Assembly: GCA_052426225.1 (NCBI GenBank)
Contig: JBNJNM010000008.1
Coordinates: 1,798,001-1,862,000 of the forward strand
DNA from: Zancudomyces culisetae HAW-14-8
Lineage: Eukaryota; Fungi; Kickxellomycota
Direction: 5' to 3'
DNA: 64,000 nucleotides
Part shown: positions 1 to 64,000 of the stretch, piece after piece
Layout of the letters: the number at the start of each line of letters is the position of its first letter
Position numbering within the stretch: the first letter of the stretch is position 1
Made by a program: the position numbers and the translations under genes
The notes under the pieces: model-generated
Told to the model about the DNA's origin: nothing
Databases searched by the model: none
Seen by the model: only the letters and a program-made list of their open reading frames with translations

Positions 1-4
1 AGAA

Positions 5-1711
5 ATGATGGGAGGAGATGCAGAGGAGCAGGACCAGGAGGATGGAGAAGATGAGCGGTATGGAGGAGAAGGGGGAACACATCGAAAGAAAATGCGACAC
101 AGAGAAGGAGGCAGCAAAAGCTGGGAGGTTGAAGGAACAGGGAATCTTGGGGAGCATGCCTTCTTGGATGAGTGGAAAGCAGATTTGATGGGAGATGAAA
201 AGGATCGGGCACGTTTAAATGCACTTCCAGAAGTGGAAAGAGAGCGGATTTTGGCAGAGCGACAGGAGCAGCGGGATATAATGTGGGAACGAATGGAGTT
301 GAAGAGAAAGCTGGAGGAAGGAGCGGCAGTGACTGCGGCAACCGCAAGCAAAGGTAAAAAGCAAGGGAAAAGTAGAGGGTACAATGAGTATGATGACGAG
401 GAAGAGGAGGAAGAGGAAGAGGAGGAGGAATACGAAGAGGAGGGGGATGAAGAGGGGGAAGGGAGAGCAAGAGGAAGGGGGATGAGAAGACAGGATGACG
501 ATTACAAGGGGGGATTGAGAGGAAGAAGCAGGGCAGTAAAGGCATCAACAGCACAGCTAAAAGAGCTTCGGCGTAAGCGGGGAGAAAAGGCACATAAACA
601 TTCAGGACATAGATCAGGTAGAGGAGGGAGAGGAATGGAAGGCGAAAGAGAGGACGAGGGAGATGAAGAGGAGGAAGATGAAGAGAGCGATGAGGATATG
701 GAAAGAGGAGAGAGGGAGAGAGGGAGAGGAGGGGAGAGAGGAGGAAAAGAAGGAGGAGAAGGAGAGGTGGCTACGGCAGAGATGCTAAGCAAGGTACGGC
801 TGAGCCGCGATGTATTGGAAAAATGGGTATATACGCCATTATTTAGAGAAACGGTTGAGGGCAGTTATGTGAGGATCAAAAAGAGTAACGGCAAGTATGG
901 AGTGGCGCAGATTCTAAAAGTATTGGAACACACAGAGCCGGCATATGTAGTGAGACGGCATTGGATAGATGTTCGACTACGGGTACATTTGGCCAACGAG
1001 GAAACGGCGCGAGATATTCGAATAGACGAAGCATCGAATGAGGATTTTGGTAGCAGAGAGTATTATGAGTTTATAGAGTTTGCAAAGGGGCAAATGGGTA
1101 AAAGACACAAACAAAGCATACGATATCCAAGCGAACAATATATTAACAACAAAATAAAGGATATTGGAGTAAAAAACAACTACGAAATGACAACCAAGGA
1201 TATTGATGAGCGGGTCAGAACATTGCAAGAGGTTGGGAAGCGTGGAGGAAATACTACGGCGCGACGTGGAGAGATCATGTTCAAGTTGCAGTATGCACAA
1301 CAGGAAAACAATACCGAGGAGATCGAGCGGTTAACCAATGAGCTCAACAAACTGCAACGAACGGCAGGAGGAGAGAGTGATAAACCCAAGCAGACAGGAA
1401 GCGGGCTGGTAAACATTCCACTGGTTGGAGCAACGTTTCTTAACCGACAAAAACAAAAGCAACAGCAACATGAGCAACAGAAAACCCAACAACTTCAACA
1501 ACAACAACAACTTCAACAACAACAACAACTTCAACAACAACAGCAAATTCAACTACAACAACAACAGTCAATTGAACAACAAAAGCAGCAACTACAACTA
1601 CAAAATCCGGTTGCAGAGAAACCGGTTCTGAAAGTTCGAGTCAGCCGCAATTTTGGAAAGCTAATGGCAGTGCAACGCATCAATTTGGACCAGCACTGTT
1701 TCCGCGACTAA
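5..1711 (+). CDS. RTF1: Paf1 complex subunit Rtf1 (histone-modification domain + Plus3 domain); N-terminus may extend beyond the window
   Basis: DEKDRARLNALPEVERERILAER (Rtf1 HMD-like) and LSKVRLSRDVLEKWVYTPLFRETVEGSYVRI (Plus3 start); acidic low-complexity N-terminus; poly-Q near the C-terminus. Confidence 0.88.
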   Translation: MMGGDAEEQDQEDGEDERYGGEGGTHRKKMRHREGGSKSWEVEGTGNLGEHAFLDEWKADLMGDEKDRARLNALPEVERERILAERQEQRDIMWERMELKRKLEEGAAVTAATASKGKKQGKSRGYNEYDDEEEEEEEEEEEYEEEGDEEGEGRARGRGMRRQDDDYKGGLRGRSRAVKASTAQLKELRRKRGEKAHKHSGHRSGRGGRGMEGEREDEGDEEEEDEESDEDMERGERERGRGGERGGKEGGEGEVATAEMLSKVRLSRDVLEKWVYTPLFRETVEGSYVRIKKSNGKYGVAQILKVLEHTEPAYVVRRHWIDVRLRVHLANEETARDIRIDEASNEDFGSREYYEFIEFAKGQMGKRHKQSIRYPSEQYINNKIKDIGVKNNYEMTTKDIDERVRTLQEVGKRGGNTTARRGEIMFKLQYAQQENNTEEIERLTNELNKLQRTAGGESDKPKQTGSGLVNIPLVGATFLNRQKQKQQQHEQQKTQQLQQQQQLQQQQQLQQQQQIQLQQQQSIEQQKQQLQLQNPVAEKPVLKVRVSRNFGKLMAVQRINLDQHCFRD

Positions 1712-3173
1712 TATCGAAATACTTGTTTGGATGGGTAATGCCCTCAAGTTCAGAGTGTGTCTGGGCCTCAAGGAACCGAGTACACGCGACCTGGTAATGG
1801 TTTGTCTTGGCCAGCCGCAGAATCTCGTCGTTGCAGGTGCCAATGGTTGATAGATACATCTTGAGCTTTTTTTCCTCAAACGTTTTGAACGGACAGCCGT
1901 GGCAATCCCGGTTTCCCATTGGTCCGCTGTTGCTTAGAATCCGAGCACACGAGTATGGAGTGTAGTTTGCGCGTTTACCTTCAACTCCGTAACTGTGACG
2001 GATATTGTAGGCATATTCCTTGTCAAACTTATCGGCTGTGACCTTTCGGCCAAACTTTTGTTTCCAATAAGCAAGTGCTTCTGGTAATTTCAATCCAATG
2101 CCCTTCAAAAACAGTCCATATTGCAATCGGGCAAAGTGTCGCAAGTGTGAGTGTTCGTCCAATTGCATCTTAATGTATCTCATACACGGTGGGAAATGCT
2201 TGGATACGTCTTCAATATCCTCCACTCCAATCTCTTGCCCTCCGCCACTTCCGCCGCCATATTCGTCGCCTTTGCCAATTTGGTATTGTCCACTCATGTT
2301 TTCCAAGATCCCTTGGATCCGTTCATCGCTATCCAGTCTTGGTAGTGCCACATGACACTGCCAAATTCCCTCTTCAATCTGCCGTTTAAATTTCTCTACC
2401 AACAGAATCTTCAGCTCATCCTGACTGATAATTGCTCTTCCTTTTACCACCACCACTTTGCGTCGGTATACCAGATCCACCACTTTTTCAAAGTCTACAT
2501 AGTATAACTTTCGTCCATAGCTTTTGTTGTAAAACTTTATATTTGCTACTTTTTCTTTATCTTCAATATCGACTATCTCTTCGACCTGTAGCTCTGCCTC
2601 TCCAACTATCAAACTTGCTTCGTTGCTACTGATTTGGTTATATAGCCTTGCTTTAAACAGCAATGTCTCTTGTTTGACAAACCATCTCATCAACTCCTCG
2701 CTTCTGCTAAATGATAGTCGCAAAATATAATGTGAAATATGGTCTTTTCTCCGTTCTCGTAAAGTTTGTTCCCAATTTGTACTATTACTTGACAAGTAGA
2801 GTTTGAATTTACGCGTAGCCTCAATAATCTTTTGTTCAACTACACTCATTCTATCTCCTTCTCCCTTATTTTTACCCTGAGTTGCCAAAATATTATGTTC
2901 CGGACTTGTTATTGCTTTTATTGATAATATTTCAATCTCTTGTAGTAGTTGTAGTCGATCCAATGCAAAACTCTCAAATTCCTCAATGCTAATATTGGTG
3001 TCCGGTGGTTGGGTGTACCAATTTACTCGTTGTTGGTACCTTTGTGCATCTTTGATATCTTCTTGTGTACCATGTGATGGAAAGGTCGAAAACTGATCGA
3101 GGCCACTATCGTATTGCCCCCCACCCAGTTTTTGTACTCCTATGGGTTTTTTGACTGATCTTTGTTGAAACAT
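1680..3173 (-). CDS. PRI2: DNA primase large subunit
   Basis: ISIEEFESFALDRL, RRKDHISHYILRL, FPPCM, HLRHFARLQYGLFLKGIG, YNIRHSYG, PYSC, HGCPF, ACTRF (four Fe-S cysteines), HPNKYF. Confidence 0.97.
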   Translation of the reverse strand: MFQQRSVKKPIGVQKLGGGQYDSGLDQFSTFPSHGTQEDIKDAQRYQQRVNWYTQPPDTNISIEEFESFALDRLQLLQEIEILSIKAITSPEHNILATQGKNKGEGDRMSVVEQKIIEATRKFKLYLSSNSTNWEQTLRERRKDHISHYILRLSFSRSEELMRWFVKQETLLFKARLYNQISSNEASLIVGEAELQVEEIVDIEDKEKVANIKFYNKSYGRKLYYVDFEKVVDLVYRRKVVVVKGRAIISQDELKILLVEKFKRQIEEGIWQCHVALPRLDSDERIQGILENMSGQYQIGKGDEYGGGSGGGQEIGVEDIEDVSKHFPPCMRYIKMQLDEHSHLRHFARLQYGLFLKGIGLKLPEALAYWKQKFGRKVTADKFDKEYAYNIRHSYGVEGKRANYTPYSCARILSNSGPMGNRDCHGCPFKTFEEKKLKMYLSTIGTCNDEILRLAKTNHYQVACTRFLEAQTHSELEGITHPNKYFDISRGNSAGPN

Positions 3174-3840
3174 TCTCGCTCTCTATCTATCTACCTATCT
3201 ACCTATCTACCTATTTTGTTATTTATTATTCTCCAAGTTTATTATAGCGAAGGTTTATTTTTTATTTTTTCTTTATAATTACTAGCGATTAAATTGTAAC
3301 AATAATTTCACCCACTTATTTTGATGCCTTTAATTTTATTTGCTTGCATTATTTTTATTTTTGTTTTTGTTTTGTTTCCCTAGGATATATGGTTAAATTT
3401 TGTTTATTTTGTTTATTTACTAAAAATACTAACAAAATTAAAATTAAAATTAAATAAAATTAAATAAAACCCCCCCCTTACTAAGCTAGTAATATCACCA
3501 AATCGATAATCACGCATTCCTTATAAAAAGTGTAAAAAAGTAAAGTAAATTCCGAGATAAATTTTTTTCTTGCAATTTTTAACAACACTTCCCCCCACAT
3601 TTCTCTCATTTCTCGCATTTCCCAACCTTCTTCTTCACGACCACCTGCACGCACGCGCCTTCTTTTTCACATTGAAAATAAATAAAAAAACAACTAACCA
3701 AAGAGTTTGGATTCTTAATATCAATTTTATACTTGATATCAAATACCTTGATATATACTAAACTAGCAAGGTTTAAAAAATATTTTTTTACTCTAACCCT
3801 TACTCTATTATACTATATCCTTTATTTTTTTTTGTTTGAA

Positions 3841-4860
3841 ATGAGTGATTACGAAGGAAATAATAATCCCGATGACGAATTGTCGTTACCCCGAGGTAAG
3901 CTTCCCCTCTCCCCTTTTTACTCTTTTATTCTTCCTTTTCTTCCTTTCTATATTTCATACTCTGACTTTTTTATTTTACTTTTCACCATCACCATCAATC
4001 TTTTATTTCGAATTTTCATTATATTTACACAACTTGTATACTTTATCTTTGTCTCTTATATCAATATCAATAGCCACTGTTTATAAACTCATTGGCGAAA
4101 TGTTGCCAGATGATGTAACTTGTGCAAAAGAAACCAGGGATCTGCTTATCGATTGTTGTAACGGTAAATATATCATTTTATTACTCTCCTCTTGTGCAAT
4201 TTCTTACATTTTTCAACTTTATTCTTTTTCTTCATATACTATCAGTAAATTTTCAATTGAATTAGTAATTCGGTTTTGGCATTGGTATATTAAAATTTAT
4301 GTATGTCATAATTAATATGATAGAATTTATTCATTTGGTTGCTAGTGAAGCAAATGATGTTTGTGAAAAAGAATCCAAAAAAACGATAGCACCCGAACAC
4401 GTGTTGACCGCGCTTAAAGTATGTCTTTAACCTATTCTCTTTTCTTTTTTTTTTCTTTTTTGACCTTGATACAAATGTTATTTACAGTTGGTATTTTTGG
4501 ATACTCTAACCAAGATTTACAATTGTTACTATATCTAAAGGATTTGGGCTTTGAGGGTTATATAAGTGAAGTCAAGGAAGCTTATTCCGATCACAAAACC
4601 CAGCAATCAAAGGTATGTTATATTGTATATTTTTTAATACCTTTTATTATTATCATGTATATACGACAAACCTACCACCACCATTTTCTTTTTTTAATAT
4701 GAATTTTGTATTAAAAATATAGGACAAGAGCAAGAAAAGTACAAAACTGGAGCAATTAGGATTGTCTCAAGAGGAACTATTAAAGTCTCAAGAGGCCTTG
4801 TTTGCACAAGCTAGGATGAGGTACGAAATGAATGCAAAAAAAACAGAACATGATCAATGA
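3841..4860 (+). CDS. NCB2: NC2 beta subunit (Dr1), 5 exons
   Basis: Splicing at GT-AG introns gives MSDYEGNNNPDDELSLPR/ATVYKLIGEMLP..KETRDLLIDCCN/EFIHLVASEANDVCEKESKKTIAPEHVLTALK/DLGFEGYISEV../..GLSQEELLKSQEALFAQAR. Confidence 0.93.
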
Positions 4861-4910
4861 TAATTTCCGGTGTACTATCATTACTGTTATCATCAATATC
4901 ATTCAATACT

Positions 4911-4950
4911 AACACCAACACCAACACCAACACCAACACCAACACCAACA
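4911..4950. repeat. (AACACC)n microsatellite
   Basis: Tandem hexamer read directly. Confidence 0.9.
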
Positions 4951-5919
4951 TCATCGTTTATCACCTTTGATATTTTGCTTTTGTTTTTATTTTATTTTTT
5001 TGTAAGCCTGATGTGCTTTCTTTTTTATTAATGTAGTTTTATTTAGTTATACACGTTTTTCGTTTTTCGTTTTTTGTTTTTTTTTGTTTTTTTTGTTTTT
5101 ACTAACATTTGGGTTCAACTATTTCGTATTTATATTACCCTCAAACAAAATATAATAATATATCAACAACATACAATAAACCAGGGAGGTGGGAGAGTGT
5201 AGGTCTCGACAGTTTATACGAGCCGAGAAGAGATGGACGTGTAAGGTTGGGGACTCATCTATTGATTTATTACAAGGAAGATGGATGAATATATTTCCCC
5301 TCCCCCGCCTCTCCCCAGCTCAAGGTTTTCTGCAATACACGAACTAAATTGCTCTAGAATATTTTAATTTTTTTCATTATTGATTTGATTGTATCCCGCT
5401 TTTTTCAATGTTAATATTTTTATTTTTTTAGTTTTTTTTTTTGCACTCAAATCACAAGAAACTTGAAAATATCGGAATTGAAATTATTTTAAATCCCTTG
5501 CCCCCCCTCCCTTCCTCTTCCAGAATGTGATTCCAAAACATGTATAAAACAAAGTAGAATGAATATAGATTAAAATAATACTAAAAACAGTAGACCAAGA
5601 TACACACTACCCTTTTATTTTTTAATTGTGATGGACATACTTGTAAATTATCAAACAAATATTTATTCACAAGTCAGGAATACCTCAAAATTAGTATAAA
5701 AGGCAAATAAATGATCACAGTGAAAAAAAGAAATCACCCTCTCACTTATACACACTATAAATATACTATAAAACATAAAAAATATCTTGATACCATAACC
5801 AAAGTTTATTAGAGTTTTCGATTTTTAAAACACTCTTGGTTACTTTTTCACTGTTTTTTCTTTCTTGCTTTCTAAATATTCGAATAAAAAAGTAATACAA
5901 ACTCGATAGCATACATTTA

Positions 5920-7635
5920 ATGGTATCACTACGCGAATTGATTGAGGATAACTTTGGCCTCACAGGTATTATTATTTTTTTCTTTCTTTTTCCTTTTCTT
6001 TTCTCCTTACTACATACACATATCTACTTGACCTCATGTTCCTTTTATTTCTTTTCCTACAATTAATCATATACCTAAATTATTCATTCAAACTTTACCT
6101 TTACCTTACTTTACATTACTAACCCCAACCTTTGTATATAACGACCATTGACTATTCTAGAAACTTCAAACAAAAACGAATTTTATTCGGTTAATGACTG
6201 GGAGTTTGCTAACGGCAGACCAATGTATGGTAATTACCAGCAACAACAATATCATTACCAATATCATTATTACCATTAAAATTACAAAACGAACTGTAAA
6301 AGATGAATAAAGTTTAGAAGCGTAATTTCCTTTTTTTTTTGTGGGTATATCAAATAGGTGGTCAGCTTGCCGCACAGTCACTTGCATGTGCTGTACTAAC
6401 TACCGATCAAGGATTTGTTGTTCATGTAATTCCTCTTTTACTTTACTTGTTTTTGTTTTGTAAAAGTATAATATTCAACAAACACTCTCATAAACAGCGA
6501 TACGGATACGATAAAATAAAAAATAAAAGCTAAACACTAAAAACTAAAAACTATAAAAAATTATCTAGTCGCTCCATTCGTATTTCGTTAATGCTGGGAA
6601 AATCTTTGTACCTGTAACTTTTTCAGTAAAAGTGGTTAGAAATGGTAAGTCTCTCTTTTATGCTTTACTTTGAGACAGTTGATGTATTTTTTTTCTTTGT
6701 TGGTAACATGTATATTATTATTACTACTTGTTTTAGGAGGAGGATTTTGCATAAGAAGCGTGACTGCAAAACAAAATGGGGTTACCATTTTCATAATGCT
6801 ATGTAGTTTCCAACGACTTCCAACAAAAAAATCCATTGGCCATCAGGCGAAAATGCCAGATGTACTGCCAGTACTCGACAAGACTACCGAGTATGGTAGA
6901 ATGGTTCAAGAACAAAGGCGTATGACTGTACAAAGTTACCCGGTGGATACCGACATCATGATGATGAAGCGGGTCCCAATTTCATCACGTTTGGCAGTTC
7001 CAGTCGATCCATCATTGCAGGAAAACTTTAAGTTGGGGGTGAATGACCACCTGAACAAGTTGTATGCCAAAAAACAGTTAAATGATAGTGTTAAACAGCT
7101 TCGACTTCCTTACAATCTGCGATGGATGCGGGTAGACAAACAAATACCCGTGGTTGATTCAACAAGTGCATCAAAGAACAGCGCGGCAGACAATATTAAC
7201 ATTCATATATTGCTACTGACACTTCTTTCAGATTTCCGAATTATCCTCAACGCGTATCTACCACACTTTTTTGGATACAATTATGAGAGAAACAGAAACA
7301 CAATGTCAACCAGTTTGGACCATACAGTGCATTTCCACTCATACGAAGGACTGGATACTTCCAAGTGGCATTTATTTGAGTTAGAGTCACACCGAGTCAA
7401 AAATAGCCGAGGGATGACATTAATCAAAATTTATAATAGTGAAACTGGAGTACATGTTGCCACAGTTTCTCAAGAGCACTTGTTAAAATCTGTACCAAAC
7501 ACAGAGTTTTCAGGTGTTGGGGGTGAAGTGCCAGATTTCATGTTTGTCAATAGTCCTCCACGGCATAATGTACCTGACGAACCTGCACAAAATGCAAATA
7601 ATAGCCAGGCGCTCAAACTCCTTGCAAAACTATAA
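5920..7635 (+). CDS. Acyl-CoA thioesterase II (TesB/ACOT8-like), 5 exons
   Basis: Exons read MVSLRELIEDNFGLT/ETSNKNEFYSVNDW..MYG/GQLAAQSL..VVH/SLHSYFVNAG../GGGFCIRSVTAKQNG..SF; C-terminal LLSD, SLDH, SRG and QE motifs. Confidence 0.88.
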
Positions 7636-7879
7636 AAGTGTCTGTGTAGTTCGCTTTATTATACCATTATGATCTTATTACTAATATTCTATTTGAATAA
7701 AATAAAGAGCTGAAGAAAAGAAAAAAACTATTTAAAAAGGGGGATAAGTATTTGGGTGTATATTAGTTTATTATTGTTTTATATTTATTTTATATTTATT
7801 TTATTTTATATTGACAAGTAAATGATACTAGGAACCTGAGAAATCCCAGGTTCACAAACTACCTTCCCTTCCTGCAACC

Positions 7880-7922
7880 ATTACCCATTACCCATTACCC
7901 ATTACCCATATCCCATTACCCA
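7880..7922. repeat. (ATTACCC)n heptamer tandem repeat
   Basis: About 6 units, one imperfect, read directly. Confidence 0.85.
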
Positions 7923-9133
7923 CACCTTGTTTTATTATATTGATTTATTATCCGCTTTTTTCCAACTGGGGTAGAGGGGGGTCTAAATGGAAATTTCTAT
8001 TTCCTATAATAATAAAAAAAGAGGTAGAGGAAAGGGAAAAGCTAGAAAAGCTGGATAAGTATCAATAGTCTAAATTGTAAAAAGTGCCCAAAAGAATAAA
8101 TTTATGAGCGTGTAGGGTATTTAATGGATAGTACTGATTAAGGGGGGGAGGGGATAGATTGTCGAAAAGATTTTATGGTTCCATAGCTAAGTGATTGTGT
8201 GGGCAAATATATTTAAAAACGATGTGATGTATGTAATTAGGAAAATATAATATAATATAATATAATATAAATAATATAATGGTATTCGTTTTAACCAAAG
8301 CATTGGAAAGAAAAAGAATGAAATAGAGGGAGTGTATATGCATGTATGTAGGCAAGTATGTTTGTATTTTTGTATGTTTGTTTGTGTAAAGTGTCGTAAA
8401 GCGGAGTTATAGTTGGAGTTAGGGGGAAATGAGAGGGTGCGTTAATTTACTGGGTAATACCAAATTGTTTCCTTTTTTCAAGCTGTTTATTAGTTAAGAG
8501 TTGACCAAGTATTAAATATGTTTTTAGTTGAACTGTTTTATAAACTTTTCAGTTACCTAGCCCAGAGTATGACGAGAATTTTTTTAAAAAAATGAAAAAG
8601 ATAGAGCATAAAAGAGCCATTACGCTTTTTTAATTTAATTTAATTTATTTTTGATACTTTGGATATTTTGATTTACAATTATTTCCATTCACCACATCCC
8701 ACATCCACAATCAAATCCCAAATCCCCTTTCTCTCCCCCCTCCCTCCTCTTTCTCCTTCCTCTTCTCGTTCCCCCCCTTTTTTTTTCTGCATTTTTGGTT
8801 ACGTTTTCGTGAAAAACTGAATGAACGAATAAATGCAAAACATTTGCATTACATAACATTTTTCTTTATTACTATTGTTTTGCTCCTGTTTATATTTATT
8901 TTTTGCCACTAATTTAATTTATCACTAGAGGGTATACAAGGTGAGAAATAATACGAGAAGAGTATAATAAAACTTTAGAGATTGAACAGGACTGGTAACT
9001 ATAATAGAGTTACTGGTTGTAGACATAAATACTTATATTAAGAGTAGCGGGATTCTTGAAATTTTGACATTATAAAAAAAATTTAAAGCGAATCGAAATC
9101 TAAAATAAATAAAAAACATAAAATACCAAGAAA

Positions 9134-11905
9134 ATGAGAAAAAATAAAAGAGAAACGCAACAAAATCAAGAGATGAAAAGTCCCACAGAAACAGGAATCA
9201 GTACTCCTAATAGCAGCAATGAGGAAGAAATAAAGGGCAACAAGCCCAGCTTTCGTCCAAAAGTGTCGGCCAAATTGTACCAGGGGATGGGAAGTAGCAT
9301 CCGACAAGACAATCAAAACAAAAAGCTTTTGGACTCAAAAAAAGAGGAAAAATACTGGGCCCTAAAAAGTTGGAAAAAACCTAAAGCGTTTAATAGCTAT
9401 AGCAACAAGATACCGTATAATGAAGATGGGCAGCCTCAACAAGACCAAGAAACTGAGCAGGCTGAGCAAGAGCACATTCGAAAACAAAATCAAGAATGGG
9501 AACAGGAACGGGTACGGGAGCGGGAATCAGAGCAAGGAAAAAGACAAGAAAGGGGGCAGTATGAGAGTAGGGGAGATCGACGAGGTCCTCGTGGAAGGAG
9601 GTTTAAAGAAGAGCGAGAAAAAGAAAAAGAGAGGCAGGAGGAGGAGGAGGAGGGAGAAGAGAGAGAAATAGTGGTCGTACAGAGAAATGAGAGTAATGTA
9701 CAGGGCAAACAGGGGCCAATGGTGGTAGTCGAAGAAAGCAAAGATGGCAGCAATCCAGCAAATGTAAATGGGTTGCTTGATTTTTTGAAGCGCCACGTGC
9801 CTGAGAAAAAGGTGGTTGAAAAGGAGAAAAAGGAGTATAGGTATTCAATGGAGTTTATGATGGCGTTGAGAGAGAGCCCACTTATTGTTGCACCACCAGG
9901 ACTCGAGGAATTTGATGCGTATAGACGAGGCGGAGCAAATGGTGGTGGTGGTGGTGGTGGAGAAGGAGAAAGAGAAAGAGAAAGAGAGGCAGATTATAGA
10001 GGGCAGCACAAAAGAGGAAATAGAAGGACAAGAGAGGCAGGAGGGTATCAAACAAGTGGGTGGAGAGAAAACGGGTTTATAGGAAGAGGAGGAGGAGGAG
10101 GAGGGAGGGGATACAATGAAAGAGTAGTAGAAGGAAGAGAGTATCGAAGAGGAGGTAGAGGAGAGAGGGCAAGTAGGTTACCAGAGTGGATGGATGAAAG
10201 TATTCCAGCAGAAGATAGCGAGGCAGTACTAGGGTTTGGCACAGAGGTTATTGAGAAGGGTAGAAGAGACAGAGAGCGAGAAATGCGAATTGAACAAGAA
10301 TATAGAGAGGAAGAAGAGGAAGGAGGAGGAGGAGTAAGACAAGAACAAGAACAAGAACAGGAACAGGAACAGGAACAGGAACAGGAACGGGTGGGAGAGG
10401 AGCAAGTAATTAGAGAAGAACAGGAGCGACAATCTCGATTTTTGCGGATGTTTGGGCGAGCGGAAACCAGAGGAAGCGAAGGAGTTGAGGAAGTAGAGGA
10501 GCAAAGAAAAGTGGTGGTTGAAAACGAGACACAAAAGGTAGACAAGTTATTCCGGATGATGGGAGCAAAGATATCGCCGACCAGCAGCGGAATGCAACAA
10601 GCAACCGAGCAGCAGAGTGAGAATCCAAAACAGGGAGAAATGGTAGGACGATTATTTGGGCTGATGGATACAGTAAGAGGCCAGAATATTCAACCAGATA
10701 TTCTAAACAAGCAACCTAACAACACTACTAACGCTAACACTACCACCGCTAATACTAACTCCATTGCATCTACTTCTACACCAGTTATCAACGAGGCTTT
10801 ACGTGGAATAGTTCCAACATCTGTATTTCGCAGTTCGGCACAAAAGTCGGTTAATCAACAATCCAAAGACAAGAATAGTAATATAAACAATGTTGGTGGA
10901 GAAAAGAAAAATGAGGAAAACGCACCAAAGGCAGTCAGGAATTTACCAGCATGGCTAGTGGAGCTAACTAACAATTCTGCAGGAAACAAGGACTCGAAAA
11001 CTGGAGCAAGTACAATTCCACCAGAGCCTGAAGTTGCGGATTCTGCAAATTCCGAATTAATGAAGCGGTTGGTGGGACTTAATTTGGTTAATCGTAGTGA
11101 TGCTGTTTCGATTTCATCTGTTTCGGTCCAGGCTCCCACTTCCATACCTACCGATGACATTCCTATTCTTTCTCGAGATGGTTCTCTGCTTGGTATTTCC
11201 AGTCTTTCTGACCAATCTTCAATTCCACTCAATCCTCCTGTCGTTTCTGACCAATCCCAATCCCAATCCCAACCTCAATCCCAACCTCAACTTCAACCTC
11301 CACCTCCACTTTTTACTCCTTCTGAACTCCAACCTCCATTCTTTCCTCCAAATATTAATGCTAATCCAAACATTCAAGATCATGCCCAACTCGCTCATCT
11401 TGCAAATTATTTTAATGAAATGAATTTGTTTTATCAATCTCTACATGACTCTTCTCTTCTCGTTCAACAACAACAACCTCAATCTCAACCCCATCCTCAA
11501 CAACCACATCCCCCTCCTCATCCTCCTCATCCCCATCCTCCTCATGCTCCTCATCCCCATCCCCATCCCCATTCCCACCCTCATCCTCCATTTCCCTTTT
11601 TGCCTCAATATCCTTACCCAATTCATCCCTTTCACCTACCCCCTCCTCCTCCCCACTCTGTAAATAATATTCCTCCTCTAATGCCTCCTACCCCTGACCC
11701 CAATTCCAATCCCCCTTTTGGTGTTCTTCCTCCCCACCCTCACCCTCTCTCTCATCCCCATCCTCCACTTCCACATCCTCTTTTCCCTCCTCAATTTATT
11801 CCTGATCCCCAGCAACAACAACAACAACAACCATCATCCCAACCATTATCATCTCAACCATCATCACAACTACTAAATGATGCTGATAAACCCATTTCCT
11901 CTTAA
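9134..11905 (+). CDS. Intrinsically disordered protein, putative eIF4E-binding translational repressor (4E-T/GIGYF/Eap1-like)
   Basis: 923-aa open frame; YRYSMEFMMALRESP resembles the YxYxxxxLphi 4E-binding motif; LPEWMDE..GF and SRFLRMF motifs; RGG-rich middle; Pro/His/Gln tail. ORF is secure, function is tentative. Confidence 0.55.
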   Translation: MRKNKRETQQNQEMKSPTETGISTPNSSNEEEIKGNKPSFRPKVSAKLYQGMGSSIRQDNQNKKLLDSKKEEKYWALKSWKKPKAFNSYSNKIPYNEDGQPQQDQETEQAEQEHIRKQNQEWEQERVRERESEQGKRQERGQYESRGDRRGPRGRRFKEEREKEKERQEEEEEGEEREIVVVQRNESNVQGKQGPMVVVEESKDGSNPANVNGLLDFLKRHVPEKKVVEKEKKEYRYSMEFMMALRESPLIVAPPGLEEFDAYRRGGANGGGGGGGEGEREREREADYRGQHKRGNRRTREAGGYQTSGWRENGFIGRGGGGGGRGYNERVVEGREYRRGGRGERASRLPEWMDESIPAEDSEAVLGFGTEVIEKGRRDREREMRIEQEYREEEEEGGGGVRQEQEQEQEQEQEQEQERVGEEQVIREEQERQSRFLRMFGRAETRGSEGVEEVEEQRKVVVENETQKVDKLFRMMGAKISPTSSGMQQATEQQSENPKQGEMVGRLFGLMDTVRGQNIQPDILNKQPNNTTNANTTTANTNSIASTSTPVINEALRGIVPTSVFRSSAQKSVNQQSKDKNSNINNVGGEKKNEENAPKAVRNLPAWLVELTNNSAGNKDSKTGASTIPPEPEVADSANSELMKRLVGLNLVNRSDAVSISSVSVQAPTSIPTDDIPILSRDGSLLGISSLSDQSSIPLNPPVVSDQSQSQSQPQSQPQLQPPPPLFTPSELQPPFFPPNINANPNIQDHAQLAHLANYFNEMNLFYQSLHDSSLLVQQQQPQSQPHPQQPHPPPHPPHPHPPHAPHPHPHPHSHPHPPFPFLPQYPYPIHPFHLPPPPPHSVNNIPPLMPPTPDPNSNPPFGVLPPHPHPLSHPHPPLPHPLFPPQFIPDPQQQQQQQPSSQPLSSQPSSQLLNDADKPISS

Positions 11906-12070
11906 CCTTTTTTCCTTTTTTCTCTTTATACATTATCTTGTTTATTTACTTTCTTTAACAGTCTTTTAAAATGTCCACAATTTCATTATTGCAATACAAT
12001 CAAAATCTTTCTTTACTTCTTTTTAAATCAACCTAAAAATAGAAAAGAATAATATCATCATTTTCCCCGT

Positions 12071-13095
12071 CTACAGTTCAAAGTTTATCATCATGGGCTT
12101 TGCCACTTCTCTCATCACCTCCTCCCCCTTCATTAGTCTAACTATCTGCAATGCGAATTCAAGTGCTGTGCCTGGCCCTCGACTATTGTATTTCAATTTT
12201 TAATATTCAATTATACTATCACCAATCAATCTATTCTCTCTCGCTATCTTTAAAAAAAAATAATAAAATTAAACAAAATCTTCAACTTACCTAGTAATCA
12301 AGTGGTCTTCAATAACAACACGATCTTCACAATACTCGAATACCTGTTCGAGTTCAAATCGGACCGAGGGATGTGAGGTAATTCGAATCTTGGTGCCCTT
12401 TTTCGTATGGATACCAGCATGTTTGATTGCAAGCGGTCCTGCACAAATCGAGGCTACAATCTTACCTTGTGCATAGAAATCTGCAAGAATCCGCTGCACC
12501 ATGTCGTTTTCCGCCAGAATCCGTGCTCCTGGCAATCCTCCTGGCACAATCACCGCCCCATAACTATTAATATCAACTGCATCCTCATCAAGTATCGCAT
12601 CTGGAACAAGCCGCACTTTTCGACTACATGTCACAACTCCTTGCAGCACATTGCTACGTCTTGTAAATGAACCAGGTTGTTGTGTAACTGCTGTTGTTTC
12701 CGATGTTTGTATTGACGCCGCTCCTATTATTGTTGCGGTGCTTGTCTCTGCTTGTCCCGCCATACTGTTGCCACTACTACTGTTATTGTTTGGCCCACCT
12801 GCCGAGACTGCCGAGACTGCTGCTGCTGCCGCTGCTGTATCGTATTGTGCAATTGTATCGTCGTCTGCATTTACCCCCATTACTAGTACATGAATCCCTG
12901 CCCGCCTTAGCACATCAACTATATTTTCATATTATTTATATACCTATTTATTTGTCACTGTTTTTTGTCTTTTGTCTTTTTTTTTTTTGCATATCTAAAA
13001 TTGTTCAGTTAAAATTTACTGCTTATAACGGCTTCCATCTCTTCGCTCCCATATGTAACAAACACTATTGCCCTGTTTTCCACTTGTTTTGCCAT
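12071..13095 (-). CDS. DJ-1/PfpI (ThiJ) family protein, 3 exons
   Basis: MAKQVENRAIVFVTYGSEEMEAVIS/IDVLRRAGI..VPGGLPGA..ICAGP..TSHPSV..LIT/SRGPGTALEFALQIV; catalytic Glu and Cys present. Confidence 0.93.
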
Positions 13096-14109
13096 CTTTT
13101 ACTTTTGTATAATGATTGCAATAAAACAGAATCACTTTTTCCCTCTCTGACTTTTTGCCCTTTGCCTTTGCCTTTGTCTCTGCTTCTTTTTCTATTTGTT
13201 TCCTTTTTTTTTTGCAAAGCTTTATATTAAATTTTTTTTTTTTGCGTGTCTGAGTTTTTTCTGTGGTTTAAATATAATCAAATACTTTTTATTGAAGGTT
13301 CCATTTAAATGGATGTGGAAAATTGAACACTGCCAATTATTTATAACCCATATTTTTTCATGTATTTTTTTTATTAAAGAAAAGTAACATTAATAATAGA
13401 ATAATAATAAGTAATTAAAGGTTAAAACATTGCCTATCAATATCTAATATGTTTGTACCGCATTATTAGTACTACTTTTTATCTTTTCGCCATAATAATT
13501 ACGCAACATATAAGGGAAAAAAAACAAAAATGGAGGTTTTTTTTTATCTTTGCATACTTTCTAATCTATTGCCTCTATAAAAGTATTCTATTAACTTTTA
13601 CAAACCTTTTTAGTAATTATTTACATGCATATTGCAATGTAAAATATAGTTTGGTTCCTTTATTTACGTTCTTTTATTTGTGCTTAATCACCTCTTAATT
13701 CAGAATGTAAAGCTTAAATGGTAAACACGACTCTTTTACTATTATATTTTTTTTACTCTACTTTATTTTAGGTAAAAAACATTTATAAATACATTCCCGG
13801 TATTTTACCAACAACAACAAAAAAATACAAGGCAAATATAACACATTTTCCAGCTGCAAATAATCAACAATTGGTAATGTAAAGCAATTGTAGTTATACT
13901 TGTTCATGCACACTTTGTTTATTATTTTTTTTCCTTTTTTTCCTTTTCTTGCTTGGTTCCTCTTCCTTTGATAAACTGGTATGCTGTCATTCTCTTTGAT
14001 CTTAAACTTGAGCTAACCCTTATCCCTTCTCCTCACCCATTTACTAACTCATCCATCCATTCATGCATCCACACATACACCTATAAACTCATCTGTCCAT
14101 ACACACAAC

Positions 14110-14120
14110 ACATACATACA

Positions 14121-14156
<36 letters not shown>

Positions 14157-14161
14157 TATAT
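14110..14161. repeat. (ACAT)n followed by (AT)n microsatellite
   Basis: Read directly. Confidence 0.9.
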
Positions 14162-15439
14162 TGGCTTTTTTTACAACGCACAAAGACTAGTTAAATCAAT
14201 TTCCATCTATAACTTGCAAATGTTCCCACAAAATAAATTGCAGCGATATTCCATCACTTTACCAACATACATCATCAACTGTTGCGTGTTTGTTTCAACG
14301 GTATAGGGAAAAGATAATAGCTGCAATTATTTTTTTTTCAAAATAAATATATATCCCATACACGTATTAATGGCTACAATTTCTGCTTTTTATAAATAGT
14401 TTACCTATTATCAAGTAAATAACCTGGTATTTAACACAAATGTACCTACATTTCCGGGAAAGAAAGTATAAGGAACTAACCAATAGGAATCATTATCCAT
14501 TTAATTAGTTAGTATATAAACCTTTACCAAAGCTTACTAGTAAACTTTAAGTCTTTTAATCTCGTTTATTTAGTATCTATACTATTACAATAAAGACAAT
14601 CATAACAGAAAGGTAAGGTGAGAATGAAGATGAAGGAGAGGGTGAAGATGAAGGTGAGAGTGATTGTAGACTTTTTTTTCACAGCTAAATAAGTGGCAAT
14701 GTTATCAGCAAAAAAAAGCTCATACATACCAACATCCCTCCTCCTTATTCCTCTCCTTTTGTAAATACATCTCGTCTTTCACTCCTTTTTTTTTTGTTTA
14801 CATCTACATTTAAATTCATGTTATTTTCTTGGGCATGTGATGTTTTTACACACTAACATAAAAAATAAAAAACTAGGAGAAAAATCATGTTTACTAGGCG
14901 CATAGTTGATGGTATATTTTATCTATCCAACGCATTTGGTATTCTGAGCATAATTCCCTTTGAATCATGTTTTAATCCATCTACTCTCCCCCTAAAAAGA
15001 CAATATTGTGATGCTCAGTAATCACACCACCACACCACCAAACGACAGTCCCAATAATCACCGTTCTTCCTCTACATCCCCTCCCTGCTACATTGTTGAT
15101 TCAAGGACTTTCCTTTTTTGCTTTTATTATTGTTACTATTGTTGTTGTTAGTACTATTTTTATCATTATGAAACCAGCATAATTTTACTATGATTTCCCT
15201 TTTCGGGGATTAGTAAGCACACTCCTCCCCTCCTCCCCTCCCATGTGAATATATCCATTTAATTTACGCAACTATGTTTACAGATGGATTAGGCTGAAAC
15301 ATGGGTGTTTTTTTTTTGCTTTTTTTTTTCGCTTCTGTAAAAAAAAACATAATGGACAAATAAAAATAAGTTGAATGGGATATAATTTATATGCGAAAAG
15401 CCATAAAGGCTAAAAAGCTCATACTTACTACAATGTTGG

Positions 15440-16531
15440 TCAAAACAAAAAAATATTTGAAATCAAAACTGACGTAACCAGTTTCAAAAATAAATTAACT
15501 GGGCGCAAGCTAGACCTTAGACTGGGAGAGGATCCAAACATTAAATCAGAATCAGGAATGGACATCGTGGAATAATCGGGTGTGGGCCTTGGCTTTCTAT
15601 CCAAAAGATACGTTGCGTTAAGCCCAGTGACCTCCACAATCCAATCTATATAGTTGTATGCATGGGTGAAGTAGTTGGTTGACCCATTAGTACCGTGTAT
15701 AATATTTGTGGAGTTTGGAGGAACACCAAGCCCACTCGCCACTCCAACAAGCAACGTACTACCGTTATGGGTGTATGTTAGCGGTCCTCCAGCATCTCCA
15801 TTATATATACTTTTATCATTCTCGACTACTGTACAAATTATACTCCCGTTGTTGTCTGACCAGCTGGTGTTTCCTTGTTTACAAACATCTGAAGATGATG
15901 GTGATACAGATATTTTCGTTAAGTTGACAGATAATTCGATTGGCTCCTCAGTCGATATACGACCCCAGCCCGCTGCAACCAACTGCAATTCATCCGTAAT
16001 TTTTTCACTATACAACGCTATGGGCGTGGCAATGTCTGATGGTACTGGTGATATTAATTGAATTATTCCTATACTATTCATGTCATTAACAACAGTAAAG
16101 TCTGGATGAAGGTACGTGTTTTTTCCACGTATCGTTGGTATAAATGTTTCCAAGACATTGATATTGGTTCCAAACGAAACCTCGATGTTACCAGCCGGAA
16201 CCAGCGTGACATTATCTTTTGCGATAAGGCAATCTGCTGAAGTTAACACCATAGTTTCCGATATCAATGAACCTGTACAAATTCTGGCGTTACTTGCAAA
16301 TTGGGACAATATGCTTCCAATATATGGAAACTCCTGTATATTTGCTGATTGCCCGCCTATAATTCGTGCATTGCCTTGGAAACTTGCTCTAGTATTCTCT
16401 GCTGCCTTATTGTTGAGGTTTACACTATTCGTTGTAACTGCGTTTACCTGGTTTGAGCAAAAGGGTATAAAAGCAACCGTCAATGTTGTTGCTACGGCTT
16501 TTAGCATCGAGTATTTAGTACATGAAATCAT
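15440..16531 (-). CDS. Trypsin-fold (S1) serine protease homologue, probably inactive; secreted and possibly GPI-anchored
   Basis: R-IIGG activation site, CTGSLI, AAGWG; triad motifs altered to LTSADC, NSIGII, GDAGGP; hydrophobic N- and C-termini. Confidence 0.88.
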   Translation of the reverse strand: MISCTKYSMLKAVATTLTVAFIPFCSNQVNAVTTNSVNLNNKAAENTRASFQGNARIIGGQSANIQEFPYIGSILSQFASNARICTGSLISETMVLTSADCLIAKDNVTLVPAGNIEVSFGTNINVLETFIPTIRGKNTYLHPDFTVVNDMNSIGIIQLISPVPSDIATPIALYSEKITDELQLVAAGWGRISTEEPIELSVNLTKISVSPSSSDVCKQGNTSWSDNNGSIICTVVENDKSIYNGDAGGPLTYTHNGSTLLVGVASGLGVPPNSTNIIHGTNGSTNYFTHAYNYIDWIVEVTGLNATYLLDRKPRPTPDYSTMSIPDSDLMFGSSPSLRSSLRPVNLFLKLVTSVLISNIFLF

Positions 16532-17961
16532 ATTATATAGCTTGCATTTGTAATAAATATATATTTGTTAAGGGAGAGTAAAAAAGTAGAATTAAGCAAT
16601 GGGTGGCAAGGATCTTCAGTTCTGATCATTCCACTTTTATGTTTCGCTTCGGCTATAATACATTTTCATTTCCAATTTAATATCCATCTTAATTTCCACT
16701 CACTCCTTCCAGTTCCCTCCCCAATTCACTAATCTGGTTTTGGGATTGACTTTTTCAATTAAACAAATTTCGGCTATTTACAATTGGCTCGCTAGGGTTG
16801 TAGCTAAACAAGTTTTATTTCGATTGCAAAAGAGGTATAATTGTGGGATATTTGATTATGAATTCAAAGGTTCCGGATTGGATTATGCATGCACTATTTA
16901 AATATGCACATACTTAATAGGTGTTGATATTAATTAGCCCAAATGCCATTGGTGCACATATACGTATTATTGGGTGGTCTAAACTCTTACTTAGTGAAAT
17001 GCAATATTAAAATACACAATATACACAAAAACTACAACGAAATAAATCAACAACTGATCACACCATGTTGGGTATAGCCTAAGAAAAAAATTTAAAAATA
17101 TTCTGCATCGTGTTTATCTTTTTTTTTCTTTGTTTTCTGGTGATGGTGGTTTTATGCGTGTAACACGATCAAAAATACAAAGTAAGAAATGGTATGATCT
17201 TAATCAGTATTGATCTGTTAGATTATTTAAGATTGAAATACCGTGGTGGTTTGATAAAACTCTCATAAGCCGGATTAATTTTCATCTATCAAAAAACAAC
17301 CCCATTTTCTCGAAAACATTTGCTAAACCCAACACTCATCGTGGATTATCTTGTAAGCACTTTATAAACATTTCAGTTTAGTTTAGTTTGGCTTGACTCG
17401 ACTTTGTTTTATCTTTTTATTGTTCTCACACACTGTCTTTTTTTTCATAGTGTTTTGTTCCCATCTATAACGGTAGATATAACAATCTATTTGATGCTCA
17501 AGACAAATGGTATTCTTTTGTACATTTTTGAAGTGAACTTTGTCTGATATTTTTATTTGGATGTGTAGTACACAGATGCCAAGTACTCCCCGTCCCTCCC
17601 CCCAACAAAATTTTGATGCTGTCCACACTAGCTGGCAAAAAAAATTTTTTTTTTCTAGATTCAACCAAGAAAATTGAATATTTTGCCAAGAGATTCAAGG
17701 AATATTCGAACGAAAATCCACTGATGCCAACAATTCAAATTCAAGCGTGGCACTACAATATAAAAACCAAGTAAAAAAAAAGTAAGGCCTTCTAAAGCGC
17801 ATTTACACAGCTTTTTCTAGAATGTTTTTTTCCTGTGACTTTTTGTCGGATTTGTACAAATATATAAGACCCCAGAAACTCCCAATTTGTTTCTCTATTC
17901 AAAGTGGTTGGAGTTATTCAAAACGAAAAATATATTAAAGCTAAAAAAATACAAAAACAAA

Positions 17962-18249
17962 ATGCATGAAAGAAATATTTCAGAACCAAACATTTTTTTG
18001 GGAAAAGTTGGTCATGGTATTCAAAAAGTTATCGAGTACAGTTTTGGTTCCAAAAAGCACCGAGTGAAAAACAGAAGTGCGGACATACTGGATATGGAAT
18101 TCACAATGATGCATATGAAAAAACAAACCATGAAGGCCATAGAGGCCAGAAAACTCGGCTATCCCGTTGCAATAACATGCGAGTATAACTGTATCTGGTG
18201 TCGTAAAAATCTTTCTGAACTGGTTACAGGCAAACCCTCATACAACTAG
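17962..18249 (+). CDS. Small basic 95-aa hypothetical protein with C-terminal CxxxCxxC (variant A)
   Basis: Frame, ATG and stop conserved against the diverged copy; whole-codon indels and synonymous changes; TATATAA at 17861; AATAAA at ~18480. Confidence 0.75.
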   Translation: MHERNISEPNIFLGKVGHGIQKVIEYSFGSKKHRVKNRSADILDMEFTMMHMKKQTMKAIEARKLGYPVAITCEYNCIWCRKNLSELVTGKPSYN

Positions 18250-18923
18250 CTCTTCGAATGGGAAGGAAGAGGGGTACACCCACGATTACCACCAAAAGGG
18301 TAACTCAATGGCAGAGTGGGATGTACGTGTAAAGCTTTAGCATTTGGCAGACCCAGAGGATGTTGTTAAAAACTAAGGATTCGTGATGTATTTATAGTTC
18401 GCGGTTGCTCTTTTTTGTTCAATATGAATTCTATTAGTTTTCATTTGCGGGTAGCTTATTTAGCGTGTATTCTATTAGTAATAAACATTTTTTTTGTAAT
18501 TAGTTCTTTGTCCCCCCTTGCCTCCTTGTGATATTTAAGTATTTATAACAAACATGTGGAAGCTTTCAACAGTTAGCAAAAAAAAACCTTCTAACATACA
18601 TTGAATAGGAAGAATGAATGAAAAAAAGTGACCAAAGTATCCAATTTTCATATGCGTTTCTAAATATTTTGTTTTGGATTGATTGGTAAATATTTTGGTT
18701 AGGGCTAACGCAGTGATCATCAAGCTCAAGTTTGAAACTCTTTTTTGGGTTTTTTCATTTTGCATGGTTTCAGGAGGGTAATGGCGTTTATCTGTTTGTT
18801 ATCTTTTGAGTTCAAATTGTTGATATACTGCTTAGCCGTCTTTGGTGAACTCGAACGTAGACATTCTGTGTGTTAAATAAACTGACTCTCTTTCTTGTAG
18901 AAATAACCTATACGTTACCTAAA

Positions 18924-19413
18924 ATGTCAGAGCTGGACCAGCAGTATATACAGGAAGTTCAAGAGATATTCCAAATCAAAGGTAATAGCTTCTACCAATC
19001 GAAAAAGTGATAGAATAGGATAAGAAAGAAGAGGAGAGAGGGGGGCCCGCTTGTTATTTTCATTAAAAATATATTGCATATAACATATAAACAATAAACT
19101 TATCTTTATACTGCATTTGCGTAGATATCGGGAATTGCAAATTTCATTCCGAAAATGACTGGAATACTGGGTTTTATAATATGTATGGTACGTGCGCGTA
19201 TTTATCCATCTCATGTCACATATTTTTTTATAGTAGTAAAGTGAAACGCAAGTATTTACTTGCTCATGAAAGCAGTGCACTTTTACTTGAACCCTTTATA
19301 CAAGCGATTTTAAAATATGAAAAAATGAAATTTCACATATGATAGGTGGGCAACTGATAGCTCAAAGCCTAGCAGCCGCCGCATTAACAGTTAAACCCGA
19401 ATTTATTCTTCAT
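18924..19413 (+). pseudogene. Truncated copy (exons 1-3) of the thioesterase gene at 38394
   Basis: MSELDQQYIQEVQEIFQIK/DIGNCKFHSENDW..MYG/GQLIAQSL..ILH, then runs into LTR sequence within intron 3. Confidence 0.88.
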
Positions 19414-19522
19414 GTACGTCATCTTTACCCTCTTAAATTTATGATTGGCTTTATTTCAATAGTATAGATACTAAATAATCTAGATTAAAAGACTTAAAGT
19501 TTACTAATTGTCACGACTTGAC

Positions 19523-19925
19523 TGTCAGGACCTGACACTAAGTACTATAATTATAACTTGATACTTGATTTATTAAATAAAATACTATCGAATGAAAGTA
19601 TTTTATTGCTAAAGATCTTCTTTGCAATAAAATTCTTTCATTTATATAATTTACCAAAACAGAATTATAAAACGTAAAATAAAACTTAATCAAAATGAAA
19701 CAGGAGAATGTTCAAACTAAAACATTGTAAATATTTTAACTGCTATATTTTTATGAATTGCAGATGTTGAAAAATTCTCCACAACGGGTAAAATATTTAA
19801 TAAGTTTTTACAAATAAATTCATTTGAGGATGAATTTAATTTGTGTCGAGAATGTTAAATAAATTTATATATACTATTTTTAAGTGAAATTAAAAATAGC
19901 AGTTATGACATGATAAATCATGACA
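19523..19925 (-). repeat. 3' LTR of element A
   Basis: TGTCAGGACCTGACACTAAGTACTA...ATCATGACA, adjacent to the PPT. Confidence 0.9.
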
Positions 19926-19946
19926 TCACTTCCCTCTAATGCCTTT

Positions 19947-21824
19947 TCATGGTCCAGGCTTATTCGGATATGCTATATGAAAATCAGTAACTAAATCAGG
20001 GGCATGGACATCAGTAGCGTCTTCCCATGCTCTATCCTCTGGCGCATATCCTTTCCAGCCGATTAGATATTTCAATTTACCTTTGGATATTTTAGAGTCG
20101 AGTATAGCAGATACTTCGTACTCTTCTTGGTTATCAACAATAACAGGTGGAGGTGGTAGTTCTTGAATACGGTTAAACATTTCAGTGGCCTTGTATGGTT
20201 TCAAGAGTGATACATGAAATACAGGGTGTATTCTTATGGTTGCAGGAAGTTTGAGTCTTTCTGCTACTGGGTTAACCATCTCAATGATTTCAAATGGGCC
20301 GATGTATTTGAAATCCAGTTTTTGAAATGGTCTCATGGTTTTAATGTAAGTTTGTGATAACAAAACCTTATCACCAGCAGTAAATGTAACTTGAGGGTTT
20401 CTTTTGCGATCAGCAAACCTCTTGTAATTGTCTTTGGATTTATTCTGATATATTTTTAATTCATCTTGAAGTGACTTAAGATGATTTTCAAATGCTTGAG
20501 CACTTAGTACATTGGAATCATTGAGGTGGCTAATAATAAACTGGGGATCATACCCATAATTAGCATGGAATGGACTGACTTTAGTACTAGAATGAGTTGC
20601 GTTGTTATACGCAAACTCAGCCATTGGGAGCAACTGACACCAATTATCTTGTTGATAGTTAACAAAACACCTCAAATACTGTTCAAGTATTTGATTGATG
20701 CGTTCAGTTTGACCATCAGATTGTGGGTGGTATGCAGTAGAGTGATGGAGTTTGATGTTTAGAAGTCGTGAGAGTTCGGTCCAAAACTTGGATACAAACT
20801 GTGGACCACGATCGGAGACAATGCTACTTGGAAGTCTATGTAGTTTAAATACATGATCCATAAAACTAGAAGCAGTAACAGAAGCAGATGGTGTACTTTT
20901 GAGTGGAATGAAATGAGCCATCTTGGTGAGGCGATTCACAACAACCAGTACAACAGTGTTGCCTTGTGAACGTGATAGTTCCACAATCAAATCCATTGAT
21001 ACTGATTCCCAAGGACGATTGGGAGTATTCAATGGCATTAAGAGTCCCGATGGCTTAGTAGAGATGTGTTTTGCTCGGTTGCAGGTATCGCAAGAGTCAA
21101 TGTAGTCTTTTATTGTGGCTTTCATGTTTGGCCACCAGAACTGACGTGAAACCAAGGACATGGTTTTAGCGTGGCCAAAATGACCAGCTGGCAGTGAGTC
21201 ATGACACATGGCAAGAACTTGAAGACGTATTGATACAGGAACAAACATCCTATCGTTGTACAATAAGATATTATCAGAACAGGAGACTTTTGAGTTGTTT
21301 AGAAGTTCTTGAGCTTGAGTATCAGATTCAGTAATTGCTTTGATTTGAGAAATGATATCACTAGTCTGGCTGGTGTCAATAGATGCAATTACAAACTTGG
21401 GTTGCCAGATAGATCTATCTTCAAGATTCACCCCCTCCTTATGCTCATCCTTCCTAGATAGAGCATCTGCTTTACCGTTTTGTGATCCTGGACAATAAGT
21501 AAGCTCGATATCAAACCGGGTTAGGAACAGGGCCCATCTTGCTTGACGCTGATTTAAAATCTTGGCGGAGCGGAAATACTCAAGATTCTTGTGGTCGGTG
21601 ATGACCAAAACCGGATGAGTGGCACCTTCTAGATGATGTCGCCACTGCTCGAGGGCACATTTGATGGCTAGAAGTTCCTTGTCATAGATGTGGTAGTTTC
21701 TTTCAGCAGGATTCAGCGTTCGGGAATAGAAAGCTACAGGATGAGTTTCGCCATTAATTTTCTGAGATAACACAGCTCCTAGAGCAAATTTGAATGCATC
21801 ACATTCGAGGAGAAACTGAGTTTC
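19947..21824 (-). pseudogene. Element A pol, 3' part: RNase H, integrase, chromodomain
   Basis: ECDA, DKELLAI, TDHKNL; HHCC zinc finger; D-D-E (SMD, SDRG, QTER); GPF; YEVSAILDS..YLIGWKGY..WE. Confidence 0.93.
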
Positions 21825-22728
21825 TGTCATGAATATGACATGAAAAGATTTTGAATTAGTATTGTTACAATACTGATTCAAAACACTCATTTTAATTGAA
21901 ACATTTTGTTGTTTTAATTATTTACTTAAGTAATGATACTAACACAAAACCATAATTATAATTATAACATTAATCTTACAATAGTTAATTATAATATTAG
22001 TACATGCTTTTATTAGTAATATTATTGAATATATAAAGTAATATTTTTTCGCTATGAAATCCTTATGTCACAGAACGAGTTTTATTAGTTAAACAGGTTG
22101 TAATTCTTAAGGAATTACAGCTAGGCAAATGTTATTAATTAAATACTAAGTAAATATTAGAATAATTGTTATGGGAGGTTAGATGTCACCTTATTGGCCA
22201 TGACATTATCCCCCTTTTAAAACCATTACAAAAGTGTTGTAAATATTTTTATGTTTATATTTATTTTATATTTTTATTTATAAGTTATTTAAATTAAAGA
22301 TAGATTTAAAGATTAATAAAGTTGTTAATAAAATTAATGTTTTGTTATAATGATATCTTTCACTTTTGTCAAAAATCTAGGGTTTATATAGTTTTATTTC
22401 TCCTTGATTCACATTCTCGTTTGTATCAGGTTTTGGAGTTTTTCTGACAAGTTTCACTAAATATTGTGTTTCTTATCTTCTTCCCCTTGTTTTATCTTGT
22501 TTTAACTACTCCTGATTAACATCTCATATCTTTTCCCCGTTTTTCACTAACGAGGTACATTGTAATTTATCATTAAGATAAATTACATTGATTTATTCTG
22601 AAACATAAAAGTGCGATGATAATAATAGACGGTAATAATACTAATAAAAATAATCAAATGTATGGGGAAAAACCCAGTGGGAAAAAATGTCCATACCTAT
22701 ACTATAAAAACTAATACGACAAAAGTAA

Positions 22729-22800
22729 TTGTGTTTGGCCTAGACGTAGGCTTCTCGCACTTTGCCCTAGTGGCCCGGGTTCGAATCCCGTTGAGTACGA
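22729..22800 (+). ncRNA. tRNA-derived (Gly/Glu-like) head with Pol III A- and B-box; not a canonical tRNA
   Basis: TGGCCTAG..TAGGC D-arm-like; GGCCCGGGTTCGAATCCCG T-arm with B box at 22778-22788; anticodon and acceptor stems do not pair properly. Confidence 0.7.
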
Positions 22801-23169
22801 TCCTCGGTGTAATTAATTATCGTAATTGTCAAGTGGTTTAGTCATCGGCAGGAATTTTATTGGTGTATGTGGGTTTCAGTGTCATAGTTACAATCTGGCT
22901 CCTCCAATAAATGACCGCTACGGTGATAAAACCCAAATTGTGTTTCACATGGCCCAAGACGGTTCCTTATCGGTAATAGTACTTTTATATTATTTTTATA
23001 TATGTTATATATATATATTGTTACTTTATATCCCATTTTTGTTATTCAAGTTGATGTTTTTTTTTGACTTTTTTATGAAATATATTTCAGTGTTCAATGT
23101 TTTTCTTATATTTTTGTTCTTAATTTTTGTTTTTGTTTTTTTTTTTTTTTTTTTTTTTAAAATTGATAG

Positions 23170-26100
23170 TTATGTTGGCTTTGAAGGGAAATGAGAATGG
23201 AATTCTTTTATGAGTTGATTTGCAGATATATGTTCTTTTGGTTCCCAAGTTCGTTCATTTATATCGTATCCCTTCCAATGTATCAAGTAATAAAGTTTAT
23301 TTCTTATAAGCTTTGAATCGAGTATTTCCTCAATTTCATACTCTAATTCATTGTTGATAATAACGGGTTCCGGCGTGGCTGGTTGATCAGAAATCACTGG
23401 AGGTGAGAATTTTTCCAATAGTGACACATGAAAGACTGGGTGTATTTTCATTGAGACGGGGAGGTCAAGTTTGTAAACTAAATCACTAAGCTTTTCTTTA
23501 ATTTTGAATGGTCCAATTTTCTTATAGTCAAGTTTTTTACTAGGCCTAGTAGTCTGAATATTCTTTGTTAGAAGCCAAACTTTTTCACCTATAGTATATT
23601 CAGGGTTTTTTCTTCTTTTCTTGTCTGCAGATTTTTTGAATGCTGAAGAAGCGAGAGTGATTTGCCTATTGGTTTCTTTCCAAATATGATGGATTTGGTT
23701 GATTCTTTCTTCCACAGAAGGCATAACATGGCTATTGATTAATGGTGGGTCAAAGCGTGGGTGGTATCCATAGTTGATGAAGAACGGGGATGATCCAGTA
23801 GATTCGTGAGTAGAGTTGTTATAGGCAAATTCTGCCAATGGTAGAAGATCTGTCCAATTATCTTGTTGATATGACAAAAAACAACGGAGATACTGTTCCA
23901 GAGTCTGATTGACTCTTTCGGTCTGTCCATCAGTTTCAGGATGGAACGCTGTTGAGAGCTTAATTTTGACACCTAAAGTGTTGAAAAGAGCTTTCCAAAA
24001 CTTTGATGCAAACTGAGAGCCTCGATCAGAGATGATCTCTTCAGGTAAACCGTGGAGTCTGATGATGTTATTGAGGATGATTTCAGAAGTTTCCATAGAT
24101 GAAGGCAGTTTCTTTAGTGGTATAAAATGGCTCATTTTACTGAACCGATCTACAACCACTAAAATTGTAGTATTCCCTTTTGAAAGGGGCAAATCTGTGA
24201 TGAAATCCATTGAAATAGATTTCCATGGCGAATCAGGAGCGGGTAATGGCTGAAGAAGTCCTTGTTTTTTCTTCCTTGATGTCTTGGATCGGTTGCATCT
24301 GTCGCAACCTGCGATGAATTCCTTGACTGAACGATGCATATGTGGGAACCAGAAGTCTCTTTTCAGTAGTTCTACTGTCTTTTTGTATCCATAGTGGCCT
24401 GTCAACTTGCTATCATGCCTTGAACTGATCACTTTAAACACTGATGCTTTAGGCACAATGACTAAATTTCCAAGAGTAATGAGATTGTCTGGTGTTGATC
24501 CTACAGCGAGATGTTTTTTAGCTGCTTCTGTTTCTGCCCTTTTAGTTAATTCTATTCGCTCATTTTGTGTTTGTAGGACGAGATCATCTAGGAGAAACGG
24601 ATTGGTGGTTATTAGACTGTCGATAAAAACTGAGGCTGGGAGTATTGTTTTGTCTTGTAAGGCGCGGTCATGATCCAAGTAACGTGATAAAATGTCTGGT
24701 TTTCCACCAAGCTTTCCAGGCCTATAGGTGATCACAAAGTCGTAACGGCTGAACTCCAATGACCATCTTGCATGTCGCCTATTGAGGACCTTTGAAGTCT
24801 TGAAGGTTTCAAGGTTTTTATGGTCTGTCAAAACGATGAACTGGTGTTGAGCTCCTTCTAGGTAGTGTCTCCATTCCTTAAGAGCCTTCACTATTCCTAG
24901 TAATTCCTTGTCATAAACATTATAATTAAGCTCGGCTGCCTTGAGTTTGTAGGAATAATAAGCACAGGGGCGGAAGTCACCTTTCTCGTCGGCTTGCGAC
25001 AGAATTGCACCAATGGCATAGTCTGATGCGTCAGTCTCAACTATGAACTGCTTACCGGGGTCAGGATACTGTAACACGGGTGAAGTCGTAAGCATGGTTT
25101 TCAGGGTGTCATATGACTTTTGCTGATCAGGACCCCAAATGAACTTGATGTCTTTTTTCAGCAGATTTGTCATCGGCAACGTGATTTGAGCATACTCAGG
25201 GATGAACTTCCTATAGTAGTTAGCAAATCCCAGGACAGATTGGATATCCTTGCAATCCTTTGGAACCTTCCATTTGTGGATTGACTGAATCTTGGCTGGA
25301 TCTGTACTGATTCCATTTGAAGTCACGCGGTGTCCTAAGAAATCCACTTCCTGTTTATGGAATTCGCATTTTTCCAAGTTGCAGTACAATCCATTTGTTA
25401 ACAATTTTGCTAAAACTTTGTTTACATGGCTGATGTGGTCCTGGAAATTGTCGGAAAATATCAGAATGTCATCAAGGTAAGCGATGGCGTAACGATCAAG
25501 CACATCTCTTAGAACATCATTGATGAAATGTTGGAAGGTCGCGGGCGCATTTGTCAAGCCAAAAGGCATGACATTGTATTCAAAATGTCCATAGCGGCAT
25601 CTGAACGCGGTCTTCCATTCGTCCCCCTTCCTGATCCTGACTAGATTATAAGCACCTTTCAAATCTAGTTTGGTGAAATATTTGGCAGATCTAAGCCTAT
25701 CAAAGGCTTCATCGATCCTGGGCAGAGGGTATCTGTTTTTCATAGTCATATCGTTGAGCTTACGATAGTCTACACAAAGGCGGAGGTCACCAGATTTCTT
25801 CTTAACGAACATGATTGGAGCACCAGCAGAGGATTTGGACTTTCTGATGAATCCATTTGCTAAGTTTTCAGTAATGTAGTCACGAAGAGTCTGGAGTTCC
25901 CTTTCAGATAATGGGTAAATAGGGCCCCATGGTGGTTTAGATTCTTTTTTGATGTCGATTTGGCAGTCATATGATCTGCGAGGAGGGAGTTTAGAGGCTA
26001 GGGATAGGTCAAATACCTTGGCTAGGGAGGCATGTTCAGGTGGGATTTCAGGAATGAGATTGTTATTTGCTGAATGTTTTTCCGTGATTGGCTGTAACTG

Positions 26101-27330
26101 TGGAATTTCAGAAATTACGCGACTGATTGGTTTAAAATTTTTTGTCCTTAATGTTTTTTTGTTTACTGGTTTTTTTGTTGTCTTTTTTATAAAATTATTT
26201 GGTTGAATCGGAATAGTAAGAAGTGGCATTCCTATGTCAAATGCGGAAGAAACAGGTTCAGGTGGTGTCAAATCTGGTTGGGCTGAAATATTGGGAGCTG
26301 GAGTACTGAGAATCTCAGGAGTAATAGGTGTACTTGGGTAAAAAGTTACTGGAGGTGGTAAATTTACCATTGGTGGGGGACGTCCCAGGCGAGGTGAAAT
26401 ACTCTCGCGAGTGTGGTAATAACGGATTTGAGGTGAGGTTACGGTGGAAGTCAATGAACGTTCGGAATCGGAATCAGAATGGTATGCGGATAAATGGCTG
26501 TCATCTGACTGGTAGGCTTCCAAATTATGGTTTGTCTGTTGGATTGGGACTTGTGGCTGCCTGAGTGATGCGGTTATTTCGGTAATTTGCTGTAATACGT
26601 TGCTTGGGTTCAAATTTTGCCAATGTATTGCTTCTGGTTGAGTATCATAGAATCTTCCGAGATCATCTTCGGATTCGCTCTCTGAAGATGTATCATTTTC
26701 CGAATAGCCATCCGAATCATCTTGGCTTATATCTTCTGAGTCCATGCTGTAATCTGATTCTGATACGCTCATTCTGTCAACCTTATTTTCTTCATCTAAT
26801 ACTAATTTATCATCCATCAGCTGACTTAGTTTTTTGATGTCGTTTTTTGAAATTCTGCGGTTCGGATCAATATTAAGATTGTTTACGGCTATAGGCTTAG
26901 TAGTGTGGGTTTTTGTATCCATCGTCAGCTTTTTCCAGTTGATATCAGGGTTATGTTTTTGTAACCATGGAAGGCCTAATACAATTTCGGCATGAGTGGC
27001 GGGTATCACGTATAGGTCCGAGGTGAAGTGGTATTTATCCTTGGTACTGAGCTTGATGTTCCGGACTACTGCATTGATACCTGAATTTGTGAGTGGTTTT
27101 CCGTCAATAGTTTCAACAGGTATCGGACTTGATAGATCTTCAGTGGGCAAGTCTAGTTGCTTTACAAGGTTTAAACTAATAAAATTTTCTGATGCACCTG
27201 AATCAATTAGTGCATTAACAACTATCGAATTATTAATTATTAACTTTATTAAAAATTTATTAGCTTGAAATCCTTGTAAGGTGAGCCCCAGTAATACCTT
27301 GCCGGTTATTCCTGGGGTTCGACGTTTAAA
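23170..27330 (-). CDS. Element B Pol (PR-RT-RH-IN-chromodomain), expressed by -1 frameshift
   Basis: LIDSGA, YPLPRID, MPFGLTNAPATFQ, YLDD, TDAS, HHCC, DDE, GPF, YEIEEILDS..YLIHWKGY..TWEP. Confidence 0.96.
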   Translation of the reverse strand, partial: FKRRTPGITGKVLLGLTLQGFQANKFLIKLIINNSIVVNALIDSGASENFISLNLVKQLDLPTEDLSSPIPVETIDGKPLTNSGINAVVRNIKLSTKDKYHFTSDLYVIPATHAEIVLGLPWLQKHNPDINWKKLTMDTKTHTTKPIAVNNLNIDPNRRISKNDIKKLSQLMDDKLVLDEENKVDRMSVSESDYSMDSEDISQDDSDGYSENDTSSESESEDDLGRFYDTQPEAIHWQNLNPSNVLQQITEITASLRQPQVPIQQTNHNLEAYQSDDSHLSAYHSDSDSERSLTSTVTSPQIRYYHTRESISPRLGRPPPMVNLPPPVTFYPSTPITPEILSTPAPNISAQPDLTPPEPVSSAFDIGMPLLTIPIQPNNFIKKTTKKPVNKKTLRTKNFKPISRVISEIPQLQPITEKHSANNNLIPEIPPEHASLAKVFDLSLASKLPPRRSYDCQIDIKKESKPPWGPIYPLSERELQTLRDYITENLANGFIRKSKSSAGAPIMFVKKKSGDLRLCVDYRKLNDMTMKNRYPLPRIDEAFDRLRSAKYFTKLDLKGAYNLVRIRKGDEWKTAFRCRYGHFEYNVMPFGLTNAPATFQHFINDVLRDVLDRYAIAYLDDILIFSDNFQDHISHVNKVLAKLLTNGLYCNLEKCEFHKQEVDFLGHRVTSNGISTDPAKIQSIHKWKVPKDCKDIQSVLGFANYYRKFIPEYAQITLPMTNLLKKDIKFIWGPDQQKSYDTLKTMLTTSPVLQYPDPGKQFIVETDASDYAIGAILSQADEKGDFRPCAYYSYKLKAAELNYNVYDKELLGIVKALKEWRHYLEGAQHQFIVLTDHKNLETFKTSKVLNRRHARWSLEFSRYDFVITYRPGKLGGKPDILSRYLDHDRALQDKTILPASVFIDSLITTNPFLLDDLVLQTQNERIELTKRAETEAAKKHLAVGSTPDNLITLGNLVIVPKASVFKVISSRHDSKLTGHYGYKKTVELLKRDFWFPHMHRSVKEFIAGCDRCNRSKTSRKKKQGLLQPLPAPDSPWKSISMDFITDLPLSKGNTTILVVVDRFSKMSHFIPLKKLPSSMETSEIILNNIIRLHGLPEEIISDRGSQFASKFWKALFNTLGVKIKLSTAFHPETDGQTERVNQTLEQYLRCFLSYQQDNWTDLLPLAEFAYNNSTHESTGSSPFFINYGYHPRFDPPLINSHVMPSVEERINQIHHIWKETNRQITLASSAFKKSADKKRRKNPEYTIGEKVWLLTKNIQTTRPSKKLDYKKIGPFKIKEKLSDLVYKLDLPVSMKIHPVFHVSLLEKFSPPVISDQPATPEPVIINNELEYEIEEILDSKLIRNKLYYLIHWKGYDINERTWEPKEHISANQLIKEFHSHFPSKPT

Positions 27331-28217
27331 ATTGGCTCTGATGGTCTTGGGACACGTAACGGACAATTTCTCAATATGTGGCCGGGTTGACCACAATAAA
27401 TGCAAAGGCTATTGAGGATACGTCTCTGGCGCTCTTCGGCTGTTAACGGTCCTCTAGGCTTTGGGATAACGGCATCAATATCCATTGGTTCTGGGGTCTG
27501 AGGACGGTACTGTCTTGGCTGGCGCTGGAAGTTCTGGTTCTGGTACGCGTGTTGCTGAAACTGATTTTGCTGGTAATTTGGGAACGGCTTGTTCATTGGC
27601 TGAAATGGTCTGGGCTGTCTTGGAAGCGGGTTTGCTGCTGGATATGGACTTCTGAACTCGGATCTGTTCATATAGCTGAGGTTGGAATTAATTGTGTTTT
27701 CCAACTCAACTACTAGAGTTATTACTTCATCCAACTTTTCTGGCATTTTGGTAGCGATCAGATGTCGGGTAATCCTGTTACTTAGACCTCGCCTAAATAT
27801 GTCAATATTGGCGGCTTCACCAAAATCACATATTCTGGCCAAGTTCCTAAAGTCCACTGCGTAAGCCATAACGGAAAGAGTACCTTGCTTGAGTTGGTGG
27901 AGCTGCTGAACTGCACGTGACTTGTGGCCGGGATCTGAGAATCTGAGCTTAAAACTTTTCATGAACTCTTCATATGAGGACAAGAGTTTAGGTGCGGTTT
28001 CTGGGAGCTGGGCTTCGGATTCAAGGATATCGTCAAACCAAGTGGCGGCATGACCTGAGAAGTGAGCACTGATGAAAGCAATCTTTTTCTTTTCTGTAGG
28101 AAAAGCATCTGATTTTGCCCAAAACTGTCTGCGGATCTGAGCCATGAAGGGAACAAATTGTTCCGCGGCTCCGGAAAACTTTTCAATTTCGGGTGTTTTT
28201 GGCTCGGTTTCACCCAT
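27306..28217 (-). CDS. Element B Gag
   Basis: EKFSG, GHAATW, LKQGTLSVMAY, EPMDID, zinc knuckle CIYCGQPGHILRNC. Confidence 0.95.
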   Translation of the reverse strand: MGETEPKTPEIEKFSGAAEQFVPFMAQIRRQFWAKSDAFPTEKKKIAFISAHFSGHAATWFDDILESEAQLPETAPKLLSSYEEFMKSFKLRFSDPGHKSRAVQQLHQLKQGTLSVMAYAVDFRNLARICDFGEAANIDIFRRGLSNRITRHLIATKMPEKLDEVITLVVELENTINSNLSYMNRSEFRSPYPAANPLPRQPRPFQPMNKPFPNYQQNQFQQHAYQNQNFQRQPRQYRPQTPEPMDIDAVIPKPRGPLTAEERQRRILNSLCIYCGQPGHILRNCPLRVPRPSEPILNVEPQE

Positions 28218-28506
28218 AATCTTAAGATTATTTAATTTATTTTTCTAACTAAACTAGACTGATTAACTAGGAGTTAGAAGAATTACAAAATGTCACAGAA
28301 CGAGTTTTATTAGTTAAACAGATTGTAATTCTTAAGGAATTACAGCTAGGCAAATGTTATTAATTAAATACTAAGTAAATATTAGAATAATTGTTATGGG
28401 AGGTTAGATGTCACCTTATTGGCCATGACACCTTAGCGATAAAATATTATCTTATCCTAAATAAAATATTTTCAAGCAACAATAGTACCTAGTGTCAATC
28501 GTGACA

Positions 28507-30815
28507 GTTTCTGGGTCAGGATGTGCGAGAACGGGAGCTGTGGTACATTGTTTCTTGAGATTTTCAAAAGTAGATTGTTGTGCTGAGCCCCAGATAAACT
28601 GGGCATTTTTCTTGAGTAAGGAGGTGATCGGAGTTACAATACGTGAGAAGTCTTGGATAAAACGGCGATAGAAGTTAACAAATCCAAGGAAGGATTGGAT
28701 GTCCTTGACTGATTTTGGTGTATCCCAATCCAATATTGCAGATACTCGTGACGGATCCATGACTAGGCCTACAGGTGTGATTATGAAGCCTAAAAACTCT
28801 ACTCTTTCTTGGTCAAACTCACACTTTTCAAGTTTGGCGTAGAGTTTGTGAGCGATTAGTCTTACTAAAACAGTACGAACATGGATAGTATGTTCTTCAG
28901 GTGTTGCAGAAAATACCAGAATGTCATCAAGGTATATGACAACATAGACGTCTAGGATATCACGAAAAACATCATTGACAAATGATTGAAAGGTTCCAGG
29001 AGCATTAGCCAGGCCGAATGGCATAACTTTGTACTCAAACTGACCATACTGTGTTCGGAAAGCCGTTTTTTCTTCATCGCCTTTCCTTATGCGTACCAGA
29101 TTGTACGCGCCACGCAGATCAAGTTTGGTGAAGATTTTGACAGATTGGACTCGTTCCAGTAGCTCAGTCATCAACGGTAAAGGATACCGGTTACGTTTGA
29201 CGACTTTGTTTAGAGCTCTGTAGTCCACAACTAGTCTTAAAGAGCCATCTTTTTTACCTGTGAAGAATACAGGGGCTCCAGCAGGTGATTTCGAGCGGAC
29301 TATGAAACCTTTTGCAAGGTTTTCATCGATGTACTCTTTAAGCGCTGTTCGCTCCTTTGGTGCAAGTGGATAAATTGGTCCATATGGTAAGGCGGCATTG
29401 GGTAACAGATCAATTGGGCAGTCGTAAGGGCGATGAGGAGGTAGAGTATCGGCCTTTTGTTTGTCAAAAGCTTGGCTGAGGTCTTGATATTTACTTGGAA
29501 TAGTAGTAGTTAAGGAATCAGGAGGTAGTGAAATTGGTTTGGCTTGGTTTATCATGCCTATCAAATGAAAAACAGAGTGTTTTAACTTTTTGATAGGCAC
29601 CTTTTGTTGAAACTCAATATCACAAGAACGTTTGCGAATTGGTTCAACCGGATCAGCTGGTGGTGGAGTCATCGGGCGTAACTCTTCACAGGTTTCCATA
29701 TCAGCACTCTGAATACTATTTTCAGAGTCGGCACTTTGGAGTGAGATTTCGCTGATATCGGAACTTGGTGAGTAGTACAGCTCAGAATCCAACGAATACA
29801 CTGATTCAAGTTCATAATCTAAATCTGTTTCATATTCTGGATCAGAAATTTTATCATCATTTTCAGAATATGAGGTGGATTCTTGATCCTGAACTGACTC
29901 AATGACTTCTTGGTTGTGTACTTGGTTCTGATAATCCTGGTTTAAGTTTTCCTGGCTATTGACAGTATTTTCCTGGCTATGGTTAATATTTTCCTGGCTA
30001 TTGTTAATTTTTTCCTGGCTGTGGTTTTCCTGGCTGTGGTTTTCCTGGCTGTGGTTTGTCTCCTGGATTAAATTTTCCTGGCTGTGGTTACTTTGGCAAT
30101 GGATAGTCTGACTGTGGCTATCTTTAACATGGTTTTCCTGGTTGTTAGTTTCCAAGTTGTTAGTTTCCTGACTTTGGGTTTCTTGGCTGAGGTTATTCTG
30201 GCTTATTAGTGCTGGTCCTGGTCCTGGTGCTTGTCTTGACATGGATGAGGTATTAGTCTTGATAATCGTTGGATTGGATCTTTGAGTTGAGAACCTTTTG
30301 ATATTGCAGTGTTTTTGGCAATATGCATTATCAAAATGATTTAATCTCTTTTTCCAATTGTTAGTGGGTTCATGGAGTTCAAGCCACGGAAGTCCTAAAA
30401 TCATGTCAACATGGTGGGGGTTTATGATTTCAATAGTGACTACTTCATGGTGAACTTCAATCTCAATTTTGAGCGGGACAGTTTGGTGTGTAATTGGACC
30501 GGCAGACATTGGATTACCATCTACAAACTCCACAGGTATTGGAGTTGTCTTGGAAATGAATGGAATGGAATGGTTAGATACAAAACCTTGGTTTATGAAC
30601 AAACCAGAAGCACCTGAATCTACCATGGCGACGATTTGCAACTTTACGTTACTTGGGAGTTGTAAAGAAACAGTGACAAGAAAACGATGGGGGTTGTAGA
30701 CGTCTCGGATACTGCTGACTTGATGGACAAAGGATCTGGAACGGGGGAAGTCTTTAGTTGGGATGGTTTGGTTCAGGATTGGCTTCCCAATTAAGCCTGA
30801 ACCCGGTGGTTTCCC
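28507..30815 (-). pseudogene. Element A pol, 5' part: protease and reverse transcriptase
   Basis: MVDSGA, ILGLPWL, YPLP, MPFGL, YLDD; frame open back to the GGGAAAC slippery site. Confidence 0.93.
29945..30090 (-). repeat. Coding minisatellite (NHSQE-like units) in the PR-RT linker
   Basis: Repeated TTTTCCTGGCT(G/A)TGG on the + strand. Confidence 0.85.
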
Positions 30816-31662
30816 TGCTTAGTTTTCTTAAGCTTTTCGGGACAGGTGGTAACTTGGTGGCCTTCTCGCCGCAGTAATAGCAGAGACCAAGTTTCATTCG
30901 ACGTTCTCTCTCGGTTGGAGAGACGACACGCTGAACGGAATCCACCTGCATAGGTTCTATCTGAGAACTGGTGGGCTGAACATAAGGCTGAATGCCTCTC
31001 TTTCTCCTGGCCTTGTCTTCCTTGCGCCTGGTTAACCTGGCATCAATGAGAATTGCAGCATTGATGTAATCTTCCAAATCATCAGGAGTTTGGAATAGCG
31101 CAAGGGTGTCGAGCACGGCTTCGCTCAGACCCTCGGCAAACTGGTATACGAGAGCTGACTCGTTTCAGTCGAGATCCATCATTAAACGACGGAACTCTGA
31201 TGCATACATTGAGACAGGTGAGGTGCCCTGTTTCAATGCCCTGATAGCATCATTGGCTGTTTGAGACCGTTGAGGGTCATCAAACACCTTGGCGAACTCT
31301 TTCATGAAGAGTTCGTAATCATGAAGCACAGGGCTACCCTTTTCAATGTAAGGGCTAGCCCAACGGAGCGCATTTCCTGTGAGGAGGGACATAACAAGAC
31401 CAACCTTGTTGGTGGCGGACGGGTAGTGGTCTGGATGGGTGAAGAACAGTAGACGGCATTGATTTACAAAACCACGGAAGTTGTTGCGATCTCCGTCATA
31501 CCTTTCTGGCAAGGCTATGCGGGCAGCGGCTGGCTGGACTGGGATTGGTACTGGTGCGGCCTGGGCGGACTTTTCTTGTTCTGCTGGCGGATCTGGTGGA
31601 GCAGATTGTTGAGATTTCAATCGCTCGTTTTCTTCTTTAAGTCTTTGATATTCGGCTAACAT
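30791..31662 (-). pseudogene. Element A gag, disrupted
   Basis: LPERYDGDR, GNALRWA, LKQG, EPMQVD; TGA at a conserved Trp (DLD*NESAL, 31165); 1-nt deletion in the zinc knuckle (restores CYYCGEKGHQVTTC). Confidence 0.9.
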
Positions 31663-31711
31663 TTCACGGTATTTAGACTTAATAGTAGGTAGTGTAAGAG
31701 CAATAAAATAA

Positions 31712-32104
31712 TGTCAGGACTTGACACTAAGTACTATATGTATTTACTACGACTATGATTTATTTAATAAAATACTATGAGATGAAAAGCATTTTATTGC
31801 TAAAGTTTCCTAAAGCAATAAAATCCTTGTCCATATATAGTTTTACAAATAAAAATTAATTGTAAAACATAATAATAACTATACTTAAAACTATAACTTA
31901 AAACTAAATATATTAACTGTCAACTCCACAGTTAACATTTAATAATTTGGGGTAAAACCAAATTATTAATAAATAAAAATGCTTACTCCATAATTAATAA
32001 TTTATGGAGTAAGAATTAAAGCGGAGAAAATGATAATAAAATTAACATTTGCTATTTTTAATGCCATATTAACAATAGCAATAATGTCATGAATGGATCA
32101 TGAC
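31712..32104 (-). repeat. 5' LTR of element A (terminal base displaced by a solo-LTR insertion)
   Basis: TGTCAGGACTTGACACTAAGTACTA...ATCATGAC; similar to 19523-19925 mainly at the ends. Confidence 0.88.
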
Positions 32105-32242
32105 TGTCATGGCCAATCAGGTGACATCTAATCTCCCATAACATTATACTAATATTTACTTAGTATTTAATTAATTCATTTGCCTAGCTGTAATTCTTTA
32201 TGAATTACAACCTGTTTAACTAATAAAACTCGTTCTGTGACA
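32105..32242 (+). mobile_element. Solo LTR of family B, inverted relative to element B
   Basis: Reverse complement of the 140-bp LTR with a few changes; imperfect TSD ATGAC/ATGTC. Confidence 0.92.
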
Positions 32243-32439
32243 ATGTCACCCAAAATTGTCTCATTTTTAATAATTTTTCAATTTATAATTTCATAATGAA
32301 TTTTTTTCAATAAAAATACAGTTTATAATAATCTGAAAATAACATTTGTGCATGATATAATATAAAAACATATAATATCTGGAAATTATTGAGCGAGATA
32401 TTACACTTTGAAAATTATTTTCAATATTTTGAGACATTT

Positions 32440-35400
32440 TTGAAACTCACTGTACATTGAAAGCGGTGATGGAAAAAGTAAGTCAATAATCGACCACATC
32501 CTAGTTTGTAATTATAGTTTACAATTCTATCGCAACTTCAAGATTGAGGTAGGGCCATTATCGGACTACCGATAAATTGAAGTTTGTTACAGGAAGATCC
32601 AATAAGTTTAGATTCTTCTAAAAAGAACCACGACAATTGGAAACTTAATTCAAGTCACTTAAAAAATGATAAAGCCTATGAATCTATCAAAGGTATTTTG
32701 GACAGTTTTATTCCTACTATATGTTAAGACTTGAATATTTTAAGATTAAATTATTTATTACTATTAATTATTTAGAAAAATATGGTATTCAATAGTGAAT
32801 AAGATATTTTTCTCTGAAGTTCTCTTTCGATGGATTTCGAAAGGGTTTTTATACTTTTACTCCAGAGATTTTTCCATATAAAATTTTCTTAAGTAAAGTT
32901 GCTATCAAACTATAAATTTGACTATTAAACTTATGAGTAACTGATGTGATTAACTACCGTGAGTTTAGTGTGTCAATGATTGCGTCATTCATGTTATTCT
33001 GACGATTCTTTGAATTATTAGTTTCGGAATTCTTTCTAGGTTTTTTATTTCCTAAAATGGTCTGTGAATATTATTATAACATATTTCATCGCGAAATTCA
33101 TTTTTTACTTGACTTGGTTAGATTAATTTAATAATTTGTACTTAGTTACATTTAATTAAATTGTACTTAGTTACATTTAATTAATTTGTACTTAGTTACA
33201 TTATAGTAATTTGTATATGGTTACAATTTCATTTTGTAACCTACTTGATTTGGTCATGGAGAATTATAATAAACATGAATTTATTTAATTTATTTTAAAA
33301 CAATTCCTAACACTATAGATTATTTACTTGAATGGTCTAAAGCGAAATCAATGATTAAAGACTATTTTATTGATATTGGTAAAAAAGTGTATAAAAACAA
33401 AGCAAATTTGCTCAAGTCCAAAATTAATTGTGTAAAGAGTAACGATTTTAATAACGCTTATAAAATCCGGACACTGGAATATGAGCTAAAAAAAGAATTA
33501 GAAAATAAGTGTCGAGGTATGTCTATTAGAAGTAGAGCCAATTACTTTGAAAAGGGTGAGCAAAGCAACAAATACTTTTTCAATTTGTTAAAGTCTAGTG
33601 AAAAGAGAAAAAGAATTGAAGAAATATTAATTGAAGATAACTCTACTTCTAATAATCATAATGAAATTTCTAGTCATATTTATAAATTTTATAGTAAACT
33701 ATTTAATAAAGGAACAACAGTGGTGGGTTGTCAAGATAATTACTAAATAACATAACAAATAGGCTAACTGATCTGGAGGCAGAAGTGCTAGATAGCTCAA
33801 TAACTATCGAGGAAATTCAAAAGACAATCCAAAAATGTCCCAGGAATAAAGCACCTGGACCTGATGGATTGACCTTTGAATTTTACAAGCACTTTGAAAA
33901 AGAGACTACAATAATTCTTCATGAATTACTCAACTCTCCCCTCCAGGATTATAATGAGCAAATTGAAGTTTCAATAATCTCTTTGATTCCCAAAACCGGC
34001 GATCTGAGGCAGATTAAGAACTATCGTCCAATTAATTTATCTAATTGCGACGAGAAAATCTTAACTAGAATTCTAGCCTCTAGGTTGCAGAATATAATAG
34101 GTAAGTTAATTAACCAGTCTCAAACTGGGTTTATCAAAGGTCGTAGCATCTTTGATAATATCCATATGACTAATAACCTTTTGGGTTTTGGTCAACTGGA
34201 CCCAGACAAATATAATGGGCACTTGATTCTTCTGGATCAAGAAAAAGCCTATGATAGAGTAGACTGGGATTATATCATGAAGTGCTTGAATGCTTTTGGC
34301 CTTGGCCCCAAGTTTATTCAATATCTTAAATCAATTTACACTGGTGCTACGACTAGAGTAAATGTCGACTCCGTATTTACGGATGAAATTCAAATCAACA
34401 ATGGTCTTAGACAGGGTGATCCACTATCACCCCTGTTGTATAACCTAGTAATTGAGCCTTTATTACTAGGTTTGAAAAAAGACCTAACAGGTATTCAACT
34501 ATCTGGAGCTAACTTTAATACAATAGCGTATGCCGATGACATTGCGATTGGTATTAAAGATAGTGATGACATTAACATAGTAATGAAATGGCTTGATATT
34601 CACTGCAAAGATCTAATGCTGTCGTGAATATCGAAAAATCAATTGCTATAAAGGTAGGGAATCCTCAAGAGATTTCCACTAAGTTTCCATTAGTCGCCGA
34701 TAATGAAAACTTTAAATACTTGGGAAATGGTTTAATAACAAAGGTGTTAACACCAAATATATTCAAGAACTCTTACTAGCTAAAATGGAAAATAAAATTA
34801 AATCCATGAGACTTAGATATCTCTCACTGCGAGGAAGAGTATTGCTGACAAATGTATTTTTATACTCAAAAATATTTTTTGCAGCACATATTGTCCCTTT
34901 CGACAAAATCTTCTTGTCAAAGGTGAAGAAACTTACCTCAAAGTTTATCTGAGCGAATAAAAAGGCCAAGATTAAACTTACCACCCTTGAACTACCAAAA
35001 AAAACTTGGTGGTCTAGGAATAATTGATGTTAAAACTCAAGTAGATTTAATATATGGAAAAGGGATAGCATCAACTATAAGCGGTAATCCCAATAGCGAC
35101 TGGATTTCATTATCTAGAAGCTACTGGAACCACCAATTTAAAAATATTACAACAAATTATGGTCCACTTTTAGCTACTGAACTGATGGAACTCCATAATA
35201 GCATTAAAAATAAAAGAGATATTCACCCTTCAGTAAAAAAGTTTATTGAAGTATGGAATATTCTATTTAATGTGGATGATAGGAACATTAACACAGTACC
35301 TCTTAGTGAAATTATTAATTGGAGTATATTCTTTATTCAACCATTGATTATTGGAAAAGAATTAACTATCAAAGAAATAAGAGACCTAAAAAAGAAAGGA

Positions 35401-36551
35401 TATAATACTGTGTATGACTTTTTAATGTCATTATCACAAGTAAGCTACGAGGCAAATACAACTGATGAACCAGTATACACTAGTACCGCCTTTGGAAAAG
35501 AGACTCAATTCAGCATTAGTTTATACTGTCTTGAAAAAAAATTCCAACAGTTACCTCAGCCGAACCCGAATTACTTTCTGCCTGAATCGCTAATAAATCT
35601 TGGCAATGGAATCTCAGAAGAGTATGCAATGAACAGAGAATTAAAAAGTTTTATTTATTTTAATTATAACAACACTAGGAAATTCCCCCCAAACTATTAC
35701 AAACTAGATATAGTATCAGCGAACAGTAAAATTTATAGTTGGAATAGTATTAATAGGTTAAAGGTTGAAGAAAAAATTAAATCTCACCTTTATTTAATCT
35801 TACATGGGGCAATCGTAACCGGGAAAACAGTATCGAGTTGAACTGGATCGATAGAAAATTCGTTTTGTAAAATCTGTAAAAAAAACGAAACCGAAACTAT
35901 CAAACACGCCTACTTTGACTGTAGTAGAATCAGGTGTTTTTGGAATAATGTTTTTTCCTTTTAATTTCCAATTTTTAAAAAAAACATTCATTGGACAATC
36001 ACACCTTGAAAAAAATTAGGAAAATTGAAAAAATCGACTTCAATAGGGAAGAAATTATGTCTGGATGCAACAAAATTAGGCACCATATTAAAGACATGTA
36101 AATTATTCTAGCATCAGCCATCTGGAATATTTTCAGAGCAAGAACTGAGGCTGCACTATCAGAAAAAAACTACAACGCATTTCAACTATTCTTGAGATGG
36201 AAAGAATACATGCGGATGTACTACAAAGTATACAACAAAAACAATGATGAGGAGAAAAACCTGTTTGAATTTGAACCTGATTGACCAAAAAAAATGTCAC
36301 TCCAACATTTTATAAATCTCCTAACTATCTTCAATTTTCACAACAGTTTTCCAATAACAACCTCCCCAAATACAAAAGTTAATAACCACAAATTCAATAA
36401 GCGGATTCTCTATCTACCCAGAATAACTCGACTATTTCCAGGATACATTCCCTATGATCAGATTTTTCATTTAGTTACACTTACTTAACTAGTATTTCTT
36501 TCAATTTGATTTATTTTGTTCTTGATGCTAATAAACTCTATCTAAAAAAAA
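32440..36551 (+). mobile_element. 5'-truncated, decayed L1/Tx1-like LINE (ORF2: end of APE, RT, zinc knuckle)
   Basis: SIIDHILV, WKLNSS, KAPGPDGL, YRPINL, LDQEKAYDRVDW, GLRQGDPLSPLL, YADD, LSLRGRV, GGLG; several stops and frameshifts; AATAAA at 36530 and A8 at 36544-36551. Confidence 0.93.
32722..33312. mobile_element. Solo LTR of a third family (591 bp) inserted in the LINE
   Basis: TGTTA..TAACA termini; TSD CTATA (32717-32721, 33313-33317); removing it rejoins DSFIPTI-DYLLEWSKAK; internal ~25-bp tandem repeat at 33135-33226. Confidence 0.85.
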
Positions 36552-36620
36552 GTAAAAAAATATTCTTAATCGTATATATCTTTTTTTTCTCTTTCTTTTC
36601 TGGTGATGATGGTTTTACAT

Positions 36621-38902
36621 GTGTAACACGATCAAAAATACAAAGTAAGAAATGGTATGATCTTAATCAGTATTGATCTGTTAGATTATTTAAGATTGAA
36701 ATACCGTGGTGGTTTGATAAAACTCTCATAAGCCGGATTAATTTTCATCTATCAAAAAACAACCCCATTTTCTCGAAAACATTTGCTAAACCCAACACTC
36801 ATCGTGGATTATCTTGTAAGCACTTTATAAACATTTCAGTTTAGTTTAGTTTGGCTTGACTCGACTTTGTTTTATCTTTTTATTGTTCTCACACACTGTC
36901 TTTTTTTTCATAGTGTTTTGTTCCCATCTATAACGGTAGATATAACAATCTATTTGATGCTCAAGACAAATGGTATTCTTTTGTACATTTTTGAAGTGAA
37001 CTTTGTCTGATATTTTTATTTGGATGTGTAGTACACAGATGCCAAGTACTCCCCGTCCCTCCCCCCAACAAAATTTTGATGCTGTCCACACTAGCTGGCA
37101 AAAAAAATTTTTTTTTTCTAGATTCAACCAAGAAAATTGAATATTTTGCCAAGAGATTCAAGGAATATTCGAACGAAAATCCACTGATGCCAACAATTCA
37201 AATTCAAGCGTGGCACTACAATATAAAAACCAAGTAAAAAAAAAGTAAGGCCTTCTAAAGCGCATTTACACAGCTTTTTCTAGAATGTTTTTTTCCTGTG
37301 ACTTTTTGTCGGATTTGTACAAATATATAAGACCCCAGAAACTCCCAATTTGTTTCTCTATTCAAAGTGGTTGGAGTATATTCAAAACGAAAAATATATT
37401 AAAGCTAAAAAAGCAAAAAAACAGAATGACCGAAAAAAATCCTTCAGAACCAAAAAAAGACTTTTTGGGAAATATCGGCAGTGGTATTATGAGAGCTATT
37501 GAACACGGCACTAGTACCAGAAACTATAGAATTAAAAACAAAAGTGCAGACAGTTTGGAGAAAAAATTCACACAGATGCATATAGAAAAACAAACCATGA
37601 AGGCCATAGAGGCCAGAAAACTCGGCTATCCTGCTACAATAACATGTGAGCTTAATGGTTGTATGTGGTGTACTACACATCTTCCCGATCTGATTAGTGG
37701 CAAATCTTCACAGAACTAGCTCTTCGAGTAAGGAGGAAGAGGGGTACACCCACGGTTTTTATCAAAAGGGTAACTCAATAGCAGAGTGGGATGTACGTGT
37801 AAAGCTTTAGCATTTGGCAGACCCAGAGGATGTTGTTAAAAACTAAGGATTCGTGATGTATTTATAGTTCGCGGTTGCTCTTTTTTGTTCAATATGAATT
37901 CTATTAGTTTTCATTTGCGGGTAGCTTATTTAGCGTGTATTCTATTAGTAATAAACATTTTTTTTGTAATTAGTTCTTTGTCCCCCCTTGCCTCCTTGTG
38001 ATATTTAAGTATTTATAACAAACATGTGGAAGCTTTCAACAGTTAGCAAAAAAAAACCTTCTAACATACATTGAATAGGAAGAATGAATGAAAAAAAGTG
38101 ACCAAAGTATCCAATTTTCATATGCGTTTCTAAATATTTTGTTTTGGATTGATTGGTAAATATTTTGGTTAGGGCTAACGCAGTGATCATCAAGCTCAAG
38201 TTTGAAACTCTTTTTTGGGTTTTTTCATTTTGCATGGTTTCAGGAGGGTAATGGCGTTTATCTGTTTGTTATCTTTTGAGTTCAAATTGTTGATATACTG
38301 CTTAGCCGTCTTTGGTGAACTCGAACGTAGACATTCTGTGTGTTAAATAAACTGACTCTCTTTCTTGTAGAAATAACCTATACGTTACCTAAAATGTCAG
38401 AGCTGGACCAGCAGTATATACAGGAAGTTCAAGAGATATTCCATATCAAAGGTAATAGCTTCTACCAATCGAAAAAGTGATAGAATAGGATAAGAAAGAA
38501 GAGGAGAGAGGGGGGCCCGCTTGTTATTTTCATTAAAAATATATTGCATATAACATATAAACAATAAACTTATCTTTATACTGCATTTGCGTAGATATCG
38601 GGAATTGCAAATTTCATTCCGAAAATGACTGGAATACTGGGTTTTATAATATGTATGGTACGTGCGCGTATTTATCCATCTCATGTCACATATTTTTTTA
38701 TAGTAGTAAAGTGAAACGCAAGTATTTACTTGCTCATGAAAGCAGTGCACTCTTACTTGAACCCTTTATACAAGCGATTTTAACATATGAAAAAATGAAA
38801 TTTCACATATGATAGGTGGGCAACTGATAGCTCAAAGCCTAGCAGCCGCCGCGTTAACAGTTAAACCCGACTTTATTCTTCATGTACGTCATTTTTATCC
38901 TC
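36621..38902 (+). repeat. Segmental duplication, copy B
   Basis: Direct repeat of 17158-19432. Confidence 0.97.
37426..37719 (+). CDS. Small basic 97-aa hypothetical protein with CxxxxCxxC (variant B)
   Basis: Colinear with 17962-18249; 54 of 97 aligned residues identical by hand count. Confidence 0.75.
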   Translation: MTEKNPSEPKKDFLGNIGSGIMRAIEHGTSTRNYRIKNKSADSLEKKFTQMHIEKQTMKAIEARKLGYPATITCELNGCMWCTTHLPDLISGKSSQN

Positions 38903-40248
38903 ATATATGTATATATACTACTTTCAATGAAAATAGCACTTTTCGTATATACTTGGCCATTTATCAAAGAAAGGAGATAAATAGTATAACAAGTTTCTTG
39001 AAAAAAAAAAATAGTCGATGCATTCGCAGTTTCTAAAGGCTGGAGAAAACGAGGTTCCTCTTTGTTATGAGGTCGACTGTATTAAAGACGGTAAGATTTG
39101 TCATGTTCTTGTAAAGTATTACCCACCTATATACATCGGTTTCAAGTCTTGGGGCTGCGCGAGCCGCTATATTTACTCTATACTGAGCGATCTATAATAA
39201 CAAGATATCGGTATGTTTTTATATCCACAGGGAGAGGATTTAGCTCAAGATATGTTAAAGCGATACAGAATAGTGATACAATTTTCACCTTGTCGTGTAG
39301 TTTTGTAAAGTCGAGCAACAACAGCGCAGGATTTTTCCATCAGGTAAAAAATAAATAAATCAATTTGTTAAACGAGTATGATACAGTTTTAACCTACACA
39401 TTTTGCTCAAGAAAAAAAGAATGCAAAAAACCATCAGATGCATTGTTAAGTCTGTTTGTGGATAAATAAATGAATAGGTAAAAATGCCAGAAGTCTACCC
39501 ACCCGATGACCCAATAAACACATTCACCCCAAACAACCAACCCCCGAGAAATATGAACATCGGTGTGTTGCCTGTTGATGGAGAAGGCATGATGATGGGG
39601 GATGTATTCACAACTTTGCACTTGGCAGTGCCCAAAGACGAAAAGTTGCGGAAAGAAATTGAACAACTTGGAATAAACAGAAACGTGAAAAAAAACCAAG
39701 AGTTGAACAAGCTTACTAAGAAGGACATCATGCGACCATATAATCTAAGATGGTGCAAGATTTCCAAGGATTTGAAATCATCATATCCAATGTGTCGCCT
39801 GATAATGTTGGCTTTTATGTCTGATCTTCGATTTCTGGCTATAAATGCACAACCGCACTATCTGGGGTATAATTACGGAAAGACTGACCATGTGATGATG
39901 ACTAGTTTGGACCACACCATGTACTTCTACACCTCAGATTTTGAAATAGAAGACTCCTGGCTTCTTTACGAAACCGAGAGTCTTCGATATGCTAACGGAC
40001 GTGGAGTAACACATGGCAGGTTTTTCGATACAAAGGGTAAAATGATTGCTTCAACATTACAAGAGGCTCTGGTCATACTTTTGTATACTCCGAAAAGTGG
40101 TACAAACGGTAGCCAGGTCCCCGACAAGGAAACTCTTGCATCCACAACACTGACTTTTTCCAAGCCACCACCAATGTTGTATGTTGAAAAAAGTGGTGTT
40201 GAACGTGCTTCTTCTAGCGCAGTTTCGTTGGTCTCTACCAAGCTCTAG
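38394..40248 (+). CDS. Acyl-CoA thioesterase II (TesB/ACOT8-like), 6 exons
   Basis: MYG/GQLIAQSL, SMHSQFLKAG, DG/RGFSSRYVKAIQ, FMSD, SLDH, GRG, QEAL; first four intron positions match the paralogue at 5920. Confidence 0.9.
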
Positions 40249-40470
40249 ACAATGAACATTAACATTTACTTGCACACATTCTCGTTTATTTGTATGGGAT
40301 TTTCTTTTTTTTTTTTCAGCTTGAATTTATTTGTTTAGTTTTCAGATGTTGAATATAATTCACATTAATTTAAATTCAAACATTATTAATGTTACAACTG
40401 GTTTAAAGTTTTGCCTTGAAAATACTGAAGCAAAAATAATAACAATATTCAAGTGTTTGTAGTAATAGAA

Positions 40471-41134
40471 ATGAAAATGAAAAAAGCCGGGTTGGTAAAC
40501 ACTGCATGTGTCATTGTATTAGTACTTTTACACGCATTCCTAGTAAGTATCTATTCTTTTTTTTTTAACTATACTAATTTGGAGGCTAAATGATAAAATA
40601 ACAATCGGAATAATAATCTTAGGTAAATGGTAGAGAAATCATTTCGTATTGTAAATGCACGTGCGACAAAAACTCCACAATTCTAGAACTGACACCATTT
40701 GCGCTGTCTCACTTGCCGAATGCAAGGGTGCCCATCGATGTAGGCAGTTTGGTGAAATCCAATGTGTGTCTGAATTGTACTCGAACACTGTGCGACATTG
40801 CAGAACCAGATTTATGCCACGGTGCAGCGGTTGGTGACAAAGTCATTCCATTATGTTTTCGTAAGTTGTGTGTGTATATTTTATATTTTATAATTGGGAG
40901 GGGAGGGGAGGAAGTAAAAGTGAGTACATATAACGCATCCATAAGAAAAAAAACCCTGGCCATTTCTGATTGTTTTTGAAATAAATGAATACATATATAG
41001 AGCGAGATTCGGTTCAAGATAAGGCGGTGGTAGTGAGTTATTTGTTGCTGGTCATAGGGTTACTAGTATATGCATTGTTTCGGGACCAAATCGATGCAGT
41101 TATTTGGGTAGGTATTGGTGGCATTGTGGCCTAA
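40471..41134 (+). CDS. Small Cys-rich single-pass membrane protein of unknown function, 3 or more exons
   Basis: Signal-like MKMKKAGLVNTACVIVLVLLHAFL/VNGREIISYCKCTCDKNSTIL..CLNCTRTLC..LC..CF/QRDSVQDKAVVVSYLLLVIGLL; phase-compatible GT-AG introns; 3' end uncertain. Confidence 0.72.
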
Positions 41135-41395
41135 AATTTCATAATAAGAGAGTGTTGTTTATGCCTAACTTTGGTTTTTTTATTATTATACGTCTAAACG
41201 ACTTAATATACAAAGCGATTTAATTGTTAAATCTAAATTGACTTGATGAGAACTCGATAATAATTAAATAGAAAATTAAAAACACACGACAGTACCAACA
41301 ACTTTCGTTTTAAATGGGAATCGACATGAATTGTACAGATAAAAATCAAAAGTAAAAACGGGAAAAAAAATGGAGGGAAGGAATAAAGAGGGAGT

Positions 41396-42031
41396 TTAGG
41401 GCCTGGTATTAAACAGGAATTTAAATTTTACAAGAGCCACTACGTTGTATTCAACCGAGGTGTATTTTGAGGAGGCGGGATCTTCAAGATGACTATTTTC
41501 ATGGTCATCAATGTTATCATCGGTGGGGTGGGAGGGAAAAGATGAAATATTAGATATAGAGTGTGGAGTGGCAGGGGTCTTTGTTAGAATGGCTAGAGCT
41601 TTATCGAGTTTGACTAGTTTTCCTTTTAGTTTGTGATTACCAATTAATAAAAAAGCCTCATTATTTGAGGTACCATCGGTCTATAAATGATGTGAGTTTA
41701 TATTTATACATAATAGAATCAAGAATGGTTAAAATAAAGAAAGAGAAACAAGGGGAGAGCGTTATGGTTGGAGAGGGATGGGGGGGGGGATGAGTAAGTG
41801 AGTGAGACTAACCTTGAAGTTTTGGCTATCGAATTCAAACATACCGATATTATTGGATCCAGCCAGGGACACCAAATTCTGGGATTTTATAGAGCCCTGG
41901 GTCTCTAATATACAATATTGAGTCGAGATATTGGTAAGTTTGTTATTATCGGTTGGAACGATACTTGTTGTGCGGGTGTTTGGATTTGATAATATGTTGT
42001 CGCCAACACAACGTATAGTGATTTCTACCAT
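41396..42031 (-). CDS. CTF8: Chromosome transmission fidelity protein 8, 2 exons
   Basis: ILETQGSI..IGMFEF/..LLIGNHKLKGKLVKLDKALAIL..YNVVALVKFKFLFNTRP*. Confidence 0.82.
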
Positions 42032-42379
42032 TTTCTTTTTTTCTTTCAAAGTACAAGTAATTCAAGAATCGAGTTTATTGTTGTTGTTGTTGTTATTGTT
42101 GTTTCTAAGTGGAGAATTATAAATTGATTTGAAAATATTTCTTATTTTGTTATACGTTTTCTATGATATTTAAATAGTAATTAGTTGATGAAAAATATGT
42201 GTGTAAATCATATATTATAAATATATTACTTTTTCGGTGTTAATGTAAACAAATATAGACGAATCAACCTGATCAAACAAAAATTAACGAATAGCTTTAT
42301 GAATGCAAAAAGCATAAAGAAAAAGTCAAAAAAAAAAAGAAAAGAAAAAGATGGTCATAAAACAAACATTAGAAAGGGT

Positions 42380-45300
42380 TTAAAGTAAATTCAATGCATC
42401 ATTGATAGAACTATACAAACTAGTTATAGACTTTCTAGTACTAGAAGAAACAATGCCACCACATACCGACTTGTTCTTAATACTAGCACCAACGCCATTG
42501 GTGACAACATTTCTGTTATCAACATTGGTTTTGGAGTGAAGCTTGTTGCGTTGAAGCACCAGGGATTCAATATGTGCAGTAAGAGCAGTATGGTTTGAGT
42601 TATACCAATGCAAATACTGTGATATACACCATTTGGTATGCTCACAAGTCGAATAAAGCAGCAAATCCATAGTGGGTTTCGCCACATAGTTGTAGCGCTT
42701 TAGTACATGAAGATTTAATGTTTCCAGAATGTTCAAGTATACCAGATGATAAAACTCATACACAAATGTAGGTGATACATAAACTTCGTTGCAAGATCGC
42801 TGGTCTTTACCAAATATATCCCCATGCAGAAAAGTACCCGAGTCGAATGAAACAAGCCCCTGAATAGACTGCAAGTCAACATCAACATTCAGAGCCAAGC
42901 TCAGGGCCGAGGAGTACTGAGCTAATAGGCGGCGAACAAACGCAGTAGATTGGAATGCTGAACCGGATTTGCATGCTGGATAGCTTGTAGATAGTTCAGG
43001 AGCAGAGACGTCGACCAGTGAGCATATTTGAGAAATAATATGGTTAATGAAACCAACAATGAGGGCGAGAACACCACTAGAGAGGGGAATGTGTGAAATA
43101 TTGATTGAGGAGGAGAAAAGAGGTACAAACAAATGGTCGTAAAGATCATAGGCTTGCCTGAAAAAGAATTGGTTTGGCAACAAATACGTATCAGAACCCA
43201 ACATTTTTTGTGACAAACCGGCAACTAGCCACATAAAAGGATTGGTCAGGTCATCAACAACAGAATGCTCCGAAATATCCAAACCAAACAACTTGACACG
43301 TCTATTTTGTTCAGCCTGCACTTCGTCACGTGAAAAAAGCAAGCGGACACTCGATTCCACCGCATCAGCAACCACCAGCGACTGCTCGGTACAGTCAGAT
43401 AGAGCCAGCAAAGCAACCATTGGCTGGTTGGGCTGTTGAGCAAGTTCGAGTAGAAGGTGGCACAGCTGATCCACAACATGGGGAGGGTGAGAAGCAGCAG
43501 CGGCTTGTCCATTAGCTTTTGTATCTTTTGAGGTCAGGCCTGGATCCACAAGTAATATATAGGCATCAGCGCTTTCAATTGTTTTACTGCGAAAGAAGCG
43601 CAATTGGATGTTGGATTGGTTGCTGGTAATGTATTCAGGACTAACACTTGGGTCCTCGGCGGATATTTTGTCGTCAATATGCCACCATACCCAGCGCTCA
43701 AACAGCTGTGTCTTGTGCCCAACCGTGACTAACTGTATGTTTGCTCTTATTTGCCCATAAAACCCTGGATTTCCACTCCACCCAAGAGTCTGAGAAACCG
43801 TTTTTCCCAGCCCAGCCGAATCCCACAAATCATGTGATATCTTCAGTCGCTTATTACTTTTGCCCCTTGATTGGCGCAACGCCTTTTCTATATGCCTGTA
43901 TGAACGGGGTGTCACAAGTTTGATCGTCTGGTCTCCGTATATCACAGAGTTTATATATTCTTTCTGCTTTTTGGCTGCTTTGTATTGCTTTGCCATTTCT
44001 TTAAACTTGGCTAACCCCAACCGCCTCAACGATTGCTTTCTGAATTGCTGCTGTTTCGTATTACATAGTTCAGCAAACACGTTTGTGTATGTTTCTTGGT
44101 AAACTATCTCGCTTATCAGTTGCTCTACTATTGGCTGGACAAGTTCTGATGCCATCTTTTCTGCCTTTTGCCGTTTGCGATACTCTTTGAACACAACCTG
44201 GTCAACAAGCTCTCCAATAATATCTGTGTATAGAAACCGCGCCAACTCCATTGTTGTAATGCTTTCTCTGCGGTTGTATTCCCAGTTAACGCGCACTTCT
44301 CCTTGTATTTCAGACGGTTCTGGACTGATTTGTGGCTTTGCCACATTCCCAATTTGCACACTTGGTTGAGCTGTTGCTTCAAATTTTTGAGGTGCTCCAA
44401 ACTTAAACCCACCAAAGTCATCCCTGGCTGTTGAACTGGTTTGTTGATTCTCCATACCTGTGAGTTTGCCTATATTCTCATTGATCTTTTGGCTCAGACC
44501 AATCGGGTTCACTGACTCTATACTCTTTTGTACTTTTGCATTCGCTTCTATTGTACTTTTTAATGGTGCCTTTCCAAACTGAAATCCTGAAAGTTGGGGC
44601 TGTTTTGTCAAATCCTTGGTCATGGAATTTTCAGGTTGAAGCTGCATTTGTAGTTTAGTTTCAAGTTTAGGTTGAGTAGGTTGTGTAGGTTGTGTCTGAA
44701 TAGGTTTAAATTGAAACTGTGGTTGTGGTTGTGGCTGTGGTCGTGGTTGTGGCTGTGCTTGAGTTTGGAATTGAGATTCAGTTTGTTTTTTAAATCCAAC
44801 TGTTTGGGTAGCGAATTGTGACTGGTTGCAAAAGTTTTGCTGTCGATATCCACTCATTCCCATACCAACACCGACGCCAACACCCACTCCCGCTCCTACT
44901 CCTTGCACCACAATATGCTCATTCGTCATTCCCAGTCGCTTATTCTCAATTATTCGATAGTGTTTCTTCCTCTTTGGCTTTATAGCTGGCTCCTCCATCA
45001 CATACATCCTCTCTTGACCCTTTTCTCCAAACCCAATCCCTCCTTGCTCGTCTGCTCTCAAATTATACCTCCTACAAAACGCTATGCAATCCGCCGCGTT
45101 ATTAAACCCAAACATCTTTACCGCTTTTTCCACCGGGTATTCTTTGCCCCCCTGATACAGAATCGCTTTGTTCATAGTCCGCAATCCTGCTCTCTGAACA
45201 TCCACAAAATGATATTCTGCAACACATGCCAACAGAAATGGTGTCCTTTCACTCTCAATCTCCTTGAAAAATCTGCTAAACCGATTTTGCGCTCCAAACA

Positions 45301-46680
45301 AGTTCGGTGCTTCCGTTCTTCCTCTTGTAGAATTGCTCGTTTGCGCATATCGTACCAGCTTCAACGTTTGCTGTATTATTTCGCTCCAGAATATCTCTTC
45401 TGGCAGTTTCTCTACCATTCTTCGCCCATCCATATCCTTCATATGCACCATCAAATAATACGCCCGTATTTCTGCTTCATTTTCGCTCGGGTTTACATCC
45501 CCCTTTATTCTGTTTTCATCGTAAAACTCTATCAGGCTCTGCAATGCTATTTTTCGTATCACAATGCCATACATTTCCACATTAATACTAATCTCATTGG
45601 TTTTGCTATACCTTTCCTTTTTCCACCACTGCACTTACTCTTCCGTAGCTGCTCCATTTCCTGTTGCTCTACAAAATTTTCATTTTCACTCAACATGTGC
45701 GTGGCTAAAATGTGATACCGCGCTATCTGCTCATATATTCTTATTGCTCTCCGATCCTTGAGATTTTGAACAGAATAATCCTGTCTTATACTCCTGGTCC
45801 TATCTCTAATAAACTGATGTGTGTCTTTCATTTCGTCATCATTTGCCAATATTTTTTCAAGCAGGTATTCCATCGTTCTCTATTCATATTTTACATCGCT
45901 TTGCATATAATATAACCGTTACACTTATTCTGTATTCTCATTTTTTTTTTACCTCTAGTGCCTCTGGTGTTCTAACATCTTCCGGTAATGGTTGCTCATT
46001 GCCTGCTGCTGACCTGTGAAATGTTTTTACTACCCTTTGTTTATCCGCTTTTCTCGTCCCAGGTATCTATTTTGATTTATTCCTCGTGACAATTCTTTTT
46101 CTCACCCCTCCATTATCTTCGCCTCTCCCATCTTTGAAAGCATCTCCCATACAACTTAACCTCAATATTAATTGTACTCACCATTTCCAATCGATCCAAC
46201 CCATTTTGGTACTCGCGCTCCTCAATTTCAAACTCTGGACATTTTTCTGTACATGTTCCAATTATTGCTCTTGCCTCTGCCAAAACCTTTTGACTTTCCG
46301 GATCATCTAGTATTCCCCTGGCTATATAATCTTTTCGTATATTTTCACGTAACGCCTTGAGCTAATTTTTTAAGTTGTGTTTTAGTTATTCTTTGACTTT
46401 TAGAATCTTTTTCCCAATCGGAATCACTCAAAATTCCTCCATCGAATATATTTCTATTACGCTCTTGGTTTTTTTAATATAAATCTAATCCAACCCACCT
46501 CCTCATCCCCCTTCTTGTGTTACATACCTCCAAGTACCGATTATCACCAGGCGCCGCGTTAAATCGGATTTCCCGATCCTCTTTGGTCACATTCATGTCG
46601 TGTTTTCTATTTCTTTGTCCGCCCTGTTTTCTTATTTCCTCAAATGTGCAACCCTTTGGGTATCTAGTTCCCACCTTCAA
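42380..46680 (-). CDS. SAC3: SAC3/GANP family mRNA-export factor, multi-exon; start not resolved
   Basis: IIGTCTEKCPEFEIEERE, VKTFHRSAAGNEQPLPEDVRTPEAL, FIRDRTRSIRQD, EQIARYHI, ENEAEIRAYYL. Confidence 0.9.
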
Positions 46681-48084
46681 CTACTTGCCCTCCAAAGATA
46701 TAAAAGCCGGTTTGTCCAGAACGGGAGGTTTTCTTCTTTGAATAAATATATTCCTTTTTTTTTCACTCGTTTTGCTTTTATTTTTTCAGTTAGTTATTTT
46801 CGATGCTTATCCCATAAATACTTGCAAGAATCCAAAAAAAAGCAAAAACAAAAACAAAAACAAAAACAAGAAAGAATTCTGTAATCCTCTTTAGTGTACT
46901 CGATGATGTACAAGTTTCTGAAAATTTCTAACTCTATTACAATTACAAGAAGAATTAATGTTATTACTGTAAAAAGAAAAGTTTATAATTTATCATATTT
47001 AGTTGTATTTATTCAAAAGAAAAGTTTATTATTATTATTATTATTATTTCTGTTATTAATTATTTTCGCGTAGTTACAAAAATATTCATTTCCAATGCAC
47101 TAATTTTCTGGACTTGTTCAAAGCTGCGTTAGCTTGTATTATTTGGATTTAACAAATGCAACCTTACTATCGTACGCTTCACAATACAAAGTGCATACAT
47201 ATACTCTATTACAATAGCTAGTCTTATGCTATATGTGGGTAATGATGTACAAAACACCCATTAATTCAGCTTTGTATTCGTTTATGAACCTTAATATAAG
47301 GATGGCACCAAAAAAGAATATTAATGTTGATGCAAACGTGTGGTAATTGCAAGTAACATCCAGATAAGAACGGAATGAATCTTGTTTGAGTGCTTTTAAT
47401 TTTCTAACAAAATGCCTTGAAATATGGACATGTACTCCAAGTTTCGTTATGTACGAACGTGCGTGCACGAATATCAACATATTTTCAGAATTTGATAGAC
47501 ATAATTGTACCATTTCAAACTCTTGATATATATATTTTTTTTATTTATGGTCGTTGAAATATAAAATGCTTTTTCTCAATTCCCTTTTGTATTAGTAAAC
47601 TAGTTTATTAAAGTTGAGTATGAAAAATGGAAAAAAATATATATAGAAACCCTCCATGGATATAATTCCGATTTTGTCTAGTGGCTTTTTTTTTTTTGCT
47701 TTTATTTTTTCTCATCCTATTAGCCGTTTTATCAAGATAAGTTTTTTGAATTAAGTGATATCAAATTTTCTACAATAGTTAAATGCAATATAACTATATT
47801 TGTGCATTCTTTATATTTAAATAAACTTCTTTGTAATTTTACAATACCACAGTACTATAAAGACGTTCTCCAGAGTATTTAAGGTAGAAATAAGGAAAAT
47901 TAAACTATAAATCAGAAATAAATCGATTTTGAATCATACACGCTTTAACCCGGGTTGAGAATAAATATATATATAAGAGTATAAAACCACGAGTAACAAT
48001 TTAATTTATAAATCGCATGTAGGAATACGGCTGTCGCATTAAAAATCATAAAGGAATCGGGTACTATATTCTTTTCAGTAAAAA

Positions 48085-49473
48085 ATGTTTAAAAGCGTTG
48101 CGTATCGCACGCAAAAACTAAATCAACCAATAGTACAAAGTGTCAAAAGCAGAAAATTCGGGCACAAGGTCGAATCGCTACTCTTTACACGTTTTAATAC
48201 CACGCCATATCATAAACAGACTTGCGACACAAATGTTAGCTTCGGTTTAAGGAATGTTAACGCAAATCTAAAAATCCAATTTAGGACGTTAGGTACATTG
48301 CAACAAATTTCGACTTTGGGAACCGTGTGTAATCGAGGGTTTTCTACACAGGTGGATGGTAATACTCAAACGGTAAAAAATGAGCATCAAAGTCAACATA
48401 CAAAAACAAGCACATCTTCCGATGCAGAAATTTTGGATAATGTGCGAAAAAACAATGAAATTCAAGCAAAAAAAGTGCAGGAGATAGAGAGCGTGCATAA
48501 GGAAAGAGTGTGGAAGATTCAGCGGCCGTTGACGTCATCACAAATGGTCAAGGCATACATGGACTTATCAAAGGACAAATTAACAGCGTTTGTAGTTTTA
48601 ACAGCAATGGCGGGATACGCAATTGCACCAGCGGTTGGGACAGGAGGTATTGAGAGTCTCTTAACCTTGGCATACTTGACGGCGGGGACTAGTTTGTGTT
48701 CGATGTCAGCCAACAGTATAAATCAGTGGGCAGAGGTTCCGTACGATCTTCAAATGAGTAGAACAAGAAATCGGCCAATTGCTAGATGTGCAATTGAGCC
48801 GAGAAGTGCGATGTTCTTTGGTCTAACAAGCGGAGTATTGGGAGTGACATCGTTGAGTTTATTGGTCAATCCGGTTACGGGGATGTTGGGGCTGGCCAAC
48901 ATTGTTTTGTATGCGTTTGTTTATACACCTATGAAACGGATCACAATTTATAACACGTGGGTTGGAGCTGTAGTGGGTGCTATTCCACCACTCATGGGTT
49001 GGACGGCTGTTACAGCTGGCGCAACAGTGACTGGTGTGGGTAGTGTCTATACGGGTGGAGTATTACTTGGACTTATTCTGTTTGCATGGCAATTTCCACA
49101 TTTTAATTCGCTGGCTTATACGTTGCGCAAGGAGTATTCGTCAGCAGGGTATCGTATGATGTCGGTACTTGATCCAAAAATGAATAGCAGAGTGGCGCTA
49201 CGATACTCCGTGCTTATGTTTCCATTGTGTTATCTAATGTCCTACTTCCAAGTAACCGACTACTGGTTTGCTCTTGATTCATCACTTGTGAATGGGTACA
49301 TGTTGTATTTCTCGTATAGATTCCATCAAGCCCGCAACCTTAAAACTTCTAGATCAATGTTTTTTGCCAGTTTGGTTCACCTACCAATTATCCTGATACT
49401 GCTGATAATTCACAAACTCAAAAGTGAAGATGAAACTAAAGATAACCGTGATGGTGGTAAAGTCATTGAGTGA
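48085..49473 (+). CDS. COX10: Protoheme IX farnesyltransferase
   Basis: SANSINQWAEVPYDLQMSRTRNRP, YTPMKR, NTWVGAVVGAIPPLMGW, WQFPHFNSL, YSSAGYRM. Confidence 0.97.
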   Translation: MFKSVAYRTQKLNQPIVQSVKSRKFGHKVESLLFTRFNTTPYHKQTCDTNVSFGLRNVNANLKIQFRTLGTLQQISTLGTVCNRGFSTQVDGNTQTVKNEHQSQHTKTSTSSDAEILDNVRKNNEIQAKKVQEIESVHKERVWKIQRPLTSSQMVKAYMDLSKDKLTAFVVLTAMAGYAIAPAVGTGGIESLLTLAYLTAGTSLCSMSANSINQWAEVPYDLQMSRTRNRPIARCAIEPRSAMFFGLTSGVLGVTSLSLLVNPVTGMLGLANIVLYAFVYTPMKRITIYNTWVGAVVGAIPPLMGWTAVTAGATVTGVGSVYTGGVLLGLILFAWQFPHFNSLAYTLRKEYSSAGYRMMSVLDPKMNSRVALRYSVLMFPLCYLMSYFQVTDYWFALDSSLVNGYMLYFSYRFHQARNLKTSRSMFFASLVHLPIILILLIIHKLKSEDETKDNRDGGKVIE

Positions 49474-49939
49474 AAAAAAAAAAGTAAAATTTCATTCATG
49501 TCTTGATGACACGTAATATGTATGTATCCTCTCTACCTTCTCTTTATTATTGTTTTTTTGTAGGGGAAGAGAAGGGAAGAGAAGGGAAGCGAAGGGAAGG
49601 AAAAAGATTTGTTATAACTTTACTCTTTCTTTTTTATTGGCTAGATTTATCTTTTTTTAATAGATTTTTTTTATTTTCCACATATTAGTTCACTTGGCTT
49701 TCGATAAATCAATAATAAATAATTTCAAAGCTTGGAGTTTGTAGGTATTTGGTAATTCCACAAATACTACAATACATATCAATAAGTGATGAGGGGAAGG
49801 AGTGAGGAGGGGAGGTTGGTTTATCAAATTTGTATCAGCAGCAACCAGTAAATAAAAGGTTAAAATAAAAGATAAAAATAAAACAAATATAATATGTAAA
49901 AAAAAAAAATTAAAAAAACATACACATACAACAATGTAA

Positions 49940-52422
49940 CTAATTTATCGTCGGAGAATCAGAAGGTTTTCTACCAACATACACTGGGTTACCATCACCA
50001 ACACTCTCAAGGCTGGATGTATTTTTTGAAACCGAAAAAGGAGCAGAAATATCATTGAAGCCTGATACTCTGATACCAGGAGTCTCAGGAGTAGTGACGC
50101 TGTTACCATCCTCGTCTTGATCGGTAGAGGTTAAGATACCGATTTTTGGGTCAGAGGCCTCATACACCAGGTCGGAATTTTCGTTACTGGAATGTTTTGT
50201 CGTCGGGGAAGGCAAATCGGCGTTGGAGGTGTCATTTTCTACTGGACTTTCACTCCTGCTAACCTGGATAGTGGGAGAACTTGGAGAAAGCTTGTTTTTT
50301 ATACTCATTAGGTAATCATCGGAGTTGGAGGTGTTGCGCTCAACCATAAAGTTATCCGAGTTTATTGGTTTGGTTACTTGTGAACCAAAAGCCTCACCGA
50401 AGTCTTCTCTACTGTATTGGGAAGGGCTGGGTATGCTGGTGTTGGTGTTGGTGTTGATGCTGGTGTTATAGCTGCTAGCATCTGCGGAATATTGATTAGT
50501 GGGTTCGGCACGGTCACCATTTGAAGTCAGAATTTCTAATTTTGAATTACCATCTTTCTCCCTTTCCACTTCACTTTGCTCATCTCCTTCCTCACTCTCC
50601 TCTTCTTCGATATCAGATTCATCCTTGTCAAATATCTCTTCAACATTTCTCAACATATATTCAACGATTTTTGGCTGTGATCGAAAAACATCCATAGCGG
50701 CACCCGCATCTGTCGCTGTCATCAGAGTAGGTCCAAATACAATCGACAAGTTTGGTGCACTCATCATATTGAATTCTTGATACGATTGGACTTTGTTCAA
50801 ATGATGCATTAAATAAGAGAGTGTGTCAAGATGTCCGTATGGTAACCTTTCCAGTGCGTCTCTAAAGGCATCGATGGTGACATCGTTGGTTACATTCGAT
50901 GAATTGGCTAGTGCTTTGGTGAGGCTCACTGCACACGCCGACGTAATCAGACCCCCAGGAAGCTCTCTGAAATACATTTTGAGAACACCAGTGATACTGT
51001 TTATGTCATTTCTATACACTCCACTGTTTAAATTTACTGCGTCAGAGTTAAAATCAAATTCAGCCTTAATCTTTTGCACCACCGAGCTCTGTCCAGACAG
51101 CCGATATATTCCCTCGGATTTCAGCGCTGTGGCCTCCACCATTTCCGCACACTTAACCAATATGGATGGGACTTTCTTGCCATCTCTTCTGAGCTGTTGA
51201 CTTAGCATCACTCCAAACACCTGTTTTCTGTTGGCTAAATAATGCGCTGCGGGAAGCATTTTATATTCATAATATGATATATTCTTAAATTCGTATTTCG
51301 GAAGCTTAGTTGACCATTCGTTTATAGTAAGTCTTAAGTCATTCTCGTTGTCAATGCTTGAAACTATATCCATTAACCCTGATCCACTATTTGGCTTGAT
51401 GGTCAGGGCATCTGACAGAATTGCACACTCATATGCATACGAGTATTTTCCCAGATGCCACTTCAACGCATTGTCAATTTCCTCTAAAAACATCTTTGTA
51501 GTCATCAGTATTTTTGGCAGCTGTACCTTGTAGTATTCCTCGCGAATCAGATTTGTATCCTCCAACTGCTGTTTGTACTGCTCGGTGGCTATTTTAGCCT
51601 TTATTCTGGCCTCTTGTTCCTGTCGCTCAAGTATTTCTGGCGCCACCGTTTTATTCTGCCTAAATATCCCCGTCATTGTGTTTCCCACGTTTTTTGGCTT
51701 GGCACCATACTTTGGTGTTTGGTCCATCTTCTCGGATTTCTTCACCAAAATCTTCTCCCAATCCATCGCCTGGGTCTCGTATTTGGTTCGGACCTTTTCC
51801 AGTATCCCTTCAGATTCCTCTATCACTCGGTAATACTGCGTTTCCGCATCCTTGAGCTGTTTTCTTGTCTTTTCCTTCTCTTTACAGTAATTCATTAAAT
51901 CTTCAGCCATTTCTAACAATATCAATGAAAATTTTGTTCTATTTGCCGCCAGTTGGTCATGAAGCTCCATTGCTTTGCTCCAGCATACGCCAAAGGAGTC
52001 TACTTTGCCTCCTCCTCTATCAGTCATTTTATTGGTTGTACCCGCCAGCCGTTGTAATCCTCGACCGTACTCCTCTTCTTCTAATGACCTTTTTTTTAAA
52101 AATACCGCGGCTTCTTTGCATGTCATCAAACTAATTCGCGCCTTTTCAAGCAAAAGTTCAAAGGCTCCCTAATCATCAACCACTTATTATTAGTTCAAAT
52201 AACCGACTTTATTACCACTCCTCCTCCTCCTCACCTGTATCTAAAAAGTGGTGCTAGCTTTCTTAGCTGGTCTTTTCTTACCTTGATTTTTGCCAATTCG
52301 AGTATTTCCTCCTGTTCGTTCCTCTTTTTCAACGTTTCTTCACTTCCCTCTCTTACTTCAAACTCTCTATTCTCCATCACTTTGTTTGTAGGAACATTCT
52401 CCGTACTAAAATTTTCTGCCAT
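49940..52422 (-). CDS. F-BAR + RhoGAP protein (Rgd1/Rga7-like), one intron near the 5' end
   Basis: FLKKRSLEEEEYGRGL (FCH); VFGVML, EGIYRLSG (arginine finger), LKMYFRELP, NMMSAPNLSIVFGPTL. Confidence 0.92.
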
Positions 52423-54249
52423 TTTTTATGGATTGCTTTTTATTTATTACTGTTTATTCTATTATATTGGCTGTTTTCCAGTGTAGTCCTGTTCCGTAGA
52501 TAAATATCAATCATAAATACAAAAATAAATTGAGTTTCTCCGTTTAGCTCTGTATCGTTATTAAGATTTCGACTTTTAAAGATAAATAAAGCGCTGTTAT
52601 ATTCATATATCTTACGCTAATTGGCTAAATGGTCACAGTGTTCGCTTAGAATCAACCCTTGCTTTTCTTGTGGCCTTTACCAATATTTTCTGTTATATTA
52701 TAGCGAAAGTAGTCAAAGCTGGTTCTACCAGTTTCCTACAATTTATTTTCGGATATTCCTGTCCAAGATAAAACTATCTCTCTGTCCCGACTCACACTTT
52801 TATGGTCGCAGTATGTTTATTCCCTTTATTTGGCTCTTTTTTAGCAATATCGTAAATCAACCCCGTTAAAATATCTCCAACCACTTTTGTAGTGAATTGT
52901 CGAGATCGAATCCAGATTTATTTTTTATGCACCTGCAGATTTAACCCTTTATTTTTTAGAAGGGAGAAAATAAGGATAGCTAGCCCTTTCTGTGAACAGT
53001 TTAGGTTATTAGTATTAGTGTTTAGTCTGTTGTACAATATACCAAATTTTACTAAAAATAGTTTTTTTTCTAAAAAAAAAAAAATAGCTACTGGGGTCTA
53101 TGGTGTTCTTTTAGATATTTGTCCAAATTCAAAAAACGAAAATTTCAAATGCGTATTAAAACCTTATTTTATTCGCTCAGCTTTAATTAACATACTTTTT
53201 TTTTTTGCTTAATACTCGAATGCCTTGTCTAAAAGGTGTTGGACTCCATTCTGCCAATTAATTTGCAAATGTTTTAAATACAATTAAACACCAATATCTG
53301 ATTAACACTTTATTTGCAAGCTTACAAAAAATCACAAAAATTAAAATAAAAAAACACCTAATTTTCGCTTTTGCAACAGGAAGGCTTGAGGTTTCACTTG
53401 GACAAGCGAAAACAGGAATTAAAAAAAACCAAGCGGCTCATAAAACGTCTATCCCTTCATTTATTATATCTCCTCCTTTGTCACTCATCTCCACCTTCTC
53501 CACTCTCTCCTCACACACACATAAATGCTTTTATACTCTATATAAGTCTTTACATTATGGTAGGCATGGGTATTATGTATTCTGAATGCTTTTGACATTT
53601 GTGATAAAAAACATGCTTTTATGGTGTGGATTTGGTATTTTGGATTCTCTCAGGACCACTGAAAATCAGGGTAAATTTGCCAAAATTACGTTTACAAACA
53701 ACCCCAGCTTTTTATTTTATAATGCTTTTTTTTTTGTCTTTTTGACTTTTAATTTATTTATTATTTTAATTTTTCCATAGATAATTTATTTAAATCACCA
53801 GTGACTCTTCAGAGTCTAACCAATTGTATACCGTGAATATTTTAGTTATTGTGATTTCACCATTTTTCTTCAAAACAAGCCTGTTGATTATATTCGAAAA
53901 TAGCAAGTCTTTTTAGCTTTGTAGCGCAGCTACCAAAGCTCCCATTATGCTGGCTGCGATGAAAGATAATCAGCTCGTTATGCCTTCGTAATGTTGTGCT
54001 GTAGCACTTGTCGTTGCTAGGTAAACATACCGTTAAGTGGCTTTAGATAATTCTTCGAATTGTTGTTTGATGATTTTACTGGCTCATATATGATCAAGCA
54101 CCAATTACATTCCTCAGCTCGACTCCATTGTTTGTGCAAATATTGGTAATTGTTTATCCAGGTTAACAAACCTGCAAAAGCAGTTCATTCTCCCTTTGCT
54201 CCTCTTTTTCCAGAAAAGTCAGCATATGACAAACATTTAAACCCAGCCA

Positions 54250-54496
54250 ACCAAATTTAGAGAGGTTTTCATTTTCACAGTCTAAGCCTGGTATAGCAGA
54301 ACGAGCAAGTGGAAGACGAGAAATCTCCGTAGAAGCCAGCGAGAAACCCCACCTCTTCTCACTGACCCCTCCCCGTTTCACATGCTCCTGTAGAGCAAAC
54401 TCGTACAAGATCACTTAACCCGCTCCGCCGGTCTGTGTGAACGTGTATACTCACACCATCTCAGTTCACAAACTCGCGGCTTTTGATTGAGCGGTG
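54250..54496 (-). ncRNA. Candidate structured RNA, family not recognised
   Basis: GC-rich intergenic island; long nested helices that close with G-U pairs on the minus strand only; adjacent TATATAAAA. Confidence 0.45.
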
Positions 54497-55264
54497 TTTT
54501 ATATATTGCTTCCTGCAGGTATAAAAAAAAGTGGTTGATAGGTGCCATTTTAGGACATTTCTCACTATTTTACATCATAACACTTGTTTCGTGTTAAAAC
54601 AGACACCACACCATTCCCGATATCCTTAATTTTAAAATTTTCTTGCAGGGGAGGAAGGAGAGGGTGAGAAGGGTCAATATTCATCAATAGCTGCAAAGAG
54701 CAATAGTGAAGCACTGCTATTTTACTATCTATCGCAATGGCAACCGAATATCAGTATGTCTACACACCTATTATATGTATTGGAACTACTAAAAGGGGTA
54801 TCGAAATACAGAACATACAAAACAGATCTCGTAGTCTTTTCGCTAGTAAGTTCTCATCCATCTATTTATCCACTCTTTTGGTAAGGTGTTGGATGTAATG
54901 GCATTATGGACTACTAACAGCGAGCCAAGAGATATCAACCTAAAGATATAAATGCAACCCAAATTACAAGGCTTCTTCTATTTTAAAGAATGTGTTTAAG
55001 TTTGAACTGCTGCTCAATATGTGATGTATTCTAACTCTTTTTTTTCGTTCTAGTATTTTTTTTTTCATGATACAAAATTCGGGTTTCAAAGACCAACAGA
55101 TCAAAAAAAAAAATATTGTGAAAATCTTAAACCGAATTAAGTGGCAAATATATGATTAAAAAATTTTTTTAAATCTTTTTTTTTCAAGATTAAATCGTGT
55201 AAAATATAAGGCGTGATTTGAGTTTCAATAGCAATCAACGAAATATAGCCGGAAACAATTCAAA

Positions 55265-56839
55265 ATGATAGATGACGACGAGCAAGTTTTTGGGCCACAG
55301 AGGCCTTTACCAAAGTTCGATACCGATATCGCTAAATTGGACGAGGAAATGAGCAAAGAGCCCTTGTTCATGACCCAAATGCCAACTTCTGAGGAAGCCG
55401 AAGAAAATGTCACGCTACAGGCACTACAATCGCTGGCATTTGATGGAACACCAGAAGGTAAAGATACTGTACTGTAAACATATACTCTTGAAAACGGCAT
55501 CTTATCTCATGCTTAATATTTTGTTTTTTATTTAGTTTGGTTTAGTTCTACTGGTACAAAAGCAAAAGTGTATAGCGGTTTGAGTCTTTAGCTAATAGAA
55601 TGTTTTATATAAAATAGAGATTGCGGAGAATTTTAAGGAGCAAGGAAATGACAGGTACATTTGCAAACAATATCCAGATGCGGTCAAATTTTACACTCAA
55701 GCACTCGAACAGGAATTTGAAAATGACAAGTTGAGGGAAACCCTGCATTCCAACAGAGCCGCAGCTAATCTTGAGCTTAGTAAGCAAATAAACTATCTTT
55801 TTTCTTTTTTACGTATATACTATCTGGTAACTTTATGTTTTAGAACAAGAACAATTATTAAATTAATTGGTATACAAACTTAAATAGAAAATTATCGAAA
55901 AACCCTTAACGATTGTTATAAAGCTCTAAAGCTCAACCCAAAAAATGAAAAGGCGTTATTTAGAGCGGCAAAGGCCTTATTAGACTTGGACAAATGCGAA
56001 GAATCAATCAACTGCTGTCTACTTGGACTAGAAGTTAATCAGAACAACAAGAGTTTCAAAGTAACGATGGAAAAAGCAGAAAAGCGAAAGAAGGAAATCG
56101 ATGCCGTAGAAGAGCAGAGGAGAAAACGAAGAGAGGCGGAACTAAAGCGCTTGACTGATATTGACGACGCATTGGCTGTAAGTTTTGTTTTATTTTGTGC
56201 TATCCTTTTTCTATTTGCGAAACACAATTATGTCGCAGGTTGTTTATTTTTTATTTTCTGAAACTTATTGTATGATTTGTTTTTTTTTACCTTGTCATTT
56301 AGAAAAGAGGAATCAAACTAGTTGAAGGAGATATGACTGAAGCAGAGAGGAAAAAAAAGGATTTGGATCCTGAATACTCACCGCAAGGTACAGACCGTTT
56401 GAAGGCATTGTGGGAAAACAAGGCGGAAAGGCATGTGCGAATCAACAATGAAAGTGGAAATTTGGAGTGGCCAGTTCTTTTCCTATATCCAGAATTCAAA
56501 GAGTCTGATTTTATTGAGCATGCTGACGAGCACGATTCGATTTACGATCAGATCTTGACTATTTTTGAACAACCGGCGCCCTGGGATGATCAACTGAACC
56601 CCAGATACCTGCCCCACCTTCTCGATGTTTATTTCCATTACCGTCCGAAAAATGGTTCTGAAGAAGATGAACTGCTCATAAAAGTTAACCCAAACATGTC
56701 GCTATCTAAGGCGTTAAGCAACCCTAAATATGCGGTAGTTGATGGTATCCCTAAGTTTGTCATATTGGCTAAATCTGGGGAGTTTACAAGCACCTACCTT
56801 CAAATGTATAGAGACCGTAGACTTGCAAGATCCAAATAA
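55265..56839 (+). CDS. CNS1: Hsp70/Hsp90 co-chaperone Cns1/TTC4, 4 exons
   Basis: PLFMTQMP..LQALQSLAFDGTPE/EIAENFKEQGN..NRAAANLEL/ENYRKTLNDC..KALFRAAKAL../LEWPVLFLYPEFKESDFI. Confidence 0.93.
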
Positions 56840-57141
56840 TAAACTCTCCCTTTTTTTTTCTATTTTGTAATAGTTTAGACGCATTCAAAGGTTACCCCTG
56901 CCGCATAATTTTTTTTTTGTAAAGCTTTATTTAACCATAGGTAGTATCCTGTTTAGTCAGACAAAAATGTTATCCTTGGCACTTTGTTGGTTTTTTTTCT
57001 CTTCACTCCCCTTTTGACAATAGTTTGTGAAATGGTAATGTTATCACTAGTCTATGTTGGGTGGAACTATCAATAGTAGCATCGGAATGCATCCATGCCT
57101 TGGTATTTCTAAAGAAACACTTTAATTATTATAACAGTAAC

Positions 57142-57186
57142 AATAATGATAATAATGATAATGATAATAATGATAATAATAATGAT
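57142..57186. repeat. (AAT/GAT)n microsatellite
   Basis: Read directly. Confidence 0.85.
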
Positions 57187-57391
57187 TAATATTGTTGATA
57201 AAAAGCAACTAAACCACAAAATCTATAAACTTAAATTGCCGATTTTAATTTCCTCTATTTTTATTAACACTCAATATGCTAGTTGTTAGCTTTTCCGACC
57301 AAAATACAACAAACATCCTGTAGCCAATTGTGAATTATCATACTTCTTCCCTTCTCCCTCCTCCCTCCTCAGTGCGACATATCAATCGTTA

Positions 57392-58195
57392 TCATGACAT
57401 TTTATAACCATCTAACACGTCACCCGTATGAGCTTCAATGCTAGCAGGCTTATTCCGCCACTTTCCCTCGAAACCACTTAAACGCTCCAATTGTTTACAT
57501 ATCGTCTTTGCCATTTCGTGTAGGTGCCCGATATTTGTATATGTATCCGCAATTATTGTGCCATAGTACTCTGATACATTAAATTGCACCACATGCATGA
57601 TACTATACATTGCGGTTATTATAATCGGTTCATCCACATCTACCTTATGTAGCTGTTTTTTTTTTGCAAACACACACATACAAAGCAAGAATGAAGAGGG
57701 ATTTAGTTAGAAGCTTATACTCGCGCTATCTCAATTCTACCCATAGTTACTTACTCTATCAAATACTTCAAAGGATTGGTTAAATAGCAGATCCTCTAGC
57801 TGTGGTTGATTCATTTCAGGATTCACCTCTATTTGATTGAGTGATTTGTGGTACATAATCTCATTTCGCCTCTTCTCTTGGGTAAATTACAGCATGCTCA
57901 ATCATGATTTATATTAACAGTGATACTAAAATGCATTTTCGTAGATTTTTTGGCTGTGTTCGCGTGACTCACTTACCTTTGAAAATGGCTTCTCTTGCTG
58001 AATTGTATATACCAACTAACATTAAACCTTCAACACTATGTAGTTATATTTTCGTTTTCATTCTACCTTTTTATCTATACCCAGTCTGTTCCATTACACA
58101 TTTTGTTTTTTTTTTACTAGTTAACATAATAGGTATATTTCTTACTTTTCGATTTGTTCATTCAGGTATCGTAGAAATGTTTTCTTTTCTGTCAT
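57392..58195 (-). CDS. Possible multi-exon hypothetical protein
   Basis: Coding-like blocks bounded by GTAAG donors, but I could not join all exons in frame. Confidence 0.3.
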
Positions 58196-58781
58196 TTTTA
58201 ACACTTTTGTCTCTCGTTCTTTTCTTTATCTACAAATATTTAGAAATGTCTGGATGATATATACCTTAATTTCGCTCTATTACCAGAACCTTATTTTCAG
58301 TGCAATTGTTCTGGGTTTTATTTGTTGCTGGCTTTTGGTATTTAAATGAACATTTCGTGGCTATTTTGTATTTACAATATCCCAGACTCGAAAAACTGGG
58401 GAAAATATGATGGAGAAGTGCGCAATGTGTTGTATAAGCGAGAAAAGAAATGTCCAGAGCGATTAACCAATCAGCCCAATCTACAAAAGCTCCAGTTACA
58501 CATACCTGATTATCCCAGGCATTTACATATTGAAGCCCACAAATCACATTTATTCATGAACTGCTGCTATCTGCTTAGTTATTCCTTTCATAGCATATGT
58601 TACACAATAAACCGCTATTCGCTTATCTTGGTAGAAAATGTTATATCTCTTCCACTTTGAATGTTAATTACTATTTTTTATTTATTTTAGAGTCTCCAAA
58701 GTATCACTTAATTAACCTATGAATAAATGGAGAAAATGAAAATTTAAAACACTGTTTTCACTAAAAAAACAGAATAAACAC

Positions 58782-61700
58782 TCAGAGTATTCGGTTGCAC
58801 TGAATACGCCATCTTTTAAGGTAGTTGACACTTTCACATTCGCTCCTGGTTATTACCATTCCGTAGATCATTGGTCCAAGTTTATAGTAAAACCAAAAAG
58901 AAAGTGCCCCAAGCACCACCAGAGTAAAGATTTTTAGCGTTTTTTGTCTATCCTTGAATAGGTAGTCCATCATTACGGCAGTTGTGAGGATTCCAAACCA
59001 GAGGGAAATCGAGTAGCTTTGTAGAAACAACTCTCTTTTGAACGGGATATATAGTGCCCAATTTAGTAACCAACCAAGACTAAAAGTAAACAAGTAATTG
59101 CTCTTGGACCAGGCTGTACCAGACCTACAAAAGACGTTTCCTAATAATATAGTATTGAAAAAAAATTACAAATCGGCTGTGATGCAGCTATGACATTTGT
59201 ATTTGGTTGAAAGTGTCAGTGAAATTCAACATGTAATTTTTACATACCTTTGTTCGTTTTTTCGGAATAAAGTTTTACTAATGTCTGCTTTGTGTAGACT
59301 AAGATTGCAAGCAAGCACATTGCCGTGGTTATCAAGGTTATTGCTAGATTGTACACTACAACAATCATTCCGTTGTTTCTGGGTCGCTCCCAAAGTGGAA
59401 CTGCCTTTCCCCTGGCCAATAACCATTCATATGGTCGAGAGGCTTTGTGGTGACCTATTCTATCTATCGGTGCCCAGCGCATAATGTTACTTATTGTGGC
59501 GATTATTCTTTCTGGAAGGCTCATGGGTCGAATAGAGCTTCTCTCTAGGTTAGTGCCTTTGGGTTCTAATTACATGAAAGATTTTAAATAGAATATGTTA
59601 AGTTTCAACCAGTTGTGTTTATCAGTAAGAAAAAAAACATGATTCAAATCTGTTACCGTTTTTAAGTTTGTGTCCAAAGATTCTCCATTCTACTCTTCTT
59701 GTTTTTCTATTGCAAAACACAACCTTTACACCAAACACATTCAGGTTGTCTAGATAACAATTATATTTTTTGTTGTAGAGATAAAAGTATGTGTTGTAGC
59801 TTGTTAGGTGTGGCTTGGTCTGCCCTATACTAATATCTGATCTGCTGATTATAATGCTAAACTTGAAGTCCCCTTTATCAATGATCTTTGAGTTTGTCCT
59901 ATTGTTGAATTGTAATATCCTATTAATCACATTTACATTAAACTAGAATGTGAGGGTAGTAAAAAACACTTACATTACATCACCATGTGTATCATCATTA
60001 ACACCTGGTGTAGTTTGCTTTAGAACCTCCACATACTCCTTGGTGTCATGATGTTTTAGATATATTTCTGTACCGTTTGTAAGAAGCTCTGTATCTCTAC
60101 GAGCTTCAACAGGTCTTACTTCCCACTCTGTATTATTATCATTTTCTCGCTTGATCCAAACTCGTTGACCTTTTCAAGTAAAATAAGATAAATCATCGCT
60201 TTTAAAAAGTATTGAAATAAAAACTAGTGTATGGATTATTTTTAAACTTTTATTCAGCTTTCTGACTCCCTTTTTTTTAAAAAAACGGTAAAAGTAAATG
60301 AGTACACAAGTAGTTACCTCTCTTTACTATTGCAGCTGGATCTTGTTTAAAGGAATATAAATATCCTGAATACATATCTGATGCCAGTATCTTCACTATT
60401 GAACCCATTTTTATATCTATCATTGGAAAGCAATGGTATTTAAGAAATGCTGGCTGTGTTATCTTTGCAAATAATATATGTAGCTTTTGTTTGAATGCTA
60501 TTAAGTATGTTTTACATGTCTATATAAAAAAATATGCATACCTTTAGGTATTTGTGGATAAACTCTAGGACTATTGTTAAGTACAGAAAACGATTCTTCA
60601 AATTCTGGCGAAAGCATATAGTCCTTTGGACCCGGGTTGTTTAAGAACGAGACGTGTATGCTTATTACTGATACCAAAAACATTAAAGACAAACTCCACA
60701 ACGAGAAAACGGTTTTCAACATCCCCCTTTTTATCTACATTTACATGGAAATTGTAAGAACGTGATTCACATTGTATTATTGCTTAGATTTTGTTTATAT
60801 ATTTGTCTTCATACTTACAGATTTCTTGAGATCCTCCTTGTCTTTATCCTGATCGAATCGTACACTCTTTTGTTTGCTTGTTGACACTACTATTCCGTCG
60901 ATTGTGATAAAAATAAGCGTGATAACACCAGAAAGCTGACAGCTGTTTGTTTATGGCAAAGTCATTAGCAAAATATTAGTAAAGCGTATTTAACTCCAGG
61001 TTTTTAACTAGTTGTGTGCTAGCAAAAGTAATAATAGTCAATGATATCTTTACCTTATTAAAAAGCTTATACTACTGGCACAGAGAAGGAGCTTATAAAC
61101 ACTAAAAATAATATTCAAATATTGGTTTAAAAAAGCAAACAAAGAATATAAATAAATGCAAGAGCTGCAATAAGTATCTGCGACTCTTACCTAATACTTT
61201 TATTATCTTTGAGATCATTTCGAAGAGATATCCACGAGACAGTGGAAGTACATGCCATCAGTAAAACAAAGGCATCAGATGACATATTTCGTGACGATAC
61301 GACCATGATCGAGTCTATTTTATTTTATGTTTGATTTGTAGTACAATATGACGGCTCTACATGACCCTACAAAACAAACTCGCTAAATGTATGGCGGCAG
61401 CATACTAACTACCAAAGATATCAAAGCACTTAAAAGACTTACCTATTAGAACCCAAAAGGCACCAAATACTGATGATGTTTTTGATATTTTTAATTTTCG
61501 TAAAAACAGATATGTCAGCATAACACACAAACTCCCGAAAACCACATTAATCCCGCGCAAAACCTGATATGGAAAATCTTTTGGAATTTCCCTAAAAGTA
61601 GCAAATTGAGATATTTATTGTTAATAGCTTAGTGTTTGTTAGGGTTGATGTTCGGATTATATTTATAGTATCAAAAACATTGTAGTGTTTGGCATCGTGT

Positions 61701-62268
61701 TTACAAGACAACATTATAATAAACTTACAACCCAATTTCGCTGGTATTCAATTTTCCAGTGTAACCATAATAGTGAGCTATGACTGACTGAATCATTGTG
61801 TAAAACTGTGGTATTAGATTGAAGTAATGGATCCTGTTTACATAGTTTCCAACGTTTGATAGAACATGCACCTCGTCAAAGCTAGGTATGAATGTATTTA
61901 TCCTAATTAGTAACTGTTCTACTATTCGGCATATAGAAAAAATAATAGGAAAGTTTTTCTTACATTAGCCCCGATGGAAATGAAACCCCCTTTATCCGAA
62001 TATTGTAACACAGTACCTGTAGTGCTCCTAGGATTACGAAATCTACAGAATCCAAGTAACCAAAAAGTTTTACCCCGTCATACTGCAAGTTGTTTCCAGC
62101 ATCTACATCTACATCCACATCCTCTATTTCTCCTTTTTTATTCGGTTTTTTATGGTCGGACTTTGTGCTCAAGCTTTTGTCAACGATAAAAGCTGATTTT
62201 ACTTTTTCGGTCGATTTCGCCCGTGCTTTTGTGGTATTTTCCTTTTTCACACTTTTCAACCTTGTCAT
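58782..62268 (-). CDS. Divergent protein O-mannosyltransferase (PMT/GT39-like), many introns
   Basis: FDEVH, PYQVLRGINVVFGSL, MIR-like GSIVKIL..YLYS and LTNGTEIYLKHHDT, SRPYEWL, PMIYG..C..LKRW; multiple hydrophobic segments. Confidence 0.8.
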
Positions 62269-64000
62269 TTCCAAACTTGATTTATCTTTGAACTTAACTG
62301 TGTACTTGAAAAGATAATATTTGAAAAAAACAAAAAACAAAAAACAAAAGGGAATACTCTAGTACACAACAAAAAACGATGGTTTAAAAGAAAAAAGGTG
62401 GTGGGGTCTTTTGTTCACTTGGTTTTTTGATATGATCGTGTAACAATAAGCAGGTGCGGGCGAGCGTGTGGTCAAGAAGTTAATATGGGGCTCAAGTAAC
62501 TCCCAAAAAAAAGCGTTTTACCAGTTGGGCAGCAGTGGTACCGCCTTGCTACTTTCTAGAAGTATTTTGCGCTGATTGTACCTGAGGTATCTTGTTTTTT
62601 AAATACTGTTATACCATGAGTGATCCAAAATATCGATGGTTAACCAGCTATCACATCATGCTCTTAAAACAAATTAAAAAGTTAACTTTTCTCAGAAAAA
62701 CACCAACCCTCGTTCATCAATACTAATGATTCGAGGATAGAACAAAATCTTTCTCCCCCATCCCCACCTGCACGCGCTGAGATTTTACTAGCGAAATGTT
62801 ATTTGCTTTTCTTTTTACACTCGGTTTATGGAGGGATGGTGATTGGTTAAATAGTAAGTGGTGCGTTTTAGTTGGAACAAATATTGCAGATAGATATATT
62901 GAAAAAAAGTAGTAGTCGATAAAAAAAAAGGACTTTATTTTATTTTTGTAATAGTAGACTTCACCATGTAGGAAGTTGATAATTGAACTCAGTAACGGTA
63001 GAAATAAAATAGTTAAAATTTAGAGGACATCATCACGGCCATGAAAAAAAAGAGAGAATCTGTTTCTAACTCTAATTGCGGGTATATTTGCTAAAAGTTT
63101 GTAGTTTTTTTTCCTGAGAGATCACCTAGGATGCGGTATATCTGAATGATGTCTAAATTTTGAATATATCTTTACACGTACACGTACACATATTTCATTC
63201 AGTTTTACAAGAATTTCGGTATCATTTATAATAATTTCGAACATCAGCTACCAAATTGTGTTGTAAAAAAATTCCCTTCCCTCCAAAAAAAACGCCACCA
63301 TTCACATTTCGATCAATGGCTGTGCATAAGCATGAGGCGACCGAGCCAAATTAAGCCCTCAAAATCTACAGACTGTAATCATTTGCGTTTATGCACACAA
63401 TTAGTACAAAAACGACAATACTAGCATCCTCGTGCCTCCGCCCCCGTTCACACCTGCGCCACGCTCATAACTTTAGAGATTGTTTGGTTTATGCTATTGA
63501 AGAGAGTGGGTTCGAAATAGAAATTAGCCTTGTAGAATAATCTATATAATTTTTAAATTAAAAAGCCGCAACTTCTATCTCAGTTTGGTTTGGTCCATTT
63601 ATATGACAGCCTAATATAAGGCGGATCAAACTGAGTGACTAGCCAATATTTAAAGTGTCGTCCAGTAAAGGATTTCTAGCAATTTAATAACCGAAAAGTG
63701 GATAAAGTGGAGCACTAAAATGTCTGGAGACAGAATGCCACATATATTTTGTTGCACTGTTCGCTTTCCAGATGAGTGGTAACTATGCGCTAGAAGCAGA
63801 AAACCGCGTACTAGCAGAAAAACACGACAATGCGTACAATTATAGTAAATACTTTGACTTGTTTTTTTTTCCTTGCACGTTTTTTTTACGCCATCGTTCA
63901 AAAAATTAACTTTAACTTAACAAAAGGATAGTAGGAAATATAAAAATAGTTTAAAGATAGTATGGGTTGACTCTGTTTTCATTTTCCGTTTGTTTTTCGC

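Follow-up and report, generated by a model that had tools for sequence, protein, structure and literature searches.

A putative orphan gene in two deeply diverged versions within near-identical duplicated flanks in Zancudomyces culisetae

Analysis of a 64,000-nt window of the Zancudomyces culisetae HAW-14-8 genome (GCA_052426225.1, contig JBNJNM010000008.1, positions 1,798,001 to 1,862,000 of the forward strand; all coordinates below are those of the window) showed a segmental duplication whose two copies are almost identical except in one short segment, which frames a small open reading frame and is deeply diverged between the copies. The reading preferred here, to which we give about even confidence, is that the two frames would be long-maintained versions of an orphan gene that now stand in cis, and that the flanks around them would have been homogenised by gene conversion.

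BLASTN and global alignment identified a single pair of long direct repeats in the window (17079-19442 and 36542-38912). The segmental duplication of 2.3 kb is real and in cis: the two units, A and B, lie on one contig with a start-to-start spacing of 19,463-19,470 nt, and the partner copy named in the original prediction was confirmed by BLASTN as one direct duplicate, the unit being present in two copies in the whole 27-Mb genome and no more. The outer flanks of both units were single-copy in the genome. Unit A (about 17098..19422, forward strand) kept the ancestral left flank, and its right end lies inside intron 1 of an acyl-CoA thioesterase gene. The end of this unit carries an orphaned copy of the first exon of that gene (19339..19413, forward strand), which consists of 25 codons followed by a GTACGT donor. 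Unit B (about 36560..38892, forward strand) kept the ancestral right flank, and its left end joins the A-rich tail of a LINE-like element; the working copy of the thioesterase exon (38809-38883) is found here and continues into 39484-40248. The gap between the copies is filled exactly by a retrotransposon nest (19443..36558), 17.1 kb in length, all of it retroelement DNA. Two other identities of the repeats were considered and rejected: the presence of only two copies in the genome ruled out LTRs or a transposon of 2.4 kb, and the single-copy flanks ruled out leftover haplotigs.

The interiors of units A and B differed at 4 of 1,860 positions. In the upstream interior (17161-17948) the one A/B difference was a 1-nt indel at 17915, and there were 0 substitutions in these 788 nt, which adjoin an island with 82 substitutions in 362 nt; column-by-column alignment also showed no substitutions from 17160 to 17909. 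The downstream interior (18311-19382) carried 3 A/B differences. The island itself occupies 17949..18310 (362 nt, forward strand) in copy A and 37413..37780 (forward strand) in copy B, and the two copies are deeply diverged there, with 92 differing columns, while copy A differed from a second strain, COL-18-3, at 1 column. The 82 substitutions of the pairwise A/B alignment correspond to a raw divergence of 23% (82/362). Divergence set in 13 nt upstream of the ATG and ended 61 nt downstream of the stop. A divergent ORF between near-identical flanks, with divergence running from just before the ATG to about 60 nt past the stop, had been described beforehand, and these measurements bore it out. 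The edges of the segment had also been described as diverged, which was confirmed, with 10 A/B differences in the 63 nt of the left edge (17098-17160) and 2 in the 40 nt of the right edge (19383-19422). Such edges fit the edge effect of gene conversion, and they keep a neutral reading based on a mismatch barrier alive.

An identical internal tract was present in both copies as predicted, but its length was 46 nt and not 44 nt (18119..18164, forward strand, corresponding to 37586-37631 in copy B). It encodes an invariant segment of the predicted central helix. Identity over 46 nt amid about 23% divergence, together with the clean contrast between flank and island, cannot be yielded by a uniform process; the tract coincides with identical protein sequence, as would be expected from either micro-conversion that is tolerated or strong constraint. 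Folding of the tract and the 3' region showed no significant RNA structure (z -1.6 to +0.35; tract z = 0.35), and searches gave no Rfam match and no tRNA. The island has the character of ordinary long-term divergence. Its spectrum was symmetric between the copies, with 51 transitions and 31 transversions, and the directional counts were G>A 15, A>G 10, C>T 12, and T>C 14, the four bases being equally affected. RIP, deaminase clusters, and DGR-type mutagenesis were excluded by this symmetric spectrum, which was without C>T or A-specific bias.

Zancudomyces culisetae is a mosquito-gut fungus, and strain COL-18-3 is the source of the published Illumina assembly of the species (PMC5026252, PMC12611240); LSSK00000000 is likewise assigned to Z. 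culisetae (PMC5954228). The exact ORF A protein was found to be encoded on contig LSSK01000062.1 of the COL-18-3 assembly (GCA_001969505.1). This contig was 97.5-98.7% identical to the left flank of the window plus unit A, and it passes from the unit straight into the sequence that lies right of copy B in HAW-14-8, with one unit and no retrotransposon nest. The single copy could be a true absence, a loss by recombination between the repeats, or a collapse in the Illumina assembly. In the three-way alignment of the interior (1,860 nt), the sequence shared by A and B differed from COL-18-3 at 47 sites, while A and B differed from each other at 4. In the island, A agreed with COL-18-3 at 92/92 differing columns. 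At the 10 A/B differences of the left edge COL-18-3 was A-type at 5 and B-type at 5, and at the 2 of the right edge it agreed with A at both. The divergence between the two strains reached its highest value, about 4.2%, over the 800 nt that precede the ORF, and was about 0.5-1.5% elsewhere. These alignments indicate that the flanks coalesce within the HAW-14-8 genome far more recently than the split of the strains, and they put the depth of the island at roughly ten times that split. The flanks show concerted evolution, with orthology kept inside the island.

ORF A (17962..18249, forward strand) encodes a predicted protein of 95 aa (pI 9.5, without a signal peptide, with three predicted helices), and ORF B (37426..37719, forward strand) one of 97 aa (pI 9.3), 54/97 residues being identical to A; the lengths and the identity agreed with the original prediction. 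Both start codons have an A at -3, and the 1-nt indel at 17915 means that the frame has no upstream extension shared by the copies. Whole-codon indels, synonymous changes, and the absence of stops had been claimed and were all found: the two frames are separated by two indels of one codon each, 25.9% of the changes are synonymous, and both frames are open. The three cysteines and the tryptophan said to be kept near the C-terminus are invariant between the ORFs (C73, C77, W79, and C80).

The evidence on the status of the gene was mixed, with counts that look neutral and frame-specific tests that look coding. The NG estimates for ORF A and ORF B were a dN of 0.28 and a dS of 0.45, and dN/dS, which had been put forward as a check, was 0.62 and not significantly below 1. 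The A/B differences were distributed over the three codon positions as 26/19/27, and the observed synonymous fraction stood against 26.3% expected from a neutral simulation that used the observed transition bias and was conditioned on no stops. Since the synonymous fraction equals the neutral expectation and dN/dS is not significantly below 1, the counts are without sign of positive or strong purifying selection. The replacements, yet, were conservative in the ORF frame: the 41 replacements had a mean BLOSUM62 score of +0.29, against -0.46 +/- 0.24 in the simulations (P ~0.001), and the five other frames of the same alignment gave -0.54 to -1.06 with 2-9 stops. The frame remained open in both copies through 72 substitutions, which neutral substitution would allow with a probability of only about 0.09-0.12. 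When codon usage was scored against eight host genes from the window, the ORF frame received +0.14 and +0.17 and was the only one with a positive score; none of the 84 non-coding chunks scored as high, and both values lie within the range of the host genes. A test for preferential conservation of hydrophobic positions between A and B was negative. The comparison of the two copies argues that both ORFs are genuine coding frames, which evolve fast and are constrained at the protein level. The possibility that the ORF is an upstream exon of the thioesterase gene was rejected on account of the lack of a conserved donor, the stop kept in both copies, and the closed frame after the stop in B.

The protein is basic (pI 9.3-9.5) and hydrophilic, without an N-terminal hydrophobic stretch. 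An AlphaFold2 model made from the two-sequence alignment predicted three helices at residues 10-28, 38-65, and 78-89; the model is weak, with a pLDDT of 61 overall and 70-83 over residues 40-90. The original prediction recognised no family for the protein, and Pfam, PDB, fold, and large protein-set searches likewise ended without a relative. Pfam (at E 0.01 and at E up to 10) gave nothing except a 13-bit DUF match, and showed no HMG, homeodomain, HET, NACHT, or pheromone precursor feature in the protein. A link to allorecognition, mating-type, drive, or host-interaction loci had also been proposed, and no Pfam domain tied the protein to any of these. A word search of 5.8 billion clustered proteins returned ORF A itself and nothing else, and a full HMMER scan of 1.84 billion representatives found no true relative; the one extra HMMER match, P0002, was dismissed as a translated tandem repeat with a chance likeness over 18 residues. 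The ESM Atlas gave no usable match by features, and its structure matches were uninformative, being based on a low-confidence model (pLDDT 0.48). No relative was found by the PDB profile search, nor by Foldseek and VIA-align wide on the weak AlphaFold2 model, where the best Z was 5.8 and the matches were generic helical hairpins. The B-type protein was on record in no assembly and was found in neither of two metagenome scans. As far as public data go, the gene appears to be a lineage orphan that is so far known only from Zancudomyces. It may be conjectured from the model that a small helical protein of this kind, predicted to be intracellular, with a fixed central helix and variable ends, would fit two-specificity partner binding.

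The nest between the copies begins with a truncated TE end of 71 nt (19439-19509), which is unrelated to the LINE. Gypsy A follows on the reverse strand, with LTRs at 19524-19925 and 31713-32104 that are about 76% alike, and nested in it is gypsy B (22065-28430), a young element with a 5-bp target duplication (CCTTA) and LTRs that differ at 1/141 nt. A solo LTR (32105-32242) lies between gypsy A and the LINE-like element (32249-36558, forward strand), whose A-rich tail adjoins unit B. The junction of tail and unit is at a TTTAAAAA^TATTCT site, an A-rich target, and another copy of the same LINE family has a 15-nt target duplication. A false join inside the nest is unlikely because the nest is coherent, the 5-bp target duplication of gypsy B inside gypsy A being clean. 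The identity of gypsy A to a full-length reference element dropped along its length from 93% to 80%. The pentamers flanking gypsy A differ, a tentative reading in that another LTR interrupts the end. The two LTRs of one element are identical at insertion, and since those of gypsy A are now only about 76% alike, this element is a recombinant formed at the DNA level.

The duplication has a retroelement junction at each of its inner borders, which points to a retroelement event as its origin. One candidate is an unequal exchange, between two homologues, of two gypsy elements that flanked the unit on opposite sides; alternatively, a LINE may have inserted and duplicated a kilobase-long stretch of its target. 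Target-site duplications of kilobase length have been documented for LINE-1, up to 5.3 kb (PMC5223499). The present case is like these in that the A-rich 3' tail of the LINE adjoins one copy at a typical target and the duplicated segment measures 2.3 kb; recombination between such repeats is also expected, with deletion of the insert, and this would account for COL-18-3 having a single copy. It is unlike them in that the 5' end of the LINE is not at the other copy, where the end of unit A carries instead the 71-nt truncated TE fragment and an LTR of the gypsy element with mismatched LTRs. Unequal exchange would account for the recombinant gypsy better than LINE insertion.

The relative ages were estimated from one LINE copy and 103 nt of unit edges, so that the values below come from small numbers. 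The LINE has a terminal branch of 0.03 in a tree of ten family copies, and its private substitutions amount to 1.9%. It should be at least as old as the duplication, because a younger LINE would need to have inserted precisely at a border that was already there, and a branch of 0.03 implies that unconverted neutral sites should differ between A and B by at most about 6%. The unit edges showed 12/103 differences, or about 8 mutational events, a figure that only just agrees with a duplication of the LINE's young age. Inside the unit, divergence is lower (0.2%) than at the edges, which indicates gene conversion after the duplication. The island lies above the LINE-based bound of about 6%, with 23% raw divergence and a dS of 0.45, and the two gene versions would therefore predate the cis arrangement. 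The island is probably older than the duplication, unless the LINE copy itself was homogenised, and the two versions most likely co-existed before the duplication, most simply as alleles.

The sequence of events preferred here would begin with two ancient versions of a small single-exon orphan gene that co-existed as alternative alleles. A retroelement-mediated exchange would have put both versions into one haplotype, and interlocus gene conversion would since have kept the rest of the units near-identical, with conversion tracts that stop at the gene. Selection for two different protein specificities may hold the A and B types apart. At about 23% divergence, a mismatch barrier to heteroduplex formation would also hinder conversion, even without selection. 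Diversifying selection has no evidence in its favour, the synonymous fraction matching the neutral expectation. The original prediction had offered two readings, and its interpretation was partly supported. Long-maintained variants protected from conversion agree with the old divergence, the concerted flanks, and the coding frames. The swapped cassette gains support in the version in which an allele was captured, as the LINE branch (about 3%) is much shorter than the divergence of the island.

The first alternative to be weighed is neutral and patchy conversion of a weakly constrained or dispensable young gene, in which one segment passed the mismatch threshold, became refractory, and ran away. 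This is unlikely. A synonymous fraction equal to the neutral expectation and the near-even codon-position counts would be natural under it, diverged edges (10/63 and 2/40) are expected where conversion is inefficient, and chance open frames of 76-117 codons occur elsewhere in the unit. However, the island covers the one protein-constrained frame, and the chance of its covering the whole ORF was P ~0.04, a value that is no more than suggestive. Non-coding DNA should be the first to escape conversion, yet here it is homogenised, and inside the island divergence is somewhat higher in coding (72/285) than in non-coding sequence (14/74). The island is moreover 4-5 times more diverged than the bound that the LINE sets at the duplication boundary.

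A second alternative holds that the island of B is an introgressed or foreign cassette, which recombination copied in from a cryptic species or a diverged lineage, long-term balancing selection within Z. culisetae playing no part. The position of the differences would suit it, all of them falling on B relative to the COL-18-3 orthologue, as would the sharp borders of the island and a B-type protein that is in none of the public collections searched. The same searches, however, found no donor, and a tract of 362 nt that exactly frames one gene is far shorter than usual introgressed blocks. The 46-nt identical tract and the graded 3' border resemble repeated exchange between co-existing types, and we regard the foreign cassette as doubtful.

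An artefact of assembly, in which A and B are alleles of a heterozygous diploid locus whose haplotypes were strung in tandem, deserves attention since the Harpellales, including Z. culisetae, have been proposed to be diploid, with an SNP ratio of 0.64% (PMC5954228). The interior A/B difference of 0.2% is within the range of that heterozygosity, and the assembly was made by hifiasm and post-processed with FinisherSC (PMC12611240). It is nevertheless very unlikely. The junctions of unit A with the TE and of the LINE with unit B must both exist in reads, and gypsy B, with its clean target duplication, ties the two halves of gypsy A together as one molecule; the same composite element would have to be present in both haplotypes, on opposite sides of the unit. 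Neither outer flank occurs more than once in the genome, and the assembly of 27.2 Mb compares with a k-mer estimate of 26.2 Mb (PMC12611240). That the ORFs are no gene at all, and are chance open frames in A-rich DNA with the island some other non-coding element, would agree with the failure to find a homologue, domain, or confident fold, but is hardly credible in view of the conservative replacements specific to the ORF frame, the whole-codon indels with gene-like codon usage, and the absence of an Rfam match or significant RNA structure.

In duplicates under gene conversion, the target of selection stands out as a peak of divergence, the red and green opsins, which are 24 kb apart, being an example (PMC3924837), and the coincidence of the island with the gene is what theory predicts for a selected site in converting duplicates (PMC3924837). 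The Zancudomyces pair is like the opsins, the Drosophila and yeast pairs, and the Innan/Teshima model (PMC3924837, PMC2588116) in having paralogues about 20 kb apart in cis, flanks that resemble each other more closely inside one genome than they resemble the other strain, and a narrow peak of divergence on putatively functional sequence. It is unlike them in that the peak is a whole orphan gene at 23% and not a few residues, that the assembly of the second strain has one copy, and that the peak seems older than the duplication. Young paralogues in which converted tracts alternate with unconverted ones are also seen in GOT1 of Tigriopus (PMC3728101), although GOT1 is a conserved enzyme gene of known function and the Zancudomyces gene is an orphan.

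The locus also resembles fungal idiomorphs and allorecognition loci (mating-type and het) in its two deeply diverged versions, its sharp borders, and its near-identical and evidently recombining surroundings. In contrast to these, both Zancudomyces versions are in one haplotype, and the protein has none of the HMG, homeodomain, HET, NACHT, or pheromone features. An anciently diverged island with sharp borders, located on a lineage-specific gene, is the standard genomic flag for compatibility, allorecognition, or drive loci. Nothing is known to us of such systems, whether in the Harpellales or in the Zoopagomycota generally. It is conceivable, if improbable, that the orphan 95-aa helical protein represents a two-specificity recognition system new to the Zoopagomycota, serving self/non-self recognition, sexual compatibility, or a poison-antidote drive, with two ancient alleles fixed in one haplotype by retroelement-mediated exchange.

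The case adds to the known divergence islands in gene-converted duplicates, and it may hold captured alleles of a gene without a family. It offers a clean natural example of concerted evolution halting at a gene boundary, and an orphan gene whose reality can be argued from the comparison of paralogues alone. It is also an example of a segmental duplication apparently made by retroelements, which may have captured two alleles in cis.

The alignment of HAW-14-8 with COL-18-3, a second Z. culisetae strain whose assembly has one unit with an A-type ORF, showed a maximum divergence of about 4.2% over the 800 nt upstream of the small orphan ORF (window 17000-17900), and about 0.5-1.5% over the rest of the 14-kb alignment. 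Within the 362-nt island, the tract in which the two units of the duplicate are strongly diverged, copy A differed from its COL-18-3 orthologue by a single base. Two hairpins are predicted past the stop codon (18250-18320 in copy A and 37720-37790 in copy B); there the differences between the copies were confined to the loops, and the stems were unchanged, one being CTCTTC/GAAGAG and the other the longer GTACACCCAC. The folding energy was not significant (z about -1.5).

The duplicated unit reaches into an acyl-CoA thioesterase gene, whose domain region (39484-40248) was assigned on Pfam 4HBT_3C / Acyl_CoA_thio, and stops within intron 1; copy A therefore retains an orphaned exon 1 (19339-19413; 25 codons followed by a GTACGT donor). 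It differed from the working exon 1 in copy B (38809-38883) by a single Glu/Asp difference. On its upstream side, unit A is adjoined by a gene for a trypsin-family protein (15440-16531, minus strand; Pfam E 6.5e-24).

Between the units, the LTRs of gypsy A (19524-19925 and 31713-32104) showed a likeness of only about 76%, and identity to a full-length relative (L021) dropped from 93% to 80% along the element; gypsy A looks like a DNA-level recombinant of two elements. Nested within it was the young gypsy B (22065-28430), with 141-nt LTRs that differed at one base and a clean 5-bp target duplication, CCTTA. The LINE-like element occupied window positions 32249-36558, and its A-rich tail is variable. 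Contig C12 carries a 5'-truncated copy (L011 7504-8242) that was inserted in a gypsy LTR and is accompanied by a 15-nt target duplication; the family therefore inserts via target-primed reverse transcription.

Diploidy has been proposed for Z. culisetae and seven other Harpellales, with a SNP ratio of 0.64% and an allele-frequency peak at 50% (PMC5954228). This proposed diploidy bears on the interpretation of every near-identical duplicate in the HAW-14-8 assembly.
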